From contig OZ244937.1 in assembly GCA_965222075.1 (NCBI GenBank), positions 3,083,670 to 3,147,669 on the forward strand: DNA of 64,000 bases, read 5' to 3'. Of this stretch, positions 1 through 64,000 are shown one piece after another (the stretch's first letter is position 1; the number at the start of each line of letters is the position of its first letter). The notes beneath the pieces were generated by a model. That model did not search any database and was not told where the DNA came from. It was given only the letters and a program-made list of their open reading frames with translations. The position numbers and the translations under genes were made by a program. The stretch is from Candidatus Latescibacterota bacterium. Lineage in GTDB: Bacteria; Latescibacterota; UBA2968; GCA-2709665.

Positions 1-1818
1 TCTAACCTTCTCTTCCGAATCAAGGCGGATGACCAGGCGGGCATTTCCCCGAACGGCCACAAAGCAGCCTTCCTCTTCAATTACCTCCACCCCGTACTCA
101 AAGTGCCACCGGGCAACGTGCGGTCTTCCGGCATCCCCCTCTACCCGGTCCCGGACGGTCCAGCCCCTGCGGAATCGGAAGGTGACCTCACGGGACAAGG
201 TTACGCCGGGATAGCCCTGATGGGCGCTTGCCACCCGGATGCAGTTGTGGATCTTCTGCCAGTGAGTTTGAACCGGTGTGGGTTTCGGCCCCCATCTGGA
301 GATCAGCGATTCTATGGACCGGGCGGGCTGTCCGCCCACGAGGACCACATTGTGGGAGGTCATTGCGTAGAGATGGCCCCGGCTGGCCCTCTTTTTGGCC
401 TGCCGATTCCGGTTGAAGTACGAATAAAGTTCGGATATCGGGGTGCCGACTACCGATTCGCCACAGACGACGAGCTGCAATGAGAGGGCATCATCGTGGG
501 CATGGTTGGGGATGCCGGGGCCGGGGACCGAGAGGGACATGGCCGAGGCGCTGGGCGTCCAGGCATCCCGCGCGACGAAATATCCCGATACAGGATAATG
601 AGCCGTGAGGGGCAGGTCTTTGGGCGGAGGGAGTTTCAGGGCCGGCCGATCTTCGGGCTGGAACTGTTTTTTTAACCGGAGGCGCTTCGCCACGTCAGCA
701 GCGGTCCGGCTCTTGAGGAGGTTTGCGGCGGCACCCAGCAGATGAGCGCTCGACCGCTCATCGGAGCTGCCGTCTCCGATATCGGGTTGGGAGCCGTCCG
801 GGAGCGTGAGCAGAGCGACCATTTCGGCGCACTTCCTGAGCCGGGTCTTTCCTCTTTGATCCAGCAGGGGGATGCGGTTTAAGGCGGCGAGGCGCAGCGG
901 GATCAGGAACATGTGGAGGGCAGAGATGGTGTAAGCGGCCGACCGCTCCTCGTAGCCGCCGTCGGCGAGGAAGCTGCGTTCGATGTGTCTGACGATGACG
1001 GGCCTGGCTTGGTCGACCAGTATGCGCACTTCCGGAAACTCGGGGAGCATGATGCCGAAGATCAGGGGCGCGGTTCCCCGCTCCCAGAGGTGGTGGTTGG
1101 CCGGCACATATTTGCTTTTGGCGTAGTTGCGGTACTGGATTGCGATAAACCAGAGCGATTTGAGAAGTCCGAAAGTCGTATCGAGTGGAACCTGGGGGGC
1201 GAAGGCGATGCCACCGTAGAGGGCGTCAACCCAGGCGAGCCACCGGTAGGCGGTGGTCATGGTATCGTGCCCGTCGGAATGGGACAATACGGCGGTACCG
1301 GGGTGGAATTCGGGACCTACGACTAAGGGCCAATCAGCCCGCCAGCGGTCGACGAATTCGGCGAATTTCTCGGCGTAGGTCGCACGGCCGGTTTCGGCGT
1401 ATGCGATGGCCAGGTCGCGGAAGAAGTTGCCCCGTTTCAACCTGTACGGCGTGGAGGTGAGCTGTCGCATCTCCGCGGTGCGCCACTTAAGGTTCTTACC
1501 GAAGTCCCACACGCGTGAGGGGTCATCTTTCCTCAGAAGGAAGCGGTTTTCCAGTAGGGCCTCCGCCCGGCTCGGGTCTCCCATTTCACGGTCGGGCCAG
1601 GCGGAGGTGACCTTCCCGCGTTTCCCGGACCGGAGGTCAAAAAACCATCTGGGGCGCTGCCGCGTGCGAAAGTGGTCCACCAGCAGGCGCTTTGCCCCCT
1701 CCAGGTCTCCAGCATCGCGGGCGCGGCGTATCTTCGCCAGATCGCGGCGCATAGGGTCGAGCGCGTTGAGGAAGTCGAGGTCGCTGACGGTGCATTCGTT
1801 TCTGGGAATTTTGGCCAT
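1..1818 (-). CDS. Heparinase II/III-like (alginate-lyase-fold) family protein, partial (N-terminal 606 codons; C-terminus lies beyond window start)
   Basis: Reverse-strand reading frame is open from ATG 1818 (GGAGG 8 nt upstream) to position 1; lines 1-540 checked codon by codon with no stops. Translation (MAKIPRNECTVSDLDF...NHHLWERG...NHAHDDALSLQLVVCGE...) carries the N-H-x-LWE and H-A-H-D-D motifs typical of Hepar_II_III/alginate lyase proteins. Absent from ORF table only because it has no stop within the window. Confidence 0.6.
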   Translation of the reverse strand, partial: MAKIPRNECTVSDLDFLNALDPMRRDLAKIRRARDAGDLEGAKRLLVDHFRTRQRPRWFFDLRSGKRGKVTSAWPDREMGDPSRAEALLENRFLLRKDDPSRVWDFGKNLKWRTAEMRQLTSTPYRLKRGNFFRDLAIAYAETGRATYAEKFAEFVDRWRADWPLVVGPEFHPGTAVLSHSDGHDTMTTAYRWLAWVDALYGGIAFAPQVPLDTTFGLLKSLWFIAIQYRNYAKSKYVPANHHLWERGTAPLIFGIMLPEFPEVRILVDQARPVIVRHIERSFLADGGYEERSAAYTISALHMFLIPLRLAALNRIPLLDQRGKTRLRKCAEMVALLTLPDGSQPDIGDGSSDERSSAHLLGAAANLLKSRTAADVAKRLRLKKQFQPEDRPALKLPPPKDLPLTAHYPVSGYFVARDAWTPSASAMSLSVPGPGIPNHAHDDALSLQLVVCGESVVGTPISELYSYFNRNRQAKKRASRGHLYAMTSHNVVLVGGQPARSIESLISRWGPKPTPVQTHWQKIHNCIRVASAHQGYPGVTLSREVTFRFRRGWTVRDRVEGDAGRPHVARWHFEYGVEVIEEEGCFVAVRGNARLVIRLDSEEKVR

Positions 1819-1939
1819 GTTTGGACCTCCAAGGTCGAGATCGCCGTCCAGTTCCCCTCATCTACAGAGCGGGCGCAAGGCCCTGCGCCCGCCTGGTCGG
1901 ATAACCTGAACCGGTGTACTCTCCGCAATTCCCGATCCG

Positions 1940-2866
1940 TTATTTCCTATCCCGCACGCACTCAAGCGACTCTGCCATGCCCCGGATGAGCTCGGGCCCT
2001 GCGCCGTCGTCGCCCCCGATATAGTGGATGCCCTCCGCCTTTGCGCGCAGGGCGTAATTGCCCATCTCCACGCCCGGGATGATAACCGACTCTAAGAACG
2101 GCTCCCAGTTGTTGGGGCCGCTCGTGCGGTGCCCGGCAGGAACGAACGCAACCGGCGCGTCCACAGCCCGCCGCATCGCCCGCACATGAGGCCACATCAT
2201 GCCCGGCTCCATCCCGCCGTTGATGCCCACAACGTCGGCGCCGGCGTCGGCCAGGGTGCGTGCGCACTCCGCGGGCGAGGCGTTTTCCTTTTCCACGGGC
2301 TCGTCGGACTTGAACCGCTTCTTCAACCAGATCTTTCCGTTCATGCAGGCCACCGTGGGAAGGCCGGCCTTTTTGCAGCACGCCAGCGCAAGGGTGGCCT
2401 CCTCCAGCCAGGGGAAAGACGCGCAAACCAGGAAGTCCACGCCCTCGTCCACGAGCACTCCGATCTGTTCCTCCCATTCGGCCTGCGCCCTCCCGTGCGA
2501 AGCGGCGTCCCCCGGTGTGTAGATCGCGCTTTCGCCCACGGTCCCGGCAATCAGAGCCTCGTCGCCCGCGACCTGCCTGGCCATCTGCACCGCAACGCGG
2601 TTGGCCTCTTCCACGCGGTCCCCCCACCCCGCTTTGCCCTTCTGCTCCAGGTGGGTGCGCGTGGCCCACCGGGTAAGGGTCTGCAGCACCCGGGAACCTG
2701 CGCGGAAGAAATCCTGGTGGAGCAGCCGCACCACGTGGGGAAACTCTAAAATAGCCTTCGGCGTGCCGTAGCCGCGGAACCTCAGCTCCAGGATATATCC
2801 ACCGTCGGCCAGAACGAAATTTTCTTTCAGCAGATTCAGGATATTTTTTTTGTCGGCCATCCTCAT
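1940..2866 (-). CDS. Homocysteine S-methyltransferase (Pfam S-methyl_trans, BHMT/MmuM-like) family paralog lacking the three Zn-binding cysteines
   Basis: 308 aa. Aligns along full length with the downstream paralog and with BHMT (FRAGS.VLQTLT, GVDFL, GGDDGAGPELIR). The NCG and GCCG Zn-ligand motifs are replaced by NGG and GDDG. Confidence 0.7.
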   Translation of the reverse strand: MRMADKKNILNLLKENFVLADGGYILELRFRGYGTPKAILEFPHVVRLLHQDFFRAGSRVLQTLTRWATRTHLEQKGKAGWGDRVEEANRVAVQMARQVAGDEALIAGTVGESAIYTPGDAASHGRAQAEWEEQIGVLVDEGVDFLVCASFPWLEEATLALACCKKAGLPTVACMNGKIWLKKRFKSDEPVEKENASPAECARTLADAGADVVGINGGMEPGMMWPHVRAMRRAVDAPVAFVPAGHRTSGPNNWEPFLESVIIPGVEMGNYALRAKAEGIHYIGGDDGAGPELIRGMAESLECVRDRK

Positions 2867-2921
2867 TTTCTTATCCGTTGTTCGCGGTTCGGTGGAGGGA
2901 ACCCGTCCCGGTTCACAGTCG

Positions 2922-3842
2922 TCAGATCGGATACCGCTCCCGGCCCAAAGCCTGTGCCATTGCGCGGATAATCTCGGGGCCCGCCCCGCAGCAACCGGCG
3001 ATATATTCGATGCCCTCTTCTCTTGCCTTGAGCGCGTAGTGGGCCATCTCAGCGCCAGGGATGATCATGGACTCGTGCATCTGCCGGTACCCGGGCACCC
3101 GCCTCTGGAAGCCGCCCGGCATAAAGACCATGGGCGCATCCACCGCGTTTCGCATCTCTAAGACGAGGGGAAACATCACGCCCGGTTCAATGCCGCAGTT
3201 CATCCCGACGATATCGGCGCCGTGGTCGACCATGAAGCGCGCGCACTCCGCGGGAGGGGCGGTTTCCACCCGGTCCCACCTGACGGTCCGCTCCAGCCAG
3301 ACCGTGCCGGTCATGCAGGCCACCACCGGCAGATCGGTCTTTTTACAGCATTCCAACACCAGCTTTATCTCCCCCAGTCGGTGGAATGCCTCGCAGATGA
3401 GGAAATCCACGCCCTCGTCGGCCATAATCTCGATCTGCTGGTCCCATTCGGCCTGCGCCCGGGCGCACGGATCCGGGTCGTCCAGGTCGATCTGATTGGG
3501 AGGATAGGCCGCCTGGCAGAGCGAGCCGGCCACGAAAGCCTCGCCCTCGGCAGCCTCCTTCGCCATCCGAATCGCCGTGCGGTTCACCTCCTCCACGCGG
3601 GAAGCCCAGCCCTTTTTCCCTCGGGCGTCCAGGTAACTGCCCGTGGACCACCAGGTAAGCGCCTGCAGCACCTGCGCGCCCGCCCGGAAGAAGTCGGCGT
3701 GGATCTGGTTCAGAACTTCCGGAAATTCCACCGTAATCCTTGGTGTGCTGTAGCCGCGGAACCCCGCTTCCGAGAGCATTCCGCCGTCACCTAAAACGAA
3801 GTCTTCTTTTACCCTGGCCAGAATATTTTTCTTATCCTCCAT
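2922..3842 (-). CDS. Homocysteine S-methyltransferase family protein (BHMT/MmuM-like), Zn ligands intact
   Basis: 306 aa. FRAGAQVLQALT, IVGMNCG, YIAGCCGAGPEIIRAM motifs match betaine/S-methylmethionine-homocysteine methyltransferase Zn-site cysteines. Confidence 0.8.
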   Translation of the reverse strand: MEDKKNILARVKEDFVLGDGGMLSEAGFRGYSTPRITVEFPEVLNQIHADFFRAGAQVLQALTWWSTGSYLDARGKKGWASRVEEVNRTAIRMAKEAAEGEAFVAGSLCQAAYPPNQIDLDDPDPCARAQAEWDQQIEIMADEGVDFLICEAFHRLGEIKLVLECCKKTDLPVVACMTGTVWLERTVRWDRVETAPPAECARFMVDHGADIVGMNCGIEPGVMFPLVLEMRNAVDAPMVFMPGGFQRRVPGYRQMHESMIIPGAEMAHYALKAREEGIEYIAGCCGAGPEIIRAMAQALGRERYPI

Positions 3843-3891
3843 TCCTTACCCTTCCCCTTTTGGACCGTCCACAGCGCCTATGGCCCCGCGT

Positions 3892-3935
3892 AAAAAAAGG
3901 CGATCAGCCGCGACCTTCCGTCGCGGCTGATCGCC
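3892..3935 (-). terminator. Rho-independent terminator downstream of PorV-like gene (minus strand)
   Basis: Perfect 15-bp stem GGCGATCAGCCGCGA / TCGCGGCTGATCGCC with a 7-nt loop. On the minus strand it is followed immediately by a 7-T tract (forward aaaaaaa at 3892-3898). Confidence 0.75.
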
Positions 3936-3991
3936 TGTCCCCTCTTAACCCCCCCCATCCTCCAACTCCTTTATTCAATACAACAGCCGTC

Positions 3992-4996
3992 TCAGAACGT
4001 TCCCCCCAGCGTTACCCGGACCGGCGCGTTGAAATAGGCGCCCATATCCGTATAGGAAACATCTAAGGTAATCGTCCGGTCTCCGGCAACCGTGTAGTTC
4101 AGCCCCGCCCCCGCGCTGAAGCTGTCCGTATCGTAGTTGAACTTGTAGCCCGCCCGCAGCGCAAAGATATTCTGAAACCACATCTCTGCCCCCACGTGGG
4201 CGCGAAGCTCGTAGTCCGTCGCAAACACAGACTCCGCCGACAGCGTCAAATAACTGGGACCGCCCTTCTCTCCCATCGCCTCCATCGCCGCGGCCACATT
4301 GTAATTGATGGGCATAATAAACTTGCTGTCCCTGGACGTCTTATCCGGACCAAAGTGCTTCATGGCCATGCCCAGGCGCAGGCTCCTGAAGCCCGTGTGG
4401 AAATGTGTCCCCACGTCGATGCTGACAGAACTCAGACTTTCGGTGAACAGCGTCTGGTTGATCCAGGACACCCGCGCGGCGAAGGAAAATTTGTCCGTCA
4501 TCTTCAACGCGTAGACCAGGCCGACCGACAGATCTCCGGCGTTCACCATCTCACCCGTGCCCTGCGGCTGAAAGATCGTCGTTTCCTCCATCTCCGGCGG
4601 CCGGTAGGCGACCACGCTGAGACCCAGCACCCCGCCCCGGGCCGTGCCCGTATTCCAGGCAGCCGCTCCGGAAAAGACGTGGGAGTCCGCCAGCCACCTC
4701 GTATACGACGCCGTCCAGGCCGTCCCCCGGATGGCCGTCAGCCCCGCCGGGTTCCAGAAGATCGCGTTGATATCGTCCACCACGGCCGTATACGCGTCCC
4801 CCATCCCCACGGCCCGTGCGCCCTGGCTGATTTTCAGAAATTGAAAACCCCCTAAGCCCACGAACGTGTGCGCGTCGGTCCGCCGCTCTGCAGTAGGGAC
4901 GTCTTGAGCCGTTGCCGTGTATTGCGCCTCGCTCACGGACGACAGGAACAGAGCCCCCATCGCCACAGGCAGAAAGCCAAGAATCCACCGTTTCAT
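3992..4996 (-). CDS. Outer-membrane beta-barrel protein, PorV/LptO / FadL-like (UPF0164-type)
   Basis: 334 aa with N-terminal signal peptide. GMGDAYTAVVDDINAIFWNPAGL motif characteristic of PorV/FadL-type barrels. C-terminal aromatic residue. Lies immediately downstream of a T9SS-CTD cargo gene. Confidence 0.55.
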   Translation of the reverse strand: MKRWILGFLPVAMGALFLSSVSEAQYTATAQDVPTAERRTDAHTFVGLGGFQFLKISQGARAVGMGDAYTAVVDDINAIFWNPAGLTAIRGTAWTASYTRWLADSHVFSGAAAWNTGTARGGVLGLSVVAYRPPEMEETTIFQPQGTGEMVNAGDLSVGLVYALKMTDKFSFAARVSWINQTLFTESLSSVSIDVGTHFHTGFRSLRLGMAMKHFGPDKTSRDSKFIMPINYNVAAAMEAMGEKGGPSYLTLSAESVFATDYELRAHVGAEMWFQNIFALRAGYKFNYDTDSFSAGAGLNYTVAGDRTITLDVSYTDMGAYFNAPVRVTLGGTF

Positions 4997-5012
4997 CAGG
5001 TCTTCTCCTTAT

Positions 5013-7382
5013 CTACTTGATGACCATGAGGGCGCCCCTCTGGAGCTGGCCGAAATTGGGACCCGGAACGAGATTCTCCACCACCCAGATGTACACGCCT
5101 GTGGCAATCACGCCGTTCTGAGTCCACAGGTCCTGGCTATAATCATGCTCCGCTTTGGTCGACGCATCGTGAACCACGTCTGAAGCCAAATCTCCGGATG
5201 TGGTAAACACCCGGATGCGGCACTTCGACGGGATGCCCACAAAGCGAATCTTACTGGAGCCCGGATACGCATGCGCCTCATCCAGAATAAATGGATTGGG
5301 CACGGTGCGTATCTTGACGGCCATCGCCTCGGTCTGCGTGCTCGGCACGGCAAAGGGAGACTCATCGGCCCTCGTCCGCTGCGTCGATGCAGAATAGCCA
5401 CCCTCCTGGCCTACCTGCACGTGACTTATGACATGGCCCGGCAAGTCCGCCATCGAAAGCGGGTGCATGGCCGCATCGCTGGTGCCCGAAGACCAGGTCG
5501 AGTGGGGCTTGGCATACCCCCGAACGCTATAGTGGTAGAAGAACCCGGCTGCCGATCTTACATCGGTGAACCGGTAAAGCCCACCCTCCCGGCTCACCGT
5601 ATAATTCGGCGCCTCCGTGCCCGTCGTTCCCGCCGGAATGTCCGCCACCAGCTCCCAGGGCCCCATGTCGAACCAGGTGGAGCGATACACCCGGTATCCC
5701 GCAATATCGGCCGAACCGAAGTCGGGGTGCGCCGAACGCTCGATCTCCGCAGGCCAGTCGACCGTCATCTGCGCAACGCCATTGCTGCCCGTCCGGAAAT
5801 TCACGTCCGGCGGTGCGTCCGGAATGTCAAAGCCGTTGTCGTAGGCAAACTGTGCGGCCTCAAGGTTCTGCTTCATCGCATCCAGGCCCCTGGACAGTTC
5901 ATTCTGATTGCCCTTCTGCGCCCACGTAAACGCGTCCGTATTCCCCAGCATCTGTCCAGGGTGGCCGGCCAGATACGCCACCACGATCTTCGTCTTCTCG
6001 CCCGGTCCCAGATCGTACGGTCCGAACAGCATCATGCTGAATTGCCCGCTCGGGTGGTCCGTGTCCGGCTCGAACCGCCGGCCGGTCCCCACGATCTCGG
6101 AGTGAATCGAAGCCGCCGTCCGAACGGCCAGAAAGGGATCCTCCTGCACGTTCGTATCGAACACCTCCCAGTAGTGCAGGGCGTATGGCTGATCCCCCTC
6201 CGGATCCACATATCCCTGGTCCCGGGCGTTGAAGGCATGGGGACCGGACTGGTTCGTAAACGCGATCGGCGCCACGCCCACGTGCGCCATCGACAGCAGC
6301 ATATCCTCCGTCTGGCCGATCTTACCCCCCACTGCCAGGGTTCCGGCCGCGAAGGCGTCTTTGTATGGGTCGCCCGTATCGTCCCAGGGCGCTACCAGGG
6401 GCTCGTCGCCGTCCCAGGTGTAAAGCAGCTTGAGACTCGGGTCGTACTGGTACCAGTCGTCCATGCCCCGGGCGTGCTCCCGCCACCAGTACTGATAGAG
6501 GTAGTGCTGCCCCGCGGCGCTCAGGCTGATCCGATCCATGAACCCGACAAAGAGGTCGCTCTGAGGGATTTCCGGCAGGTCCCGCTCCCCGTCCCCGTCC
6601 GTATCTCCGGTGTTCTCGATCACGTACTCGTCGATGAAAAAATCGTCGAAGTCCGGGTGGCTCCACCCTGAGATCCGCTCCGTAAAAGTCAGTCCCTGGG
6701 AAGTCGTCCACTTCGTGACAATGATCTCTTCGGGCCATTCGTCGAAGCTCTGGTACTCCCCCAGGTTGAAATTGTTGATGTGGATCGGCTGCCTGGAGAA
6801 AGCCTGCGCGTTGCGCTCATCTTCGATCAGCGTGGACCCGGGCCACCAGTTTCCGCCCAGGCTCGTCTCTACCACCCCATCGGCATCGCCCGCTCCATAG
6901 CCCATTTTCACCGTCGGTCGACGCTGCAGGTGGATCTCCTTCCCCAGCTTCGACAGGTCCGGATCGGCGCTGACGTCATACTGCATGGCCCGGATGTGCT
7001 CGGCCTGGGCGTCGAACCTGGGGCCCGTATAGACCACACCCCCGTCCCCCGACAGCGTCCATACGCCGTGCCCGTAGCGCACCATAAACCGTGAGGCCTC
7101 CCGGTTCTGGCTGCTCGCGGCCTGGAGCCGGGTATCTCCATAGCTGCCGGGTCCACGGGCACCGGACGGATATTCCATATATTGAGACGTACTCTGATCC
7201 ACGAAATACCACCCGCCGTGAATCCCGGCATTGTTTGCCCGGACCGACAGCATCGGGCGGTCCAGGTACTCCTTAAGGGCCTCCTGCTGGGCCCAGAGGC
7301 CGGGAACGCAGGCCAACAGACAAAACACAGCCCATGCAGCCTGCCATGCCCACTTCCAATGCTTAAGTCTCAGCCCATCCAT
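5013..7382 (-). CDS. Secreted protein of unknown enzymatic function with type IX secretion C-terminal sorting domain (Por_Secre_tail)
   Basis: Start chosen at MDGLRLKHWKWAWQAAWAVFCLLACVPGLWAQQ (signal peptide; GGAGG RBS). C-terminus (VPNPFILDEAHAYPGSSKIRFVGIPSKCRIRVFTTSGDLASDVV...GVYIWVVEN...) matches T9SS CTD architecture. Internal FN3-like segment. Confidence 0.6.
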   Translation of the reverse strand: MDGLRLKHWKWAWQAAWAVFCLLACVPGLWAQQEALKEYLDRPMLSVRANNAGIHGGWYFVDQSTSQYMEYPSGARGPGSYGDTRLQAASSQNREASRFMVRYGHGVWTLSGDGGVVYTGPRFDAQAEHIRAMQYDVSADPDLSKLGKEIHLQRRPTVKMGYGAGDADGVVETSLGGNWWPGSTLIEDERNAQAFSRQPIHINNFNLGEYQSFDEWPEEIIVTKWTTSQGLTFTERISGWSHPDFDDFFIDEYVIENTGDTDGDGERDLPEIPQSDLFVGFMDRISLSAAGQHYLYQYWWREHARGMDDWYQYDPSLKLLYTWDGDEPLVAPWDDTGDPYKDAFAAGTLAVGGKIGQTEDMLLSMAHVGVAPIAFTNQSGPHAFNARDQGYVDPEGDQPYALHYWEVFDTNVQEDPFLAVRTAASIHSEIVGTGRRFEPDTDHPSGQFSMMLFGPYDLGPGEKTKIVVAYLAGHPGQMLGNTDAFTWAQKGNQNELSRGLDAMKQNLEAAQFAYDNGFDIPDAPPDVNFRTGSNGVAQMTVDWPAEIERSAHPDFGSADIAGYRVYRSTWFDMGPWELVADIPAGTTGTEAPNYTVSREGGLYRFTDVRSAAGFFYHYSVRGYAKPHSTWSSGTSDAAMHPLSMADLPGHVISHVQVGQEGGYSASTQRTRADESPFAVPSTQTEAMAVKIRTVPNPFILDEAHAYPGSSKIRFVGIPSKCRIRVFTTSGDLASDVVHDASTKAEHDYSQDLWTQNGVIATGVYIWVVENLVPGPNFGQLQRGALMVIK

Positions 7383-7426
7383 ACAAACCTCCTCCTCTAC
7401 TCCACGTTTGGAGGATCCTGGGAAAG

Positions 7427-7455
7427 AGCCGCGCAAATTGGTTAGGCGCGGCCCC
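7427..7455 (-). terminator. Candidate hairpin/attenuator between TonB-receptor and T9SS-cargo genes
   Basis: Minus-strand GCCGCGC...GCGCGGC 7-bp stem followed by a T-rich run, in the 83-nt intergenic gap. Confidence 0.3.
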
Positions 7456-7465
7456 GATTGCATGT

Positions 7466-10400
7466 CTAAAAGATCACCCGGATGCCGAAATGGGTCTGCC
7501 GGGGCTCATAAACCTTACTCGCCTCGGTCAGATCACCGTAATTCAGCAGATTCTTGTCGTCCGGATTGGGGTCCGTCAGCCCGAACCGCATATAGTTTAC
7601 GCCCCTGCTGTTCGTGGCATTGTCCTCGTCGTCGGCCTGGTTGAACAGGTTGCGCGCCTCAACGAAGAACGACGGGCGCACCCGACCTTTTGTGTTGAAC
7701 GTCTTCTCCACACTCAGGTCCACGCGCGTGTTGATCGGTCCTTTGCCGACCTTCTGCTGGCCCCCCGTTGGCCTCCAGGTGAACCGGCGCCCCGTCCGGA
7801 GCCGCCAGAGCATATTCGCCTGCAAATCGCTAACCAGCCAGCTCGTCACCCTGGGTCCGAGCTGCACATTGGAAGGCGTATTCAGGACGAACTGTACGTT
7901 GGCCTGCCCGATACGGCCGCCCACCTTCTCCCCACCCCTCCCTCCCAGAGGGCCGCGGGCCGTACCGGCGTGGTTCCGGTAGTCCGTATAGAACTCGCGG
8001 TCTCCCACATCGCCGAACCGCCCAACGTACCAGAAGTCCCTGCCGTTGGGCGCCGGGGCTTCGTTCTTCGGCCACGACTGCGTCAAAAACCGATCCGGAT
8101 CCACAGCGCTTCGTACGACCCTCGCTGCGTCTGCCGAAAACTCCACTTTCTCCGCCTCTGTCAGCGGCACCGGCGTCTCGGACCCATCCGCGTTGGGTGT
8201 GAAGGCGTACCAGAACTCGGGGCTGGTTATGAAGCTCACGCCCGGATAAAGTCTCTGGCCGGCCTGACCGAGGCCCATCCGGCCGTTGGCCGTCCACATT
8301 GACGCCCATCCCGCCCGGAACGAAAAATAGGTGCTCAACCGCTTGCCCACCGAAACCTCGAACCCCTTGGCATAACCGCCCACCCCATTGGTGGTCTCAC
8401 GCACATACCGCCGGCCGCGCTTCGGGCCTTCCCAGCGCTGGTTGGACTGATAGGTGTGCTGCTGCGTCTCAGAGCGGTAGAACACCACCATTCCCGCCGT
8501 GTAGTCCGCCACGAAATTCCAGTCCGCGCCCACCTCGAACGTCAGCGTCTCCTCCGGACGCGCCCTCGTCCAGCCGTCCAGGCCGCTGTACTTGGTCTCT
8601 GTCGCGTTGAGAAATTCCGTGCTGTCCATCTCACCATTCCCGTTCACGTCCCGCCAGGGAAGCCCGTTGGAGGCGATACTGCCGTAATTTCGGTACGACT
8701 TGGAGTAGATATTGAACAGATCCGGCCACTGGATAAATCGACCCAGCGAAAAGTGGATCTTCATCCGGTCCGTCACCGGGTGAGAAATCCCCAGCCGCGG
8801 GCTGAACACCACCTGCGTCGGGGCCTTGTCAACCAGCCCCCCGCTCACATCCACACCGGACGCGGAGCCCTCCCCGTAGAGAAAATGACGGTTGGTGAAA
8901 GTCCGCCACATCGGCGCGTAATTGACCGCTGCGTCTATGGGCTCCTCGTGCCGGTGGATCTGGAAGTCCACCCGCACCCCCAGGTTCACGATCAACCCCT
9001 GAAACTCCATCTTGTCCTGGACATAGTAAGCTGCCCGGATCGGGTGCGCCGGGCTCTTCAGTGCCCAGGGTTTGTCTCCCCCCGAGTAGTGGTGGAGCCA
9101 CACCTCCGACTTGCTCCGCATCAGCCAGAAGATATACCACGCATCGTAACGGATCAACTCAATGCCCGTCTTGATAAAATGACCTCTGCTAATCTGGCTG
9201 GCCAGGTCGACCTTGAAACTCCAGCGCTTCCGGTCGGAGTTCACCCACGACCCGATCTGTCCGTCGAGGTTGAACCACCCGTCCCTGTCCCGCCGCGGAT
9301 TCGCCGTCACCAGGTGCGCGTTGAGCGTGTCCTGAAGCGTCGCGCTGCGCCCGAAGCGGACCTCGTAGAAGGTCTTGGGTGAGAGGGTATGCGTAAAGGT
9401 CACATACCCAAGGTTGTCGGTATGCCGGTACTGCCCCGTGTAGCTCCAGTTGGTCGGCAGGAAGATATTGCGCCCGTTACCCGACATCCCCCGGCCCGTG
9501 CCGCCCAGACGCCGGGTGGTCTCCATATTCCACGCCGTGTACCGATGCAGGATCATGCCCGCCTTCACCTTGATATTATCCGCCGGCCTCAACGTCAGGC
9601 TCGCCGACCCCTGGATGTTGTTGGGCGCATTGATATACCCCCCCCGGTCGTCGTAAAACCCGTGGCTTTCCGGCGAGGGAATGCGTGCCGCCCGGTGCGC
9701 GTGCCTGGCCGAGACCAAAAACGATGCCTTCGGCCCGATCGGACCGGTCAGGCTGCCCTCTGCCGTATACCCGGACCAGCCCGTGTAATTCTCCCGCACG
9801 TGGATAATCCGGCCCGTCTTCGAATCCGTCTCCGCCAGCCACTCCGGGTCGTCCCATCTCATGTGGTCCAGGTGAATGGGTGAATCGTAGACATTCGACC
9901 CCCAGTGCTTCTTCCCCGCCGGCTCGAAATTGACCTCCGTCCACCCGTGGTAGTCTCGTCCCCCGTCCTGCGTCACGATGCTGATCGTGCCCGCCTGCGC
10001 GTCCCCGTACTCCGCCGGCATCACACCCGTCTCGATCGAGATCTGCTGTACCGCGCTCTTGTTCACACCGGCAAACAAGACCGCGCCGTGCCCGTCTTTG
10101 CCCGTCACCCGTACCCCGTCGATGAGCACCACCGCGTCCGTACCTCTATCGCTGGACGTCTGCCCGCGGGGTGCCCGTCCATCCGTGATATCTCCACCCC
10201 GAATAGAGAAGGTCCCCGCCTGGTCCACGCCTGGCTGCAGGGAGATGAACTCCGTCGTCGTCTTGACCACAGGAAGCTGCTTGATCTCGTCGGCCGACAC
10301 CAGGTACCGGGTCGACGTCTTGTCGATCTCCACCGGCGGGCGCTCCGCCGTCACCACGATCTCGGCCGCCTCAATCGCCTTTTCCTTCAGCGTGAAATCA

Positions 10401-10711
10401 ATCTTGCTTGTGTAATCGACCGCAACGGTTACACTCCGCTTCGTCACATTCGTATACCCCACCAGCGACGCGGTGAGGGCATACGCCTCTGGGTCCACCG
10501 ACACGATCACGTAGTAGCCGTCCGCATCGGTAATCGCGCCCCGCTGCGTGCCCTCAATCACCACGCTGGCCCCCGGCAGAGGTTCGCCGTCTGCGCCGGT
10601 CACCCGCCCGACGATCTTCCCCGTCGTGCCCGCAAAGGCGCCCGTGGTGCACACAACCAGCGCTAAAACCAATATCCCGATAAAAACAAATACACGCCTG
10701 TTTTCGTTCAT
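7466..10711 (-). CDS. TonB-dependent outer-membrane receptor with N-terminal carboxypeptidase-regulatory-like domain
   Basis: 1081 aa. Signal peptide, CarbopepD_reg-like N-terminus (GKIVGRVTGADGEPLPGASVVIEGTQRGAITDADGYYVI), plug and barrel regions, C-terminal F. Confidence 0.85.
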   Translation of the reverse strand: MNENRRVFVFIGILVLALVVCTTGAFAGTTGKIVGRVTGADGEPLPGASVVIEGTQRGAITDADGYYVIVSVDPEAYALTASLVGYTNVTKRSVTVAVDYTSKIDFTLKEKAIEAAEIVVTAERPPVEIDKTSTRYLVSADEIKQLPVVKTTTEFISLQPGVDQAGTFSIRGGDITDGRAPRGQTSSDRGTDAVVLIDGVRVTGKDGHGAVLFAGVNKSAVQQISIETGVMPAEYGDAQAGTISIVTQDGGRDYHGWTEVNFEPAGKKHWGSNVYDSPIHLDHMRWDDPEWLAETDSKTGRIIHVRENYTGWSGYTAEGSLTGPIGPKASFLVSARHAHRAARIPSPESHGFYDDRGGYINAPNNIQGSASLTLRPADNIKVKAGMILHRYTAWNMETTRRLGGTGRGMSGNGRNIFLPTNWSYTGQYRHTDNLGYVTFTHTLSPKTFYEVRFGRSATLQDTLNAHLVTANPRRDRDGWFNLDGQIGSWVNSDRKRWSFKVDLASQISRGHFIKTGIELIRYDAWYIFWLMRSKSEVWLHHYSGGDKPWALKSPAHPIRAAYYVQDKMEFQGLIVNLGVRVDFQIHRHEEPIDAAVNYAPMWRTFTNRHFLYGEGSASGVDVSGGLVDKAPTQVVFSPRLGISHPVTDRMKIHFSLGRFIQWPDLFNIYSKSYRNYGSIASNGLPWRDVNGNGEMDSTEFLNATETKYSGLDGWTRARPEETLTFEVGADWNFVADYTAGMVVFYRSETQQHTYQSNQRWEGPKRGRRYVRETTNGVGGYAKGFEVSVGKRLSTYFSFRAGWASMWTANGRMGLGQAGQRLYPGVSFITSPEFWYAFTPNADGSETPVPLTEAEKVEFSADAARVVRSAVDPDRFLTQSWPKNEAPAPNGRDFWYVGRFGDVGDREFYTDYRNHAGTARGPLGGRGGEKVGGRIGQANVQFVLNTPSNVQLGPRVTSWLVSDLQANMLWRLRTGRRFTWRPTGGQQKVGKGPINTRVDLSVEKTFNTKGRVRPSFFVEARNLFNQADDEDNATNSRGVNYMRFGLTDPNPDDKNLLNYGDLTEASKVYEPRQTHFGIRVIF

Positions 10712-10830
10712 CGCTCAGTCCTCTCTATTTATGAGAGTATAGAACCATCCGTTTGAAGCCTCCCAACAACCACCCCATATCGCTGTTGTTCCAGGCATCC
10801 CTCCTTACAGTGGGGCGGAAATGATTGTTC

Positions 10831-11532
10831 TCAGTAGTGCCGTATCGTGGTGTCAAAATGGTCTTCAACTGCCCGCCGCATCGCGACCGGATCCCGGGCC
10901 TCCAGTGTCAGAAAGATGCGTTCGTGGCTTTTGAAAAGCGCCACATCCATCACCCGGCTGCTGTCCCACCCTTCCCGAAAAGCCCCAATGGTAATCTCGA
11001 GCAGCCCCCTCCCCAGAGCCTGCATCGACGGGTTCCCCACAACGTCGTAGATCGCAAAGTGAAACGCCCAGTCGTGTGTCAAAAAATCAACCGGCTGCTC
11101 TAACGTACGCCGCATCGCTTCAACGTGTTGCCCCAGGACCGCCAGATGGTCTTCATCAATACACTCGCTCACGATCTCCACGCATCCCAGGTCCATTGCC
11201 CGTCGCAATTCAACCATATCCAGAACGGTCTTCCGGTCCACAGTGGGATGAAAGGACAGAAATTGAAAAAACGCATCCGTATCGAAAGCCCGTACCGTAA
11301 TTCCGTGCTTGGGCCGGGATTCCAGAATACCCATCGCCTCCAGAATCTTGACCGCTTCTCGCACCGAAGACCGGCTCACCCCAAACCCTTCCGCCATCTC
11401 CCGTTCCGTGGGCAGCCTGTCTCCCGGCGTCAGTCCCATCTCTGAGATATGGTTCTTAATCGCCCGGATAATCCGGTGGCTCAGGTTGACTCTCTCAATG
11501 GTCCTCAACAAAAAATGGCATCCCCGGTTCAA
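10831..11532 (-). CDS. GntR family transcriptional regulator (FadR/FCD subfamily)
   Basis: N-terminal wHTH (GDRLPTEREMAEGFGVSRSSVREAVKILEAMGIL) plus a C-terminal FCD-type helical ligand domain. Confidence 0.85.
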   Translation of the reverse strand: MNRGCHFLLRTIERVNLSHRIIRAIKNHISEMGLTPGDRLPTEREMAEGFGVSRSSVREAVKILEAMGILESRPKHGITVRAFDTDAFFQFLSFHPTVDRKTVLDMVELRRAMDLGCVEIVSECIDEDHLAVLGQHVEAMRRTLEQPVDFLTHDWAFHFAIYDVVGNPSMQALGRGLLEITIGAFREGWDSSRVMDVALFKSHERIFLTLEARDPVAMRRAVEDHFDTTIRHY

Positions 11533-11762
11533 TCTGCGGAAATTATAAGTTTCTACAAAACAAATACTTTCAATCTGAATTTTAACTCATAGAAAGATTT
11601 ATGGTATTATGGTCCGACCAATTTTAATATATCTCCATTTCCATCCTCCTGTCAAGCCTTTTTTTGGCGTTCCTGTTGATGCCCGCAACTCAGCTTAGCG
11701 GGATCGGGGGTTCTACGCGACCTACTTTGAAGACCTGAAACTGCTTCCATAATTCGGGACGC

Positions 11763-13217
11763 TCAGGGAAAAAACGCCTTCCGGGGCACCAGCCGCTCCG
11801 GATTTTTCTCGTACCCGCGCTTCCACATCTCATCAGCAAGCTGTCCACTCTCCATCAGCTCCCGCTTGCGTGCCCGCTGGTCCGCCTTGGCCCGCGCGTC
11901 GATCGCTTCGGGGCAGCAGATCCGGTAAAGCATCCGCTGCATCCTTTCCTGTACCTGGGGGGCCTCTCTTCGCTCCATCACCAGATCGTGCATCTCGTGC
12001 GGGTCTTCCTCCAGGTCGAACAGCATCGGCCGCTCCCCCACACATTCGATATACTTGTACGGTCCCGAACGGATCGCGAACAGGCTGCCCGGATATCCGG
12101 CCCCGTGGTACTCGCACAGGGCGAAACCCGGCCCGGGCGCATCCTCCTCTCCCCGGATCAACCTTAGAAGGGACGTTCCCCGCATCTCCACCGGCAGATC
12201 CAGCCCCACGGCTTCGCAAAGCGTGGGAAACACATCCAGCATCGAAACCACTGCAGATTCGGCCTCCCCGGCCCGAACCCCGGGACCGGAGAACATCAGG
12301 GGTGGGCGGATCGACTCTTCGTACATCGCCCCGTGGTCGAAATTCCGGTGTTCTCCGCAGGTTCCCCCGTGGTCCGACGCGTACACAACCAGCGTCTCCT
12401 CCCGCAGCCCCGTCTCCTCCAGGGCCTGCAACACCTGCCCCACATGCCGGTCCAGCATCTCGCAGGACGCGTGGTACCCCACCAGTGCCCGCCGCATCTC
12501 CTCGGGCGTTAGCAACTCCCCGACGTGGTGGCGGCCGTAGATCCGGTGGTAGGGGTGCAGGCGCGATCGGTCTTCGGTGAACCGCTCATCCAGACCCTCA
12601 AGCCTGACCAGAGGATCGTAGTGGTCCCACAGCTCCCGGGGCGGGTTCCAGGGCCGGTGGTGGTCGTTGAGATTCACCATCAGAATCCAGGGTCGGTCTG
12701 CCGGCCGGCCGTCCTTCAACCACCGGACCGCCGTCTCCGCCACTTCTCTATCCCCGGCATACGCATCCAGCGAATCCGCAGGCCCTGTCGCCCGGTGCTT
12801 GTGCAGCAGGTCGTACCGCGGCAGAATCTCCTGCGCGCGAAAAAGCGAGTGGATGTCCAGCTTATCCCGGTGCGTGGCCAGGTGCGTCTCTTCAACCCCG
12901 TGCTCGGCCCCGGGCTGAAAATCCAGCTTCCCGATCGTGGCCAGACGAACCCCCTGCTCCGCGAAATAGTGGCCCCACCCTCGAGGAACGCCCCCATACG
13001 CAAACACATTGTCCCACACCCCGGTCTCGTGCACATAACGCCCGGTCATCATCGCCGTCCGGGTGGGCGAACAAATCGGACTCAGACAGTACGCACACTC
13101 AAACCGCACCCCCCGTTCGGCCATGCTGTCGATATGCGGCGTCCGGGTAATCGGGCTCCCATAACAACCGGCGAACTCCTTGTTGTGCTGGTCGCTCAGA
13201 ATGTAGAGAACGTTCAT
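11763..13217 (-). CDS. Sulfatase (formylglycine-dependent arylsulfatase / choline-sulfatase-like), no signal peptide
   Basis: C-S-P-T-R formylglycine motif (SPICSPTRTAMMTGRY). N-terminus MNVLYILSDQHN is typical of a sulfatase core. Longer upstream ORF extension is rejected in favour of the Met preceding the conserved core. Confidence 0.8.
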   Translation of the reverse strand: MNVLYILSDQHNKEFAGCYGSPITRTPHIDSMAERGVRFECAYCLSPICSPTRTAMMTGRYVHETGVWDNVFAYGGVPRGWGHYFAEQGVRLATIGKLDFQPGAEHGVEETHLATHRDKLDIHSLFRAQEILPRYDLLHKHRATGPADSLDAYAGDREVAETAVRWLKDGRPADRPWILMVNLNDHHRPWNPPRELWDHYDPLVRLEGLDERFTEDRSRLHPYHRIYGRHHVGELLTPEEMRRALVGYHASCEMLDRHVGQVLQALEETGLREETLVVYASDHGGTCGEHRNFDHGAMYEESIRPPLMFSGPGVRAGEAESAVVSMLDVFPTLCEAVGLDLPVEMRGTSLLRLIRGEEDAPGPGFALCEYHGAGYPGSLFAIRSGPYKYIECVGERPMLFDLEEDPHEMHDLVMERREAPQVQERMQRMLYRICCPEAIDARAKADQRARKRELMESGQLADEMWKRGYEKNPERLVPRKAFFP

Positions 13218-13491
13218 GTCCTCAACTCCCTCAGGCGAATGTTCCGATACGCCCACCGGCCCGTGGTCCCCCTGCAGCACCACAGAACGATATTCGGTCG
13301 CTCCGGCATAACGCGCTCCGTAAAAAAAGTGTTGCGTATTCCAAATTTTTACATAGATTTATACGTTCTGCAGATATTCAGGTATTGTTTCCAAAACCTC
13401 TAAACCGCAGAAACGCGAAGATCGCAAAGAGGAATCAATCTTCAATTTCTCTGCGTCCTCTGCGTCTCTGCGGTGAAAAAGGAAGTCCCGC

Positions 13492-14709
13492 ATGAACGAA
13501 TCGCACGACATCAATCAACTCGACAAAAAATACGCCGAAGAAGCCCCCAGCGCCGAATTTGCGGCCCTCCTGGACCAGGATGCCTCCCGCAGCTGCCGGG
13601 AACTCTCCGTAGGGGAGCGGGGCATCGGCAAGATCCAGAAAATCGAGGGCACCCACGCCTTTGTCGACTACGGCGGGCGCAGCGAAGCCGTCATCGACAT
13701 CCAGGAACTCCGGAACGACATGGGAGAACTCCTCTACACCCCCGGCGACACCATCGAAGCCTACGTCGCATCCGTCGAAGGCGAAGTCCGCTTCACCCTC
13801 TCCCTTCGCGCCGGCAGCTTCGAAATCCTCAGACAGGCCTACCAGAACGGCGTCCCCGTGGACGGGCGTGTGACCGGCTTCAACTCGGGCGGCCTCGTGG
13901 TAAACCTGGGCGGGAAACGCGCCTTCTGCCCCACCTCTCAGATCGACACAGGCTACTGCGAAGACCTCGCGTCCTACGCCAGCCAGACCCTCACCTTCAA
14001 AATCGTCGAACTCCGCAAAAACAACATCGTCCTCTCCCGGCGGGCCTATTTAGAGGCCGAAGCCGCCCGCCGTGCCCAGGAACTCCGCGCCAGGCTATCC
14101 AAAGGGGCCGAAATGGACGGCAAAGTGACCCGCGTCGAACGCTTCGGCGCCTTTGTGGACTTAGGCGGTGTCGAAGGCCTCATCCACGTCTCCGAACTCC
14201 AGCACAGCCGCGTGGGTCACCCCCGCGATGTCATCTCCACCGGAGACGAAGTAAGGGTCAAAATCCTCGAACTCAAAGGCCTCGGGGGAGACAAAGAACG
14301 CATCTCCCTCTCCATAAAAGCCCTCCAGCCCGATCCCTGGGACGACGCCCTGGACCGCTTCCGCGAGGGGGACATCGTCACCGGCAAGGTCGTCTCCATT
14401 CAGCAGTTCGGGGCCTTCGTCGAACTCCTCCCGGGCGTCGAGGGCCTCGTCCACATCTCTCAACTCGCAACCAATCGCGTCTCCCGTCCCGGCGAGGTCG
14501 TCTCGGTCGGCCAGGAGGTCCAGGCCCTCATCCAGAAGGTCGACCGCGACCAGAAACGCATCTCCCTCTCCATAAAAGCCCTCCAGCAACAGGCCAAACA
14601 GACCGCCGAGACCCAGGAGATCAAGAACTTCCAGGCCAAGCAGGAGAAAGCGCCCGAAGACAGGGGCGGCCCCATGGCCGATGCCCTCCGCCGGGCCGGA
14701 CTGATTTAA
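13492..14709 (+). CDS. S1 RNA-binding domain protein (ribosomal protein S1-like, four S1 repeats)
   Basis: 405 aa with four repeated S1 OB-fold units (G.V..G.V..F.....GAFV.L..GVEGL.HVS). AAGGAAG RBS. Confidence 0.7.
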   Translation: MNESHDINQLDKKYAEEAPSAEFAALLDQDASRSCRELSVGERGIGKIQKIEGTHAFVDYGGRSEAVIDIQELRNDMGELLYTPGDTIEAYVASVEGEVRFTLSLRAGSFEILRQAYQNGVPVDGRVTGFNSGGLVVNLGGKRAFCPTSQIDTGYCEDLASYASQTLTFKIVELRKNNIVLSRRAYLEAEAARRAQELRARLSKGAEMDGKVTRVERFGAFVDLGGVEGLIHVSELQHSRVGHPRDVISTGDEVRVKILELKGLGGDKERISLSIKALQPDPWDDALDRFREGDIVTGKVVSIQQFGAFVELLPGVEGLVHISQLATNRVSRPGEVVSVGQEVQALIQKVDRDQKRISLSIKALQQQAKQTAETQEIKNFQAKQEKAPEDRGGPMADALRRAGLI

Positions 14710-14857
14710 AAGAAATTGTAGAATGCGGATTGCGGAATAAAAGACGTTCAATCCGCAATCCAGGGAGGGGAGACGATCCGGTGAGCCGGAGGCGGGCCTG
14801 CGCAGACAGGCGTTAGCCAATCGTCCGGAGAGGGGCAATGACTCTGCCCCCGATAAA

Positions 14858-15211
14858 ATGCCCCAATCACCCGCCTGCGGAACCGATCTGGAAACCCTCC
14901 AAAAAGAAGTCGAAGTCCACACCTTCCGGGGCAGTGGGCCAGGGGGCCAGCACCGAAACAAGGTGGAAAGCGCCGTCCGGCTGGTCCACATCCCCTCCGG
15001 CATCACCGTGGTCGCATCCGACTACCGGCTGCAGGGCCGCAACCGGGACCTGGCCTTCCAGCGGCTCCGGGAAAAGCTCATCCGACGAAACCGAAAGCCC
15101 AAGCCCCGCATCGCCACAAAACCCTCCCGGGCGGCAAGGGCCAGACGCTTAGAGCAAAAACGCCAGCAGGCTCGAAAAAAGGCCTTTCGGCGGCGCATAT
15201 TTACGGAATAA
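14858..15211 (+). CDS. arfB: Peptidyl-tRNA hydrolase ArfB-like ribosome rescue factor (GGQ domain)
   Basis: 117 aa. SGPGGQHRNK GGQ motif plus basic C-terminal tail (RRNRKPKPRIATKPSRAARARR...). Confidence 0.75.
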   Translation: MPQSPACGTDLETLQKEVEVHTFRGSGPGGQHRNKVESAVRLVHIPSGITVVASDYRLQGRNRDLAFQRLREKLIRRNRKPKPRIATKPSRAARARRLEQKRQQARKKAFRRRIFTE

Positions 15212-15217
15212 AAAAGG

Positions 15218-16255
15218 CTACAAGTCGCTGTACCCTGCCTTAAAATGGTCGAACCCTGACATTTCCAGTTCCTTCCGCCCCCCTTCAACATCTTCTAAAA
15301 AAATCGTCGCCTCCCCCGCCTCAATCCGTCCAATCGGACAGATCGCTGGCAAGTCCTCCCACGCTTTAAGCGCCTCGACCCGCTCGGCCCGCTCGGGGTC
15401 CACCGTAAACAGCAGCTCATAGTCTTCCCCTCCCGAAAGCGCCGGGAACAGGGGGTCGGTCTCCGTAGCCTCACAGAAGGCCCGAAGAGCCGGTGAGAGC
15501 GGCACTGCGTCGGCTGCAACCACCGCCGACACCCCGCTCTGCTTGCAGACGTGCCGCAGGTCCGAAGCGGCTCCATCCGAAAGGTCGATCATCGCCGTCA
15601 CCGCGCCGGTTGCCGCAAGCGCCTGCCCCAGAGCGACCCTCGGCTTCGGCCGGTGGTGCCGGCGCAGCAGAAACGCCCTATCTTCTTCTGAAATCTCCAC
15701 ATCCTCTCCCAGCGTCAGCTTCAGCCCCGCCGCCGAATCCCCCAGCGTGCCCGAAACATAAACCAGGTCTCCAGGTCGCGCACCCGAACGGTAGCGCACC
15801 CGATCCCTCGCCATCTCCCCGGTCAGCGTCAGATTCAGCACCAGCGGCCCCGGGCTGCGTGTGGTATCCCCCCCGGCCACGTTCACCCCGAACCGCGAGG
15901 CGCATGCATGCAACCCGTTGTAGACCCGCTCCATATACCCCGCATCGAAATCGGCCGGAATCGCGGCCGAAACCACCGCATCGCGCGGTTCTCCCCCCAT
16001 CGCGGCGACATCCGAGAGATTCACTGCCAGCAGCTTGTACCCCAACCCCTCAAGCGCCGTCGCCGCCACTAAAAAGTGGACCTCCTCCACCATCAGGTCC
16101 GCCGTTACAAGCAGCGCCCTCTCCTCCCCCAGTTCAAAAACCGCGCAGTCGTCCCCGATCCCGCACAGCACCCCCTCCTCCCGCACCAGCCCGTGACGTG
16201 CAATACGGTCGATAAACCCCAACTCGCCCAGGTCTTTAAAAGTAGGCACACACAC
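15218..16255 (-). CDS. thiL: Thiamine-monophosphate kinase
   Basis: PurM-like fold motifs GIGDDCAV, LLAVNLSDVAAMGGEP, GGDTT, GGEDYELLFTV match ThiL. Confidence 0.75.
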   Translation of the reverse strand: MCVPTFKDLGELGFIDRIARHGLVREEGVLCGIGDDCAVFELGEERALLVTADLMVEEVHFLVAATALEGLGYKLLAVNLSDVAAMGGEPRDAVVSAAIPADFDAGYMERVYNGLHACASRFGVNVAGGDTTRSPGPLVLNLTLTGEMARDRVRYRSGARPGDLVYVSGTLGDSAAGLKLTLGEDVEISEEDRAFLLRRHHRPKPRVALGQALAATGAVTAMIDLSDGAASDLRHVCKQSGVSAVVAADAVPLSPALRAFCEATETDPLFPALSGGEDYELLFTVDPERAERVEALKAWEDLPAICPIGRIEAGEATIFLEDVEGGRKELEMSGFDHFKAGYSDL

Positions 16256-16322
16256 CCCTTTCTCTCAGCCACCTAATCAGTCCCGAGTCTCAGGTCCCAA
16301 GGCCCGGGTCCCTCCCTTCCCC

Positions 16323-17111
16323 TCAGCTTCTGTCTTTTGACTCCTGACTTTCCTCCTTCCTCTGCCATTCCACCACCTCCCGATACGCCACATCGCCCCC
16401 GAAAATATCCAGCGCGCTCCCGATCGTCAGATCCACCCGGCCCTTCCCCAGCGCCTTCACCCGGTCCAGATCGTCCAGACTCCGGGCGCCTCCTGCGTAC
16501 GTCACGGGGATCGGCGACCAGGCCTCCAGTGCCTTCACCAGCGCCTCCTCGATCCCCACCCGCCGGCCCTCCACATCCACGCCGTGCACCAGGAATTTGT
16601 CGCAGTACCGGGCCAGCCGGGCCAGGGTCTCGCGGGTCACCTCCACCTGCGTAAACCGCTGCCACCGGTCGGTCACCACCACATAGGCCTCGCCCCGCCG
16701 CCGGCAGCTCAGGTCCAGCACCAGCCGCCTCCGCCCCACCCTCGTCGCCATCCCGTTGAGCCGGTCGGTATCGACCCGGCCCTCCCGGAAGACGTAGGAC
16801 GTCACAATCACGTGGCTGGCTCCCGCATCCAGGTAGCGCCCTGCGTTCGCCGGCGTAATCCCGCCCCCCACCTGCAACCCGCCCGGATAGGCCGCCAGCG
16901 CGGCAAGCGCCTCGGCCTCATTCCCCTTCCCCAGCATAATCACGTGCCCCCCGCGCAGGCCGTCCACCCGGTACATCCGCGCGTAATCCGCAGCGGACCG
17001 CTCCGTCTCAAAATGCGTCACCGGTCCCTTCGGGTCGCCCTCCCGCAGGGAGCCCCCCACGATCTGCACGACCCGCCCCCCGCGCAGGTCGATACACGGT
17101 CTGAATCTCAT
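16323..17111 (-). CDS. hisA: Phosphoribosylformimino-AICAR-ribotide isomerase, His6/eukaryote-actinobacterial type (HisA-like TIM barrel)
   Basis: 262 aa. PCIDLRGGRVVQ N-terminus, GGGI, and a TIM-barrel phosphate-binding GG near the C-terminus are typical of the His6 family. Confidence 0.65.
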   Translation of the reverse strand: MRFRPCIDLRGGRVVQIVGGSLREGDPKGPVTHFETERSAADYARMYRVDGLRGGHVIMLGKGNEAEALAALAAYPGGLQVGGGITPANAGRYLDAGASHVIVTSYVFREGRVDTDRLNGMATRVGRRRLVLDLSCRRRGEAYVVVTDRWQRFTQVEVTRETLARLARYCDKFLVHGVDVEGRRVGIEEALVKALEAWSPIPVTYAGGARSLDDLDRVKALGKGRVDLTIGSALDIFGGDVAYREVVEWQRKEESQESKDRS

Positions 17112-17206
17112 GGGTCTCCTTTGCTGAGTGGAAACGTACTCCTCTATGGAAAAGGCCAGAGGATCTCACCCCTGGCCTTTCTGTTCGAAAGCCTCTGCCC
17201 TCCTGC

Positions 17207-20200
17207 TCAACCGTCGGCCTGAGCGCCTCTGTAAGAAACCGCCTCAGACCGGGAAAACACGGCCACAATAATTCGGCGTAGGATCATCCGGAGGTCGTCC
17301 AGATACGTATAGAAGAGCGGCACCACAAACAGGGTGAGGAACGTGGAGCAGAGCAATCCCCCCATCATCGTGCGGCCCAACGGCGCGTAGGGAATGCCGA
17401 TCAGGTTGCTGTTTCCTATGGACATCGGCAACAGCCCGAAGACCGTCGTAAAAGTGGTCATCAGGATCGGCCGGAAGCGGTTGTGCCCGGCCTCCCGGAT
17501 CGCCTCTGTCCGGTCCATGCCATCGGCCCGCAGCCGGTTGACCATATCCACCAGTACAATCGCGTTGTTCACCACCACCCCAATCAGCACAATAAGTCCG
17601 ATAGTGGCCATCATGCCAAACGGTGTATTCGTCAAAAAAAGGGTCCAGTAGACGCCTAAGAAGGCGAAAGGGATGGAAAAGAGCACCGAAAAGGGCAAAA
17701 CGAACGACTCGAAGAGCACGCCCATCAGCAGGAACACACTCACAATCGCCATCGCCAGGGCGAACCCCATCTCGTTGTCCGATTCCTTGAACTTCGCATA
17801 ACGTTCCCCCTTGTTCCAGGAGTAGCCCCGGGGCATCGCAAACCCCTCCATAGCCTGGTCGATCTCCCCGTAGAGCCCCTTCAGGTCGTCCTTGGTGGTA
17901 AACGCAAACACCCGCAGCCGGGTCTTCCCGTCTTCCCGCCGGATGGTCCCGCTGCCCTTGGCAACCGTTAAACTCGCAAACTCGGCCAGCGGGATCTCCT
18001 CTCCCGATCTGGACCGGAAGCTAAAATTCTTGAGCTGGTGCAGCGTCTGCCGGTCCACCTTTTCCAGGTAAAGCCGCGTACGGACCTCCCGCTCCCCGGA
18101 CTGGTATGGGGGCAGGTTGACCCCCCCCAATCCGTAGGCGAGGCTGCGCCCCACCAGCTGCGGCGAGATCCCGTACCTCTGCGCCCGCTCCCGGTCGATG
18201 CGCACCTGCACCTCGTCGTTCGCCCGCTCTAAGTCGGTGTCTACGCTGATCACCGACGGGATCGCCCGCAACCGCCGCTCCACCTCTTCGGTCATCCCGG
18301 CCAGCACCTCCGTATCGTTTCCGTAGAGGTAGATCGACACCGACGGATCGCCCGATCCCCTGCCCCGGCTCTGCACACCAACGCGCACCCCCACAAACTT
18401 TGGGACATGCTTTTTCAGGTCTTTGATCACCGCCTTCCGGTCCATCCGAGCGTCAACCGGATAGCCCAGCTTCGCCTGCAGATCCTTGTAGGCCACATAC
18501 CACCACGCCTCGTCCGGGTTCGCCTTCAAAAAGATGGTGAACCGCCCGTAAGTCCGCCTGAACCAGAGCCGTATTGTCCGGATGCCGTAGGCCTCCCGTT
18601 TGGTGTTCAGAAAGTCCTCCATCTCCATCAAGACATCGTAGGTTTCCAACATTGAGAAATTCCTTGGCGGATAAACCCGGATGTGGATGTCGTTGATGTT
18701 TCCCCGCGCCGAGTCCGTCCGCTTGAGCTTGCCGGACGGATAAAGGATGGTGGCGAACACCGCCAACACGATCAGAAGGGTGTCCCTCCGGTGCCTCAGC
18801 GTCCACCCCAGCGCCTGGCCGTACACCCTCCGGGCCCACCCGATCGACTTCGGGTCCTGTTTGACCCGATGCCCGCCAAACCGCACCCCGGCCAGCGGGA
18901 TAAAGAGCAGGGCCACAAACAGCGATCCGACCAGCATAATCATCACCGGCACCCCGATCCTGGACAACTGAAACGCCATCCACGCGTTGCGGCCCATCAG
19001 CATCAGAGGCAGGAACACCACCACCGTCGTCAGCGTAGCCATGATAATCGCCAGCGCCACCTCGCTCGCCCCCCGAATCGACGCCTCCCGGGGCGCCTCT
19101 CCTTTTTCCCGCATCCGATAGATATTCTCTAAGATCACAATCGCGTTGTCCACCACCATTCCCACCCCCACCATCAACCCCATCATCGTGACCATATTCA
19201 GGGACCAGTCCACAAAGTAAAGCACCATCATCGTGATCATAACACACAGCGGGATGGCCAGGGTGATAATCGCCGTCATCCGCACCGTCCGCAGGAAAAA
19301 CAGCAGCACCATCGCCGCGAAGAACCCGCCCCACAGCGCCGTATTCTGCAGATTCCGGATCGATTGCCGGATGAACTGCCCATCGTTGAAAAAGACGTTG
19401 AACGCCAGCCCGGCCGTAGCCGGCTGTGCCTCGATCCGCTCCAGCGCCTCCACCACCCGGTCGCAGATCGCCACGATGTTGCCCCCGGACTCCCGCTTGA
19501 CCTCAAGCGACGCCGCCATCCGCCCGTCGATCCGCTGGTACCCCCAGCGCGCCGGCGACACATCGTAGACCACGTCGGCGACCTCCTTCAGCCGCACCTG
19601 GCCGTTGCGGCCGCGGATTGGAATGTTCCCGATCTCTTCCAGGGTGCGGTACTTCGCCACGGACCTCACGTAGAACCGCTTCCCGTCCTCGTGCACGTAC
19701 CCCCCGGCAATCGCAAAGTTGTCCGACCGCAGCGCCTGCACCAGTTCATAGGTGTTTACGCCCCGTGAGCGCAGCCGCTCCTGATCGACTTCGACCATCA
19801 CCTCCTTCTCGTTAACGCCCCAGAAGTCGACTTTGGCCACCCCGTCGATCCGCTCTAAGGGACGCTGCACGTGGGTCTCTAAGAAACGGTACGGGTCCAC
19901 AATAGAAGAATCGATCGCCACCCCGACCCACATAATCTCCGCGTCCCCCTCCTCATTGCGCTTCCAGACAAAGGTCTTGTCCCGGGCCTCCTCCGGCAGC
20001 TGCGGCTTGAGCCGCTCCAGCCGGTCCATGACCTGGTTGTAGGCCAGCTCCATATCCGCATCTTGCCGAAACCGCAACGGCGCGCCAACGCCCCAGGTGC
20101 CGCTGTACGTCCGGATTTGCTCGATCCCCTTTACCGTCCGGAGGGTCTCCTCCAGGGGCCGAGCAATCTGCTGCTCCACCTCCTGAGGCGTGGCCCCCGG

Positions 20201-20371
20201 ATACCCGATGCGCATCCAGAGAAATCGGGGCATAAACCCGGACGGGAAGAGCTGTACCGAAATGCGGGTATAGGCCATCGCGCCCACCACCAGCAGGGCC
20301 ACCAGACACATCGTCACCGTCACCGGACGGGTCACAGACAGGCGCGGCAAAAGAGACGGCTTCTCTTCCAT
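17207..20371 (-). CDS. RND efflux transporter permease (AcrB/HAE1-like), no adjacent MFP/OMF partner
   Basis: 1054 aa. 12-TM AcrB architecture with two large periplasmic loops and conserved N-terminal TM1. Confidence 0.9.
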   Translation of the reverse strand: MEEKPSLLPRLSVTRPVTVTMCLVALLVVGAMAYTRISVQLFPSGFMPRFLWMRIGYPGATPQEVEQQIARPLEETLRTVKGIEQIRTYSGTWGVGAPLRFRQDADMELAYNQVMDRLERLKPQLPEEARDKTFVWKRNEEGDAEIMWVGVAIDSSIVDPYRFLETHVQRPLERIDGVAKVDFWGVNEKEVMVEVDQERLRSRGVNTYELVQALRSDNFAIAGGYVHEDGKRFYVRSVAKYRTLEEIGNIPIRGRNGQVRLKEVADVVYDVSPARWGYQRIDGRMAASLEVKRESGGNIVAICDRVVEALERIEAQPATAGLAFNVFFNDGQFIRQSIRNLQNTALWGGFFAAMVLLFFLRTVRMTAIITLAIPLCVMITMMVLYFVDWSLNMVTMMGLMVGVGMVVDNAIVILENIYRMREKGEAPREASIRGASEVALAIIMATLTTVVVFLPLMLMGRNAWMAFQLSRIGVPVMIMLVGSLFVALLFIPLAGVRFGGHRVKQDPKSIGWARRVYGQALGWTLRHRRDTLLIVLAVFATILYPSGKLKRTDSARGNINDIHIRVYPPRNFSMLETYDVLMEMEDFLNTKREAYGIRTIRLWFRRTYGRFTIFLKANPDEAWWYVAYKDLQAKLGYPVDARMDRKAVIKDLKKHVPKFVGVRVGVQSRGRGSGDPSVSIYLYGNDTEVLAGMTEEVERRLRAIPSVISVDTDLERANDEVQVRIDRERAQRYGISPQLVGRSLAYGLGGVNLPPYQSGEREVRTRLYLEKVDRQTLHQLKNFSFRSRSGEEIPLAEFASLTVAKGSGTIRREDGKTRLRVFAFTTKDDLKGLYGEIDQAMEGFAMPRGYSWNKGERYAKFKESDNEMGFALAMAIVSVFLLMGVLFESFVLPFSVLFSIPFAFLGVYWTLFLTNTPFGMMATIGLIVLIGVVVNNAIVLVDMVNRLRADGMDRTEAIREAGHNRFRPILMTTFTTVFGLLPMSIGNSNLIGIPYAPLGRTMMGGLLCSTFLTLFVVPLFYTYLDDLRMILRRIIVAVFSRSEAVSYRGAQADG

Positions 20372-20454
20372 TCATCCTTCCTTTCCAGTTCCTCATCGGT
20401 CTGTTTTAAATTCAGACGCATGAGATCCTGGATAAGATGCATCGGTGGTTGCTT

Positions 20455-22152
20455 TCACCTGTCAAAGTACGGATGCTTCGCCACCGGCGGATGGGGGACC
20501 TCGCCCCTCGGCTTCTGAAGGGTCACATCCTCAAAGAGCAACGACGGCACAACAAAAGAAACAACGCCACTGTGTATCCCCGAGGCGCTTCGTGCCCTGA
20601 ACGGCGCGGTGTAGACCGTCTGATTCTTAGACGCGGCCACGATCTCTTTGAATGTCGACTCGGTGATATCCGACAGCCCCGCATTCCGGATCAGCTCCTC
20701 GCGCCCGTCCGGGAAGACCTTGTAAGCAAGGATAAGGTTCCCCACCCGTGCTCCTCTCCGGCTGAGGCCGCGCACCCTCAAGGCCGGGTTGCCGATGCGC
20801 CGTACGACGATTCCATACTTCTTCTTACGCTTCTTGACCAGTTTGAGGAACGCCTTCACCATCTTCTTGTCGCTGTATCCTTTTTTTGCGGTCACAAAAA
20901 GATTGCTCGGCACGGCGTTCGGCCCGCGCCGGCTCCCCGTGCTCTTCACAATCCCGGAGACCGGGTTACGCGTTGTAAGCAACGTGTTCAGTATCCCGTT
21001 CTCTACAAGCGCCGTCCTGCGCGCACGCACGCCTTCATCGTCCACCCTGGCCCCTCCGACAAGCCGGCTCTTTTTGTACTCGCTCACTGTGGGTGCGTCC
21101 ACAACGCTTAGAAACTCCGGCAGCACCCGTGCGCCGATCTTGTCTAAGAAGGGATTCCTGCCCTGCGAGGGGCCCCGGCCGCCCCCCGAGATCGGTGCGC
21201 GCGAAGCCAGCAGCCTCGGCGCAAAAATCCGGCCAAACAGCGCCGCTGCCGCCTGCCTCTCGAAAAGCACCGGGCCGTTGTACGAATCCACAACCGGCGC
21301 AGCCCGGAGGCTGGCCAGCCGCGCCCCCATCTCCTCAATACGGGCCCTGAGCGCCTCCCTGTTGGGAAGGTCGTCCATCGAGCGCCCGTAGGCCGCCACG
21401 AAGTCCTCCAGCGGCATCCCATCCGGCGCCTGTGTGCCCGCAAGCGCTGTGAAAGTGACAGAAGGCCTGATGCGGGTAAAGGATGTGCCCTCACTATTCA
21501 GATAGCGGGTATGGACGTTATCCACACTCAAACGAACCGTAGACGTAAAAACATCCGGCATCTCTTTGAAAAGCGCAGAAAGGTCGCGCACCAGCGCCTC
21601 CGCTTCGGCTATGTCCACCTCCACGGGCGCAGCCTCGTCGGTAATCGACGTGGGGGCCTCCCGGCTGAAGTCGGAGATCTCCTCGATGCGCGTCCGGTGC
21701 TGTAACTCGGCCTGTTTCCTGGACAGGTCTTCCACCGCCTGTTTGTACGCGCCGTCGGTGGCCAGCCAGATCTGTCTCCTCAGCTCCTTGTAGTCATCGT
21801 CCAAAGGAAGCCGGGCCCTTCCTCCAAATCTCCTGACACGGAAGTTGGTATTGTCAAAGTCGTAGTCTCCCACCCGCACCTCCACATTCAGGGAACGCCC
21901 CCTGCCTTTGCTGCTGCCCAGCAGCGAACCGAAACTGGCCGACGCGCTTGCGCCCCAGCTCTCCTCCACGCGGTAGGCCATAAAATAGGGCCTCTCCAGC
22001 TGCTCGAGCTGGAGTTTGTCCATCGAACGCGCAAGCTCGTCGCGCATCGCCTTCATCACGACATCCTCTTCGGCGTATACGTATATCGACGTAAAAAGGG
22101 CCAGAACGCCCATCAAAGCACAAATCGCGGATCGCATCACATCTCTCTTCAT
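20455..22152 (-). CDS. TldD/PmbA family metallopeptidase, secreted
   Basis: Start taken at MKRDVMRSAICALMGVLALF (signal peptide); the upstream R-rich extension is rejected. Only a 7-nt gap to the preceding paralog. Confidence 0.7.
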   Translation of the reverse strand: MKRDVMRSAICALMGVLALFTSIYVYAEEDVVMKAMRDELARSMDKLQLEQLERPYFMAYRVEESWGASASASFGSLLGSSKGRGRSLNVEVRVGDYDFDNTNFRVRRFGGRARLPLDDDYKELRRQIWLATDGAYKQAVEDLSRKQAELQHRTRIEEISDFSREAPTSITDEAAPVEVDIAEAEALVRDLSALFKEMPDVFTSTVRLSVDNVHTRYLNSEGTSFTRIRPSVTFTALAGTQAPDGMPLEDFVAAYGRSMDDLPNREALRARIEEMGARLASLRAAPVVDSYNGPVLFERQAAAALFGRIFAPRLLASRAPISGGGRGPSQGRNPFLDKIGARVLPEFLSVVDAPTVSEYKKSRLVGGARVDDEGVRARRTALVENGILNTLLTTRNPVSGIVKSTGSRRGPNAVPSNLFVTAKKGYSDKKMVKAFLKLVKKRKKKYGIVVRRIGNPALRVRGLSRRGARVGNLILAYKVFPDGREELIRNAGLSDITESTFKEIVAASKNQTVYTAPFRARSASGIHSGVVSFVVPSLLFEDVTLQKPRGEVPHPPVAKHPYFDR

Positions 22153-22159
22153 CCCGGGG

Positions 22160-23854
22160 TTATTGTTGATCCTCAAAGGGCGGGGGAAGCACCGGCGGCC
22201 GCGCCTGGGACTTCTCCTTCTTCTGCACCTCGATCTGAGAGATGAGAATACCGGGCGACACCGCCGAAACCGGGACACCCCCCGATTCCGCGCCGCAGAT
22301 CCCGTTGAAAACCTCGGCCTCATTGTCTGCCGTAGCAATCTGACTGAAGGCAGTAAGAGGCGTCCCAATCAGGTCCACGCCGCGCACCAGTTCCTCCTGC
22401 CCATCGGGGGTGATGCGATAGACCATGATCGGCAGCACATTGAAGGCGTTTGGAATCGTTCGCCCTGTAATCGTGAACCCCCCCTGGATGTCTTCAAAGA
22501 GAAGCCCGAACGGCTTGTTCTCACGCTTCAACTGCGCAGTGAGCATCTCCTTCAGGTCCGCCCGCGACACCGATTCAGACACCTCCACAACCAGGTTCGA
22601 CTGGCGCGCCACCGGCGCATACCCCGGCTGTCTTCGGCCGTGGCCGTTCGAGTTGGGGAATCCCTCGATGGGTGACCGGGACATCAAAAAGCGTTTGAAC
22701 ACGCCCGCCTCGATCACATCCACCCGCCTCGCCTTGACCCCCTGGTTGTCGTACCGGTATGCCCCAACCAGATCCGTCGTACCCAACCGATCCAGGGTCG
22801 GATCGAAAGAGACCGAAAAGGCCTCGGGCAGGACCTTCTCGTTCACCTTTTTCTTGAACGTCTGCCCCTCTTCCTCGCTCTTCTGCCGGTGCCCCTCGAT
22901 GCGGTGTCCGAAGACCTCGTGGAAAAAGACCCCGCTGGCCCTGCCCGAAAGAATCGCCGGCCCGGTGGAGGGCTCAACAATCGGCGCGCTGCGGAGGGCC
23001 TGCAGGTCCCCAATCATCCGCTCCACCGCCTCAAGCACCGCCTCATCCCCTGGAAGGCCTTCGGGTGTTAAAGCAAAAAACGACTCGTAGCGCGGAAGCT
23101 CCATACCGTCATCCGCCTTTGTGATGGCGGAGAGGATGAGGCGATAGTGCGTTTGCGACGTCTGGATCTCCGCCCCTTCACTGTCCACAAACCACCGCAT
23201 CTCCGCCGTCGCGCTGATCGATGCGCTGGCATGGTAGATATCGCCGTACCCGGCAAAAGGCGTCGTGTACTTCCTGACCTTCTCCTCCCACGCACCGCGG
23301 TCCACGGCGATCTGCAGGGGCGCCTCCACGTAGGTTTCGGGCGCCTCCCGGGAAAAATCGTCCGACCGGTCTTCCTGCTCAACGGTCACCTGCACATTGG
23401 TCTTCACCCGGGTCAGCTGCTCCACCGCGCGCTTGTATCTCTGGTCGGTGTGAAACCAGAGGACGCCCCGGATCGCGTCGGAATCGTCACCTAAGGGAAT
23501 CTGAACAAAGGCGTACCGCCTGCCAAAGCGGCGAGACCGGCCGCGCACGGGATGGGTATTGTCCATGGCATAGGCGCCCACCCTTATGTCGATGTCCAGC
23601 TGGCGGCGGCGGTTCTCACCGCTGTAGATGAGCGTGCCAAAAGACCCGGAAGCCCCCGCCGAGTGAAGTTCCGTGACTTCATAGCTGAGATAATAGGGCG
23701 GCGTCGGCTGCTCTCCCAGAACCCCGAGCGACCGGGAGAGCTCCTGCTTCATCGCCTGGAGCACCGGCGAACGGTCTGCATCCTGCGCCCTCGCAGCGCC
23801 GACCGGGGCGACAAGCAGGGCTGTGCAGATCCCGAATACACGATATAATCGCAT
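22160..23854 (-). CDS. TldD/PmbA family metallopeptidase, secreted (partner of adjacent paralog)
   Basis: Start at MRLYRVFGICTALLVAPVGAARAQ (signal peptide; GGAGG RBS). TldD/PmbA-family similarity across length. Confidence 0.7.
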   Translation of the reverse strand: MRLYRVFGICTALLVAPVGAARAQDADRSPVLQAMKQELSRSLGVLGEQPTPPYYLSYEVTELHSAGASGSFGTLIYSGENRRRQLDIDIRVGAYAMDNTHPVRGRSRRFGRRYAFVQIPLGDDSDAIRGVLWFHTDQRYKRAVEQLTRVKTNVQVTVEQEDRSDDFSREAPETYVEAPLQIAVDRGAWEEKVRKYTTPFAGYGDIYHASASISATAEMRWFVDSEGAEIQTSQTHYRLILSAITKADDGMELPRYESFFALTPEGLPGDEAVLEAVERMIGDLQALRSAPIVEPSTGPAILSGRASGVFFHEVFGHRIEGHRQKSEEEGQTFKKKVNEKVLPEAFSVSFDPTLDRLGTTDLVGAYRYDNQGVKARRVDVIEAGVFKRFLMSRSPIEGFPNSNGHGRRQPGYAPVARQSNLVVEVSESVSRADLKEMLTAQLKRENKPFGLLFEDIQGGFTITGRTIPNAFNVLPIMVYRITPDGQEELVRGVDLIGTPLTAFSQIATADNEAEVFNGICGAESGGVPVSAVSPGILISQIEVQKKEKSQARPPVLPPPFEDQQ

Positions 23855-24031
23855 CAAACATCCTCCATCGCTTAGCCCGAACAATCAACACAGTGGAATT
23901 GAAGAAATATACGACATGGCAACCCTTCTCCAAAGGGAATTTTTGTGCCCACCTTCTTGCCTGCGCGCAGCGCGCAAGCAGGTCCCCCGGCCCCTACCTG
24001 CCGCATCCACAGGATGCCCCGTAATTTTTAG

Positions 24032-24060
24032 TTGACCTTCTGAAATTCCCAAACTATGTT
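24032..24060 (+). promoter_or_regulatory. sigma70-type promoter of copA (TTGACC-N17-TATGTT) embedded in 7-bp inverted repeat GTTGACC...GGTCAAC
   Basis: Seen directly: -35 TTGACC 24032-24037, -10 TATGTT 24055-24060. Inverted repeat arms at 24031-24037 and 24066-24072. Confidence 0.5.
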
Positions 24061-24171
24061 ATGGGGTCAACACCCAGGCGCACAGACGCGCCAGGGCGCC
24101 CGATAGAGACCCCGAAAGCCGCGAAAGGCCTACGAATACGACGCCCTCTGCACGCAAAGGCCAAAAGACGA

Positions 24172-26637
24172 CAGATGTCCGAAACCGCTGAAAAGCCCAA
24201 AACCGTCCGCCTCAGCCTCCCCATCTCCGGCATGTCCTGCGCCGCATGCGCCTCCCGCATCGAAAAGGGCCTGCAGGAGGTCCCCGGCGTGGCCGAGGCA
24301 GTCGTCAACTTCGGCGTGGAGCAGGCCACAGTCGCCTACGATCCGAAGCGGGTCGGCGTCGAACAGCTCGCCGAAAAGATCGGCGTCCTCGGCTACGATG
24401 TCCGGGGGGATGAGGTCACCCTCTCGGTGAAAGGCATGTCCTGCGCCGCATGCGTCTCCCGTGTGGAATATGCCCTAAGAGCGATCCCCGGCGTCATCAA
24501 GGCGAATGTTAACTTTGCCACCCACCAGGCAACCGTCCGCTACCTCAACATCGACGTGGACGCCCTGAAGCAGTCCGTGGCCGACGCCGGCTATGAGGCA
24601 TCGATGGTTGAGGAAGAGCAGGTATCGGAAGATCGGGAACGGGCCGACCGCCGGGCCGAATACCGGGCCGTTCGCCTCCGCTTCGTCGTGGGCGGCGTCC
24701 TCTCTGCCCTCATCATGGGTGTCGGCATGGTCCATACCCTCCTGGGCGTTGACCTCCCCACGCGGGAGATCCACCTCCTCCTCTTCCTGCTTGCAACCCC
24801 CGTCCAGTTCTGGTGCGGATGGCGGTTCCTGAAAGGCTTCCAGACCGCGCTTTGGCATGCCACGGCCGACATGAACAGCCTCATCGCCGTGGGCACCCTC
24901 GCCGCCTACGGCTACAGCACAGCCCTCACCTTTGCGCCCCGCGCCGTTGCCGAAGTCGGCCAGGCCCTGCACGTCTACTTCGACACCTCGGCCATGATAA
25001 TCACCCTCATTCTCCTTGGCCGGATGCTGGAGGCCAGGGCTAAGGGGCGCACCTCCGACGCCATCCGCAAACTGATGGACCTCCGCCCCCAGACCGCCCG
25101 CCTCATCCGGGATGACCAGACCCTTGTGGTCCCCGTTGAAGAAGTCGCCGTGGGAGACCTCCTCCGCGTCCGCCCGGGAGAAAAAATTCCCGTGGACGGC
25201 GCCCTCTACCAGGGCCGTTCCACAGTGGACGAATCGATGGTCACCGGCGAGAGCATCCCCGTGAAAAAAGGCCCCAACAGCCAGGTCACCGGCGGCACCC
25301 TTAACAAAACCGGAACCTTCACCTTTCGGGCCACCCAGGTCGGGTCGGAAACCGTCCTGGCCCGCATCGTCCAGATGGTCCGGCAGGCCCAGGGGTCCCG
25401 TGCCCCCATCCAGCGCCTCGCCGACCGGGTTGCGGGCATCTTCGTGCCCATCGTCTTCGGCATCGCCCTCCTCACCTTCCTTCTCTGGTACACCCTCGGC
25501 CCGCAGCCCCCGCTTGCTGCGGGCCTCCTCAACGCCGTCGCCGTCCTCATCATCGCCTGCCCCTGCGCAATGGGCCTGGCCACCCCCACCGCCATCATGG
25601 TCGGCACCGGCCGGGGCGCCGAATTCGGCGTCCTCATTAAAGGGGGCGACGTCCTGGAAACCGCCTGCCGGCTCGACACGGTCGTCTTAGACAAAACCGG
25701 CACCCTCACCACCGGCGCGCCCGCCGTCACCGACCTCATCCCCGCCGACGGCTTCAGCGAAAAGGACCTGCTTGTGCTGGCCGCCTCGGCCGAACAGGCC
25801 TCGGAGCACCCCCTCGGTGAGGCCATCCTCAAAGCGGCGGGCGAACAAAACCTCTCCCTGCGGGAGGCGCAGGCATTCGAAGCCTTCCCCGGAGAGGGCA
25901 TCGCCGCAGAAATCGCAGGGGTCACCCTACTCCTGGGCAACCGGCGGCTGATGGAAAATCAGGAAGTTCTTCTGGACGGATGGGCAGGACAGGCAAAGCG
26001 GCTTGAAAGAGAAGGAAAAACCACCGTATTCATCGCAGCCGACGGCCGGCCGGCGGGGCTTATCGGCATCGCCGACACCCTCAAGCCGGGGGCCGCAGAC
26101 GCAGTGGCCGACCTCCACGGCCTGGGCCTGAAAGTCGCCCTGGTCACCGGCGACAACGCCCGAACCGCAGAGGCGGTCGCCCGGATCGTCGGCATCGACC
26201 GGGTGCTGTCCGAAGTCATGCCGGAAGGGAAAGCCGACCGGATCGCGGAGCTTCAGGCCGGGCGAAAAGGGGTCGGCATGGTAGGCGATGGCATCAACGA
26301 CGCCCCCGCCTTAGCCCGGGCCGACGTCGGCATCGCCATCGGCACCGGCGCAGACATCGCCAAAGAAAGCGCAGACATCACCCTCATCTCCGGAGATCTG
26401 AGCGGCATCGGCGCGGCGGTGCGGCTCTCTAAGAAGACCATGCGAGTCATTCGCCAGAACCTCTTCTGGGCATTTGCCTACAACACCCTCCTCATCCCCA
26501 TCGCCGCTGTGGGCCTTCTCAACCCCCTTGGCGGCCCCATGCTCGCAGCGGCGGCCATGGCCTTCAGCTCCGTCTCCGTCCTCTCCAACTCCCTCCGGCT
26601 GCGGCGGTTCGATCCAACTCAGCGCCGGTTCGCATAA
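24172..26637 (+). CDS. copA: Copper-translocating P1B-type ATPase with two N-terminal HMA domains
   Basis: Two GMSCAAC HMA motifs, CPC ([12 protein letters not shown]), DKTGTLT, and the GDGINDAP hinge. Start chosen at MSETAEK; the upstream basic extension of the ORF is rejected. Confidence 0.9.
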
Positions 26638-27740
26638 TTCAAAATCCCCTTCACAATCCGTTCGGCGCTCCGCTGCCGGTTCTTGTGAAACCGCAGCCTG
26701 TAGGCCTCGCCCCTGTCGTGCATATTGTGGACCTCAACCAAGATCTCGGCATACGCCCGGTTGTTCCGGAGCACCCCCAAGTTGCGCCCCATGATCTGTG
26801 CGGGGAGATCGGGATGGTGCAGGGCCTTCTGCATCACCTGCGCGAACTTTCGGGAACGTTTATCGACCTTCCCCCTCCGGTTCAAATAGATCGCCAGCGG
26901 TCCCTTGGGCCGCCCCGGGCTGTTGTCTGCATGCAGCGAAACAAAAAGGCTCTTCCCCTTCCGGGCGCCCTTGAAATGCCGGTTGGCAATCCTGACCCGT
27001 TGTAAGAGATTGTTCCCGCCGGGACGGACGGAGCCCGAACGCCTCTGGTTCCTCTTCGCGTCGTTGTAAACCTCGTTCTGCTCGTGCACGAAGGTCACGC
27101 TCGCCCGGAAGTTGTCGCGTATGAGGTGGTTGGGGCTGATCACCGTCAGCTCCACCTCCGCGCCCTTCAGCCGCAGAAGTTCGTATACCCGCAGCGCAAT
27201 ATCGTAGACATACTCGTCCTCAACCACGTAGACCGAACGCTCCACCCCGTCCTTATTCGATACAATCGCCCCCGGATCGATGCCCCCATGCCCGGGATCA
27301 ACCACCACCTTCCAGCCCTTCAGCGGCAGCCGCCTGCCCCGGTTTTGGGCCAGCCTGGCACGGATCTCTGCGTCGAACGCCTGCAATAGCGCACGGGCGT
27401 TCTGGTAATCCTTGATCGGTCGAAACCGGGAAGGCTCGATATACTTCCGGCTCTGCTGTGCAGCCACCCTCGGTTTATAAAAATAATAAGGACCGTTCTC
27501 GGCCTTTATCTCCTTGAGCCTGGGCCCCAAACGCAGCACCTGTCCCGGATAGACCCGGTCGCTCCGGAGCCGGTTGAGCCGCTTGATCTCCTTTACGCTC
27601 ACCTGGAACAGGCGGGCAATCGACCAGAGGGAATCCCCCTTCCGGACCTCGTACGTCAGAGAAAGCCCAAGCGGCTCCCCCAGGGTAAACAGGACCAGAA
27701 AAAGCCCGACACAGACCTGGAAAATGCGGTGTAAGGTCAT
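26619..27740 (-). CDS. N-acetylmuramoyl-L-alanine amidase (Amidase_3) with LysM domain
   Basis: LysM ([29 protein letters not shown]...GQVLRL) followed by [13 protein letters not shown] amidase_3 motif. Start at [18 protein letters not shown] (signal/TM). Confidence 0.85.
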
Positions 27741-28130
27741 AGATTTAAAAACTGAAGGAGGATAAATTTTGGGGGGATTTGGCCTTGTGGTTGACCACAG
27801 CCGCGGAACCCCGGGTACAAACGGTGCAGCACCCGAACGCATGATGCCTCTGAGTTCGCAGTCGTGGCCAATCGTCTTCAGGCGGCACCGAAGGGGCACG
27901 GTGCAAAGCCGGAAAAGACCCTTGAACATGCCAAAACATAGGGACTTTGGGGGAAAAAGGCAAGAGAAAGCGGCCAGACCGTATCCTGAACCGGTTGGTC
28001 CTTTTCACCGCTCAAGTTGGTGTTTTCCACCAACTCTCTCATTTAAACGAGCTTGAACGAGCCCAATTTTCTTCTACATAAGTCTTATAAGAACAATTTC
28101 TTATATAAATATCTCCTGTTCATCAAAAAC

Positions 28131-28148
28131 CCGGCACGCCCCTTGCAG
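28131..28148 (+). promoter_or_regulatory. sigma54 (-24/-12) promoter upstream of pspA: cCGGCACGccccTTGCAg
   Basis: GG (28133-34) and GC (28145-46) are spaced exactly 10 nt apart, matching TGGCACG-N4-TTGCA consensus in 11 of 12 conserved positions. Lies 58 nt upstream of pspA ATG. AT-rich inverted repeat TTATAAGAA-caat-TTCTTATA at ~28085-28105 is a candidate UAS/IHF region. Confidence 0.65.
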
Positions 28149-28205
28149 AGAAGACGGCTGGAAGCTGCCGTTTCACGTTTCACAAAAAAGAGAGGAGCCA
28201 CACCG

Positions 28206-28883
28206 ATGGCCAAAGGAATCTTTTCAAGAATGGCGGACATCATCAAAGCCAACATCAACGACCTCCTGAATCGGGCGGAAGACCCGGAAAAGATGATCCG
28301 CCAGATGATCCTCGAAATGGAGGAGGCCGTCAACAAGGCGACCGCGTCCGTCGGCACCGCCGTGGCCAACGAGAAGCGGCTGGAGCGCCAGTGCCTCGAG
28401 AAAAAGGACCAGATCAAGGCCTGGCAGAAAAAGGCCGAACTCGCCGTCCAGGACGGAGAAGACGACCTGGCCCGGCGGGCGCTGGAACGGAAAGCGGCCC
28501 TGGAAGAGGCCGCCAAAGACTTGAGCGCCGCCCTCGACGAAAGCCAGCGGACCTCCAAACAGCTCAAACAGCAGCTCATGCAGCTCAAGGCCAAACTGGA
28601 CGAAGCCCGCACCCGCCAGGGCGCCCTCATCGCCCGGCGCAAAGCCGCAGAAGCCCGCAAGCAGATCGCCAAAGGCCTCTCCGGCGTGGGTGACGATGCC
28701 TTCTCCAGCTTCGAGCGGTTCCGCCAGCGGGTTGAAACCGAAGAGGCCGAAGCCGAAGCCCACCAGGAAATCGCCGGTTCCGAGCCTTCGCTGGAAGACG
28801 CCTTCACCAAACTCGAACGGAAGAGCACGGTGGAAGAGGAACTTGAAGTCCTCAAGAAAAAACTGGGCCGGACCGATGCGTGA
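28206..28883 (+). CDS. pspA: Phage shock protein A (PspA/IM30 family)
   Basis: MAKGIFSRMADIIKANINDLLNRAEDPEKMIRQMILEMEEAV is the canonical PspA N-terminus. Coiled-coil throughout. AGAGGAG RBS. Confidence 0.9.
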   Translation: MAKGIFSRMADIIKANINDLLNRAEDPEKMIRQMILEMEEAVNKATASVGTAVANEKRLERQCLEKKDQIKAWQKKAELAVQDGEDDLARRALERKAALEEAAKDLSAALDESQRTSKQLKQQLMQLKAKLDEARTRQGALIARRKAAEARKQIAKGLSGVGDDAFSSFERFRQRVETEEAEAEAHQEIAGSEPSLEDAFTKLERKSTVEEELEVLKKKLGRTDA

Positions 28884-29093
28884 CGTCCAGAAAATCTTAG
28901 ACGAAATCGCCTGCTCAAACTCGCCCGGGAAAAGGGCGGCAGCCTCACCGTCCTCGAAGCCGCCACCGATGCCCGCATGACCGTAGAAAAGGCCGAGGAG
29001 ATCCTCCGAGAACTGGCCGCCCGGGGCCACGCCGAGGTCCGCGTCTCCGAGTCGGGCCTCATCGTCTACTACTTCCCGGTGCACGAACTCTGA
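28876..29093 (+). pseudogene. Small wHTH-like ORF translationally coupled to pspA, apparently disrupted by a 1-nt frameshift (or sequencing error) near 28908-28912
   Basis: ATG 28876 overlaps the pspA stop (ATGcgTGA) and opens MRDVQKILDEIA in frame +1. Clearly protein-like sequence LLKLAREKGGSLTVLEAATDARMTVEKAEEILRELAARGHAEVRVSESGLIVYYFPVHEL* continues in frame 0 to 29093. One extra C in the gcc run would join them into a ~72-aa helix-turn-helix/beta-hairpin protein. Confidence 0.35.
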
Positions 29094-29112
29094 AACCTCA
29101 GGGAGGGCTGTC

Positions 29113-29322
29113 ATGATCGAAGTCGGATTTGGAGTTGCGCTGATCATCCTCGCTGTTGCGATCCTCAAATACGTGGAGCGACGCTACAAAGGCGCCATCC
29201 CCAGCGATGCCGAAGAACGGCTCATGGCCCGAATGGCCGAACTCGAACGACGCCTCACAGACATCCAGGACGTCATGATCACCATCGACGAAAAAATGAG
29301 CAGGAGCAATCCGGAGGAATGA
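29113..29322 (+). CDS. PspB-like single-pass membrane coiled-coil protein (paralog 1)
   Basis: 69 aa. N-terminal TM helix (IEVGFGVALIILAVAILKYV) then coiled coil SDAEERLMARMAELERRLTDIQDVMITIDEKM. Same architecture and heptad pattern as E. coli PspB. GGGAGGG RBS. Confidence 0.5.
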   Translation: MIEVGFGVALIILAVAILKYVERRYKGAIPSDAEERLMARMAELERRLTDIQDVMITIDEKMSRSNPEE

Positions 29323-29327
29323 TCTTC

Positions 29328-29447
29328 AGTGACGCCGAAAAACGGCTCATTGGCCTGGATAGACGAACTCGAACGCATGCTCACAGACATCCAGGACGTC
29401 ATGATCACCATCGACAATAAAATGAGCAGGCCCAAAGTGGAAATTTA
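29328..29447 (+). pseudogene. Degenerate duplicate of the 3' half of the PspB-like gene (no TM region, 1-nt indel)
   Basis: ~85% nucleotide identity to 29203-29305, including an identical 36-nt run ctcacagacatccaggacgtcatgatcaccatcgac. Frameshifted relative to its parent. Encodes ...IDELERMLTDIQDVMITIDNKMSRPKVEI*. Confidence 0.45.
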
Positions 29448-29481
29448 AACCGTTCACCCAAACCCACAGGGAGGAAAATAA

Positions 29482-29739
29482 ATGATAGGCTGGATCCTGG
29501 AACTGATGATCGGCTTCTCTCTGATCATCGTCGTAAGCGGAACAGTAAGCTACGTTCACCTGAGGCTGAAACGCGCCTCGAAGGGAGTGAATCCGGACCG
29601 GGCCAAGCGGATGGAAGCCCGGCTGGACACCCTGGAACAGAGGTTGACCGATATTCAGGACATTATCATCGCCATCGACGAGAAGCTGAACCGGGCAGAC
29701 TACCGACCGCCATCTCCGGTCCAAACAGACAAAGGATAA
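29482..29739 (+). CDS. PspB-like single-pass membrane coiled-coil protein (paralog 2)
   Basis: 85 aa. TM helix (IGWILELMIGFSLIIVVSG) then AKRMEARLDTLEQRLTDIQDIIIAIDEKLNRADY. GGGAGG RBS. Confidence 0.5.
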   Translation: MIGWILELMIGFSLIIVVSGTVSYVHLRLKRASKGVNPDRAKRMEARLDTLEQRLTDIQDIIIAIDEKLNRADYRPPSPVQTDKG

Positions 29740-29743
29740 CGCC

Positions 29744-29923
29744 ATGCTCTCCAAAATCCTCGGCATCATCTTGATCGTCATCGGGGGTTCCCTGGCCCTC
29801 GGTGTCCTGTTTCAACTGATCGGCTCAATTGTCGGACTGCTCTGGGCCATGATCAAACTGGCCATACCGCTGGTCCTCCTCTACGTCGGCTACCGGCTGC
29901 TCACACGGGAACCGGATTATTAA
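29744..29923 (+). CDS. Small membrane protein, two TM helices (59 aa), below ORF-table cutoff
   Basis: ATG 29744 to TAA 29921-23: MLSKILGIILIVIGGSLALGVLFQLIGSIVGLLWAMIKLAIPLVLLYVGYRLLTREPDY. Tightly packed between PspB-like paralog 2 and the ECF sigma gene. Confidence 0.4.
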   Translation: MLSKILGIILIVIGGSLALGVLFQLIGSIVGLLWAMIKLAIPLVLLYVGYRLLTREPDY

Positions 29924-29935
29924 AGGGGTTGAAAA

Positions 29936-30517
29936 ATGCCACAAACAGAAGACCGCGTCCTGATCCGTCGGGTGCTGGCGGGAGATCACTCAGCTTTTGA
30001 CACCCTCTACAAGACCCACCATCCACAGGTCTACGCCATGATCGCCCGTCGCGTCTCCGACAGAGACCTCACAGAAGACCTGGTCCAGACCACCTTCCTG
30101 CGCGCCTTCCGTTCCCTTAACACCTACCGGGGCGACGCGGCCTTCTCCACCTGGCTGACTCAGATCGCCTTAAACGTCTTCAAATCTCACCTCCGGGCGC
30201 AGCGGGTGCGGCAGACCTGGGTACACGAAACCGAAGACCCCGAACGGGCGACCGGAATCGACCGGGAGCCGGCCCCCTGTGAAAATCCCGAACAGGTGAT
30301 GCAGCAGAAAGAACGCCGAAAACTCGTCATACAGGGCATCCGGTCTCTGCCTGCGCGTTACCGCAAAGCGGTCTGGCTGCGCTACATCAAGGACTGGTCC
30401 TACGAAGAAATCACGCAGGCGCTCCAGGTGCCGATGGGCACGGTCAAAACCCGGCTCTGCCGGGGGCGCCGGCAGTTGAAAGGGGAATTTCGCAAACTGG
30501 GCCTCCAGGCAGTATAG
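29936..30517 (+). CDS. RNA polymerase sigma-70 ECF-subfamily sigma factor
   Basis: Region 2 (DLVQTTFLRAFRSLNTYRGDAAFSTWLTQIALN) and region 4 (SYEEITQALQVPMGTVKTRLCRGRRQL) are diagnostic of ECF sigma factors. AAAGGGG RBS. Confidence 0.9.
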   Translation: MPQTEDRVLIRRVLAGDHSAFDTLYKTHHPQVYAMIARRVSDRDLTEDLVQTTFLRAFRSLNTYRGDAAFSTWLTQIALNVFKSHLRAQRVRQTWVHETEDPERATGIDREPAPCENPEQVMQQKERRKLVIQGIRSLPARYRKAVWLRYIKDWSYEEITQALQVPMGTVKTRLCRGRRQLKGEFRKLGLQAV

Positions 30518-30586
30518 CGGTAGATAGACCTTGACAATCGGGCGGTATTATACATATCATGTCGGCCCGGACGAAAGGAGGCAGCC

Positions 30587-31192
30587 ATGGAAGCCTGGTG
30601 GACAAACCTGACCACGTTGAACCAGATCCTCTACCTCGTGGCGATCTTTTTCAGCACGCTCTTCGCCTGGCAGTTTGCGGCGGCCCTGCTCGGCCTGGGA
30701 GGGGGCGCCGATGTGGGCGGGGGCGACGCGACCGCAGGGGATGCCGGACCGGAGATCGACGACATGGTCCAGGACGCAAGCGTGGCCGCCTTCAAACTCC
30801 TGTCGGTCCGTTCCATCATCGCATTTGGCATGCTCTTCGGCTGGGCCGGCGCGCTCTACCTCCAGTCGGGCACCGAGGTGGAAAGCGCGCTCCTCTACAG
30901 CCTGGTCTGGGGGGCCGCCGCGATGGTCGCCGTGGCCTATTTTTACCACGGCATTCAGCAGCTCACCGAGACCGGCAACCCCAAGCTGGAGACCTGCGTC
31001 GGCGCGTCGGGTGAGGTCTACATCGACATCCCCGAAAACGGGATCGGGCAGATCCGCGTGGTGGAAAGCGGCGCGGTCTCCTACGTATCCGCCCGGGGGA
31101 AAAACGGCGCCCCGATCCCGAACAAGACTCCGGTATGGGTACGGCGGGTAATCGATGGGACCACGCTCGAGGTCGAACAAATCGAACCCTGA
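30587..31192 (+). CDS. NfeD-like membrane protein (YuaF-type flotillin partner; N-terminal TM helices plus C-terminal OB-fold)
   Basis: 201 aa. TM helices at N-terminus and middle. C-terminal beta-rich segment GEVYIDIPENGIGQIRVVESGAVSYVSARGKNG...VWVRRVIDGTTLEVEQI is typical of the NfeD OB domain. Sits directly upstream of flotillin, as in yuaF-floT operons. Confidence 0.6.
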   Translation: MEAWWTNLTTLNQILYLVAIFFSTLFAWQFAAALLGLGGGADVGGGDATAGDAGPEIDDMVQDASVAAFKLLSVRSIIAFGMLFGWAGALYLQSGTEVESALLYSLVWGAAAMVAVAYFYHGIQQLTETGNPKLETCVGASGEVYIDIPENGIGQIRVVESGAVSYVSARGKNGAPIPNKTPVWVRRVIDGTTLEVEQIEP

Positions 31193-31228
31193 ACCCGAAA
31201 GCCAACCCACCCCTCAAAGGAGGCTCAT

Positions 31229-32773
31229 ATGCCAAATCCGATGATCCTGACGATGATTTTAGTCGCGGTCGTGTTTCTGCTGTTCCTGACCTTCATCTCC
31301 AGGTACAAGCGCTGCCCGTCCAACAATATCCTGGTGATCTACGGCAAAACAGGGAGTGGTGCGGCCAAGTGCGTGCACGGAGGCGCGGCCTTCGTCCTGC
31401 CCCTGTTGCAGGACTACAAATACCTGGACTTGGAGCCGTTCGTCGTGCCCATCGACTTAGACAATGCGCTCTCCCAGGAAAACATCCGGGTGTCCGTGCC
31501 CACAACGGTCACTGCCGCCGTCTCGAACCAGCAGGGCATCATGCAAAACGCCGCGGTCCGCCTCCTGGGCCTGTCGCACGACCAGATCCAGAGCCAGGCG
31601 CAGGACATCATCCTGGGCCAGATGCGGGCCGTGATTGCAACAATGGAGATCGAAGAGATCAACCAGGACCGGCAGGCCTTTATGGGCAAGGTCAACGAGG
31701 CGGTCTCCACCGAGATGGAAAAAATCGGTCTGGCCGTGATCAACGTGAACATCAAAGACATCGAGGACGAAAGCGGATATATCAAAGCCCTCGGCCAGAA
31801 AGCGGCGGCCGAAGCAATCAACCAGGCGGCCATCGACGTGGCCGAGCAGGAGAAAATGGGCAAGGTGGGGGTGGCCGAGCGGGAAAGGGACCAGCGCACG
31901 GATGTGGCCGCTGCGAACGCGGCCGCTGAAATCGGTGAATCCCAGGCCGCCCGGGACCGGCGTCAGAGGGTCGCCGCCCTCGAATCCGAAGCCGAAATCG
32001 GTGAATCCCAGGCCGCCCGGGACCGGCGCCAGAGTGTCTCCTCTCTGGATGCGGAAGCGGTCCAGGCCGAGGCCGAGGCCGAATCCAAGAAGGCCGGCTA
32101 CATGGCCCAGCAGAGGGTGGCCGAGGAGGTTGCCCGGCAAAAAGGGCAGGAGGCCGCAAAGGCCGCAGACGGCGCCATCCGGGTCGCGCAGGAACGGGCG
32201 GAGAAAGAGGCCGAGGAAGCCCGGGCGCTGCGCGAAGAAGCGCGTCTGAAAGCCGAAATCGTCGTACACGCCGAAGCGGAAAAACAGAAGCTGGTGGTAC
32301 AGTCCGAGGCCGAGAAAACGCAGAAAACCCTGGTGGCAGAAGGGGAGGCCGCCGCCATCCTGGCCCAGAAGCAAGCCGAAGCCCAGGGCACGCAGGCCAT
32401 CCTGGATGCGAAGGCCGAAGGTTACAGAGAGCTGGTGGCCGCATGCGGCGGAAAAGATCAGGCTGCCGCAGCCTTCCTCATCATCGAGCGGCTCACCGAG
32501 GTGGCGGGCATCCAGGCCGAGGCCATTCAGAACCTGCCTTTGGAGAAGGTGATGGTCTGGGACGGCGGCAATGAACAGGGCGGCCTGTCCAACCTGGGCC
32601 AGCGCCTGATGGGCACCATCCCCCCGATGCACGATCTGGCCCGGCTGGCCGGCCTGGAGCTCCCTGAATTCCTCGGCAGAATGACGGGAAGCAGCGAGCA
32701 GCAGACGCACACGTCCGACAGCGGCGGTGGCGGTACAGCGGAGGCGGGGGGCCAGACCGGGCCGTCCACTTAA
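31229..32773 (+). CDS. floT: Flotillin (SPFH/band-7 family, FloT/YuaG-like) with internal 66-bp tandem duplication
   Basis: 514 aa. N-terminal membrane hairpin, SPFH domain, and a long EA-rich coiled coil. Near-identical 22-aa repeat AEIGESQAARDRRQ(R/S)V at nt 31925-32056. Confidence 0.85.
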   Translation: MPNPMILTMILVAVVFLLFLTFISRYKRCPSNNILVIYGKTGSGAAKCVHGGAAFVLPLLQDYKYLDLEPFVVPIDLDNALSQENIRVSVPTTVTAAVSNQQGIMQNAAVRLLGLSHDQIQSQAQDIILGQMRAVIATMEIEEINQDRQAFMGKVNEAVSTEMEKIGLAVINVNIKDIEDESGYIKALGQKAAAEAINQAAIDVAEQEKMGKVGVAERERDQRTDVAAANAAAEIGESQAARDRRQRVAALESEAEIGESQAARDRRQSVSSLDAEAVQAEAEAESKKAGYMAQQRVAEEVARQKGQEAAKAADGAIRVAQERAEKEAEEARALREEARLKAEIVVHAEAEKQKLVVQSEAEKTQKTLVAEGEAAAILAQKQAEAQGTQAILDAKAEGYRELVAACGGKDQAAAAFLIIERLTEVAGIQAEAIQNLPLEKVMVWDGGNEQGGLSNLGQRLMGTIPPMHDLARLAGLELPEFLGRMTGSSEQQTHTSDSGGGGTAEAGGQTGPST

Positions 32774-32778
32774 AAGGG

Positions 32779-34146
32779 GTGATTCCTTTGGAAAAAACCC
32801 GGGTCCAGGACGCCGACCTCTGCTTCAAAACCGGCCTGCGTGCCCTCAAACAGGATAAAAGGGCGGAGGCCCGGCAGGCCTTCGAGGGCGCTGTCGAGCT
32901 GCACCCGGACCATCTCAACGCCCGGTTCCAACTCGCCCTCCTCTACGCCCGGGGCGGCGCGCCCGGTTCTGCGGGCCGGCAGAAAGCCGTAGCGGCCCTG
33001 CAGCACATCCTCGGCGTTGCCGGCCGGGGCGTGCCCTGTGCGAACCTGGACCGGGTCTGCTTCCTGTTGGGCAGCTTTCTGGACGACACACCCGAAAACC
33101 GGGGGAAGGCCATCGCAATCTACCGTCGGGGGCTCGACGCAGACCCCCTCTTTGCCCCGGGGCACAACAACCTGGGTGTCCTGCTGATGCAATCGGGCCA
33201 GACCATCCCGGCCCTGGGCGCCTTTAAAATCGCCCTCCACTTGGAGCCCGATTACACCCTCCCCTACCAGAACCTGGCCCGCCTCCTCTTCGACCACATG
33301 AGCCCTGCCCAGATGGAGCGGGAATACACCTCCATCATCGAAGAATTTGGCGTTCAGGCACCCCTGGTCCTCTCCAGGCTCTCCCTCGAACTCATCGATC
33401 TGGGCCGGGCGCAGGTCTATGAGAGCCTCTACACCCGGGGCCACCAGATCAAGAACCTCATGGGCGTGGTCGGCAGCCGGATGCGCCGGCTGATCCGAGA
33501 ATCGTCGCCCGATGAGAAAGGCCTCGACGACCTCAAAGACATTGCCCGCGAACAGGAACGGGTCTACGACCAGTGGGTCGCCTACCTCCGCTCTATGAAA
33601 CAGCACCCCATGAACCCCACGCTGGTGGAGATCCCCCAGCTGGTCCGGAAAGCAAGCGAAAAGGTCGTCACCCGGAAAGGAAGAAAGACCCTCCGCTTCG
33701 CATCAGAAGCCCATGTTCCCCAGGTCAAGGCAGACCCCGGCATGCTCCGCGAGGCTGTCACCAACCTCATCCTCAACGCCCTCGAAGCCGTCGGAGAGGA
33801 TGGAAAGGTCACCCTTCAGACCGGCTACGATCCCAAACGCGCCTCGGTCTACGTCGAAGTGGAGGACAACGGCCCGGGTATCTCCAAACCCCTCCAGGTC
33901 CGGATCTTCGACCCCGGATACTCCACCAAAGAAAAGGGGAACGGCTACGGCCTCAGCATCTGCGCCCGGATCGTCTCGGCCCACCGCGGTAACCTCCGGG
34001 TAATGAGCCGGCCCGGCGCCGGCGCCGTCTTTCGGATTGACCTGCCGGTCGACTTCGAACTCGCCTCCGAAGAGGAGAGCATCGGCCTCCAGGGCGCCCC
34101 GCTGCAAACCGCGCGTCACCCCCTCGCCGAGGAGTTCATCAAGTGA
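32779..34146 (+). CDS. Cytoplasmic sensor histidine kinase with N-terminal TPR repeats (no TM segments)
   Basis: TPR repeats in N-terminal half. H-box (RGHQIKNLMGVV). HATPase_c G-boxes (VEDNGPGI, GYGLSICARIV). Annotated GTG start at 32779; TTG at 32788 has better RBS spacing. 4-nt overlap with the downstream response regulator. Confidence 0.75.
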   Translation: MIPLEKTRVQDADLCFKTGLRALKQDKRAEARQAFEGAVELHPDHLNARFQLALLYARGGAPGSAGRQKAVAALQHILGVAGRGVPCANLDRVCFLLGSFLDDTPENRGKAIAIYRRGLDADPLFAPGHNNLGVLLMQSGQTIPALGAFKIALHLEPDYTLPYQNLARLLFDHMSPAQMEREYTSIIEEFGVQAPLVLSRLSLELIDLGRAQVYESLYTRGHQIKNLMGVVGSRMRRLIRESSPDEKGLDDLKDIAREQERVYDQWVAYLRSMKQHPMNPTLVEIPQLVRKASEKVVTRKGRKTLRFASEAHVPQVKADPGMLREAVTNLILNALEAVGEDGKVTLQTGYDPKRASVYVEVEDNGPGISKPLQVRIFDPGYSTKEKGNGYGLSICARIVSAHRGNLRVMSRPGAGAVFRIDLPVDFELASEEESIGLQGAPLQTARHPLAEEFIK

Positions 34147-35549
34147 AGGCGCACATCCTCATCGCCGACGACCAGCCCGAAATCCTGGACATGCTCACCC
34201 GCAGCCTCCAGGCCGACGGCCGGACCGTTCAGGCCTTTCCCTCCAGCGCCAACGCGCTTGGCTATCTGCAAAAACACGCCCCGGCAGTCGACATGGCCAT
34301 CCTCGACCTCGACTTTGGCCCCGGCGAACCCGACGGCCTGGAAACCCTCCGGCAGATGCGGCAAGAAGCGCCCGACCTGCCCGTAATCATCCTTACCGGC
34401 AAAGGCACCGTGGAAACCGCCGTAGCTGCCCTGCGCCTGGGCGCGGCCGACTTCATTGAAAAAGACTTCTACATCGAAGACAGGCTTGAACTCAGCCTGG
34501 AAAAACTCGACCGGATGCTCTCTGTCCTCCGGGAAAATGCCCGGCTGCGGGCCGAAGTGGACGACCTCGACCGGGAAAACCGGTTCTACCGGGCCGAATT
34601 CGGAAAGCGCTACCAGGTCATCAGCGTCAGTCCCCAGATGCAGCAGATCATGCAGCAGGCCGAGCGCATCGCCTCCATCCCCCGCCCCGTCCTCATCCTG
34701 GGCGAACGGGGCACCGGCAAAGAACTGGTGGCCGCCGCGGTCCACTACGGGGGCGTGCGCAAAGACCGCCCCTTTGTCAAAGTCAACTGCGCGGCCCTCT
34801 CCGCCACCCTCTTGGAAAGCGAACTCTTCGGGCACGAAAAAGGGGCCTTCACCGGTGCGGTCGAGGCCCGCCCGGGCCGGTTCGAGGCCGCCAACGGGGG
34901 CACCCTCTTCTTAGACGAAATCGCCAGCACCACCCCCGAGTTTCAGCAGAACATCCTGCGCGCCATCGAATACCAGGAAGTACAGCGGGTCGGCGCTGCC
35001 GCGCCGGTACCGGTGGACGTGCGCATCATCGCCGCTACGAATGCCGACCTCGAACGGGAAATGGCCGAAGGCCGCTTCCGGGAGGACCTCTACGACCGCC
35101 TCCGGTTCGAAATCATCCGCATCCCCCCCCTCCGGCAGCGCCGGGAAGACATCCAGCCCTTAGCAGAGTTTTTCGCCGAACAGATCCTCCAGGAAGTCCC
35201 CGGCCTTGTACGCCGTCCCTTTTCAAACGCCGCCACAAAACGGCTGCTCGCTTACGGCTGGCCGGGCAACGTGCGCGACCTCAAATTCGCCGTGGAGCGG
35301 GCCGCCTGCATGGTCGCCGGCCCCGCCATCGAACCCGACGACCTGCCTCCCGAAATCGCCTCGGGCGCATTCGAACCCTCCGGTGAGGGATTTGAAGCGC
35401 AGACGAGGGCCTTTGAACTGGGCTTGCTCCGCCAGGCCCTGCACGCCACCGCCTGGAACCAGCGGCAGGCCGCCGCCCAATTGAAACTCAGCTACGACCA
35501 GTTCCGCCACCGCTACCGGAAATACGACCTGGACCGGGAAAAGCCGTAG
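34143..35549 (+). CDS. sigma54-dependent response regulator (NtrC family: REC + AAA+ bEBP + HTH)
   Basis: REC domain (phospho-acceptor D in AILDLDFG). Walker [15 protein letters not shown] motif ([15 protein letters not shown]), and C-terminal Fis-type HTH. Confidence 0.9.
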
Positions 35550-35578
35550 CGACACCCAAACGGCCACCACCTTCCACA

Positions 35579-35610
35579 GGCCCGAGCATTCGGGCCATTT
35601 TATTGTTTTT
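35579..35610 (+). terminator. Rho-independent terminator after the sigma54 response-regulator gene
   Basis: GGCCCGA-gcat-TCGGGCC hairpin followed by ATTTTATTGTTTTT. Confidence 0.75.
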
Positions 35611-35646
35611 CGGTAAACACGGGGGGGCGACCCGAACGCGGCGCAT

Positions 35647-35686
35647 CCTGCCTGCCTGCGCCGGGCTGTGCTCGGCAGGCAGGCAG
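35647..35686. repeat. Perfect 12-13-bp inverted repeat CCTGCCTGCCTGC / GCAGGCAGGCAGG with 14-nt loop (stable hairpin) in intergenic region
   Basis: Seen directly in sequence. Located between the terminator and the epimerase promoter region. Confidence 0.5.
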
Positions 35687-35835
35687 AACCGATTCGATCA
35701 ACTCCGATAAGGTCTTGTCGTCCGCTTTGGTCTCGACTGCGGCAAAACGCGCCATCTGCGCACCAGAACCTGACCAACCCATCCGGTTTTATTCGCATTG
35801 GAGATGAAGAACAGGCGAAACAACAAGGAGGCCCC

Positions 35836-36588
35836 ATGAACATCGTCGTATTCGGCGCAGCCGGCTGGACGGGACGGGCCGTGCTGGCCAACCTGGCCGG
35901 CAGGCACCATGTCCGCGCATTCGACCGCGGCCCCGAGGCCTGGGAATCGTGGAAAGATATCGAGGGAGCGTGGGAAGGCGAAATCGTCCACGGCGACATT
36001 GCCGACTTCAACGCCGTCCACAACGCCATCGAAGGAATGGACGCCGTCATTCATACGGCCGTCTACTACAGCGGCGATATCGAAGATAAAAACCCCTTCC
36101 TCATCAACCTCAAAGGCCTGTGGAACGTCCTGGAATCCGCCCACCGGCACGGCCTCAACCGGGCCGTTCACATCGGCTCCTGCCAGACCGTGCACCCCAA
36201 AGGCATCTTCTTTACCGCCGACGTCAGACGCCCGGACGGCGGACTCTACGCCGTCTGCAAGCGCCTGCAGGAGGAGATGTGCCGCCAATTCCACGATGCC
36301 TTCGACATGCGCATCGTCGTCCTCCGCCCCCAGTACATCGTAGACAGCCGCCTGGGAATCGACAAGTACAGGAAAAAAATGGGGTCGGAGGAAATGCCGC
36401 TCCGTGAAGGCTGGGTCTGCCGGCACGACTTAGCCGAAGCCTGCCGGCTCGCGGTCGAGTCTGAAACCGTCGACTTCGACATCTTTCACATCGTCGGCAC
36501 GCCCGAGTCCGACAGAACCTGCAACGCCGCCCACTCGCGGGAGGCGCTGGGGCTGACATACAGAGGCAACCTGGAACAGTATCGATAG
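35836..36588 (+). CDS. NAD-dependent epimerase/dehydratase family protein (atypical short-chain Rossmann)
   Basis: N-terminal VFGAAGWTGRAV GxxGxxG. SDR-like extended family. AAGGAGG RBS. Start at MNIVVFGA; upstream ORF extension rejected. Confidence 0.75.
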   Translation: MNIVVFGAAGWTGRAVLANLAGRHHVRAFDRGPEAWESWKDIEGAWEGEIVHGDIADFNAVHNAIEGMDAVIHTAVYYSGDIEDKNPFLINLKGLWNVLESAHRHGLNRAVHIGSCQTVHPKGIFFTADVRRPDGGLYAVCKRLQEEMCRQFHDAFDMRIVVLRPQYIVDSRLGIDKYRKKMGSEEMPLREGWVCRHDLAEACRLAVESETVDFDIFHIVGTPESDRTCNAAHSREALGLTYRGNLEQYR

Positions 36589-36659
36589 CCATGATGGGTA
36601 GATTTCAAGCTTGAGCGTAGAACCGAACGCTCTGTTGGCCACGCTTAATGAGGTCCGCC

Positions 36660-37769
36660 ATGGCCTACGAACAGATTGATCATCGTCGCATCGCCCTCAA
36701 ACCCCTGTCGGACAGACAGAGTAAGTTCTCCGTCGACGAAATTCTCGTCGACCCGGACGCTCCTGCCCCCGATCCGGGACCGCTGGCGGACAGTCTTCAG
36801 CGCATTGCCGAACAAATACGCATTGCCCGTCAGCGAGGCGCCGCTGTGATGCTGGCCTACGGAGCCCACCTGATCAAGAACGGCCTGGGACCTACGGTGA
36901 GCCGCATGCTGGAGGCAGGCTGGATCACCCACCTGGCCACCAATGGAGCCGGTACCATTCACGACTGGGAATACGCCTTCCAGGGACGCTCCGAAGAAGA
37001 CGTCCGGGCCAATGTGGCCCAGGGGTGTTTCGGCACCTGGGACGAGACCGGCCGCTACATCCACCTGGCCGTGCTCACCGGCGCTTTGCAGGGCATGGGC
37101 TACGGCGAGGCCCTGGGCAAATTCATCTGCGAGGACGGCTGCGACATCCCCCAGAACAACGAACTGACGTCCGCCCTGAGCGCCTGGGTCCGCAACCCGG
37201 CCGATGCCCCGACCATGCCGGCCTACGCCGAGCTGCTCCAGGCCATGGCGCGCTTTGCCATCCCCCCCGGCCGCTGCCGGGTCGAGCACCCCTACAAGGA
37301 CGCTTCGCTCACAGCACAGGCCTACCGTCTGCGCGTTCCCCTCACCGTACATCCGGGCATTGGCTACGACATTATCCACAACCACCACCTGGCCAACGGA
37401 GCGGTCACAGGCCGTGGAGCCGACATCGACTATCGCGTCTTCGCAGAGGGCGTGCTCAATTTGGATGGGGGGGTTTTTCTCTCGGTAGGCTCGGCCATCA
37501 TGGCGCCCCAGGTCTTCGAAAAGGCCATGTCGCTGGCCAACAATCTGCGCCTGCAGCAAGGTGAGAACATCGTGCGGCCTTTCATCGTCGTCAACGACCT
37601 CTCACAGGTAGACTGGGACTGGTCCAAAGGCGAACCGCCCAAAGACGATCCGGCCTACTACCTCAGATTCTGCAAGTCGTTCAGCCGCATGGGCGGAGAA
37701 ATGACCTATATAGGTGGGGACAACCGTATCTTCCTTCACAACCTGTACCATATCTTGAAAAATACATAA
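36660..37769 (+). CDS. Deoxyhypusine synthase-like (DHS family) protein
   Basis: Matches to eukaryotic DHS signature segments: LATNGAGTIHDWEY (cf. VTTAGGVEED), IIHNHHLANGAVTGRGADIDY (cf. [21 protein letters not shown]), and WSKG near the catalytic Lys region. Confidence 0.5.
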   Translation: MAYEQIDHRRIALKPLSDRQSKFSVDEILVDPDAPAPDPGPLADSLQRIAEQIRIARQRGAAVMLAYGAHLIKNGLGPTVSRMLEAGWITHLATNGAGTIHDWEYAFQGRSEEDVRANVAQGCFGTWDETGRYIHLAVLTGALQGMGYGEALGKFICEDGCDIPQNNELTSALSAWVRNPADAPTMPAYAELLQAMARFAIPPGRCRVEHPYKDASLTAQAYRLRVPLTVHPGIGYDIIHNHHLANGAVTGRGADIDYRVFAEGVLNLDGGVFLSVGSAIMAPQVFEKAMSLANNLRLQQGENIVRPFIVVNDLSQVDWDWSKGEPPKDDPAYYLRFCKSFSRMGGEMTYIGGDNRIFLHNLYHILKNT

Positions 37770-37952
37770 AGATGAGCAACGAAAATCCCAACAGCGCTGC
37801 CGGGAACCACATCGCACGCTACGACCTGCACCTCCACGCTCCGCCCTATCCGCACGTCACAGACGTGGTCGTCGTGAAGGCCAACGCGTTGGTGCGGGTA
37901 ATGGCCTATCGTCTGGAACACGGCGAGGGAATACCTATCTAACGAGGCTCTC

Positions 37953-39125
37953 ATGGACGCCGCTCTGGAACGGCTCTTCCTCATCCACTACCATGAAATC
38001 GGCCTGAAAGGCAAGAACCGGAGCCGGTTTGAGAACCAGCTCCTGCGCAACATCGAGCACGCCCTCAAAGGCGTTTCCTGTGGAGCCGCGCGCCGCATCA
38101 CCGGTCGCCTCCTCCTGGAACTCGCCCCCGACACCCCTCTCGGCATCGTTCAGGAGCGCCTGGCCGGGGTCTTTGGCATCGCCAACTTCTCGGAGGCTGT
38201 CCGCGTCCCCTCTACCATCGAAGCCATCCGGGAGGCCGCCTGGGCAGTTGTCCGGAAAGCCCGCTTCGCCTCCTTCAAAATCGCCACGAAACGCGCCGAC
38301 AAATCCTTTCCACTGAACTCGAACGAAATCAACTGCGACGTGGGCGCCTACATCGAGACCCGCTCGCAGGCCCAGGTCAAAATGGAGCGTCCCGACCTCA
38401 CCTGCTTCATCGAACTCTCCCACCAGGGGACTTTCATCTACACCCAAAAAACCCCGGGGCCGGGCGGCCTGCCCGTGGGCGTCAACGAACGGGCCGTCAG
38501 CCTCCTCTCCTCCGGCATTGACTCCCCGGTGGCCTCCTACCGGATCATGAAGCGGGGCGTGCGGCTCGCCTTCGTCCACTTCCACAGCCAGCCCTACACG
38601 AACCGCAACTCCCAGCGAAACACGGAAGAACTCGTCCGCCTCCTCACCCGCTACCAGTTCAAGTCCACCCTCTACCTGGTCCCCTTCGTCGAAACCCAGC
38701 GGCGCATCATGACCGGCGCCCTCCCCGGCTACCGTGTTATCCTCTACCGCCGCGCCATGTTCCGCATCGCCGAGGCGGTCGCCCTCAGGGAAGGCGCCCA
38801 GGCCCTGGTTACCGGCGAAAACGTGGGCCAGGTCGCCTCCCAGACCCTCTCCAACCTCCGGGCCATCGAAGCGGTCACCGCCCTCCCGGTCCTGCGACCC
38901 CTATCCGGCGACAACAAAGAGGAGATCATCGCCGAAGCCAGGCGCATCGGCACCTACGAAACCTCCACCGAACCCTACGAAGACTGCTGCACCGCCTTTG
39001 TCCCCAAACACCCCGAAACCCGCGCCGACCTGGAAACCGCGCAGGACATCGAGTCCCACCTCGACCTGGGTGCCCTCATCGAACAGACCCTGAACGCGAC
39101 GGAGGTGAAGCGGTTCAAGCTGTAG
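37953..39125 (+). CDS. thiI: tRNA 4-thiouridine(8) synthase / sulfur carrier adenylyltransferase ThiI
   Basis: THUMP N-terminus and PP-loop SSGIDSPVASY. Confidence 0.85.
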   Translation: MDAALERLFLIHYHEIGLKGKNRSRFENQLLRNIEHALKGVSCGAARRITGRLLLELAPDTPLGIVQERLAGVFGIANFSEAVRVPSTIEAIREAAWAVVRKARFASFKIATKRADKSFPLNSNEINCDVGAYIETRSQAQVKMERPDLTCFIELSHQGTFIYTQKTPGPGGLPVGVNERAVSLLSSGIDSPVASYRIMKRGVRLAFVHFHSQPYTNRNSQRNTEELVRLLTRYQFKSTLYLVPFVETQRRIMTGALPGYRVILYRRAMFRIAEAVALREGAQALVTGENVGQVASQTLSNLRAIEAVTALPVLRPLSGDNKEEIIAEARRIGTYETSTEPYEDCCTAFVPKHPETRADLETAQDIESHLDLGALIEQTLNATEVKRFKL

Positions 39126-40020
39126 CCTGATTCCCCCCGCCGTACCGCTCAAATATCGCATCCAACAAATGCCGGATCGCCGGCCCGAAGTAGCGCCCCC
39201 CTCGCCACGCCACGCCGACCTCCCGGGAAAAGGCCACCCCCTCCACCCTCACCGCTCGCAGCGCCCCCGACGCAAGCGACTCCCTCACCGTCAGCGCGGG
39301 CAGAAAGGAGATTCCCACCCCCACCTCCACCAGCTTCCGCATCGCCTCCGGGCTGCGCATCTCCATCACCACCCCGGGTGACACCCCCGCCTCTGCGAAC
39401 CGCTCGTCCACAATCTTCCGGGAGACCGAATCGGCGTGGAAAAGGATCAGCGGCTCCTGCACCACCTCCGCCAGCGTCACCGATGCGCAATCGGCAAACC
39501 GGTGCGCTGCTCCCACCACCAGCGGCATCGAATCCCTGTAGATCGAAACCGTCTGCACCTTGGGGTGGCTGAACGGCAGCGAAATCACCGCAAACTCCGA
39601 CCGGTTCAGCAGCAAATCCTCCACCAGGTACCGGGAAGGCGCCACCTGCACCGAAAGCGCCACCTCGGGATACGCCCGCATATAAGCCTTCAAAATATCG
39701 GGCAAAAGATAGGTCACCGCCGCATCGATCGCCCCAAACTGGAAACCCTCTCCCGGCAGCACATCTCTCCGTTTCAGCTTCTCCTCCGCCTCCTCCACAA
39801 GGTCCTGGATCTGCATGCCGTAGCTCACCAGCGCCCGCCCCTCCATCGTCAGCGAAACGTGCCGGCTCCCCCGGTTGAACAGCCGCACCCCCAGCGTCCG
39901 TTCCAACCCCCCGACCCCGCTGCTCACCGTCGGCTGGGTCACGTGCATCTCCCGCGCGGCCCTGCTGAAACTCCCCGTGCGGGCCACCGCTAAGAAATAG
40001 CGAAGATGGTGCAGATTCAT
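39115..40020 (-). CDS. LysR family transcriptional regulator
   Basis: MNLHHLRYFLAVARTGSFSRAAREMHVTQPTVSSGV HTH, plus a LysR substrate-binding domain. Divergent from MIPS. Confidence 0.9.
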   Translation of the reverse strand: MNLHHLRYFLAVARTGSFSRAAREMHVTQPTVSSGVGGLERTLGVRLFNRGSRHVSLTMEGRALVSYGMQIQDLVEEAEEKLKRRDVLPGEGFQFGAIDAAVTYLLPDILKAYMRAYPEVALSVQVAPSRYLVEDLLLNRSEFAVISLPFSHPKVQTVSIYRDSMPLVVGAAHRFADCASVTLAEVVQEPLILFHADSVSRKIVDERFAEAGVSPGVVMEMRSPEAMRKLVEVGVGISFLPALTVRESLASGALRAVRVEGVAFSREVGVAWRGGRYFGPAIRHLLDAIFERYGGGNQATA

Positions 40021-40036
40021 CCCCATCACCCCCTTT

Positions 40037-40053
40037 TATAGATAATTTCTATA
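40037..40053. promoter_or_regulatory. LTTR-box-like dyad ATAG-N7-CTAT (T-N11-A) in LysR/MIPS divergent promoter region
   Basis: tATAGataatttCTATa seen at 40037-40053, within an AT-rich 135-nt intergenic region. Confidence 0.4.
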
Positions 40054-40156
40054 TATAATATAATAAATATTTACTTGATTAATACATAAATTCTTCTATT
40101 TTTATCCCTGCAAATCGGCAAAAGCGCAAATCCGCCATTTTTCACAGGAGATTCGC

Positions 40157-41254
40157 ATGAGCAGGAGAAAAAAAGTTCGGGTCGCCATCATCGGCGTGGG
40201 CAACTGCGCCTCCTCTCTCGTCCAGGGCGTGCACTACTACAAAGACGCGGACAAGGACGCCTTTGTGCCGGGCCTGATGCACGTCGACCTGGGCGGCTAT
40301 CACGTCAGCGACATCGAGTTTTCTGCCGCATTCGACGTCGGTAAAGAAAAGGTGGGCAAAGACCTCGGCGAAGCCATCTTTGCCCACCCGAACAACACCG
40401 TCAAATTCGCAGACGTCCCCCACTTAGACGTTTCCGTCCAGCGCGGCATGACCCACGACGGCCTGGGCAAATACCTCTCCGAAGTGATCGAAAAGGCCGA
40501 ACCGCCCACCGTCGACGTGGCCGAAATCCTCAAAGCCACGAAGACCGACGTGGTGGTCAGCTACCTCCCTGTGGGCAGCGAAGAGGCCACCAAATGGTAC
40601 GTCGAACAGATCCTGCAGGCCGGGTGTGGTTTTATCAACTGCATCCCCGTCTTCATCGCCAGCGCCGGCTACTGGCCCGAACGCTTCGAAAAGCGGGGCC
40701 TGCCCATCATCGGCGACGACATCAAATCCCAGGTCGGCGCCACCATCGCACACCGCGTGCTCACCCGGCTCTTCCGCGAGCGGGGCGTTAAACTCCTGCG
40801 CACCTACCAGCTCAACTTCGGCGGCAACACCGACTTCTACAACATGCTGGAGCGCTCCCGGCTCGAATCAAAAAAGATCAGCAAGACCAACGCCGTCACC
40901 TCCCAACTCGACCACGACCTGGGCGAGGGCAATGTCCACGTGGGCCCTTCCGACCACGTCCCCTGGCTGGAAGACCGGAAATGGTGCCACATCCGCATGG
41001 AAGGGGAGACCTTTGGCGGCGTGCCCCTCAACCTCGAACTCAAACTCGAAGTCTGGGACTCGCCCAACTCCGCCGGCGTGGTCATCGATGCGGTCCGCTG
41101 CTGCAAGCTCGCCCTCAACCACGGCCTCAAAGGCCCGCTGCTGGCCCCCTCCTCCTACTTCATGAAAACCCCGCCGCAGCAGTTCAGCGACGACCAGGCC
41201 CGGGAAATGGTGGAAGACTTCATCCTCCAGTATGGCCGGAACGGCAGGGCGTGA
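40157..41254 (+). CDS. ino1: myo-Inositol-1-phosphate synthase (MIPS), short bacterial/archaeal type
   Basis: [57 protein letters not shown] motifs. 365 aa. Confidence 0.9.
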
Positions 41255-41319
41255 TAAAAAGCATGCACCGAAAGAGACGCAGAGAACGCGGAGAAAGACC
41301 AAAAACGCGGACAACACAA

Positions 41320-41358
41320 AAACGGACGGTCGACCGTGGTCAACCGTCCGTTTGGTTT
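41320..41358. terminator. Bidirectional terminator between convergent MIPS and DegT genes
   Basis: AACGGACGGTCGACC / GGTCAACCGTCCGTT 15-bp stem (1 mismatch) followed by TTTGGTTT. Confidence 0.6.
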
Positions 41359-41373
41359 CGTAAGCTTCACGAT

Positions 41374-42636
41374 CTACTTCAGCTCTCCCGCCTGTGTCAC
41401 CACCTTCCGGAACGCTTCGGCGTGCTCTTTGATAATCTCCGGGCGGTAGTGCTTGAACCATGGGATGGAATACACCTGCTCCGTCATCCGCTCCGTCACC
41501 GGCAGGCTGCCCTCTCCCTGCCGCACGTCCTGATCCGAATGGGCGATACGCGTCGGCTTGCCGTCGCCGTATACATCCGCGTCGTTTAAAACCGGATGCA
41601 GGTGCAGCAGCAGGTTCGCCCCCGGGCCGGTCGACGTCCCTTCCGCCCGAACCGCCTCGCAGAACTTCTGCACGCTCAGCCCGTCCAGTTCTTCTGGAAC
41701 GTAGAGCCCGTGCGCCGCGTACCACCCCCCCATCGTACTCCCCGAATCCTTCGGGGGCCGGTGCGCCTTGATCCCCGGCGCGCCCTCCAGCAGATCCCAG
41801 AAATAGTTCATCGCCTTCTGGATCTCCTCCATCCGCTCCTGATAGTGCCTAAGCTGAACCCGACCGACTGCGGATGAAAGCTGGTGCATCCGGTACTTGA
41901 ATCCCCCCAGCGGCAGCCCGGAAAATTTCTTCAGCTCCGGATCTTCGATCTGCCCTGTGCGCTCGTAGTGCCCAAACGCCGCCGCACGCTCGTAAATCTT
42001 TTTATCATTTGTAATCAGCATCCCCGCTTCGCCGATCGCCAGAGACTTGCCCGACATACAGGACATCGCACCCACATGCCCGATCGTGCCCACCAGCCGG
42101 CCCTTGTAGAGCGCCCCGTGCGCGTGCGACACATCCTCGATCACCTTGATCCCGCGCGCATTGGCGATCTCCATAATCGGGTCCATATCGGTTGGATGCC
42201 CCAGATAGTGCACCACCATAATCGCCTTGGTCCTGTCCGTAATCTTGCGCTCCATATCCTCGGCATCCAGCGTCAGCGTATCCGGGTCCATATCCGCGAA
42301 AACGATCGTAGCCCCCAGGTTCATTGCCTGTAGCACGGACGCCCAGAAGGTCATGCTCTGGCAGATAATCTCGTCTCCCACGCCTATCCCGCACCCGAAC
42401 ATCGCCGTATGCAGCGAAGCCGTACCCGTATTGTGCGCCAGCGCGTACTTCATATCGTGCCACTCTGCATATTCCTTCTCAAACGCCACCGTTACATCCG
42501 TCCCGGACATCGCCCCCCGGCGCAGCACCTCTAACGCGGCCTCTTCGTCCTCCTGGGTGATAATCGGCCACTTGAACATATCCCCCGGATCGGTCTTCAC
42601 CGCCTTGGGCCCACCCAGAATCGCCAGCTTATCCAT
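41374..42636 (-). CDS. DegT/DnrJ/EryC1/StrS family PLP-dependent aminotransferase (sugar/inosose aminotransferase type)
   Basis: 420 aa. Characteristic fold-type I sugar aminotransferase motifs (GDEIICQSMTFWAS, PLP-Lys region SCMSGKSL). GGAGG RBS. Confidence 0.85.
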   Translation of the reverse strand: MDKLAILGGPKAVKTDPGDMFKWPIITQEDEEAALEVLRRGAMSGTDVTVAFEKEYAEWHDMKYALAHNTGTASLHTAMFGCGIGVGDEIICQSMTFWASVLQAMNLGATIVFADMDPDTLTLDAEDMERKITDRTKAIMVVHYLGHPTDMDPIMEIANARGIKVIEDVSHAHGALYKGRLVGTIGHVGAMSCMSGKSLAIGEAGMLITNDKKIYERAAAFGHYERTGQIEDPELKKFSGLPLGGFKYRMHQLSSAVGRVQLRHYQERMEEIQKAMNYFWDLLEGAPGIKAHRPPKDSGSTMGGWYAAHGLYVPEELDGLSVQKFCEAVRAEGTSTGPGANLLLHLHPVLNDADVYGDGKPTRIAHSDQDVRQGEGSLPVTERMTEQVYSIPWFKHYRPEIIKEHAEAFRKVVTQAGELK

Positions 42637-42813
42637 CCTCCTGACCTCCTTCGGAATCAGCCATACTTCTATGTCGGGTTGTGCGCAAAGAATCTCCTCG
42701 CGCCGATCAGAAACGCCATCTTTTTTTAATATACCTCATTTCAAAGCCCGTACGCCAGCAAAAAGGCCCCGGAGGGTGATCTTCCGGAGCCTCGACCGAT
42801 CTCTGCGCTGCGC

Positions 42814-43857
42814 TCACGCATCAAAATACGACTTCCGGCTCGCGTGCGGCGGGGTGCGGTCCCGTTCAGCACGGCCTGCAATCGTCATCGCAACGCCCAT
42901 CGGCGCCGGCTCTACATCCTCCCGGCGGTTGTTAAACGTCGTTGCCCCCCACCGTGACCCCACCGCAACCAGGTCGAACCGCGAAAACCGCTCTGCCTGC
43001 GGGTCGAACGAAAGATATCCCAGCAGCTTCGCGTCAAATCCCCGCTCGCGGATAATACAGCACATCTCCCCCCGTTTGTAAACCGACTCACGGGGCGGAA
43101 ACGTACACCAGTCCTTCTCCTCGCACAAAAACGCGTGTCCGGAAACCTTCAGATCCACCCCCTCCGGCGTCACACCGGTCACCGTCAACCACATCTCCAC
43201 ATCACAAAGCGCCTCAGGAGGCCAGGGGGCCGTCTCCCCCCGCACGCTGTCGACCAGGTGAAACCGGACCAGCCGCCGGGTGACCTCTCCCGGCATTGGA
43301 AAGGAATCGCCCACCGCCGCATCGGGCGGTACAATCAAGCGCATCTCCTCCCGCGTGAGCCAGACGTAATCCTGGTTGTGGGAATCCAGAAAGATCTCCG
43401 GCCGAAAATCCACCTGCCGGGACAGGTCCCGAACGCCCAGGTGGAGCACCAGACCGTCCTCCGGATACGCCCAGGCAAACCGGGTATCCGGCCCTTCCAC
43501 CTCTCCGATCCGGAAGCACCCGTGCTGCGTCCCTCGACGCTCCCAGTTCTCCAGCGCCTGTTCCATCATCTCCAAAAGCTGATCCGGGTCGCGCACGTGG
43601 CGGGAGCCCAGCAGCTCTCCCTCCGTCGTCGTCACAAACTGCCCCTGGTGGCACTCCCCGTGCTCCGTATCGGCCATCCGGGCGCTGGCCTCCTCAAACG
43701 AGAGGCCAAATCGGCCCTGCCAGGAGACCAGGCGTAAAAACCTCCCCTCCTCGTCGTCCTGTCGCTGCAGGTGGCTGATATTGGCCGCAACGGGAACAAA
43801 CTTCTCGTTTAAAAGCCCGATCACGCGCGGATCGGAAAATGTGAGCGCACGGCCCAC
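42814..43857 (-). CDS. Hypothetical protein (downstream part of a possible TGA-interrupted gene)
   Basis: 347 aa ORF with GTG start. It is in the same frame as the upstream 88-aa ORF and separated from it only by TGA + 4 codons. Confidence 0.4.
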   Translation of the reverse strand: MGRALTFSDPRVIGLLNEKFVPVAANISHLQRQDDEEGRFLRLVSWQGRFGLSFEEASARMADTEHGECHQGQFVTTTEGELLGSRHVRDPDQLLEMMEQALENWERRGTQHGCFRIGEVEGPDTRFAWAYPEDGLVLHLGVRDLSRQVDFRPEIFLDSHNQDYVWLTREEMRLIVPPDAAVGDSFPMPGEVTRRLVRFHLVDSVRGETAPWPPEALCDVEMWLTVTGVTPEGVDLKVSGHAFLCEEKDWCTFPPRESVYKRGEMCCIIRERGFDAKLLGYLSFDPQAERFSRFDLVAVGSRWGATTFNNRREDVEPAPMGVAMTIAGRAERDRTPPHASRKSYFDA

Positions 43858-43869
43858 AACCCCGTTGTT

Positions 43870-44136
43870 TCAGACACACCCAAGCGGGTGCCCGTTCATC
43901 GCCCAGATGAACAGCGGCTTCTCCAGCTCGGCCGCCTGCTGACGCCCCTCCCAGAGATGGCCGATCCAGGGCACCTCCGTCCACCGCTCCTTGTCTGCGC
44001 GGGGCCGGCAGGCCTCGAACAGCTCCTCAAACGTCTCCGCCCTCAGCGCGGGCGGGGGATTCACTATCTCTTCGGTAACCATACACATCTCTCCCTTGTT
44101 GAGAGTGGGATAAAGCCTCCAGGGTGTGGTTTTCAA
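43870..44136 (-). CDS. Hypothetical small protein ending ...KPLFIWAMNGHPLGCV immediately before an in-frame TGA
   Basis: 88 aa ORF. C-terminal segment resembles a thioredoxin-fold active-site region. Stop TGA at 43870-43872 is in frame with the following ORF. Confidence 0.35.
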   Translation of the reverse strand: MKTTPWRLYPTLNKGEMCMVTEEIVNPPPALRAETFEELFEACRPRADKERWTEVPWIGHLWEGRQQAAELEKPLFIWAMNGHPLGCV

Positions 44137-44366
44137 ATATAACCCCGAACTCTTTCAAGAGGTTAGAAAGGTTTTGCAGAGTGGGTTACACCCTATTGAT
44201 AAGAAAAAAAGGGGCCGATAGCAAGAAAAATTTCTTCAAAGCGGCGATCCTCTCCGGCCCCCTCCCTTTGGGCTTGATTTCACAGGAAAGTTTGCGTATT
44301 CATTGGGGGTTTTAACGACAGCTTCTAAAACGCAACGGGGCAAAAGCCACCTTCCGAGGTCCGGAT

Positions 44367-45935
44367 ATGACATCTGAAACTCCGCTGTCCAAACAACAGA
44401 TCGCCGATGGCCTGAAAGCCCTCGGCCTCTCCCGGGGGGCCATCCTGATGGTCCATGCGTCTCTCAGCAGCCTGGGGGAAGTCGATGGCGGGGCCGGCGC
44501 CCTCATCGACGCCCTGCTGGAGGCCCTCGGACCGGAAGGCACCCTCCTGATGCCCACCCATCCGGCCCGTGACGGGCGCACCTTCCACCCCGACGCGATC
44601 CCCTCCGACATGGGGACCATCACCGAAACCTTCCGCCTGCGTCCCGGCGTGCTGCGCAGCCGCCACCCCTACCATCCGGTAGCAGCGATCGGTGCCCGGG
44701 CCGAGGAGATGCTGCGCGACCACGAGCAGAGCGCGGTCCCCGACGGCCCGGAAACCCCCTACGGCCGCCTCATTGCCCTGGACGGCCGGGTGCTGCACAT
44801 CGGCTGCGACCTGAACACGCTCACCCTGCTCCACACCGTGGAAGCGGAACTGGACCTGCCCTACCTGCGGGAGTTGGAGATGAAATACGTGGATGCCCAG
44901 GGAAAGGTCCGCACCCTGCAGATCAAACGCTGTCCCGGCGGGCACCGGGGCGGCGTCTGGAAATTCGACCGCTTATTCCGAGAAGAGGGCGCCATGTCCC
45001 TCGGACGGATCGAACGCGCGGTCTGCCGGTTGATCTCTGCGCCGGAAGCAGCGGCGGTCATGCGCCGGGAAATGGCCCGGGACCCCGCCTTTGCCTTAGA
45101 CGACAACCCCCACTGCGCCGACTGCGTCCGCTTCCGGAGCAAAATCGGGCCCCGTTCCCAAACCAGGCGAAAACCGCGTGTGCAGATCAACAACAAGGCC
45201 GGCCGCCTGGCCCGTGAGGACTTCCGGCTCACCGCCCCCCTCTGGGCCGTCGCCCGGAATCCTGAGCAGGCCCTGGACCTGATTCGGGAGGAAGGCATCG
45301 CGCACGTAGAGCTGCACACAGAACATCTACCCGAACCGGACGGCCTTAACAGGCAGCTCACGGACCGGGGGATGGACATCGCCGTCCTGCGCACCGACCT
45401 CGGCCCGCCCGATGTAATCGCCGAACAAGCAGCCCGGCTAAAGGTCGCCTGTCTGCACGTCGGCGCCCCAAACCGAACCGAAATGAACCATCCCCAACTC
45501 GTAGACGCACTCTGCGCCCTGGCCCAAGCGGCTGGCGGCCGGGGAATCACCGCGCTTTTGGGCAACCGGCCGGACAGCCTCGCAGAAACCGCGGAGGAAC
45601 TGGCTGCGCTCGTAAAAGAGGTCGGCTCGCCAAACCTGAAGGCGAGCTACAACCCGGCCCATATCGCGTGGTCCGGAGGCAGTCCTTTCTACGGTGGACT
45701 CTACAAAGGACCGCTGCGCCGCAACCTGCGCCACGTGGATCTACAAGATGTGGTCGTCGCCGACAGAAGGGGGGTCACACCCGGCATGGGCAATGCCGAA
45801 ATCATAGAAATCATCTCCAATCTGCGCTGCCGAAGCTTTGATGGATTCCTGTGTCTCTGGCCGCTGCCAAAGCAGGGGGATGAGGGATTTCGGGAAGCGG
45901 CGAGAGGCTTCCGGGAGATCATGGAGCGCATCTGA
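44367..45935 (+). CDS. Fusion protein: N-terminal AAC(3)-like aminoglycoside/aminocyclitol N-acetyltransferase (Antibiotic_NAT) + C-terminal xylose-isomerase-like TIM-barrel (IolE/IolI/MocC-like sugar phosphate isomerase/epimerase)
   Basis: N-terminus GAILMVHASLSSLGEVDGGAGALIDALLEALGPEGTLLMPTH matches the AAC(3) family core. Residues ~290-522 (IAHVELHTEHLPEP..., NLKASYNPAHIAWSG, GFDGFLCLWPL) resemble AP_endonuc_2/xylose isomerase-like barrels. Single uninterrupted 522-codon ORF. Confidence 0.6.
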   Translation: MTSETPLSKQQIADGLKALGLSRGAILMVHASLSSLGEVDGGAGALIDALLEALGPEGTLLMPTHPARDGRTFHPDAIPSDMGTITETFRLRPGVLRSRHPYHPVAAIGARAEEMLRDHEQSAVPDGPETPYGRLIALDGRVLHIGCDLNTLTLLHTVEAELDLPYLRELEMKYVDAQGKVRTLQIKRCPGGHRGGVWKFDRLFREEGAMSLGRIERAVCRLISAPEAAAVMRREMARDPAFALDDNPHCADCVRFRSKIGPRSQTRRKPRVQINNKAGRLAREDFRLTAPLWAVARNPEQALDLIREEGIAHVELHTEHLPEPDGLNRQLTDRGMDIAVLRTDLGPPDVIAEQAARLKVACLHVGAPNRTEMNHPQLVDALCALAQAAGGRGITALLGNRPDSLAETAEELAALVKEVGSPNLKASYNPAHIAWSGGSPFYGGLYKGPLRRNLRHVDLQDVVVADRRGVTPGMGNAEIIEIISNLRCRSFDGFLCLWPLPKQGDEGFREAARGFREIMERI

Positions 45936-46025
45936 TTCCACCGCAGAATACAGACAACCGGGGTCAAAGTGCTGTTGACACAGGTCTCGCTCCGCCCTAA
46001 CTTGGGTGGAAAAAGGAGATCGATC

Positions 46026-47084
46026 ATGACCAAAAGGCTCGAAGCGCCTGTCAGATGCGCCGTCATCGGGTACGGCGCCGCCCACATCTTTGGCAGGGCG
46101 CACGGCAGATGGATCGATGCAACGCCCAACCTGGAATGGGTCGCGGTATGCGACATAGACTCCGAGCGGCTCAGGGTCGCAACAGACGAGTTTCCGCACC
46201 TGAAAACCTGCTCCAGCGTTACGGATCTGCTTGAAAGGGCCGAGGTCGACATGGTCTCGGTGATCACGCCGCACCACACACACGCGCCTATTGCGCTTGA
46301 ATGTATCCGCGCAGGCAAGCACGTCATCGTAGACAAGGCCATGTGTCTGAGCGTGGCCGAAGCCACCGCGATGATCGAAGAGGCCGAGAAACAAAACGCC
46401 ATGCTGGCCGTCTTTCACGGCCGCCGGCACGACGGCAACTACCGCGCCATCCAGGAAACCGTCCGCAGCGGCCTCATCGGCGACCTGTTTCACATCGAAC
46501 TCACCGCCGGAGGATATCGGAAGCCCCGGGACTGGTGGTACAGCAAGAAGGCCCTCGGCGGAGGCGCCTTTTATTACTGGGGGCCCCACGCCGTCGACTG
46601 GGTGCTCAACCTCGTCCAGGACAGCGTAAGCGGTGTAACCGGCTTTTACCACAAACTCGTCTGGGACGACGTGGACATCGAAGACCAGACCCGGGCGATC
46701 CTGCGCTTTGAAAACGGCGCCGTGGCCGACATCACCTATTCGCACATCGCCGCGGCCGGCAAACCGGCGTGGAGAATTCTGGGCACGAAGGGCGCGATTG
46801 TCGATACCGGAACCGACGGAGCCAAGGGCTACCAGGAGCAAATCGTCGGCCCGCCGGGTGGAAGCTTTCAGGCAATCACAATCGAAAACGACAAACGCCG
46901 TGAAACGACCGTACCCTACAAGGATTCCGACTGGCTCACCTACTATATCGAAATTGCAGAGCACCTTCTAAACGGCGGCCCCATACCCGTCACCGGAGAA
47001 GAGGGCCGGAGAACCATCGCAGTATTCGAAGCCGCCGAACGGTCCTCCCGGACCGGCAAAACCGAACCTGTGGAATATGAGTGA
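46026..47084 (+). CDS. Gfo/Idh/MocA family NAD(P)-dependent oxidoreductase (inositol dehydrogenase-like)
   Basis: VRCAVIGYGAAHIFGRAHG Rossmann N-terminus. EKP-like motif region (VDKAMCLS). GFO_IDH_MocA C-terminal domain. AAGGAG RBS. 8-nt overlap with the next gene. Confidence 0.85.
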   Translation: MTKRLEAPVRCAVIGYGAAHIFGRAHGRWIDATPNLEWVAVCDIDSERLRVATDEFPHLKTCSSVTDLLERAEVDMVSVITPHHTHAPIALECIRAGKHVIVDKAMCLSVAEATAMIEEAEKQNAMLAVFHGRRHDGNYRAIQETVRSGLIGDLFHIELTAGGYRKPRDWWYSKKALGGGAFYYWGPHAVDWVLNLVQDSVSGVTGFYHKLVWDDVDIEDQTRAILRFENGAVADITYSHIAAAGKPAWRILGTKGAIVDTGTDGAKGYQEQIVGPPGGSFQAITIENDKRRETTVPYKDSDWLTYYIEIAEHLLNGGPIPVTGEEGRRTIAVFEAAERSSRTGKTEPVEYE

Positions 47085-48510
47085 ATCGCCTCACCTCTGC
47101 TCCTTGAAAGTGAACAGCGCCATGCCTGAACATCTCGATACCGAAGAACTTATAGAAGCCTCCCGACACCTCTGGCAGAACTATTTCCCAGGCAAGCAAC
47201 CGGCCAAACACCCCGGCGTGCTGGTCCGCGGCGAAGGCCTCTATGTCTACGACGCCGATGGCAACCGCTATCTCGACACCTTCGCGTCCCTCCTCACCAC
47301 CCTGTGCGGGCACGGCCGGCCCGAGGTGGTCAAAGCCGTCAAAGATCAGATGGAGAAACTGTCCTACTTCCCGGGGGGCCAGAACTTCATCATGGAACCT
47401 ACGGTGAGACTGGCGAAGGTGCTCGCCGAAATCACCCCCGGGGACCTCTCCGTCACGTTCTTCGTAAACGACGGTTCGGAGGCCTGCGAAGCGGCCATCA
47501 AAATGGCCCGCCAGTACTTCTGGACAAAGGGGGAAAAGACCCGCCAGAAAATCATCTTCCGCCGCTACTCCTACCACGGCGCAACCCTCGGCGCCCTCTC
47601 CGCTACCGGCCTGCCCGCCATGCGGGAGCCCTTCGAGCCGCTCCTGCCCGGCTTCACGCACGTCATGCCCGCGTGGTGCTACCGGTGTGAACTCGACCTG
47701 CACCCTGCTTCGTGCGGTGTGGCCTGTCTGAAGAACCTGGAAGCTACGGTCCAGTGGGAAGGTCCGGATTCTGTCGCAGCCATCATCATGGACCCCATCC
47801 CAGGCTCGAACACCGGCTTCCCGCTGCCCCCGGACGGCTACATCGAGGGCGTGCGTGAGCTGTGCGACCGGTACGGCATCCTCTTAATCTTCGACGAGAT
47901 CCAGGTCGGCTTCGGCCGCACCGGCAAGATGTTCTGCTGCGAAAACTGGGGCGTAACGCCCGACATCATGGCCGTCGCAAAAGGCTTCTCCGGCGGCTAC
48001 CTCCCCCTGGGCGCCGCCATTGCCACAGACCGGATCGCGGAAGCCTTCCGCGCGTCCGGCTCCGGATTCCGGCACGTCCATACCTACTCAGGCCACGCCG
48101 TGGCCTGCGCCGCCGCCCTGGCCAACATCGAAATCATCCGGAAGGAAGGCCTGGTCCAAAAGGCGGCCGCGTTGGGAGCCTATCTGAAGCCGAAACTGGA
48201 GGAGCTTTACAAATACCCGATCGTGGGCGACGTACGCGGCATCGGCACCCTCTGGGCGGTCGAACTGGTGGCGAACCGTGAGACCCGCGCGCCCTTCTCT
48301 CCGCCGGGCCGCGCAGGTTCATTCATCGGCAGCGCCTGCTGGGAATCCGGCATCATCCTCCGCAACAACGGCGACATCCTCGTCATAGCGCCCGCGCTCA
48401 TCATGACGGACGAGCAGGCGGATGAAATGACCGGCATGCTGGACAGCGCTATTGCGGAAGCCATGAAACGTTGTACGGCCGATAACGGCACACTGCAGTG
48501 GTCTGAATAG
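47077..48510 (+). CDS. Class-III (omega) PLP-dependent aminotransferase
   Basis: YSYHGATLGALSATG, DEIQVGFGRTGKMF (PLP-Lys in GRTGK), VAKGFSGGYLPLGA motifs. Confidence 0.85.
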   Translation: MSESPHLCSLKVNSAMPEHLDTEELIEASRHLWQNYFPGKQPAKHPGVLVRGEGLYVYDADGNRYLDTFASLLTTLCGHGRPEVVKAVKDQMEKLSYFPGGQNFIMEPTVRLAKVLAEITPGDLSVTFFVNDGSEACEAAIKMARQYFWTKGEKTRQKIIFRRYSYHGATLGALSATGLPAMREPFEPLLPGFTHVMPAWCYRCELDLHPASCGVACLKNLEATVQWEGPDSVAAIIMDPIPGSNTGFPLPPDGYIEGVRELCDRYGILLIFDEIQVGFGRTGKMFCCENWGVTPDIMAVAKGFSGGYLPLGAAIATDRIAEAFRASGSGFRHVHTYSGHAVACAAALANIEIIRKEGLVQKAAALGAYLKPKLEELYKYPIVGDVRGIGTLWAVELVANRETRAPFSPPGRAGSFIGSACWESGIILRNNGDILVIAPALIMTDEQADEMTGMLDSAIAEAMKRCTADNGTLQWSE

Positions 48511-48552
48511 CGGACGCTGAATTGCGCCAGAGGGCGAGGAGGGCGTGTTCGC

Positions 48553-49269
48553 ATGCAACAGGATTTTGAATCGAAGGTCCACCTGCTCAAAGATTCCACA
48601 TATCCCGGCAGGGGGATCATTATCGGTCAGACGCCCGGTTCAAGGCAATTTGTCCAGGTTTACTGGATTATGGGGAGAAGTGAGAAGAGCAGGAACAGGG
48701 TTTTTGTCGCGGAGGGTGCGTCTGTAAAGACGGACCTGGTTGATCGATCGAAGGCAGAAGATGCATCGTTGATTCTTTACTATCCGGTCAAAGTGATCAA
48801 CAGCTGTCATATTGTGACCAACGGCGACCAAACGGATACGATCTACGAATCGATTCGGGATGAAAGCTTGTTTGAAGCGGCTTTAAATACCCGGTCGTTC
48901 GAACCGGATGCGCCGAATTTTACGCCGAGGATATCGGGTCTGGTTGACCTGGACGACGATCAGAACGCATATCAACTTTGTGTCATCAAAACGATTTCAA
49001 ACAGACCGGATTATTGCACACGGCAATATTTCAATTACGAGACAGCAGTTCCGGGAATCGGTCACTGTATCACGACATACAAAGACGATGGAAGCCCCCT
49101 TCCCTCGTTTTGCGGAGAGCCATTTACCGTGGAGCTGTTTGACGATATTGGGGCTACGGCCGATTTTTATTGGGACGTTTTGAATGAGGACAACAGGGTG
49201 TCACTGCTTGTCAAATTTATAGATGCTGAGACAGGAGAGCAGGAACTCAAGATCGTCAATAAATATTGA
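48553..49269 (+). CDS. IMP cyclohydrolase PurO-like protein (archaeal-type fold)
   Basis: YPGRGIIIGQTPGS, IVTNGDQTDTIYE, NFTPRISGLVDLD resemble PurO family signatures. Marked drop in GC (~47%). Confidence 0.5.
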   Translation: MQQDFESKVHLLKDSTYPGRGIIIGQTPGSRQFVQVYWIMGRSEKSRNRVFVAEGASVKTDLVDRSKAEDASLILYYPVKVINSCHIVTNGDQTDTIYESIRDESLFEAALNTRSFEPDAPNFTPRISGLVDLDDDQNAYQLCVIKTISNRPDYCTRQYFNYETAVPGIGHCITTYKDDGSPLPSFCGEPFTVELFDDIGATADFYWDVLNEDNRVSLLVKFIDAETGEQELKIVNKY

Positions 49270-49301
49270 GTTCTGTCCTATTGGGAAGACGGAGATTGTG
49301 T

Positions 49302-50084
49302 ATGGCCATCGTGATTAAGTCTGAATCCGAAGTCGAGGCGATGCGGCAGAGCGGGAAGGCGGCGTCGGTTTTACTGCAAAGGGTCGGGGAGGCCGTCGGG
49401 CCCGGTGTTTCGACTTACGATCTGGATCGGATTTCACGCAGGACGATCAAGGAGCTGGGGGGTGTTTCTTCGTTTTTGGGCTATCGACCTGCAGGGCACG
49501 ATTCGTATCCGGCTACGGTATGCGCTTCGATCAACGAGGAGGTCGTTCACGGTATCCCGAGCAGAAAACGGGTTCTGAACGAGGGGGATATTGTGGGGAT
49601 TGATGTGGCGATTCGCCTGGGGGGGTATCACGGGGACAATGCGTTCACGTTTCCCATCGGCAAGATCTCACCGGAAGCACAGAAGCTGGTGGATGTGACC
49701 CGGGCATCGCTCTACAAAGCGATTGAGGCGGCAAAGCCGGGCAACCGGCTGGGGGACATTGGCTTTGCGGTGCAGAGCTACGTGGAGACGCATGGGTTTT
49801 CGGTCGTTCGGGAGCTCTGCGGCCACGGGATTGGACAGAAGATGTGGGAGCAGCCCCAGGTTGTGAACTACGGAACGTCCGGTAAAGGCACCCGGTTAAA
49901 ACCCGGGATGGTACTTGCGATTGAACCCATGGTCTGCGTGGACACTCACGAGGTGATCTTCTTGGATGATGGCTGGACGTCCATTTCGGCGGACCGGAGT
50001 TTGTCCGCACATTTTGAACACACCGTTGCGATTCTCTCCGACGGACCGGAGATTCTGACTTACAGCGACCTCTGGGAGGGGTAG
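49302..50084 (+). CDS. map: Type I methionine aminopeptidase
   Basis: Metal-ligand motifs DIVGIDVA, GYHGD, HGIGQ, AIEPM, FEHT. Confidence 0.9.
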   Translation: MAIVIKSESEVEAMRQSGKAASVLLQRVGEAVGPGVSTYDLDRISRRTIKELGGVSSFLGYRPAGHDSYPATVCASINEEVVHGIPSRKRVLNEGDIVGIDVAIRLGGYHGDNAFTFPIGKISPEAQKLVDVTRASLYKAIEAAKPGNRLGDIGFAVQSYVETHGFSVVRELCGHGIGQKMWEQPQVVNYGTSGKGTRLKPGMVLAIEPMVCVDTHEVIFLDDGWTSISADRSLSAHFEHTVAILSDGPEILTYSDLWEG

Positions 50085-50098
50085 AGGCGGTCTGAGAC

Positions 50099-50824
50099 AT
50101 GGGTGGAACATTCAAACGGTTCTGGCCCCATATAGTGTGCGCGGCAATTGCGCTGGGGCTGTGGGGTACGCCGGTGGTGAAGCCGTTCCGGGTATACATG
50201 GTGATGATCCACGAGATGGGCCATGCCGGGGCCACGATTTTGACGGGGGGAGAGGTCCTGGAGATGCGGACCAACTGGAACGAGTCGGGGCATACGACGA
50301 GCCGGGGGGGATCTTTCACGGTGACCAGTTCGGCAGGCTACGTGGGATCGGCGTTCCTGGGGGCGTTTGTGATTTATGCGGGGAACTGGGCGCTGCTGCA
50401 GCGCATCCTGCTGGCGGGAATTGGGGGCCTGAGTCTGGGGATGACGCTTCTTTATACCCCTGCGGTGGGGGTGGATTTCGTTGTCGGTGTTTTAAGCGGG
50501 GGGTTGCTGCTGCTTGTTGCGGGTCGATATCCGAGGATAGCGGAGGTGGCTGCGACCTGGATGGGGGTGATGCTCTGTCTGTACAGTCTGCACGATTTTC
50601 GGACGGATCTGTGGATGTATCCGGAGAAGACGGATGCGGGCATACTCGCCCGGCACTGGGGGCTGCCGGTTCTGGCCTATCCGATTGCGTTTTTCTGGGC
50701 GGCCATTTCGATTGCCGCCATGTACCTGGCCATGCGGGCTGTGGAACGACGGGGTAGACGGCTGGAGACGCAAGCAGAACAGGGGGACGCTGTTGAGGAG
50801 GGGGAAGGGCTCGGTTTAGAGTAG
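50099..50824 (+). CDS. Membrane-embedded zinc metalloprotease, M50B-like (HExxH in TM helix)
   Basis: VMIHEMGHAGA HExxH within hydrophobic segment; 5-6 predicted TM helices. Confidence 0.5.
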   Translation: MGGTFKRFWPHIVCAAIALGLWGTPVVKPFRVYMVMIHEMGHAGATILTGGEVLEMRTNWNESGHTTSRGGSFTVTSSAGYVGSAFLGAFVIYAGNWALLQRILLAGIGGLSLGMTLLYTPAVGVDFVVGVLSGGLLLLVAGRYPRIAEVAATWMGVMLCLYSLHDFRTDLWMYPEKTDAGILARHWGLPVLAYPIAFFWAAISIAAMYLAMRAVERRGRRLETQAEQGDAVEEGEGLGLE

Positions 50825-50844
50825 GGGCGACCGGCCGGTCGCCC
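50825..50844 (+). terminator. Perfect 20-nt GC palindrome GGGCGACCGGCCGGTCGCCC immediately after stop codon (candidate terminator/operator)
   Basis: Seen in sequence; no strong T-tract follows. Confidence 0.35.
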
Positions 50845-50962
50845 GGGCGCTGTATTATCCGATGATTCCGTACGGCAACGACCTGGAGTAAAGATCCAAT
50901 CTTCAGTTTACCTCGGGACAACCGGGCAACGGTCCTGCCCTGTTATCCGGTAGGGATAATCC

Positions 50963-53900
50963 GTGTCAACCACACCCAGCGCACCAGACGCACTCATTGT
51001 TTCCGGCGACGACCGTGTTCAGAAAATTCTGGCGCAGGAAGATGCCGTTGTTGTGCCCGCCTATGCGTTTTTCCTGGATGGTTTCGTGAAAGATACGTTT
51101 ACCGAATATGCCAATCCCTCGATCTACCGTCCGCCATCGGTTTGCAGCGCCCGCCTGGTGAGTACCCTGCGGGATATGTACCAGTTTAAAGAGACCGGCA
51201 CATACTATTTCGGCTTTACGATGTATGCCGACGCCGGATATGACGAGCCGGTTGAGGTCTGGGTCGGCCACGAACAGGTTGCGCTGGCCCGGCATCCCGA
51301 CCCGGATAATCGGGTGCATCTTTTTGTGGCGCCCAAACCAATTGGTTTTCAGGGCGGTGAGCTCAAACGCCTGATCACCGGGAAAACAGACGGTCCGTGT
51401 CGGATTGAAAATGTGGTTCTTCTCAAGAAACGACCCCGGCCGACGCCGCCCGAATTGACCGTTCTTTCCCCCCATGTGGACGTCCGCCACGATAACGGCA
51501 AAGCCTGTGCCTATATTACGTGGATGACCAGCCGGCCCGCGTCGGGACGGTTGCGCTGGGGCAGCGGCAAGAGGCTGTCCAGGACCGTTGAGATGGCCGG
51601 TCCGCTGGCCAACCACGAAGTGGTTCTGGAAGGTCTGGACCTGAACAAGTCGTACCGGTTTGAGCTGGATCTGACCGGGCGTGTGGAGGGGCTCAAAGCT
51701 GCATATGCCGGAGTGTTCAAGACGGATCTTACAGCGCCTTCAAGCCGGGTGAAAAAGGGGCGCGTTCCGATTCGGCTGCGTCGACCCGGCAATGGGCTGT
51801 GGCCGGTTTCTGTGGGTGTGCCCTTTCCAAAAGGTGCGCTGGGCAGCGAGGATGAGATTCGGCTGGTGGATAAGCGTGGGGCAGAGGTGGGACTTCAGGC
51901 GCGCAGTCTTGCGCGGTGGGAGGATGGCTCGGTGCGCTGGGCGCTGCTGGATTTTCAGGCGGACGGAAAGCATGAGTATACCGCTGAATACGGCAGTGAG
52001 GTTTCCCGTTCTGTGCCTGGTGATAGGCTGGAGGTGTCGGAGTCGGAGACGTCGGTTGTGGTGACGACCGGGCCGCTGCGCGTGGAATTTCCGAAGGGCC
52101 GGGTGGTATTTCCGGGTGTGGTGTGGGTGAAACGGACAGACGGGTCGTATCGCAAGCTATCGGGACCCTCTGCCGGGGTGCGTCTGACCGGGGCCGATGG
52201 ATCGGTGTATGGATCGGGCAAGCCGGAGGCGGTGGTGGTGGAAGAGGCCGGTTCTGAGCGGGTGTGCGTGCGTGTGGAGGCGGTCCACCGGCTGCGCAGC
52301 CGGTCGTTGTTCCACTCGATTTTGCGCGTGCATCTATTCCGGGGCAGCGGGGCGATCCGGGTGCTGCACACGTTTGAGAATGACCGTGTGGAGGAGATGT
52401 TTACCTGCATCCGGGAATTGAGCCTGCGGTCGGACTTCAAGGTGGGAGGCGCTTTGCAGGGCCGGGTGGGCCGGCGCCGGGTGGAGGGACTCAAGGCTGG
52501 GGGGGTGGTACTGCACCAGGGACTGGACAACCGGTATGTTGTGAGACGGGGAGGGGCGGAGATCGCGAGAGGGCGCCGTGCGGAGGGCAGTGTGGCGTTG
52601 CGTGGGGATAGGGGCGGTGTGAGCCTGGTGGTGCGGGATTTCTGGCAGAATTATCCAAAGGGTGTGGCGGTGGATGAGAAGGGGATAACGGTGGGGATCT
52701 GTCCGGCGCTGGATGAGGCGGATTATCCGCGTGGAGGGGAACTGGAGGATCGGTTGTATTATTATTTGCTGGATGGGGTGTATAAGTTCAAGGCGGGGGT
52801 TTCCCGTACGCACGAGATGTGGTTTCACATTCGGTCAAAAGGCGATGCGCCAGAGGGTTTTGCGGCGTCGGTGCAGCGTCCGCCGCTGTATGGTATGTCG
52901 CTTGCAGCGTTCAATAAAAGCCGGGCGCTTACCCGGCTGCCCGAAAAAGAAAAATCTCCGTTTCCGCCGTATGAAACGTGGGTTGAGACCGTACGCGGCG
53001 TTTATGCCGAAGATCGAGAGAAATCCCGCGCTTATGGGATGCTCAATTACGGGGATTGGTTCGGAGAGCGCGTTTATAACTGGGGGAATATGGAGTATGA
53101 TACGCCCTGGTGTTTTTTGCAGGAGTATCTCAGGGGGGGGCATTCGGATTTTTATACCTGGGCCGAGGAGGCTGCGCGACATCTTGTGGATGTGGATACC
53201 GTCCACCATACCGACGAGCCCGACAATTTGGGGTCGCAGTATATTCACTCCGTCGGCCACGTGGGCAATTATTATCCCGATGGGTACCGGGAGCGCGCCA
53301 TTTTCGCCGGCCGCTGGAGTGTTTCCCATACCTGGGTGGAAGGTCTTTTTCTTTACCATCTTCTCACGGGCGATGCCAGGGCTCTGGAAAGCGCAATGCA
53401 GACGAGCAATTTGCTGGTTGGGAATATGCTCAACGACTATGATTTCACGAACTGTCGCAATTGCGGGTGGCACCTGATTCATCTGGCCGCCGCGTACAAA
53501 GCCACCGGCCGACGCGTGTATCTGAATGCCGCCCGTACGATCGTGGATCGCGTGCTGGAGCGGCAAAAGCCCTCCGGCGGATGGGAACGGCTTATGGTTC
53601 CCGGACACTGTTTCTGTTATCCGCTCCGGCATATGGGCAATGCCGGGTTTATGGTTGGCGTGTTGATGGCGGGGTTGCGTCGGTTCTACGAAGCGACGGG
53701 TGAAAAACGCGTTCGAGATGCGATTGTCCATGCCGCTACGTTTTGCATCGATGATATGTGGGTGCCCGAAAACCGGGCGTTCCGGTACACGTCGTGTCCC
53801 AAATCTTCGGTGGGGCGGTCCGCCGATATGGCCATTCTCAAAGGAATTGCTTTTGCCTACGATGTTTCCGGGAATGAACGGCTGAGGGAGGTTCTTTTCG

Positions 53901-54025
53901 AGGGGGTCCGGTCCGCTATGGCCCAGCGGGAGACGCGGGCGCACCGGGGCGTGGGTAAGAGCATTGGTATGCCGATGCGCGGAGCTTACCAGGTTCTTGT
54001 GGATCTGCCGGAACGGTCGGTGTGA
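50963..54025 (+). CDS. Large (1020 aa) multidomain protein: N-terminal region + FN3-like (purple-acid-phosphatase-N-like) domain + C-terminal (alpha/alpha)-toroid glycosidase/lyase-like domain; no signal peptide
   Basis: GTG start. ITWMTSRPASGRLRWGSG...YRFELD is an FN3-like pattern. C-terminal ~450 aa rich in W/Y/H with helical repeats (WVEGLFLYHLLTGD..., GWHLIHLAAAY...). Confidence 0.45.
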   Translation: MSTTPSAPDALIVSGDDRVQKILAQEDAVVVPAYAFFLDGFVKDTFTEYANPSIYRPPSVCSARLVSTLRDMYQFKETGTYYFGFTMYADAGYDEPVEVWVGHEQVALARHPDPDNRVHLFVAPKPIGFQGGELKRLITGKTDGPCRIENVVLLKKRPRPTPPELTVLSPHVDVRHDNGKACAYITWMTSRPASGRLRWGSGKRLSRTVEMAGPLANHEVVLEGLDLNKSYRFELDLTGRVEGLKAAYAGVFKTDLTAPSSRVKKGRVPIRLRRPGNGLWPVSVGVPFPKGALGSEDEIRLVDKRGAEVGLQARSLARWEDGSVRWALLDFQADGKHEYTAEYGSEVSRSVPGDRLEVSESETSVVVTTGPLRVEFPKGRVVFPGVVWVKRTDGSYRKLSGPSAGVRLTGADGSVYGSGKPEAVVVEEAGSERVCVRVEAVHRLRSRSLFHSILRVHLFRGSGAIRVLHTFENDRVEEMFTCIRELSLRSDFKVGGALQGRVGRRRVEGLKAGGVVLHQGLDNRYVVRRGGAEIARGRRAEGSVALRGDRGGVSLVVRDFWQNYPKGVAVDEKGITVGICPALDEADYPRGGELEDRLYYYLLDGVYKFKAGVSRTHEMWFHIRSKGDAPEGFAASVQRPPLYGMSLAAFNKSRALTRLPEKEKSPFPPYETWVETVRGVYAEDREKSRAYGMLNYGDWFGERVYNWGNMEYDTPWCFLQEYLRGGHSDFYTWAEEAARHLVDVDTVHHTDEPDNLGSQYIHSVGHVGNYYPDGYRERAIFAGRWSVSHTWVEGLFLYHLLTGDARALESAMQTSNLLVGNMLNDYDFTNCRNCGWHLIHLAAAYKATGRRVYLNAARTIVDRVLERQKPSGGWERLMVPGHCFCYPLRHMGNAGFMVGVLMAGLRRFYEATGEKRVRDAIVHAATFCIDDMWVPENRAFRYTSCPKSSVGRSADMAILKGIAFAYDVSGNERLREVLFEGVRSAMAQRETRAHRGVGKSIGMPMRGAYQVLVDLPERSV

Positions 54026-54213
54026 GGGGTGATGTTTGGAAGCAGATCATACGTCCCGGGATCTTATGTCACCGAACCTGTTGTGAGCAGCCATACCTTG
54101 AAGCATCTGATGGCTGCTGTTGCCACGTACCGGATTTTGCGGATGCTCCGGAAGCGACATCCCGAACAAGCTGTACAGATCGTTAACTGAAGTCCGGGTC
54201 AAAGGAGGACGGT

Positions 54214-55467
54214 GTGGCGAAGGTACCGAAAAAAACGGATCTGGCGATGTACGGGGGCAGGCCGGTGCACAGCAGGCCGTGGCGGAGTGGGCCATTTCAT
54301 TTTTCGGCGGAGATTGAGGCCTTGAAGAAGGTGCTCTCCGGGCCGGCGCTACCGCTGGCGCGGGGACAGTCGGTGATGGCCTACCGGGAGGCGTTGCAGG
54401 AACTTTACGGGATGAAGTATGCGATACCGACAAGTTCGGGGACCGCGGCCATCCACGTGGCCTTAGCCGCCGCGGATGTGGGCGCAGGAGACGAGGTGAT
54501 TGTGAGTCCACTGACCGACTACGGGAGTGTTGCCGGAATTTTTCAGCTGAATGCGATTCCGGTGTTTGCCGATGTGCAGGCGGACGGGATGCTGATGGAT
54601 GTAAATGCGATCACGGAGCGGATCACGCCCCACACGCGGGTGATTATGCCGGTGCACAACGGGGGATATGCGGTGGATATGCCGGTTCTGATGAAGCTGG
54701 CCAGAAAACACAAGATTACGGTTTTAGAGGACTGCGCCCAGGCGCACCTGGCGTCGATTGGAGGAAAATACCTGGGCACGTTTGGACACCTGGGGGCGTG
54801 GAGTACGAACGAGAGCAAGCATATGAAGTCAGGGGAGGGGGGGTTTGTGCTGACGAACAACCGAAAGGTGGCGGAGAGGGCGGATCTGTTTTCGGACAAG
54901 TGCTATCCCCGGTTTCCCGGTGCGCCAAAGACGCCTGCGTTTCCGGCGGTGAACGTGCGGTTGAGCGATGTGAATGCGGCCCTGGCACTCTGTCAGCTGA
55001 AGCGGCTGCCGAAGTGGACCGAGCGCCGGCAGGCGTTCGGAGAAGCGTTATTGGAAGGGATCGAAGGAGTTCCGGGCCTGTGGGCGCACCCGCAGCCGGG
55101 TGGGTCGGCGCCGAATTACTGGTGGACAATGTTCGGGGTGGATCAAGAGGCGCTGGGGGTGGATGCAGCGGCGTTTTCCGAGATGGTTCGCGCAGAAGGC
55201 ATCCCGGCCGGGGCCGGGCGCGAGCCGAACGTGCTGAAATGGGAAATCTTCCGCCGGTTGAACCGGGACCCGAAGGCGTTCAGGAGCTACCGGCCGGGAC
55301 GGTTGAAAAAAGGGGCTTTTTCGCTGGATTCGGTCCCAAATGCGAGAACATTTGGAAGGCGTATTGTGACGGTCCGGATGAGCCAGCACAATACGGTGGG
55401 GGAGGCGAGGGCTGCGGCACGTGCCGTGCGGAAGGTGGTGGGTGCGCTGCTGGGCCAAAAAGTGTAA
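54214..55467 (+). CDS. DegT/DnrJ/EryC1/StrS family aminotransferase (second copy)
   Basis: GDEVIVSPLTDYGS, NESKHMKSGEGG (PLP-Lys). GTG start with AGGAGG 7 nt upstream. Confidence 0.85.
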   Translation: MAKVPKKTDLAMYGGRPVHSRPWRSGPFHFSAEIEALKKVLSGPALPLARGQSVMAYREALQELYGMKYAIPTSSGTAAIHVALAAADVGAGDEVIVSPLTDYGSVAGIFQLNAIPVFADVQADGMLMDVNAITERITPHTRVIMPVHNGGYAVDMPVLMKLARKHKITVLEDCAQAHLASIGGKYLGTFGHLGAWSTNESKHMKSGEGGFVLTNNRKVAERADLFSDKCYPRFPGAPKTPAFPAVNVRLSDVNAALALCQLKRLPKWTERRQAFGEALLEGIEGVPGLWAHPQPGGSAPNYWWTMFGVDQEALGVDAAAFSEMVRAEGIPAGAGREPNVLKWEIFRRLNRDPKAFRSYRPGRLKKGAFSLDSVPNARTFGRRIVTVRMSQHNTVGEARAAARAVRKVVGALLGQKV

Positions 55468-55500
55468 GAAGCTGTTTTGATATCCTGACGGAGCCGGTTT

Positions 55501-56247
55501 ATGCATACGAGCAAAGTGCTGAAATCTTCGGACTTTCAATTCAGGCGGTTGGGTGAGAATGGGGCCGTTGACGTTGATTTCGATTCACTCTGCCCAAATT
55601 ATCATCGGCTGGACCGGACGGGCGTAGTCTCTCCCCGTCTGGAAGACGGCGTGCTCAATGCAGGGTATGCGATTCTGGCGCAGACGACGGCTTTTTACGA
55701 TGTTCTGCGTTCTAAGATGGACGACTTTTTCGAGTACCCCCAACATCTCGCGTTTCTGGATGTGAACGATGAGGGGGTGAATACCCGATGTGGACGGCTG
55801 GACGGACGGACGGCGATGGGAGGGCCGTGGAGCAGTCTGGATGTCTGGCCCCAATCGAACTGGATTTCGGCGTCCGGGACGGTTTCGGGGATGCTTCATA
55901 AGGTGTATGATCTGCACGTCAACCGGCTGCTCTGGCCGGAGGATTTTATGCCGGGGCCGGACGAAGCGACCCTGCCCTCTTACGTGTGCCGGAGGATGCT
56001 GAAGACGAGGCTGAAGGGCGTTACCTATTACAATGCGTCGGCTCCCAACGTGGAGGTGCGGGTTACACAGCCCGTGGAAGATATCGTCCGGACGAGTATC
56101 GGACGGCTGCCCGGAGGGGAAGGGGAGCCCCGAGGGGTTATTGAGCCGGCAGACGGCGATTTTCTGTATGTTGAGCGTTATCGCCAGGTCGGTGTTGATG
56201 AATTTCTGGAGACAGTGGACGGCTGCTTTGATCCTGCGTCTCAGTGA
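55501..56247 (+). CDS. Hypothetical protein (248 aa)
   Basis: Clean ORF with GGAG RBS in operon context between DegT and the oxidoreductase; no recognisable motif. Confidence 0.4.
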   Translation: MHTSKVLKSSDFQFRRLGENGAVDVDFDSLCPNYHRLDRTGVVSPRLEDGVLNAGYAILAQTTAFYDVLRSKMDDFFEYPQHLAFLDVNDEGVNTRCGRLDGRTAMGGPWSSLDVWPQSNWISASGTVSGMLHKVYDLHVNRLLWPEDFMPGPDEATLPSYVCRRMLKTRLKGVTYYNASAPNVEVRVTQPVEDIVRTSIGRLPGGEGEPRGVIEPADGDFLYVERYRQVGVDEFLETVDGCFDPASQ

Positions 56248-56361
56248 GACGGAATCGGCAAGGTGGAAATGCTCAGAACCTTCGTCCCCTCCCGGATCAG
56301 GGGCATCCACCTGATCCCGTGAAAAAGTGTCCGAACCATTCATGAAATTGCGAGGTGCATA

Positions 56362-57714
56362 TTGGCCGGAGGTCCGTTGTTGGAACTGCTGGCTGCCCGT
56401 GTCGCTTCGGGTCAGCCGCTGAGGGTGGGGCTGATTGGGGCGGGTAAATTCGGGACGATGTTTTTAAGCCAGGCCCGGCGCGTGGCGGGGCTGCACGTGC
56501 TGGGGGTGGCCGACCTGTCGCTGGAACGGGCGCGTGAGGCGCTGATCCGGGCTGAGTGGCCGCCGGAGCAGTTTGCAGCGGGCGGTTTTGTTCAGGCGCT
56601 TGAAACCGGTTCCACCTGTCTCACAGACGACGGTGAGGCGCTGATCCGGGCCGACGGCCTGGATGCCATGATTGAGGCGACGGGCAATCCGGCTGCGGGG
56701 ATCGGCTACGCGCTGAAGGCGTTTGAGAACGGGCGGCACGTGGTCATGGTCAATGTGGAGGCCGATGTGTTGGCCGGGCCGCTCTTAGCCGAACGGGCCG
56801 CTGCTGCCGGTGTGGTCTACAGTCTGGCCTACGGCGACCAGCCGGCCCTGATCTGCGAACTGGCCGAGTGGGCCCGGGCCAGTGGTTTTGAGGTGGTTTG
56901 TGCGGGCAAGGGGACCAAATATCTGCCGGCCTACCATGCGTCTACGCCCGATACGGTCTGGGAACACTACGGGTTCAGCCGGGAGCGGGTAGCGGAGTTG
57001 AACGCCCGGATGTTTAACGCTTTCTTAGACGGCACCAAGTCGGCGATTGAAATGGCGGCGGTGGCAAATGCAACCGGTTTGTCGCCCCAGCCGGAGGGGC
57101 TGGGGTTTCCGCCCTGCGGGGTGGAGGAGCTGGCAAGTATCTGCAGGCCCGGCAGCGACGGGGGGCAGCTTGCGCACAAAGGGACGGTCGAGGTGGTGTC
57201 CAGCTTGAAACGGGACGGAGGCGCCGTTGATCGGGACCTGCGCTGGGGGGTCTACGTTGTGATTGAAGCGCCGGGGGACTACATCAGCCAATGTTTTTCC
57301 GAATACGGGCTGCCCGTCGATTCTACCGGGCGTTATGCGGCAATGTACAGGCCCTATCACCTGGTGGGCATGGAACTGACGGTGGGTGTGCTCAGGGTGG
57401 GCTTGCGGGGTGAGGCAACCGGGTTTCCGGTCGAGTTCCGGGCGGATGTTGCTGCAACGGCCAAAAGGGACCTGTCAGCGGGTGAGGTACTGGACGGAGA
57501 GGGGGGATTTTGTGTCTACGGCAGGCTGATGCCGGCCGGGGCTGCGCTGAAGGAGGGCACGCTGCCCATCGGTCTGGCGCACCATGTGAAGCTGAAGCAC
57601 AGTGTGGCGGCGGGTCAGCCTGTTCGGTGGGATGACGTCGAATACAATGAGGCAGATCCGGTGGTTCGCTTTCGTCGCCGGATGGAGCAGCGTATGGCGG
57701 AGGGGCAGGGATGA
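56362..57714 (+). CDS. NAD(P)-binding oxidoreductase, homoserine-dehydrogenase-like N-terminal domain with C-terminal SAF domain
   Basis: LRVGLIGAGKFG Rossmann motif near N-terminus (TTG start 56362 with GAGG RBS). C-terminal beta-rich SAF-like segment (GEVLDGEGGFCVYGRL...). Confidence 0.5.
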   Translation: MAGGPLLELLAARVASGQPLRVGLIGAGKFGTMFLSQARRVAGLHVLGVADLSLERAREALIRAEWPPEQFAAGGFVQALETGSTCLTDDGEALIRADGLDAMIEATGNPAAGIGYALKAFENGRHVVMVNVEADVLAGPLLAERAAAAGVVYSLAYGDQPALICELAEWARASGFEVVCAGKGTKYLPAYHASTPDTVWEHYGFSRERVAELNARMFNAFLDGTKSAIEMAAVANATGLSPQPEGLGFPPCGVEELASICRPGSDGGQLAHKGTVEVVSSLKRDGGAVDRDLRWGVYVVIEAPGDYISQCFSEYGLPVDSTGRYAAMYRPYHLVGMELTVGVLRVGLRGEATGFPVEFRADVAATAKRDLSAGEVLDGEGGFCVYGRLMPAGAALKEGTLPIGLAHHVKLKHSVAAGQPVRWDDVEYNEADPVVRFRRRMEQRMAEGQG

Positions 57715-57754
57715 GAACGGGTGCCGAAGGCAACGGGCGACCGGTTTAAGCGAC

Positions 57755-57800
57755 TGCCGTCAGAGGTGAATTCTGACGGCATTTTCTCTGGTCGTTTTCT
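57755..57800 (+). terminator. Rho-independent terminator after the oxidoreductase gene
   Basis: GCCGTCAGA-ggtgaatt-CTGACGGC hairpin followed by ATTTTCTCTGGTCGTTTTC. Confidence 0.65.
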
Positions 57801-57878
57801 ACGCGTCCCAGGTTGCGGTATTCCATCGGGATCTCCTTCTATTTGGAACCACCGATGAACAGGTAGAGGGGGTTAGGT

Positions 57879-58862
57879 TCATTCCATCGGATATCTCAGC
57901 CCCCACTGCTCACGGATCTGGTCGAGGGTTCCCATAATAGCAAGGGTTTCGTCCAGGGGCATGGTAGCGCTTTCTTTTTTGCCTTCCTGCAGGCAGCGCA
58001 TGGCTTCGGCGGCTTCGCAGGTGTAGCCGTTGCCGTCGTAGGGGAGTTCGAGGGTTTGCTCACTGCCGCCTGTTGTGAGGGTGGCGGCCGTGGCGCGCCA
58101 GAAGGAGGGGTGGATCCGGATAGCGCCTTTAGAGCCGAGGATCTGTGCGCTCTGGGGCGTGCCGGCCCGGATGGTGCTGTAGAGGAGGGCGAGCTGGCCC
58201 TGGTCGTATGCGAAGAGGATGCCCGACTGTTCATCGATGTCGGTCTCTCCAATGTGGGCGAGGCTGGCGATCCGCGACGGCTGTCGGCCAAAGACCATGG
58301 AGGCAAAAGAGACGGTGTAGACGCCCAAGTCGAGGAGGGCCCCGCCTCCCAGGTCGGGGTTGAAAAGCCGGGATTCGGGGTTAAACCCGGCCCGGCCTCC
58401 GAAGTCGGCGGTGACCACCTGGACGTCGCCGATGGCGCCTTCGAAGAGCCAGTCGCGGACTTTTGCGATGATAGGGAGGAAGCGGGTCCACATGGCTTCC
58501 ATGAGGAAGAGGTCTTTTTCCCGGGCCAGAGCGATGACTTCTCCGGCTTCCCGGCGGTTGATGGTGAAGGGCTTTTCACAGAGGACGGCTTTGCCGTCGT
58601 TCAGGCAGAGGATGCTGTTTTCCCTGTGGAAGGTGTGGGGCGTGGCCACGTAGATGATGTCGACGTCGGGGTCGTTTGCCAGGGCATCGTACCTGGCGTG
58701 GCGGTTGGGGACGTTGAATTCATCGGCGAAGGCATGTGCCGTATCGGCTGCCCGGGAGCCGACGGCAGTCAGGTCGGCATCCGGGAGAGCGGAGAGGCCC
58801 TCGGCGAATTTCCGGGCGATTTTGCCGGTGCCGAGGATGCCCCAGCGGGTTCGGACGTTCAT
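57879..58862 (-). CDS. Gfo/Idh/MocA family oxidoreductase (second copy)
   Basis: Start MNVRTRWGILGTGKIARKF (AGGAG RBS). EKP motif (LCEKPFT). C-terminal GFO_IDH_MocA domain. Confidence 0.85.
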   Translation of the reverse strand: MNVRTRWGILGTGKIARKFAEGLSALPDADLTAVGSRAADTAHAFADEFNVPNRHARYDALANDPDVDIIYVATPHTFHRENSILCLNDGKAVLCEKPFTINRREAGEVIALAREKDLFLMEAMWTRFLPIIAKVRDWLFEGAIGDVQVVTADFGGRAGFNPESRLFNPDLGGGALLDLGVYTVSFASMVFGRQPSRIASLAHIGETDIDEQSGILFAYDQGQLALLYSTIRAGTPQSAQILGSKGAIRIHPSFWRATAATLTTGGSEQTLELPYDGNGYTCEAAEAMRCLQEGKKESATMPLDETLAIMGTLDQIREQWGLRYPME

Positions 58863-58948
58863 CCAGGTTCTCCTCTTGTCGTTGGGGCACGGCATGCCGT
58901 GCCCTTACAATATCCTGGGTAGTCGCAAGACTTAGCGAGAGGACCATT

Positions 58949-60778
58949 TTACCCGGCCGATGGCAGAACCCCCGGCAGGATCGCTTCCAGTTGCTTTAGG
59001 GGGTCTTCGAGGCTGCGGATGGCTTCGACCCAGAAGTCGGGGGCTTCGAGGTCGCGGCCGATGCTGTGGCGGGCCACGTTTTCGGCGGTGTCGCTGCCGG
59101 TGAGGCGGAGGAATGCCTCGTACCTGGGGAGAAAGTCCGGGCCCTCTTTCTGGAACATGGCGAAGAGCCCCCGGCTTAAGAGGAAGCCGAAGGTATAAGG
59201 GAAGTTGTAGAAGGTGAGGCCGGTGATGTAGAAGTGGAGCTTGGAGGCCCAGAAGTAAGGGTCTTCAGCGCCTTCCTGGAGGACGTCGCCGAAGATGCGC
59301 TGTTGGGTTTCAACCATCAGGTCCTTGAGGCGGCTGACGCTCAGTTCGCCGCTGGCCCGCTCACCGTAGAGGGCCTTTTCAAATTCGTAGCGCACGGGGA
59401 TGTCCATCAGGAAAATGGCGCCGTGGCCGATTTCCATGTCCAGGGTGAGGGCCTTTTGGGCGTCGCTGATGTCGGGATCTCCCAGGATGCCCTCCGTGAG
59501 GATCATTTCGCCAAAGGTAGAGGCCGATTCCGCCAGGGTCATCGGGTAGTCTTCCGCGTAGGGACGCAGGTCGCGCAGGACGTGGCTGTGGAAGGCATGG
59601 CCCGCTTCGTGGGCCAGGGTGCGCACGTCGCCCAGGGTGTTGTTGTAGGTCATAAAGATGCGGGACTCCCGGGTAAGCAGCGAGCCGGTGCAGAATCCCC
59701 CCGGGCGCTTGCCCGAACGGGGCTCCCAGTCGATCCAGTTCTGGTCGTACATACGTTGAGTGAACTCCCCAAGCGCCGGATAGGCCCGGGTGAAGGCGGT
59801 CTGTACAAGGGCTTTGCTCCGGTCCCAGGAGAGGGGCTTCTGGTCGGGGAGCGAGAGGGGCGCGCCCAGGTCGTACCAGGCGATGCGGTCGGCGCTTAGG
59901 GTTCTGGCCTTGAGACGGAGGATGCGCCGGGGGAGATCGAGTTCGGAAAAGATGGCTTCGAACATGGCGTCCAGGGTCTTCTGCGTGATGGCGGCCTGGA
60001 AAAGGGCGATTTCCAGGAAGTGGGGGACGTCCCGGCAGCGGTACAGGGTCAGGCGCGTGCCCGAGATGGCATTGATCGCGGCTGCGGCCACGTCTTCGAC
60101 GGTCTGCCAGGCGGCGTTTCCGCCTTCAAAGGCCGCCCGGCGGACACGGCGGTTCGGGTTTTCCATGAGCGACCGGCGCTGTGAGATGGGGAGGCGCTCC
60201 CGGCGCCCGTCGGGATAGTCCATGTCGAATTCGAGCTTTCCGGAGAGGGTGTCGTAGAGGCGGCCCCAGGCATGGATGCCGTCCACGCCCAGATCGGCGG
60301 CCAGGGCCTCCCGGTCGGCATCCATCGTATAGCGCGCTTCCTGGCGCATCCGGCTGAGGAAGTACCCGGCACCCTCGAATGCCTTCCGGCCGGCGAAGGC
60401 CTCGAAGAGGTCGTCCGGGATTTCTTTGAGGGCCCGGAGCTGGTGGACGCCGAGTTTGGAGAATTCGGCCCACATCCGCGCCAGGGCGCCCTCTTCCCTG
60501 AGGTAGGCCTCGTTGCGCGCATCAGCGGCGGTGAGACACCCGGTGTAGGAACTGAGGTGCGAGAGACGGGTGAGGATGTCTTCGCTTTTGATGAAGACGG
60601 CTTCCCATTCGGCCTGGTTGCTCTCTTCTAAGGGCGCGAGGCTGCCTGCGGTTTCCAGGAGCACCCCGATGTCCTTTTGGAGGGCGTCTTTGAACTGCAC
60701 CATTTCCGGCCCGTTAAATTCCGGGAAGTAGCTGGTGAGGTCCCAATTCATGACCTGGTCTGAGGGTGTTTCTGCCAT
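58949..60778 (-). CDS. pepF: Oligoendopeptidase F-like M3B metallopeptidase
   Basis: HEAGHAFH HExxH + downstream E. ~610 aa, M3-family length. Start at MAETPSDQ with AGGGAGAG RBS. Confidence 0.8.
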   Translation of the reverse strand: MAETPSDQVMNWDLTSYFPEFNGPEMVQFKDALQKDIGVLLETAGSLAPLEESNQAEWEAVFIKSEDILTRLSHLSSYTGCLTAADARNEAYLREEGALARMWAEFSKLGVHQLRALKEIPDDLFEAFAGRKAFEGAGYFLSRMRQEARYTMDADREALAADLGVDGIHAWGRLYDTLSGKLEFDMDYPDGRRERLPISQRRSLMENPNRRVRRAAFEGGNAAWQTVEDVAAAAINAISGTRLTLYRCRDVPHFLEIALFQAAITQKTLDAMFEAIFSELDLPRRILRLKARTLSADRIAWYDLGAPLSLPDQKPLSWDRSKALVQTAFTRAYPALGEFTQRMYDQNWIDWEPRSGKRPGGFCTGSLLTRESRIFMTYNNTLGDVRTLAHEAGHAFHSHVLRDLRPYAEDYPMTLAESASTFGEMILTEGILGDPDISDAQKALTLDMEIGHGAIFLMDIPVRYEFEKALYGERASGELSVSRLKDLMVETQQRIFGDVLQEGAEDPYFWASKLHFYITGLTFYNFPYTFGFLLSRGLFAMFQKEGPDFLPRYEAFLRLTGSDTAENVARHSIGRDLEAPDFWVEAIRSLEDPLKQLEAILPGVLPSAG

Positions 60779-60881
60779 TTGTCTCTCCCTTTGGGTGCAG
60801 CGGAAATCTCGCTGCCGCACTGTTTACATTTGACCTGCATGCTTCCTTTATGTGCCCTCTCCTGTGCTCCTTCCAGGCCGT

Positions 60882-61376
60882 TTACACATGTTTCTTAGGA
60901 TAATCGAAAAAGACAACAGTTCCCCCCCCTTCCGAGATCTCTTTCCAGGAATCGATATCGAAGTCGATACAAAAGATACCGCAGGTGGGGATGTTTTCGA
61001 CCCGGTAGTGGGTCAGGTGTTCCACCAGCATGGTAATTCCGGGGTTGTGCCCGTACATCATCACGTGGTGAACGGCGTCGTCGATATTGCGGATCACGTC
61101 GAGCAGATCGGATATCCCCGCCGCATAGATGGACGCGTCGGCAACGATTTTTTTTACCGGAAAGTCGAGTTCCTTCGCGATGATTTCGGCAGTTTTCAAG
61201 GCCCTTTTTGCGGGGCTGGAGATCATGAGATCTGGCTTGGATTCGTGTTTTTTCAGGCGCTTTCCCATAAACGGGGCGTCTCTTTTCCCGCGTTTGTTCA
61301 ATGGTCTCTCGAAGTCGGTCAGCTCCGGATGCTTCCAGCTGGATTTTGCATGTCGGATTAGATACAGCCGTTTCAT
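60882..61376 (-). CDS. sixA: Phosphohistidine phosphatase SixA (histidine phosphatase superfamily)
   Basis: LIRHAKS RHG motif and downstream H (YGHNPG). 164 aa. GC visibly lower (~50%) than flanks. Confidence 0.8.
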   Translation of the reverse strand: MKRLYLIRHAKSSWKHPELTDFERPLNKRGKRDAPFMGKRLKKHESKPDLMISSPAKRALKTAEIIAKELDFPVKKIVADASIYAAGISDLLDVIRNIDDAVHHVMMYGHNPGITMLVEHLTHYRVENIPTCGIFCIDFDIDSWKEISEGGGTVVFFDYPKKHV

Positions 61377-61587
61377 CTGTTATCCGTCCTTTCGCCTGCT
61401 ACCGGGTGTGTCTGAAAAATTTTCGGAATTCGGCCCTGCGTAAAGCCCGAACAGCGATGCCCCGGGTACAATCAGGCGCAGAGCCCGTACGCCTGCTGCC
61501 CCTTCGATCACGGGTGTGGAAGACCCAGAGGCATTGGCCGGGGGCTGTAGAATATATAGGCGGAAGGGGGCTGGGACCCCGCATGAT

Positions 61588-63435
61588 TTACCAGCCCAGC
61601 GCATATCCGATCTGCCCCCTGGGCGAGACCCCACCCGAGATCACGCCGCTTTCCCGGTTGTAGTGGATGCCCATCGCCTTCCCCACCGCCCAATCGCCTG
61701 TCAGCATAACTTCGTGTCCGCGCCGCTCCAACTCTGCGATCACCTCACGCGGCACCCGCCCCTCCGCCACCATCCGTCCCGGAAAGGATGCACGGGGGTG
61801 GAAGGAGGAGGAAAAGTGGGCCGAGGAGGAGACAGCCGGCCCGTAAAAGGAGGAGGGGAAGTGGGCCGAGTAGACCGTCGGCGCGTCCAGGGCCTCCTGC
61901 ACGTTCATCCCGAAGATGGCATAATTCAGGAAAAACTGCAGCGTGATCTGGTCCTGTGTATCGCCCCCCGGCGTCCCAAACGCCATAAACGGCTCGCCGT
62001 TTCGGGTGACCAGCGACGGCGTCAGCGTCGTCCGGGGCCGCTTGCGCGGCTCAAGCGCATTGGGACGCTCCGGGTTCAGGTAGAATATCTGCCCCCGGCT
62101 GCCCAGGGGAAACCCCAGCCCCTTGATCACCGGAGAAGAGCCCAGCCACCCACCGCTGGGGGTGGCCGCCACCATATTCCCCTCTGCATCCACCGCATTC
62201 AGGTGGGTCGTATCGCTCGTATGGGCATGGCCCGCCCCCAGGTCCTGCACCTGCCGGGCATCCACGTGCAGCGCCTGGCGGTTGTCCTCGGCCACATCTG
62301 CCATGGCATAGCCCGGCATCCCGTTGCCCACATCCCCCGGCCGCATCTCCAACGACGCCTCCTGCCCGACGAGGCCGCGCCGATCTGCATTGTACGCCTC
62401 GGAAAGCAACACGTCGAAGGGCACCCGGTCGAACGCCGGATCGCCGTAATACGCCTCCCGGTCGGCAAAGGCCAGCTTGGCGCACTCGATCACCGTATGG
62501 AGGTAATCCGCTGAGTTGTGCCCCATCCCCTTGAGATCGAACCCCTTCAGGAGGGCCAGTTGCTGAAGGAAGACCGGCCCCTGCGTCCAGGACGAACACT
62601 TGTGCACCTCAAGCCCCTCGAAGGTGTAGGAGACCGGCTCCTCCACCTCCGCATGCCACCCTGCCATATCCTCGCAGGAAAGCAGACCGGTGTGGGCCCT
62701 GCCGCTGGCATCTTCAACCGGGTTCTGTGTGATGAACGCAACAATCCGCTCGGCAATCTCACCCTTGTAAAAGACATCCCGGGCCGCCTCAATCCCTGCC
62801 ACACGCCCCTTTTTCCTCGCCTCCGCCTCTGCGCGGCACACCCTCCGGAGCACACCGGCCCAGTCCGGATTCCGAATCACCTCACCCACCTCCGGGACGC
62901 GTCCTCCAGGACAGTAGACCTCACCGGTGGTCGGGTAACGCTCGGTAAACTGCTTCAAGCTCCCCTTCAGGCTCTCGTGCAGTCCCTCGTAGACCGGAAA
63001 CCCCTGCTCGGCCAGCTCGATGGCAGGCTGGAGAATCTCAGCAAACGATTTGGAACCAAAGCGGGCCACGGCCGTCGCCCAGGTGTCCACCACCGCCGGC
63101 ACGCAGGCCGGCAGGTACCCGTCTCCCGGAATCAGATCGATGCCCTGCTCCCGACACCACGCGATCGTAAAGGCCGCAGGAGAACACCCCATCCCGCTGA
63201 CGGCATACGCCTTCTGCTCCTTTCCCGAATAGATCAGCGCAGGCACCTCCCCCCCGATGCCGTTGCTTTGAGGCTCCAGCAGGTTCAGACAGAAACACAT
63301 CGCCGCGGCCGCATCGACCGCGTTGCCCCCCTGCTCCATGATTCGAAAGCCGGCGGCCGTGGCCAGATAGTGTCCCGAAGTGACAACGCCCCGCCGGCCC
63401 ATGATAACGGGACGGGTGGTGAATGTTGACATCAT
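61588..63435 (-). CDS. ggt: Gamma-glutamyltransferase family protein (Ntn-hydrolase), no signal peptide
   Basis: GGT family similarity throughout (MGRRGVVTSGHYLATAAG, TTHLNAVDAEGNMVAATPSGG nucleophile-Thr region). AAGGAG RBS. Confidence 0.85.
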   Translation of the reverse strand: MMSTFTTRPVIMGRRGVVTSGHYLATAAGFRIMEQGGNAVDAAAAMCFCLNLLEPQSNGIGGEVPALIYSGKEQKAYAVSGMGCSPAAFTIAWCREQGIDLIPGDGYLPACVPAVVDTWATAVARFGSKSFAEILQPAIELAEQGFPVYEGLHESLKGSLKQFTERYPTTGEVYCPGGRVPEVGEVIRNPDWAGVLRRVCRAEAEARKKGRVAGIEAARDVFYKGEIAERIVAFITQNPVEDASGRAHTGLLSCEDMAGWHAEVEEPVSYTFEGLEVHKCSSWTQGPVFLQQLALLKGFDLKGMGHNSADYLHTVIECAKLAFADREAYYGDPAFDRVPFDVLLSEAYNADRRGLVGQEASLEMRPGDVGNGMPGYAMADVAEDNRQALHVDARQVQDLGAGHAHTSDTTHLNAVDAEGNMVAATPSGGWLGSSPVIKGLGFPLGSRGQIFYLNPERPNALEPRKRPRTTLTPSLVTRNGEPFMAFGTPGGDTQDQITLQFFLNYAIFGMNVQEALDAPTVYSAHFPSSFYGPAVSSSAHFSSSFHPRASFPGRMVAEGRVPREVIAELERRGHEVMLTGDWAVGKAMGIHYNRESGVISGGVSPRGQIGYALGW

Positions 63436-63451
63436 ACATCTCCTTCATCCA

Positions 63452-63793
63452 TCAGGTTAGCAGGGCTATCACTGCTTCGCGCTCCGCAACCTCAACGATG
63501 AGTTGTGCGTATTTCTCTTGCTCCAGGTCGATGACGACGGCCTTATTCGGATTTGACACATCCCAAAACAGCCATTTTCCGTCGCGATAGAATGTCCCCG
63601 CGGTTATCACCCCCGGCAGCCATGTTCCCAGAAGCCTAATTCCCTTCCACCATCGCCTTACGACCTTATCGTCAATACGCGCACCCAGGATGTGCGCTCG
63701 TGGTATGTCGAGCCGCCCCTTGAACGCCCACAGCTTGTGGAGCCCCACGACCTCGAAAAGAACACGGTTGGATTCTTGTGTAACCGCTACCAT
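63452..63793 (-). CDS. Hypothetical protein (113 aa)
   Basis: ORF only; moderate GC; no motif recognised. Confidence 0.3.
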   Translation of the reverse strand: MVAVTQESNRVLFEVVGLHKLWAFKGRLDIPRAHILGARIDDKVVRRWWKGIRLLGTWLPGVITAGTFYRDGKWLFWDVSNPNKAVVIDLEQEKYAQLIVEVAEREAVIALLT

Positions 63794-64000
63794 ATCAACC
63801 TCATTCGATTCGGAGTCTCGGATGATTGCTTCCGGATGAGCATCCGCTCCGGAAAATGGGTCGGTGCTGACGCCGTGTAGCGTCCTGCTTTGGCGACAGA
63901 AGCGCCGCGACCCTTGTCAGGTTCCGCAAAGTTTCCAGTTTTTCTTTAAGGTACGCGCATAAGCGCTCTTATCGCTTCGACGATGTCTTCCTTTTGTGGA

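Follow-up and report, generated by a model that had tools for sequence, protein, structure and literature searches.

A predicted enhancer-dependent sigma-54 promoter of pspA with a clustered PspF-like response regulator in uncultured Latescibacterota

The stretch of DNA analysed here, referred to as the window, comprises 64 kb from a Candidatus Latescibacterota bacterium and contains a gene cluster around the membrane-stress gene pspA, all on the + strand. The pspA gene (28206-28883) encodes a protein of 225 aa that matches the Pfam family PspA_IM30 (2e-46) and the NCBIfam PspA model TIGR02977 (7e-55) with 186 bits, which is under the equivalog cut-off of 243. It is followed by what remains of the second cluster gene (28876-29094), of which tblastn recovers only residues 1-12 and 147-205, in two frames. 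In relatives, this gene encodes a membrane protein of ~222 aa with a wHTH-like C-terminus; in ~45 other loci it is complete and overlaps the stop codon of pspA, and partial matches are found in most others. Three small membrane-protein genes of 69, 85 and 59 aa come next (29113-29923). Their products have a PspB-like layout with one TM segment and a coiled coil, and homologues follow pspA in most loci. An identity of these small ORFs as PspB or PspC was rejected, as no Pfam or NCBIfam match was found even at E up to 5, and no member of the PspB, PspC or PspD families was detected in the cluster with these two collections. Further downstream are an ECF sigma factor gene (29936-30517; Pfam Sigma70_r2 and r4_2) and a sigma-70-like promoter, TTGACA-18-TATCAT (30531-30560), which matches 11 of 12 consensus positions and from which the kinase and regulator genes further on could be expressed at a basal level. 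The genes for a membrane protein of 201 aa, weakly similar to NfeD (E = 0.06), and for a flotillin (Band 7; Band_7 3e-27) span 30587-32773. The cluster continues with a histidine kinase gene (32779-34146) and a response regulator gene (34143-35549), after which a terminator-like hairpin is present (35579-35596), with a 7-bp stem containing 6 GC pairs, followed by ATTTTATTGT. On the other side of pspA, a LysM amidase gene is transcribed divergently on the - strand.

The intergenic region in front of pspA (27741-28205) is non-coding and 465 nt long. It contains, in the right orientation for pspA, the sequence CGGCACGccccTTGCA / CGGCACGCCCCTTGCA at 28132-28147 of the + strand, with GG at 28133-34, GC at 28145-46 and 10 nt between them, ending exactly 58 nt before the ATG at 28206. 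The initial annotation had described this as a -24/-12 motif with GG-N10-GC spacing that follows the consensus except for the first T, and our reading agrees. Compared with the sigma-54 pattern TGGCAC-N5-TTGCW, in which GG and GC are likewise 10 nt apart, CGGCACGCCCCTTGCA has one mismatch, and the C that replaces the first T is also found in seven other loci. The predicted -24 and -12 elements are thus CGGCAC and TTGCA. In a scan of the window with a sigma-54 PWM, 28132-28147 is the top match with 20.6 bits and the runner-up reaches 13.3 bits. The second match (51493-51515, - strand) lies antisense within an ORF of 1020 aa and was discarded as a chance match. By the standard numbering, in which GG is -25/-24, transcription is predicted to start at ~28158 (28156-28160, + strand), which would give a 5' UTR of ~48 nt. 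Shuffled sequences fold as well as 28156-28215 does (z = -0.01). A ribosome-binding site, GAGAGGAG, is located at 28190-28197, 8 nt before the ATG, and either GAAAGGAG or GAGAGGAG is found at the equivalent place in nearly all loci.

Judged from the window alone, the match is only mildly unusual. There is a single exact copy of the core GGCACG-N4-TTGC in the 64 kb against 0.17 expected, and at least one exact core match was obtained in 16 of 100 shuffles of the window. Looser sigma-54 patterns are not enriched in the window, so the window by itself is insufficient to establish a promoter, and comparative data were used instead. The comparison set consists of 77 pspA loci of uncultured Latescibacterota, each from a different species, with some 75 species having the conserved promoter. 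In 75 of the 77 loci, a -24/-12 element is present at most 250 nt upstream of pspA, compared with a background of 0.027 per 250 nt for the same pattern and loci. The distance between this element and the pspA ATG ranges from 48 to 123 nt, and the surrounding sequence diverges while the element keeps its similar position. In addition, positions that are free in the search pattern match the sigma-54 consensus, namely C/T at -27/-26, A at -11 and A/T at -10 to -8. In 15 loci, strong sigma-54-like matches were also seen at ~2 kb before pspA; they encode G-T-D-I-A of a Cu-ATPase gene, are without upstream dyads and were rejected.

The shuffling result, together with the ECF sigma factor gene within the cluster, would fit another explanation, in which the motif arose by chance and another site within these 465 nt, of sigma-70 or ECF type, serves as the pspA promoter. 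This is very improbable given that in 75 of 77 orthologous loci the element and its approximate distance to the ATG persist amid diverging sequence, and a search of the + strand of 27741-28205 revealed no sigma-70-like site. An extra weak sigma-70 promoter, if present, would not make the sigma-54 promoter spurious. As judged by its conservation across loci, which is the decisive evidence, the -24/-12 element before pspA is a real sigma-54 promoter, as the initial annotation had proposed. A search for rpoN with an RpoN-box regular expression in six frames gave no match in the 64-kb window or in 1.18 Mb of related loci, a partial coverage of the genomes that makes this result uninformative; rpoN is presumably present because an activator with the GAFTGA loop is conserved.

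Upstream of the promoter, two dyads of the type TGGYG-N5-CRCCA are found. The proximal one, TGGTG-ttttc-CACCA (28018-28032), agrees at 10 of 10 positions and forms the core of an extended palindrome, AGTTGGTG..CACCAACT, that spans 28015-28035. The dyad is centred 108 nt upstream of GG, at approximately -133 from the predicted start. The distal dyad, TGGTC-ctttt-CACCG (27996-28010), lies 22 bp from the proximal one, centre to centre, at approximately -155 relative to the predicted start; it agrees at 8 of 10 positions, a level at which 0.78 sites per 300 nt are expected by chance. Both predicted sites have the placement expected of an enhancer, with dyads ~80-150 nt upstream of the promoter. 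A divergent sigma-70-type promoter adjoins them. In the closest other species (locus L005, with a PspA that is 93% identical), the distal dyad is identical and the arms of the proximal dyad are identical, with AAAAA instead of TTTTC as the spacer, while the flanks have diverged.

The dyads are found throughout the comparison set. A TGGYG-N5-CRCCA dyad is present in each of the 73 loci for which 200 nt or more of upstream sequence are available, and sites with at least 9 of 10 positions are enriched 67-fold in the zone from -150 to -75 of these loci. Two dyads are present in 52 loci, mostly 21-22 bp apart; this tandem spacing is seen in 40 loci and a spacing of 31-32 bp in 8. The dyad centres cluster at -84, -96 or -110 from GG. 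For the proximal dyads, these positions are suggestive of helical phasing, which was not relied upon because part of the -106 to -108 class consists of missed proximal sites. In locus L075, a second pspA directly follows the regulator gene and has two dyads of its own, a AAAAACAA-N4-TTG element and TGGCACAGTCCTTGC; this is an independent second instance of the module. From these comparisons, the conserved enhancer is the pair of tandem dyads at 27996-28032, predicted activator sites that were absent from the initial annotation.

A terminator scan also flags the palindrome at 28015-28035, with an 8-bp stem and a 5-nt loop followed by CTCTCATTTA, which would suit an intrinsic terminator or RNA hairpin rather than a protein-binding site. 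This reading is hardly credible: no + strand gene terminates upstream of the palindrome, as the neighbour is divergent and on the - strand, and the T tail is poor. Moreover, the palindrome belongs to a tandem pair with a fixed spacing of 21-22 bp, of which the distal partner is an imperfect palindrome, and E. coli PspF enhancers carry the same motif.

Between the predicted enhancer and the promoter is an AT-rich tract (28073-28125) that includes GAACAATTTCTTA and an AT-rich dyad, TTATAAGAA-caat-TTCTTATA, at 28085-28105. Such a tract is conserved: across the 73 loci, the mean AT content at -60 to -20 from GG is 72-76%, compared with a locus mean of 42%. The motif aAAACAAnnnTTaAT recurs in these tracts, and AAACAA is found in 25 loci against 4.5 expected; an AAACAA-N4-TT motif accompanies the conserved AT-rich tract between UAS and promoter. 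Matches to the IHF consensus at 8 or more of 9 positions are present in 22 loci compared with 12.5 in shuffles, a weak enrichment obtained with the E. coli consensus. The tract is probably a DNA-bending or IHF-type site.

In the initial annotation, two readings of the upstream elements were offered. One was an IHF site, which the position of the AT-rich tract would suit; the other was an enhancer bound by the regulator, placed in or near this tract as the AT-rich dyad, an AACGAGC direct repeat or both. The dyad exists as described, with perfect arms of 8 bp upstream of the promoter, and an inverted repeat of this length is obtained in just 1.5% of shuffles of its own AT-rich zone; AT-rich palindromes centred on AACA are also found at the equivalent place in a few other loci (L013, L020 and L058). 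The direct repeat AACGAGC-ttg-AACGAGC is real as well, on the + strand at 28046-28062 instead of 28040-28056, and occurs in contigs of the same species. A role as the enhancer is nevertheless quite improbable for either element. The centre of the dyad is only ~37 nt upstream of GG, which is closer than usual for enhancer-binding proteins, and even L005 does not preserve it as a dyad. The direct repeat is absent from L005, where the TGGTG..CACCA dyads are identical, and the comparison across loci gave no evidence of a function for it. Inverted repeats of at least 7 bp in the AT-rich zone number 8 across loci against ~4 expected, and the PspF-like tandem site further upstream is far better conserved than the AT-rich dyad.

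The response regulator gene (34143-35549, + strand) starts 5.9 kb downstream of the pspA ATG and encodes a receiver (residues 5-112; Response_reg, 5e-22), a PspF-like AAA+ core (Sigma54_activat, 1e-64) with the GAFTGA loop intact at 34842, and a PspF-like HTH (HTH_8), the arrangement of a bacterial enhancer-binding protein. It is the only protein of the window with GAFTGA. The regulator is 44% identical to residues 17-325 of E. coli PspF, with an alignment that extends to the last residue of the HTH; the two HTHs are homologous, the one aligning with YNQKRAAELLGLTYHQFRALLKKHQI of E. coli PspF and carrying the PspF signature L(S/T)Y.QFR. Without the receiver, the best NCBIfam model is PspF (TIGR02974) with 346 bits, compared with 326 for NifA, 278 for NtrC and AtoC and 265 for ZraR. 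The equivalog cut-off for PspF of 443.55 bits is not reached (344-346 bits), the receiver departs from the PspF definition of a protein without an N-terminal regulatory domain, and W56 of PspF aligns with K207 in the regulator and with A in L075. In the translation of the receiver, DD at 9-10, ILDLD, ILTGKG and FIEKD can be read, which provide the acidic pocket, phospho-acceptor Asp, Thr and Lys of a two-component receiver, and a kinase with an H-box is adjacent. This kinase (32779-34146, + strand) has N-terminal TPR repeats (TPR families), a HATPase_c domain (8e-23) and the H-box GHQIKNL, and its gene overlaps the regulator gene by 4 nt. No transmembrane segment is apparent from reading the sequence, and the catalytic domain scores best against AtoS and ZraS.

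The link between these two genes and pspA is widespread. The kinase adjoins the regulator in all loci that have the regulator, and synteny of pspA with the TPR kinase and regulator genes is seen in nearly every locus with enough downstream sequence (~60 species). A compact pspA-kinase-regulator version is found in a clade with PspA just 55-64% identical. The HTH of the regulator and the sites in front of pspA also vary together, as half-site position 4 is T in 63, C in 35 and G in 10 cases where the HTH contains YDQ and C in 70 and T in 2 cases where it contains YDR, a covariation that is essentially one split between two clades possibly also differing in GC content. The tie between pspA and the downstream sigma-54 response regulator that had been suggested at first is strengthened by this synteny, by the PspF-like core and HTH, by the PspF-type sites and by the covariation. 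The PspF-like, receiver-bearing regulator is likely the activator of the pspA promoter, a putative assignment. It could also be argued that the sigma-54 promoter is served by a separate, single-domain PspF encoded elsewhere, with the clustered kinase and regulator controlling other genes, as the dyads resemble E. coli PspF sites and as in loci L053, L076 and L077 the promoter and dyads are present but a regulator was not found (within 8 kb for L053 and L076, and on a contig of 4.4 kb for L077). This alternative is considered unlikely. The clustered regulator itself resembles PspF in core and HTH, accompanies pspA in the ~60 species, has an HTH variant that tracks the half-site variant and, in L075, is directly followed by the second pspA with the same module; also, no other enhancer-binding protein is encoded in the window.

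The element conservation, its arrangement, the gene linkage and the regulator homology are all observed. The conserved elements and the PspF-like regulator point to a classical sigma-54/PspF architecture of the pspA promoter with a two-component input, and the full model of an enhancer-dependent sigma-54 promoter for pspA with the clustered regulator and kinase is regarded as probable. For the binding, phosphorylation control, bending, start site and operon structure, we infer the following course. Sigma-54 RNA polymerase would bind CGGCAC-N5-TTGCA (28132-28147) as a closed complex, and the regulator (34143-35549) would bind the dyads at 27996-28010 and 28018-28032 via its PspF-type HTH. The soluble TPR histidine kinase would phosphorylate the receiver of the regulator, after which the AAA+ domain would assemble. 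The AT-rich tract at 28073-28125 may bend, either intrinsically or with an IHF/HU-type protein, so that the GAFTGA loops could reach sigma-54. ATP hydrolysis would then open the promoter and transcription would begin near 28158 and may continue beyond pspA into the small membrane-protein genes. A sigma-70 promoter of their own, at 30531-30560, probably also serves the genes for the kinase and the regulator.

The closest known counterpart is the pspA promoter of E. coli and Yersinia. PspF of E. coli lacks a regulatory domain and is kept in check by PspA. The Latescibacterota activator shares with it the PspF-like AAA+ core and HTH, and differs in having an N-terminal receiver and a cognate kinase. 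Both systems have the same regulated gene, pspA, a -24/-12 promoter (TGGCACGCAAATTGT in E. coli and CGGCACGCCCCTTGC in the Latescibacterota window), two tandem activator sites of the same type, ~20-22 bp apart and ~100-150 nt upstream of the start, and a divergent sigma-70-type promoter adjoining the enhancer. In E. coli, pspA has two UAS plus IHF (PMC3709507), and the AT-rich stretch between enhancer and promoter in the Latescibacterota lies where IHF acts (PMC3709507). The E. coli pspA upstream region contains TGATGAAATTCGCCA and TAGTGTAATTCGCTA, 20 bp apart, and that of pspG contains GTTAACTTTTCACCA and TAGTCAAATTCACCA; in a scan of 4 kb of E. coli with the Latescibacterota matrix, the two pspA sites rank 3rd and 5th, not top. 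W56 of PspF, a surface residue on which inhibition by PspA depends, is needed for PspA binding (PMC3709507), whereas the Latescibacterota activator has a lysine instead. Unlike in E. coli and Yersinia, the activator gene is at the far end of the cluster and not divergent from pspA, the divergent gene beside pspA encodes a LysM amidase, and PspB, PspC and PspD are missing among the families detected.

Other systems share parts of this arrangement. The two-component activators NtrC, ZraR and AtoC have the same domain order of receiver, AAA+ and Fis-type HTH, a cognate histidine kinase and tandem dyad enhancers ~100-150 nt upstream. ZraSR is an envelope-stress system. In contrast to these activators, the core of the Latescibacterota regulator scores higher against PspF and its HTH has the PspF signature, while the kinase has TPR repeats and is apparently soluble, not membrane-bound, and the target is pspA. 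In the LiaRS-liaIH system of Firmicutes, in which LiaH is a PspA homologue, a gene of the PspA family is also activated by a two-component system of the same cluster. However, LiaR has a receiver-HTH layout and works from a sigma-70 promoter (PMC9239133), whereas the Latescibacterota regulator is an AAA+ enhancer-binding protein that would act at the predicted sigma-54 promoter. Outside Enterobacteria, sigma-54/PspF control of a psp operon was predicted computationally for Desulfovibrio vulgaris, where DVU2989 would control DVU2988-2986 (PMC4641369). DVU2989 is a single-component protein without an N-terminal domain, unlike the response regulator of the Latescibacterota.

Control of pspA by sigma-54 and PspF is a textbook model of enhancer-dependent transcription. 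According to a 2022 survey, this control has been described experimentally only in Enterobacteriaceae (PMC9239133). In a literature search, no link of Latescibacteria to sigma-54 was found, with the joint mention of Latescibacteria and rpoN concerning an unrelated topic, and a receiver-PspF fusion controlling pspA was not found described. The comparison of sequences shows that an uncultured phylum keeps tandem PspF-type sites, a predicted AT-rich bend and a -24/-12 element before pspA, with a predicted input that differs from that of E. coli, namely a receiver domain and TPR kinase instead of anti-activation by PspA. Known parts are recombined and no new transcription mechanism is implied. For this uncultured phylum, the analysis yields a predicted regulon and a defined, predicted binding motif, TGGYG-N5-CRCCA. 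As a tentative proposal, which we consider possible rather than likely, the Psp response in Latescibacterota and allied candidate phyla may be switched by a phosphorelay and not by PspA sequestering PspF; the soluble TPR kinase would monitor the state of either PspA or the conserved membrane proteins encoded beside it and phosphorylate the receiver-PspF fusion. The HTH and the type of DNA site have apparently been kept from these phyla to E. coli, and therefore the arrangement could be the older form of PspF control, from which enterobacterial PspF may have arisen by loss of the receiver and gain of the W56-PspA contact. The system would offer a natural experiment in which an AAA+ activator changes its control mechanism while its DNA target is kept.

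The sigma-54-type motif CGGCACGCCCCTTGCA is located at 28132-28147 on the forward strand, with the GG doublet of its -24 element at 28133-28134, the GC at 28145-28146 and 10 nt between the two. Its end is 58 nt from the ATG of pspA at 28206, which starts a 225-codon open reading frame on the same strand (Pfam PspA_IM30, 2e-46). The motif, its position and its spacing agree with the initial annotation, in which it was proposed as a sigma-54 promoter. Within the window, evidence that the match is not due to chance is weak: the exact core GGCACG-N4-TTGC occurs once against 0.17 expected, at least one match is obtained in 16 of 100 shuffles, and relaxed sigma-54 patterns are not enriched in the window. 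The comparative evidence is decisive. The 250 nt preceding pspA were searched for the pattern NGG[CT]A[CT]-N5-[TC]TG[CT] in 76 loci from different species (PspA 54-95% identical) and in the window, which comes from a Latescibacterota MAG, and the element was found in 75 of these 77 loci, with a background elsewhere in the same loci of 0.027 per 250 nt. The exceptions are a locus with only 46 nt of upstream sequence and locus L049, which carries a degenerate TGGAAT-N5-TTGC. The distance from the element to the pspA ATG varies from 48 to 123 nt, and the sequence around it cannot otherwise be aligned from one clade to another. In addition, the positions left free by the pattern conform to the sigma-54 consensus, with C/T at -27/-26, A at -11 and A/T at -10 to -8, and the C that replaces the first T in the window is common to seven other loci. 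This conservation strongly supports CGGCACGCCCCTTGCA as, very probably, the sigma-54 promoter of pspA.

Two other sigma-54-like sequences were discarded as coding coincidences. The one at 51493-51515 on the reverse strand is antisense within a 1020-aa open reading frame. The other, GGGCACAGACATTGCC, found approximately 2.05-2.12 kb upstream of pspA in loci L024-L045, encodes the conserved G-T-D-I-A motif of a Cu-ATPase. Such matches are to be expected in genome-wide sigma-54 scans of this phylum. The predicted 5' UTR of pspA contains the tandem heptamer CGTTTCA (28169-28182), which is present twice in the window, in L003 and in L005, three times in L001 and, judged from the matching 8-nt-longer upstream spacing, probably three times in L002; the copy number is therefore variable within the species. 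A search for RNA structure in this predicted UTR gave nothing significant.

Anchoring all upstream regions on the GG doublet exposed tandem dyads of the form TGGYG-N5-CRCCA. In the window, the distal dyad TGGTCcttttCACCG (27996-28010, 8/10 matches) and the proximal dyad TGGTGttttcCACCA (28018-28032, 10/10) are centred 130 and 108 nt upstream of the GG, respectively. At least one site is present in all 73 loci with at least 200 nt upstream, and two are present in 52, at a spacing of 21-22 bp in 40 loci and of 31-32 bp in eight loci of one subclade. Sites with at least 9 of 10 matches are 67-fold enriched in the zone from -150 to -75 (0.0175 vs 0.00026 per position). Between the window and L005, the locus from the closest other species, the two dyads and the stretch that joins them are identical, except that the proximal dyad has the 5-nt spacer TTTTC in the window and AAAAA in L005; the DNA flanking the pair has diverged on either side. 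This is the signature that would be expected of a dimer-binding site.

The initial annotation had sought the enhancer in an AT-rich dyad or in an AACGAGC direct repeat. Both exist, the dyad at 28085-28105 and the repeat at 28046-28062, slightly shifted from where it was first placed. In L005, the former is no longer a dyad and the latter is absent, and both were rejected as enhancers in favor of the tandem dyads at 27996-28032. The AT-rich dyad is part of an AT-rich tract, the AT content from -60 to -20 relative to the GG averaging 72-76% in 73 loci vs 42% for whole loci. The motif aAAACAAnnnTTaAT is recurrent on the forward strand of this tract, with AAACAA present in 25 loci vs 4.5 expected. 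It differs by one change from the IHF consensus WATCAANNNNTTR; this consensus is that of Escherichia coli, and 22 loci have a match to it of at least 8/9, vs 12.5 in shuffles. When the zone of the dyad in the window is shuffled, an inverted repeat of that length (8-bp arms) appears in 1.5% of cases, and long inverted repeats are only about twice as frequent across loci as expected. By analogy, the tract may be a bending or IHF-type site, and an IHF-type site is plausible for the dyad itself; at E. coli pspA, IHF assists PspF (PMC3709507).

Within the window, GAFTGA is found in a single protein, a response regulator (34143-35549, forward strand) with receiver, Sigma54_activat and HTH_8 domains, and its gene overlaps that of a TPR histidine kinase by 4 nt. 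Without the receiver, its best NCBIfam match is PspF (TIGR02974) at 346 bits, below the equivalog cut-off of 443.55, followed by NifA (326 bits) and NtrC and AtoC (278 bits). It is 44% identical to residues 17-325 of the 325 of E. coli PspF, in an alignment that takes in the HTH, where a segment of the regulator aligns with LGLTYHQFRALLKKHQI. K207 aligns with PspF W56, which is needed for PspA binding (PMC3709507). In translation, the receiver has the usual acidic pocket, the Asp in ILDLD and the conserved Thr and Lys. The kinase has the H-box GHQIKNL, and no transmembrane segment was seen on reading its sequence. pspA, kinase and regulator are found as a group in nearly all loci of sufficient length, and the most distant clade has a compact form (kinase, +1.4-2.6 kb; regulator, +2.6-3.7 kb). 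L049 has only its degenerate promoter and no kinase or regulator in the 3.9 kb available downstream, and L053 has kept the promoter and one dyad, with neither gene within 8 kb; these may be lineages with a rewired or relocated regulator.

Upstream of E. coli pspA, TGATGAAATTCGCCA and TAGTGTAATTCGCTA are 20 bp apart, with centres at 94 and 74 nt from the GG of that promoter, in the region where PspF footprints; GTTAACTTTTCACCA and TAGTCAAATTCACCA are found upstream of E. coli pspG. When 4 kb of E. coli DNA are scanned with a matrix built from Latescibacterota sites alone (consensus GTTGGCGAAATTCGCCAAC), the two pspA sites rank 3rd and 5th, which is supportive but not conclusive. At half-site position 4, the 27 loci whose regulator has YDQ in the recognition helix show T, C or G (63, 35 and 10 counts), and the 18 loci with YDR show C (70 C to 2 T). 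This covariation has modest weight because it amounts in essence to one division between two clades. Locus L075 has a second PspA gene (Pfam 1.7e-25) directly 3' of the regulator gene, with its own pair of GGTGGCGATCAGCGCCAC sites, a AAAAACAAcagaTTG element and TCTGGCACAGTCCTTGCCA. Paralogous copies of pspA in the genomes that contain L005 and L006 (loci L076 and L077) also have a dyad and a promoter. The proposed tie between pspA and the sigma-54 response regulator is supported by synteny, the PspF-like core and HTH, the PspF-type sites and the covariation of HTH and dyad, and the clustered regulator is likely the activator of the pspA promoter.

Downstream of pspA, the forward strand encodes three small membrane proteins, an ECF sigma factor, a weakly NfeD-like protein, flotillin, the kinase and the regulator, and no forward-strand terminator was found after pspA. 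A near-consensus sigma-70 promoter (TTGACA-18-TATCAT, 30531-30560, forward strand, 11/12) lies in the 69-nt gap that separates the ECF sigma gene from those for the NfeD-like protein, flotillin, kinase and regulator, and a terminator-like hairpin with T-tract (35579-35596, forward strand) lies 3' of the regulator stop codon. Together, these suggest basal, sigma-54-independent expression of kinase and regulator, with possible read-through from the pspA promoter under stress. The upstream neighbor, a LysM/amidase_3 gene (26619-27740), is on the reverse strand, leaving an intergenic region of 465 nt. A divergent sigma-70-like promoter for it is seen at 27935-27963 on the reverse strand (-35 TTGCCT, 27963-27958; -10 TATGTT, 27940-27935), its -35 approximately 33 nt from the distal dyad; CTTG[TC]C-N18-TAnnnT is kept in 41 of 73 loci. 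This layout recalls the divergent pspF/pspA region of E. coli, and the regulator might therefore also influence amidase expression.

In second position in the cluster is a gene that overlaps the pspA stop and encodes a protein of approximately 222 aa with transmembrane segments and a wHTH-like C-terminus, without a Pfam family match. It is detectable in 72 related loci and full-length in approximately 45 (e.g., L037, 8671-9339). In the species of the window, an internal deletion of approximately 428 nt has left a remnant (28876-29094, forward strand) with only residues 1-12 and 147-205, in two different frames, the C-terminal part now being read in frame with pspA, immediately beyond its TGA. 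The same remnant is seen in four independent assemblies of this species (L001-L004). The paralogous proteins of 69 aa (29113-29322) and 85 aa (29482-29739) each have one N-terminal transmembrane helix and share the C-terminal motif ERRLTDIQD.(M/I)I.IDEK. They match no family, their layout is like that of PspB, and homologs are found 3' of pspA in most loci. In L075, the two dyads of the second pspA are inside a 60-nt tandem duplication (region 12650-13640, with its own sigma-54 promoter), and the gene is followed by one for a TM2-domain protein with a C-terminus like those of the 69- and 85-aa proteins.

The enterobacterial pspA promoter, with sigma-54, two PspF sites and IHF (PMC3709507), has the same architecture as that of the window. 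The input differs: the proposed activator in the window combines a receiver domain with a partner kinase, and the W56 contact is missing. No PspB/PspC family proteins were detectable. Descriptions of PspF as the regulator of the Psp response are confined to Enterobacteriaceae (PMC9239133), and a single-domain PspF has been predicted in Desulfovibrio (PMC4641369). PspF variants with ACT or PAS domains have been reported, with no receiver fusion and no mention of Latescibacterota and allied phyla (PMC11237479).

Follow-up and report, generated by a model that had tools for sequence, protein, structure and literature searches.

The window, by which we mean the whole 64,000-nucleotide stretch of DNA that was analysed, carries ten co-directional units between positions 28206 and 35549, separated by intergenic gaps of -8, 19, 159, 4, 12, 69, 36, 5 and -4 nucleotides; all features described below lie on the + strand. 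An earlier note on this sequence had described a tightly packed array closed by an intrinsic terminator, and both are borne out: the array is also packed in the close clade, the gene neighbourhoods of related genomes keep it syntenic as a whole, and its end carries a 7-bp GC stem followed by a T-rich tail (35579..35612; hairpin at 35579-35596, tail directly after; fold of -17.4 kcal/mol, z = -2.7). The genes that the note had called pspA, ECF sigma factor, flotillin, kinase and regulator each match their Pfam family. The gene core described below was defined on 74 non-redundant Latescibacterota loci.

The first gene, pspA (28206..28883), encodes 225 amino acids, matches PF04012 (E = 2e-46) and yields a product that is 40% identical, over its full length, to E. 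coli PspA; against TIGR02977 it scores 186 bits, under the equivalog cut-off of 243. Its TGA is overlapped by an ATG at 28876, at the place where the note had put a small winged-helix ORF translationally coupled to pspA. The overlap is real, but the frame closes after 34 codons, and DNA alignment to loci L045 and L001 identifies 28876..29093 as the remnant of a gene, here called X, for a protein with two transmembrane (TM) segments and a winged helix. Two deletions, of 250 and 39 nucleotides, with a frameshift, shaped this remnant: the winged-helix part is out of frame with the ATG and has no start codon before 28977, and the coding sequence that survives covers no more than residues 138-196 of the L001 orthologue. 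Intact X has 156 to 260 amino acids in 74 of the 76 copies extracted from other loci, the remaining two extracts having 34 and 40.

Next come two small genes that had been called PspB-like. The architecture of their products, a TM segment followed by a helix, is that of PspB, but homology to PspB is undetectable. Protein 1 (69 amino acids, 29113..29322) has one N-terminal TM segment and the family motif RLxxLExRLTDIQDVxIxIDEKL; it has no match to PF06667, and hhalign gives it a probability of just 9% against E. coli PspB. Protein 2 has 85 amino acids (29482..29739). Between them lies a copy that had been described, correctly, as decayed (29322..29448): it lacks the TM segment, and positions 29322-29435 form a direct repeat of 29197-29309, with 79-86% identity and a register shift of 1 nucleotide, at the place where locus L001 has an intact second copy. 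The 2-TM miniprotein, also present as announced (59 amino acids, 29744..29923), belongs to a conserved family, 4 of whose 15 members match LiaF-TM weakly (E = 0.19). The ECF sigma factor (193 amino acids, 29936..30517) has Sigma70_r2 and r4_2 matches and scores 108.7 bits against TIGR02937, over the cut-off of 42.9; no anti-sigma factor was recognised next to its gene.

The array is divided upstream of nfeD by a sigma-70-like promoter, TTGACA-N18-TATCAT (30531..30560; 11 of 12 consensus positions). The same element is found in L001, L045 and L051, and a conserved block occupies its position in other close-clade loci. The gene that follows (30587..31192) encodes a membrane protein of 201 amino acids with three TM helices and a C-terminal beta-barrel. 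Matches to PF01957 are weak and limited to five of eight family members, and homologues carry the NfeD annotation; the fold supports the NfeD-like call, since the four best PDB matches of the AF2 model (pLDDT 81) are all NfeD proteins, namely YuaF, YbbJ, 1510-C and MTH693. Its neighbour (31229..32773) encodes a flotillin-type SPFH protein of 514 amino acids with an N-terminal membrane anchor and a Band_7 match (E = 3e-27); the FloT model aligns to it full-length, at 135 bits for a cut-off of 700, and its SPFH domain is 24% identical to that of E. coli YqiK. In Phycisphaerae and Lentisphaerae, the nfeD-Band_7 pair occurs as a free-standing two-gene unit.

The last two genes encode a histidine kinase and a sigma-54 activator. 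The kinase (455 amino acids, 32779..34146) has TPR and HATPase_c matches and no predicted TM segment, in agreement with the cytoplasmic TPR kinase proposed earlier. Its family counts 330 homologues, in Latescibacterota MAGs, with an invariant H222 within GHQ(I/L)KNL and conserved N, G1 and G2 boxes; the clade of the window has lost about 90 N-terminal TPR residues. The start of the activator gene (468 codons, 34143..35549) overlaps the kinase stop by 4 nucleotides, and its product has a REC-AAA+-HTH organization (Response_reg, Sigma54_activat and HTH_8 matches), with D55, a Walker A motif at 187 and GAFTGA at 234. The locus encodes no other enhancer-binding protein than this NtrC-type regulator with its REC domain, whose partner is a TPR kinase devoid of TM segments; every related locus keeps the two together with pspA, as had been proposed for the window.

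Upstream of pspA, the predicted sigma-54 promoter holds up as well: the -24/-12 element GGCACGccccTTGC (28133..28146) is the sole match to the motif inside the array, and 77 of 77 loci have such an element ahead of pspA, where 0.022 would be expected per 300 nucleotides. Farther upstream are two matches to TGGYN-N5-NRCCA, candidate upstream activator sites (UAS): a distal one, TGGTCcttttCACCG (27996..28010), and a proximal one, the perfect dyad TGGTGttttcCACCA (28018..28032), 115 bp 5' of the -24 GG. With the strict pattern, tandem sites 20-23 bp apart are found in 54 of the 74 loci, where shuffled sequences predict 0, and 53 of these 54 have a spacing of 21 or 22 bp; once the first base is relaxed to T/C, tandem dyads are found in 68 of 72 loci. 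The pair lies about 100-135 bp upstream of the -24 element, the proximal site starting at -84 to -115 from the -24 GG, depending on the locus. The tandem pair is the likely site of the activator. In the distant clade, the half-site TGGTG becomes TGGCG/C, and the HTH sequence of the regulator shifts at the same split; the apparent covariation is weak, resting on one phylogenetic split. The operator proposed in the earlier note was a different one, the AT-rich dyad TTATAAGAA-N4-TTCTTATA (28085..28105), in the spacer between UAS and promoter; the window has this dyad, but related loci do not conserve it.

The position of the ECF gene, 3' of a sigma-54 promoter and without a recognised adjacent anti-sigma gene, is that of HrpL in the HrpR/HrpS-HrpL cascade of Pseudomonas syringae, which serves type III secretion, a different function. 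With this arrangement, the amount of ECF sigma factor would be set by an enhancer-binding protein.

We now turn to the history of the locus. Throughout the 74 loci there is a constant core, made of pspA, X, one to five TM-plus-helix proteins, the TM-less TPR kinase and the REC-AAA+-HTH activator, and its gene order holds, at kinase identities as low as 44%, in essentially all loci whose flanking DNA is long enough. The ECF gene is found solely at kinase identities of at least 58%, and is missing from the distant clade; nfeD-flotillin is found solely at 67% or more, and is absent from both the middle and distant clades, where pspA, kinase and regulator persist. Judged from this distribution, the ECF sigma factor and the 2-TM miniprotein were gained in one lineage, and a still later insertion, confined to the clade of the window, placed the nfeD-flotillin pair between the ECF and kinase genes.

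The reading that we favour is that of a phage-shock protein (Psp) operon, a membrane-stress system, of the uncultured phylum Latescibacterota, probably autoregulated by the two-component system that its last two genes encode. The conserved sigma-70-like promoter between the ECF gene and nfeD, and the self-contained nfeD-flotillin cassettes of other phyla, would also fit two or three independent units that happen to be adjacent: a sigma-54 psp operon running from pspA to the ECF gene, with its activator elsewhere, and a sigma-70 nfeD-flotillin-kinase-regulator operon with other targets. However, the kinase-regulator pair comes after the pspA, X and miniprotein genes in all clades, even those that lack flotillin and the ECF gene; in the middle clade, the kinase gene starts 2 nucleotides after the ECF stop; the only sigma-54 promoter and the only tandem dyad of the locus precede pspA; and the dyad sequence co-varies with the regulator HTH. 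We consider independent units unlikely.

Among the closest known systems, pspF/pspABCDE of E. coli also has a sigma-54 promoter and an upstream activator site before pspA, then small membrane proteins, and PspF shares with the activator described here its type of AAA+ domain and a Fis-type HTH. Control could then be exerted as in E. coli, with PspA inhibiting the AAA+ domain of the activator, membrane partners titrating PspA, and the REC domain and kinase providing a secondary input. The identity between the two PspA proteins favours this explanation, as do the membrane partners encoded after pspA, like PspB and PspC in E. coli, and an AAA+ domain 44% identical to that of PspF, which is the top NCBIfam match of the activator. 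Yet this match, of 344 bits, falls under the equivalog cut-off of 443, and among solved structures PspF is no nearer than NtrC1, ZraR or NifA. PspF requires W56 for PspA binding, and the corresponding position is K, R, S, Q or G in the activator family, never W. Unlike PspF, the activator has a canonical REC domain and a dedicated kinase, both conserved in all loci; no PspB or PspC is detectable among the downstream membrane proteins, and the regulator gene closes the operon instead of being divergent. E. coli-type control is therefore improbable as the main mechanism, although direct inhibition of the activator by PspA could still occur despite the changed residue.

The nfeD-flotillin pair has its own relatives. 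In Bacillus, the yuaF-floT operon is under sigma-W control. As in yuaF-floT, yqiJK and QmcA-YbbJ, an NfeD gene followed by an SPFH gene forms a two-gene cassette here, and the NfeD C-terminal barrel matches those of YuaF and YbbJ in fold; no sequence similarity to YqiJ was found, and the SPFH protein is far under the FloT equivalog cut-off. The separation of Psp and SPFH proteins that the note had claimed for Bacillus leaves out the B. subtilis pspA-ydjGHI operon, which links the two (PMC8581546), and published PspA-Band7/flotillin-NfeD neighbourhoods, including those of Acidobacteriota and other phyla (PMC9239133, PMC11237479). These resemble the present locus in linking pspA with Band_7/flotillin and an NfeD-type membrane partner. 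The regulators described for them, where any is described, are HTH proteins (PMC8581546, PMC9239133, PMC11237479), whereas the cassette studied here entered a pre-existing sigma-54 two-component psp operon and retained its own promoter.

In liaIHGFSR of B. subtilis, a PspA-family effector with small membrane partners is induced by a two-component system of the same operon (PMC11237479), and the same three elements are encoded together here. The Lia kinase, however, is a membrane protein, its regulator is of the REC-HTH type and the promoter is sigma-70-type, whereas the kinase here is soluble with TPR repeats and the regulator is a sigma-54 activator; the 2-TM miniprotein resembles LiaF-TM only marginally. 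Three pairings have been published separately, PspA with flotillin/NfeD, PspA under sigma-54 and PspA under two-component control; the present combination of a phosphorylation-controlled activator, a soluble TPR kinase and these partner families was not found described.

The supermodule of the note, with Psp and flotillin fused, a TPR kinase that senses the assembly state of flotillin and/or PspA, and the TTATAAGAA dyad as operator, is very unlikely: the genes are indeed co-directional and tightly packed in the window and the close clade, and the array itself is real and conserved, but flotillin and NfeD stand outside the conserved system, the dyad is not conserved, and the clade that has the cassette is the one whose kinase lost TPR residues. 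Since flotillin is missing from clades that keep pspA, kinase and regulator, and the cassette stands alone elsewhere, the kinase cannot depend on flotillin as its obligate input, a role that the comparison of loci already contradicts.

Under the autoregulated operon that we favour, the kinase would phosphorylate D55 of the regulator, which would occupy the two TGGYN-N5-NRCCA sites and remodel the sigma-54 holoenzyme at the pspA promoter. Activation would raise PspA, its partners and the ECF sigma factor, and read-through would also lift kinase and regulator, giving positive feedback, while in the close clade the internal sigma-70-like promoter would keep kinase, regulator, NfeD and flotillin at a basal level. 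As a protein that lacks a membrane segment, the kinase would have to learn the status of the membrane from other proteins in contact with its TPR domain. The best candidates would be X, through its co-conserved cytoplasmic parts, the miniproteins, through their invariant helix, or PspA, although TPR sensing of PspA is speculative; flotillin and NfeD would be an added effector rather than a sensor. With X a pseudogene and one miniprotein copy decayed, the system of the present genome may be partly eroded or rewired.

The best-supported reading of this locus is a sigma-54 psp operon, positively autoregulated through its own kinase-regulator pair. The ORF listing and the profile searches of the window confirm the packed array described in the earlier note: its genes are all co-directional, with intergenic gaps of -8 to 69 nt, except for one of 159 nt that spans a decayed gene copy. 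The first gene, pspA (28206-28883, + strand), matches the PspA_IM30 profile over its full length (PF04012, E 2e-46, residues 4-219), which makes its product a member of the PspA/IM30 family; the protein is 40% identical to E. coli PspA, and its score for the equivalog TIGR02977, 186, is below the cut-off of 243. The array closes, as proposed, with an intrinsic terminator: a 7-bp GC hairpin followed by a T-rich tail, 30 nt past the stop codon of the regulator gene. An Rfam scan of 27000-36500 returned no match, and the PADLOC defence models gave only a generic activator hit.

At E <= 1e-10, the search with the kinase gave 330 homologues. Scanning one genome per species returned 80 loci, mostly labeled Latescibacterota, with some labeled Gemmatimonadota, Planctomycetota or unclassified bacterium, and synteny was established by tblastn of all window proteins onto these loci, together with the called-gene tables. 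The expectation that relatives conserve the whole neighbourhood holds for a constant core only: pspA, a gene that we call X, one to five miniprotein genes, the kinase and the regulator. When loci are grouped by identity to the window's kinase, the distant clade (44-48%) has the core alone; in the middle clade (58-64%), the 2-TM miniprotein and the ECF sigma factor join the core, with 2 nt between the ECF stop and the kinase start; and the close clade (67-93%, window included) is the only one in which an nfeD-flotillin pair lies between the ECF gene and the kinase. This nested gain, ECF sigma factor and then flotillin cassette, shows the stepwise building of an envelope-stress locus. At 24061-27929, the window also contains a copper-type P-type ATPase (+ strand) and a LysM-amidase (- strand, divergent from pspA), two genes whose synteny with the operon extends to the close and middle clades but not to the distant clade, where they are absent.

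The identity of the variable genes is as follows. The ECF sigma factor (29936-30517, + strand; Sigma70_r2 and r4_2) has sigma-70 regions 2 and 4 only, matches PF04542 and PF08281, and scores 108.7 with TIGR02937, above the cut-off of 42.9, so that the original call stands. The NfeD-like membrane protein (30587-31192, + strand) has a sub-threshold Pfam match of its own (E 0.062); its family shows no similarity to E. coli YqiJ by hhalign, and a profile search of PDB sequences returned nothing. The call is settled by fold: the AF2 model (pLDDT 81) has three TM helices and a five-strand beta-barrel, and its four best PDB fold matches, YuaF, YbbJ, 1510-C and MTH693, are all NfeD proteins (E 3e-5 to 8e-4). 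The C-terminal OB-like barrel behind TM helices and the adjoining SPFH gene are those expected of NfeD, and homologues in other phyla are annotated NfeD, some with PF01957. In the related locus L001, the nfeD orthologue (L001:7870-8476) is split between two frames of a long-read chromosome, probably by an assembly indel. The next gene (31229-32773, + strand; PF01145, E 3e-27) had been called FloT. Its product is indeed of the flotillin/SPFH type, with a Band_7 domain, an N-terminal membrane anchor (TM segment at residues 1-28) and a long coiled-coil tail, and the FloT model aligns over residues 8-485, but the score for the FloT equivalog NF058507 is 135 bits against a cut-off of 700.

Outside this operon, the same nfeD-Band_7 pair occurs on its own in Phycisphaerae and Lentisphaerae, with unrelated genes around it. 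Directly upstream of nfeD lies the element TTGACA-N18-TATCAT, which agrees with 11 of 12 consensus positions and is conserved in the nearest relatives. Given the clade distribution, the standalone pairs and this conserved promoter, the flotillin module is a late insertion, which probably brought or kept its own promoter.

The two genes first read as PspB-like (29113-29322 and 29482-29739, both + strand) share with PspB an architecture: an N-terminal TM segment, here residues 1-23 or 1-27, followed by a short, conserved cytoplasmic helix, in genes that come after pspA, as the miniprotein genes do in all loci. Homology to PspB, on the other hand, is rejected. The family is defined by the TM segment and the motif RLxxLExRLTDIQDVxIxIDEKL; a scan of 27 members at E <= 10 does not place PF06667 among the 25 families matched most often, and hhalign against E. 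coli PspB gives a probability of 9% over 18 columns. One related variant of 195 aa matches PF06667 at E = 1. The decayed copy between the two genes is real. The 2-TM miniprotein (29744-29923, + strand) belongs to a conserved family and matches LiaF-TM weakly (E 0.19), as seen in 4 out of 15 members.

The miniprotein region varies among relatives. Variants of the TM-plus-helix miniprotein family are found at L001:5996-6583 and 6598-6957: a 195-aa variant made of two TM-plus-helix units, and a 119-aa variant in which a TM2 domain (PF05154, E 6e-19) bears the C-terminal helix motif of the miniproteins. In the closest relative, L045, a 794-aa gene (L045:1457-3841) is inserted between two miniprotein genes, exactly at the site of the window's decayed copy, and one middle-clade genome has its operon interrupted, between X and the miniproteins, by two transposase genes of ISL3 type and ISAZ013 type (L003:6046-8583).

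Gene X encodes a conserved 2-TM winged-helix protein and is reduced to a remnant in the window. The earlier note had read a small winged-helix ORF translationally coupled to pspA, and there is indeed an ATG, at 28876, that overlaps the pspA TGA, but no intact gene: the frame it opens stops after 34 codons, and the stretch that encodes the winged helix lies in another one, with no start codon before 28977. The X orthologue has 168 aa in L045 and 213 aa in L001, and 74 of the 76 copies extracted from other loci have 156-260 aa; the remaining two, of 34 and 40 aa, appear to be extraction artefacts. DNA alignment shows that the window copy lacks 250 nt, out of frame, with both TM helices gone, and a further 39 nt near its 3' end, so that it still encodes only residues 138-196 of the L001 protein. 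The remnant (28881-29093) is in frame with pspA, straight after its TGA-C stop, and a read-through of this stop would add the winged-helix domain to PspA. Over 59 aa, the remnant and the L001 protein are 88% identical, and no further decay is obvious; the shared frame could be a coincidence, with a chance of 1 in 3.

The AF2 model of X (pLDDT 70) runs from an N-terminal helix through a TM hairpin and a winged helix to a C-terminal helix, and a fold search gave generic winged-helix matches only, with E about 3e-3 or weaker. The winged-helix domain is non-basic and membrane-tethered. The extreme C-terminus is acidic and invariant within clades, reading [RK]PVDEL-COOH, with RGVESA-COOH in the distant clade. 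The C-terminal module, composed of a TM segment, a basic patch, the winged helix and an EK...K..E tail (L045:717-1223; L001:4830-5471; proteins P0361-P0506), is shared by a large family, of which a profile search recovered 1337 representative clusters at E <= 1e-3. This family has no Pfam model of its own, and neither does the published PspAA domain. Members are mostly 2-TM proteins of about 150 aa, some fused to TMEM43-like, RDD or adenylate-cyclase domains. None of 10 sampled distant relatives has a PspA domain, and neither of two sampled lies next to pspA.

We now turn to the control of the operon. As proposed, a putative sigma-54 promoter precedes pspA: GGCACGccccTTGC, at 28133-28146, has the GG/GC spacing, with elements 12 nt apart, and sits 60 nt upstream of the pspA ATG. 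Three sigma-54-like matches in the whole window is chance level, and the other two, at 51498 (- strand) and 52892 (+ strand), fall inside a 1020-aa ORF and were rejected. Among relatives, every one of 77 loci has a -24/-12 element ahead of pspA, for a background of 0.022 per 300 nt. The dyad TTATAAGAA-N4-TTCTTATA (28085-28105), suggested as the operator, is not conserved in relatives. The conserved feature is instead a tandem of TGGYN-N5-NRCCA dyads spaced by 21-22 bp, whose proximal member starts 84-115 bp upstream of the -24 GG; the candidate sites in the window are 27996-28010 and 28018-28032 (+ strand). Under a strict pattern the tandem is found in 54 of 74 non-redundant loci and never in shuffles, and allowing C or T as first base brings this to 68 of 72 loci. 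The close and middle clades have TGGTG/CACCA half-sites, the distant clade has TGGCG/C, and at this same split the regulator HTH switches to GSQK..LTYDRFRHLLRK. Such co-variation is consistent with cognate recognition of the dyads by the regulator, with one single split behind it.

The kinase (32779-34146, + strand) is, as first read, a cytoplasmic TPR histidine kinase: it matches HATPase_c (E 8e-23), and no TM segment is predicted in it. Across 15 diverse homologues, H222 never varies and the motifs N, G1 and G2 are conserved; Pfam gives no HisKA match, but alignments to the NtrB and CreC models begin at about residue 210-220. An exact-sequence look-up returned no record. The kinases of the window, L001 and L045 (452-455 aa) lack about 90 N-terminal residues that those of most relatives have (about 542 aa), and with them TPR sequence. 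In L087, a metagenome contig with identical nfeD, the kinase is called as products of 70 and 371 aa (L087:2300-3666), which suggests a frameshift or a strain variant. The regulator (34143-35549, + strand) has the REC, Sigma54_activat and HTH_8 domains of an NtrC-type activator (PF00072, PF00158, PF02954) and its canonical motifs, D55, Walker A at 187 and GAFTGA at 234, as had been proposed.

Could PspA itself be the main switch, as in control of the PspF type? This is less likely. The regulator scores 344 bits against a cut-off of 443 for the PspF equivalog TIGR02974, and carries a REC domain, unlike PspF, which is defined as REC-less. In PspF, W56 serves PspA binding; the window's protein has K at this position, and the family as a whole K, R, S, Q or G, never W. 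The canonical REC domain and the dedicated kinase are also universally kept. The idea that flotillin is an obligate input to the kinase is ruled out by the phyletic pattern.

Under autoregulation through the kinase-regulator pair, a kinase without TM segments would have to take its input from contact with a cytoplasmic protein, and X would be a candidate relay. One version of this, which we hold to be rather improbable, borrows from two known cases: EEVD tails dock into TPR clamps, and ESCRT-II winged helices nucleate ESCRT-III. By analogy, X might link the membrane to the soluble kinase, its acidic tail docking in the TPR domain, or its winged helix nucleating PspA polymers, or both. If true, X as a link would be a new sensing principle for Psp systems.

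The architecture had been thought undescribed, which is correct in part. PspA neighbourhoods with Band_7/flotillin and NfeD are already published (PMC9239133; PMC11237479), among them pspA-ydjGHI of B. subtilis, of the PspA-flotillin type (PMC8581546). PspA under two-component control is known in the Lia type, and some PspF variants carry ACT or PAS domains (PMC11237479); the psp activator of Desulfovibrio is REC-less (PMC4641369). The Lia regulator is of REC-HTH type, in contrast with the REC, Sigma54_activat and HTH_8 regulator of the window. In our literature search, no described psp operon with both a REC-containing activator and a soluble TPR kinase turned up, nor did anything on Psp or phage shock in Latescibacteria.

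Psp has been studied almost entirely in Proteobacteria, with PspF, sigma-54 and no phosphorylation, and in Firmicutes, with Lia two-component control and sigma-70. In Latescibacterota, an uncultured phylum, a phylum-wide operon unites the sigma-54 logic of the former with the two-component logic of the latter, and PspB and PspC are replaced by unrelated membrane partners. The operon thus offers a natural test case for the reading of membrane damage by a cytoplasmic kinase, and the loss of X in the window's genome provides a natural mutant for comparison.
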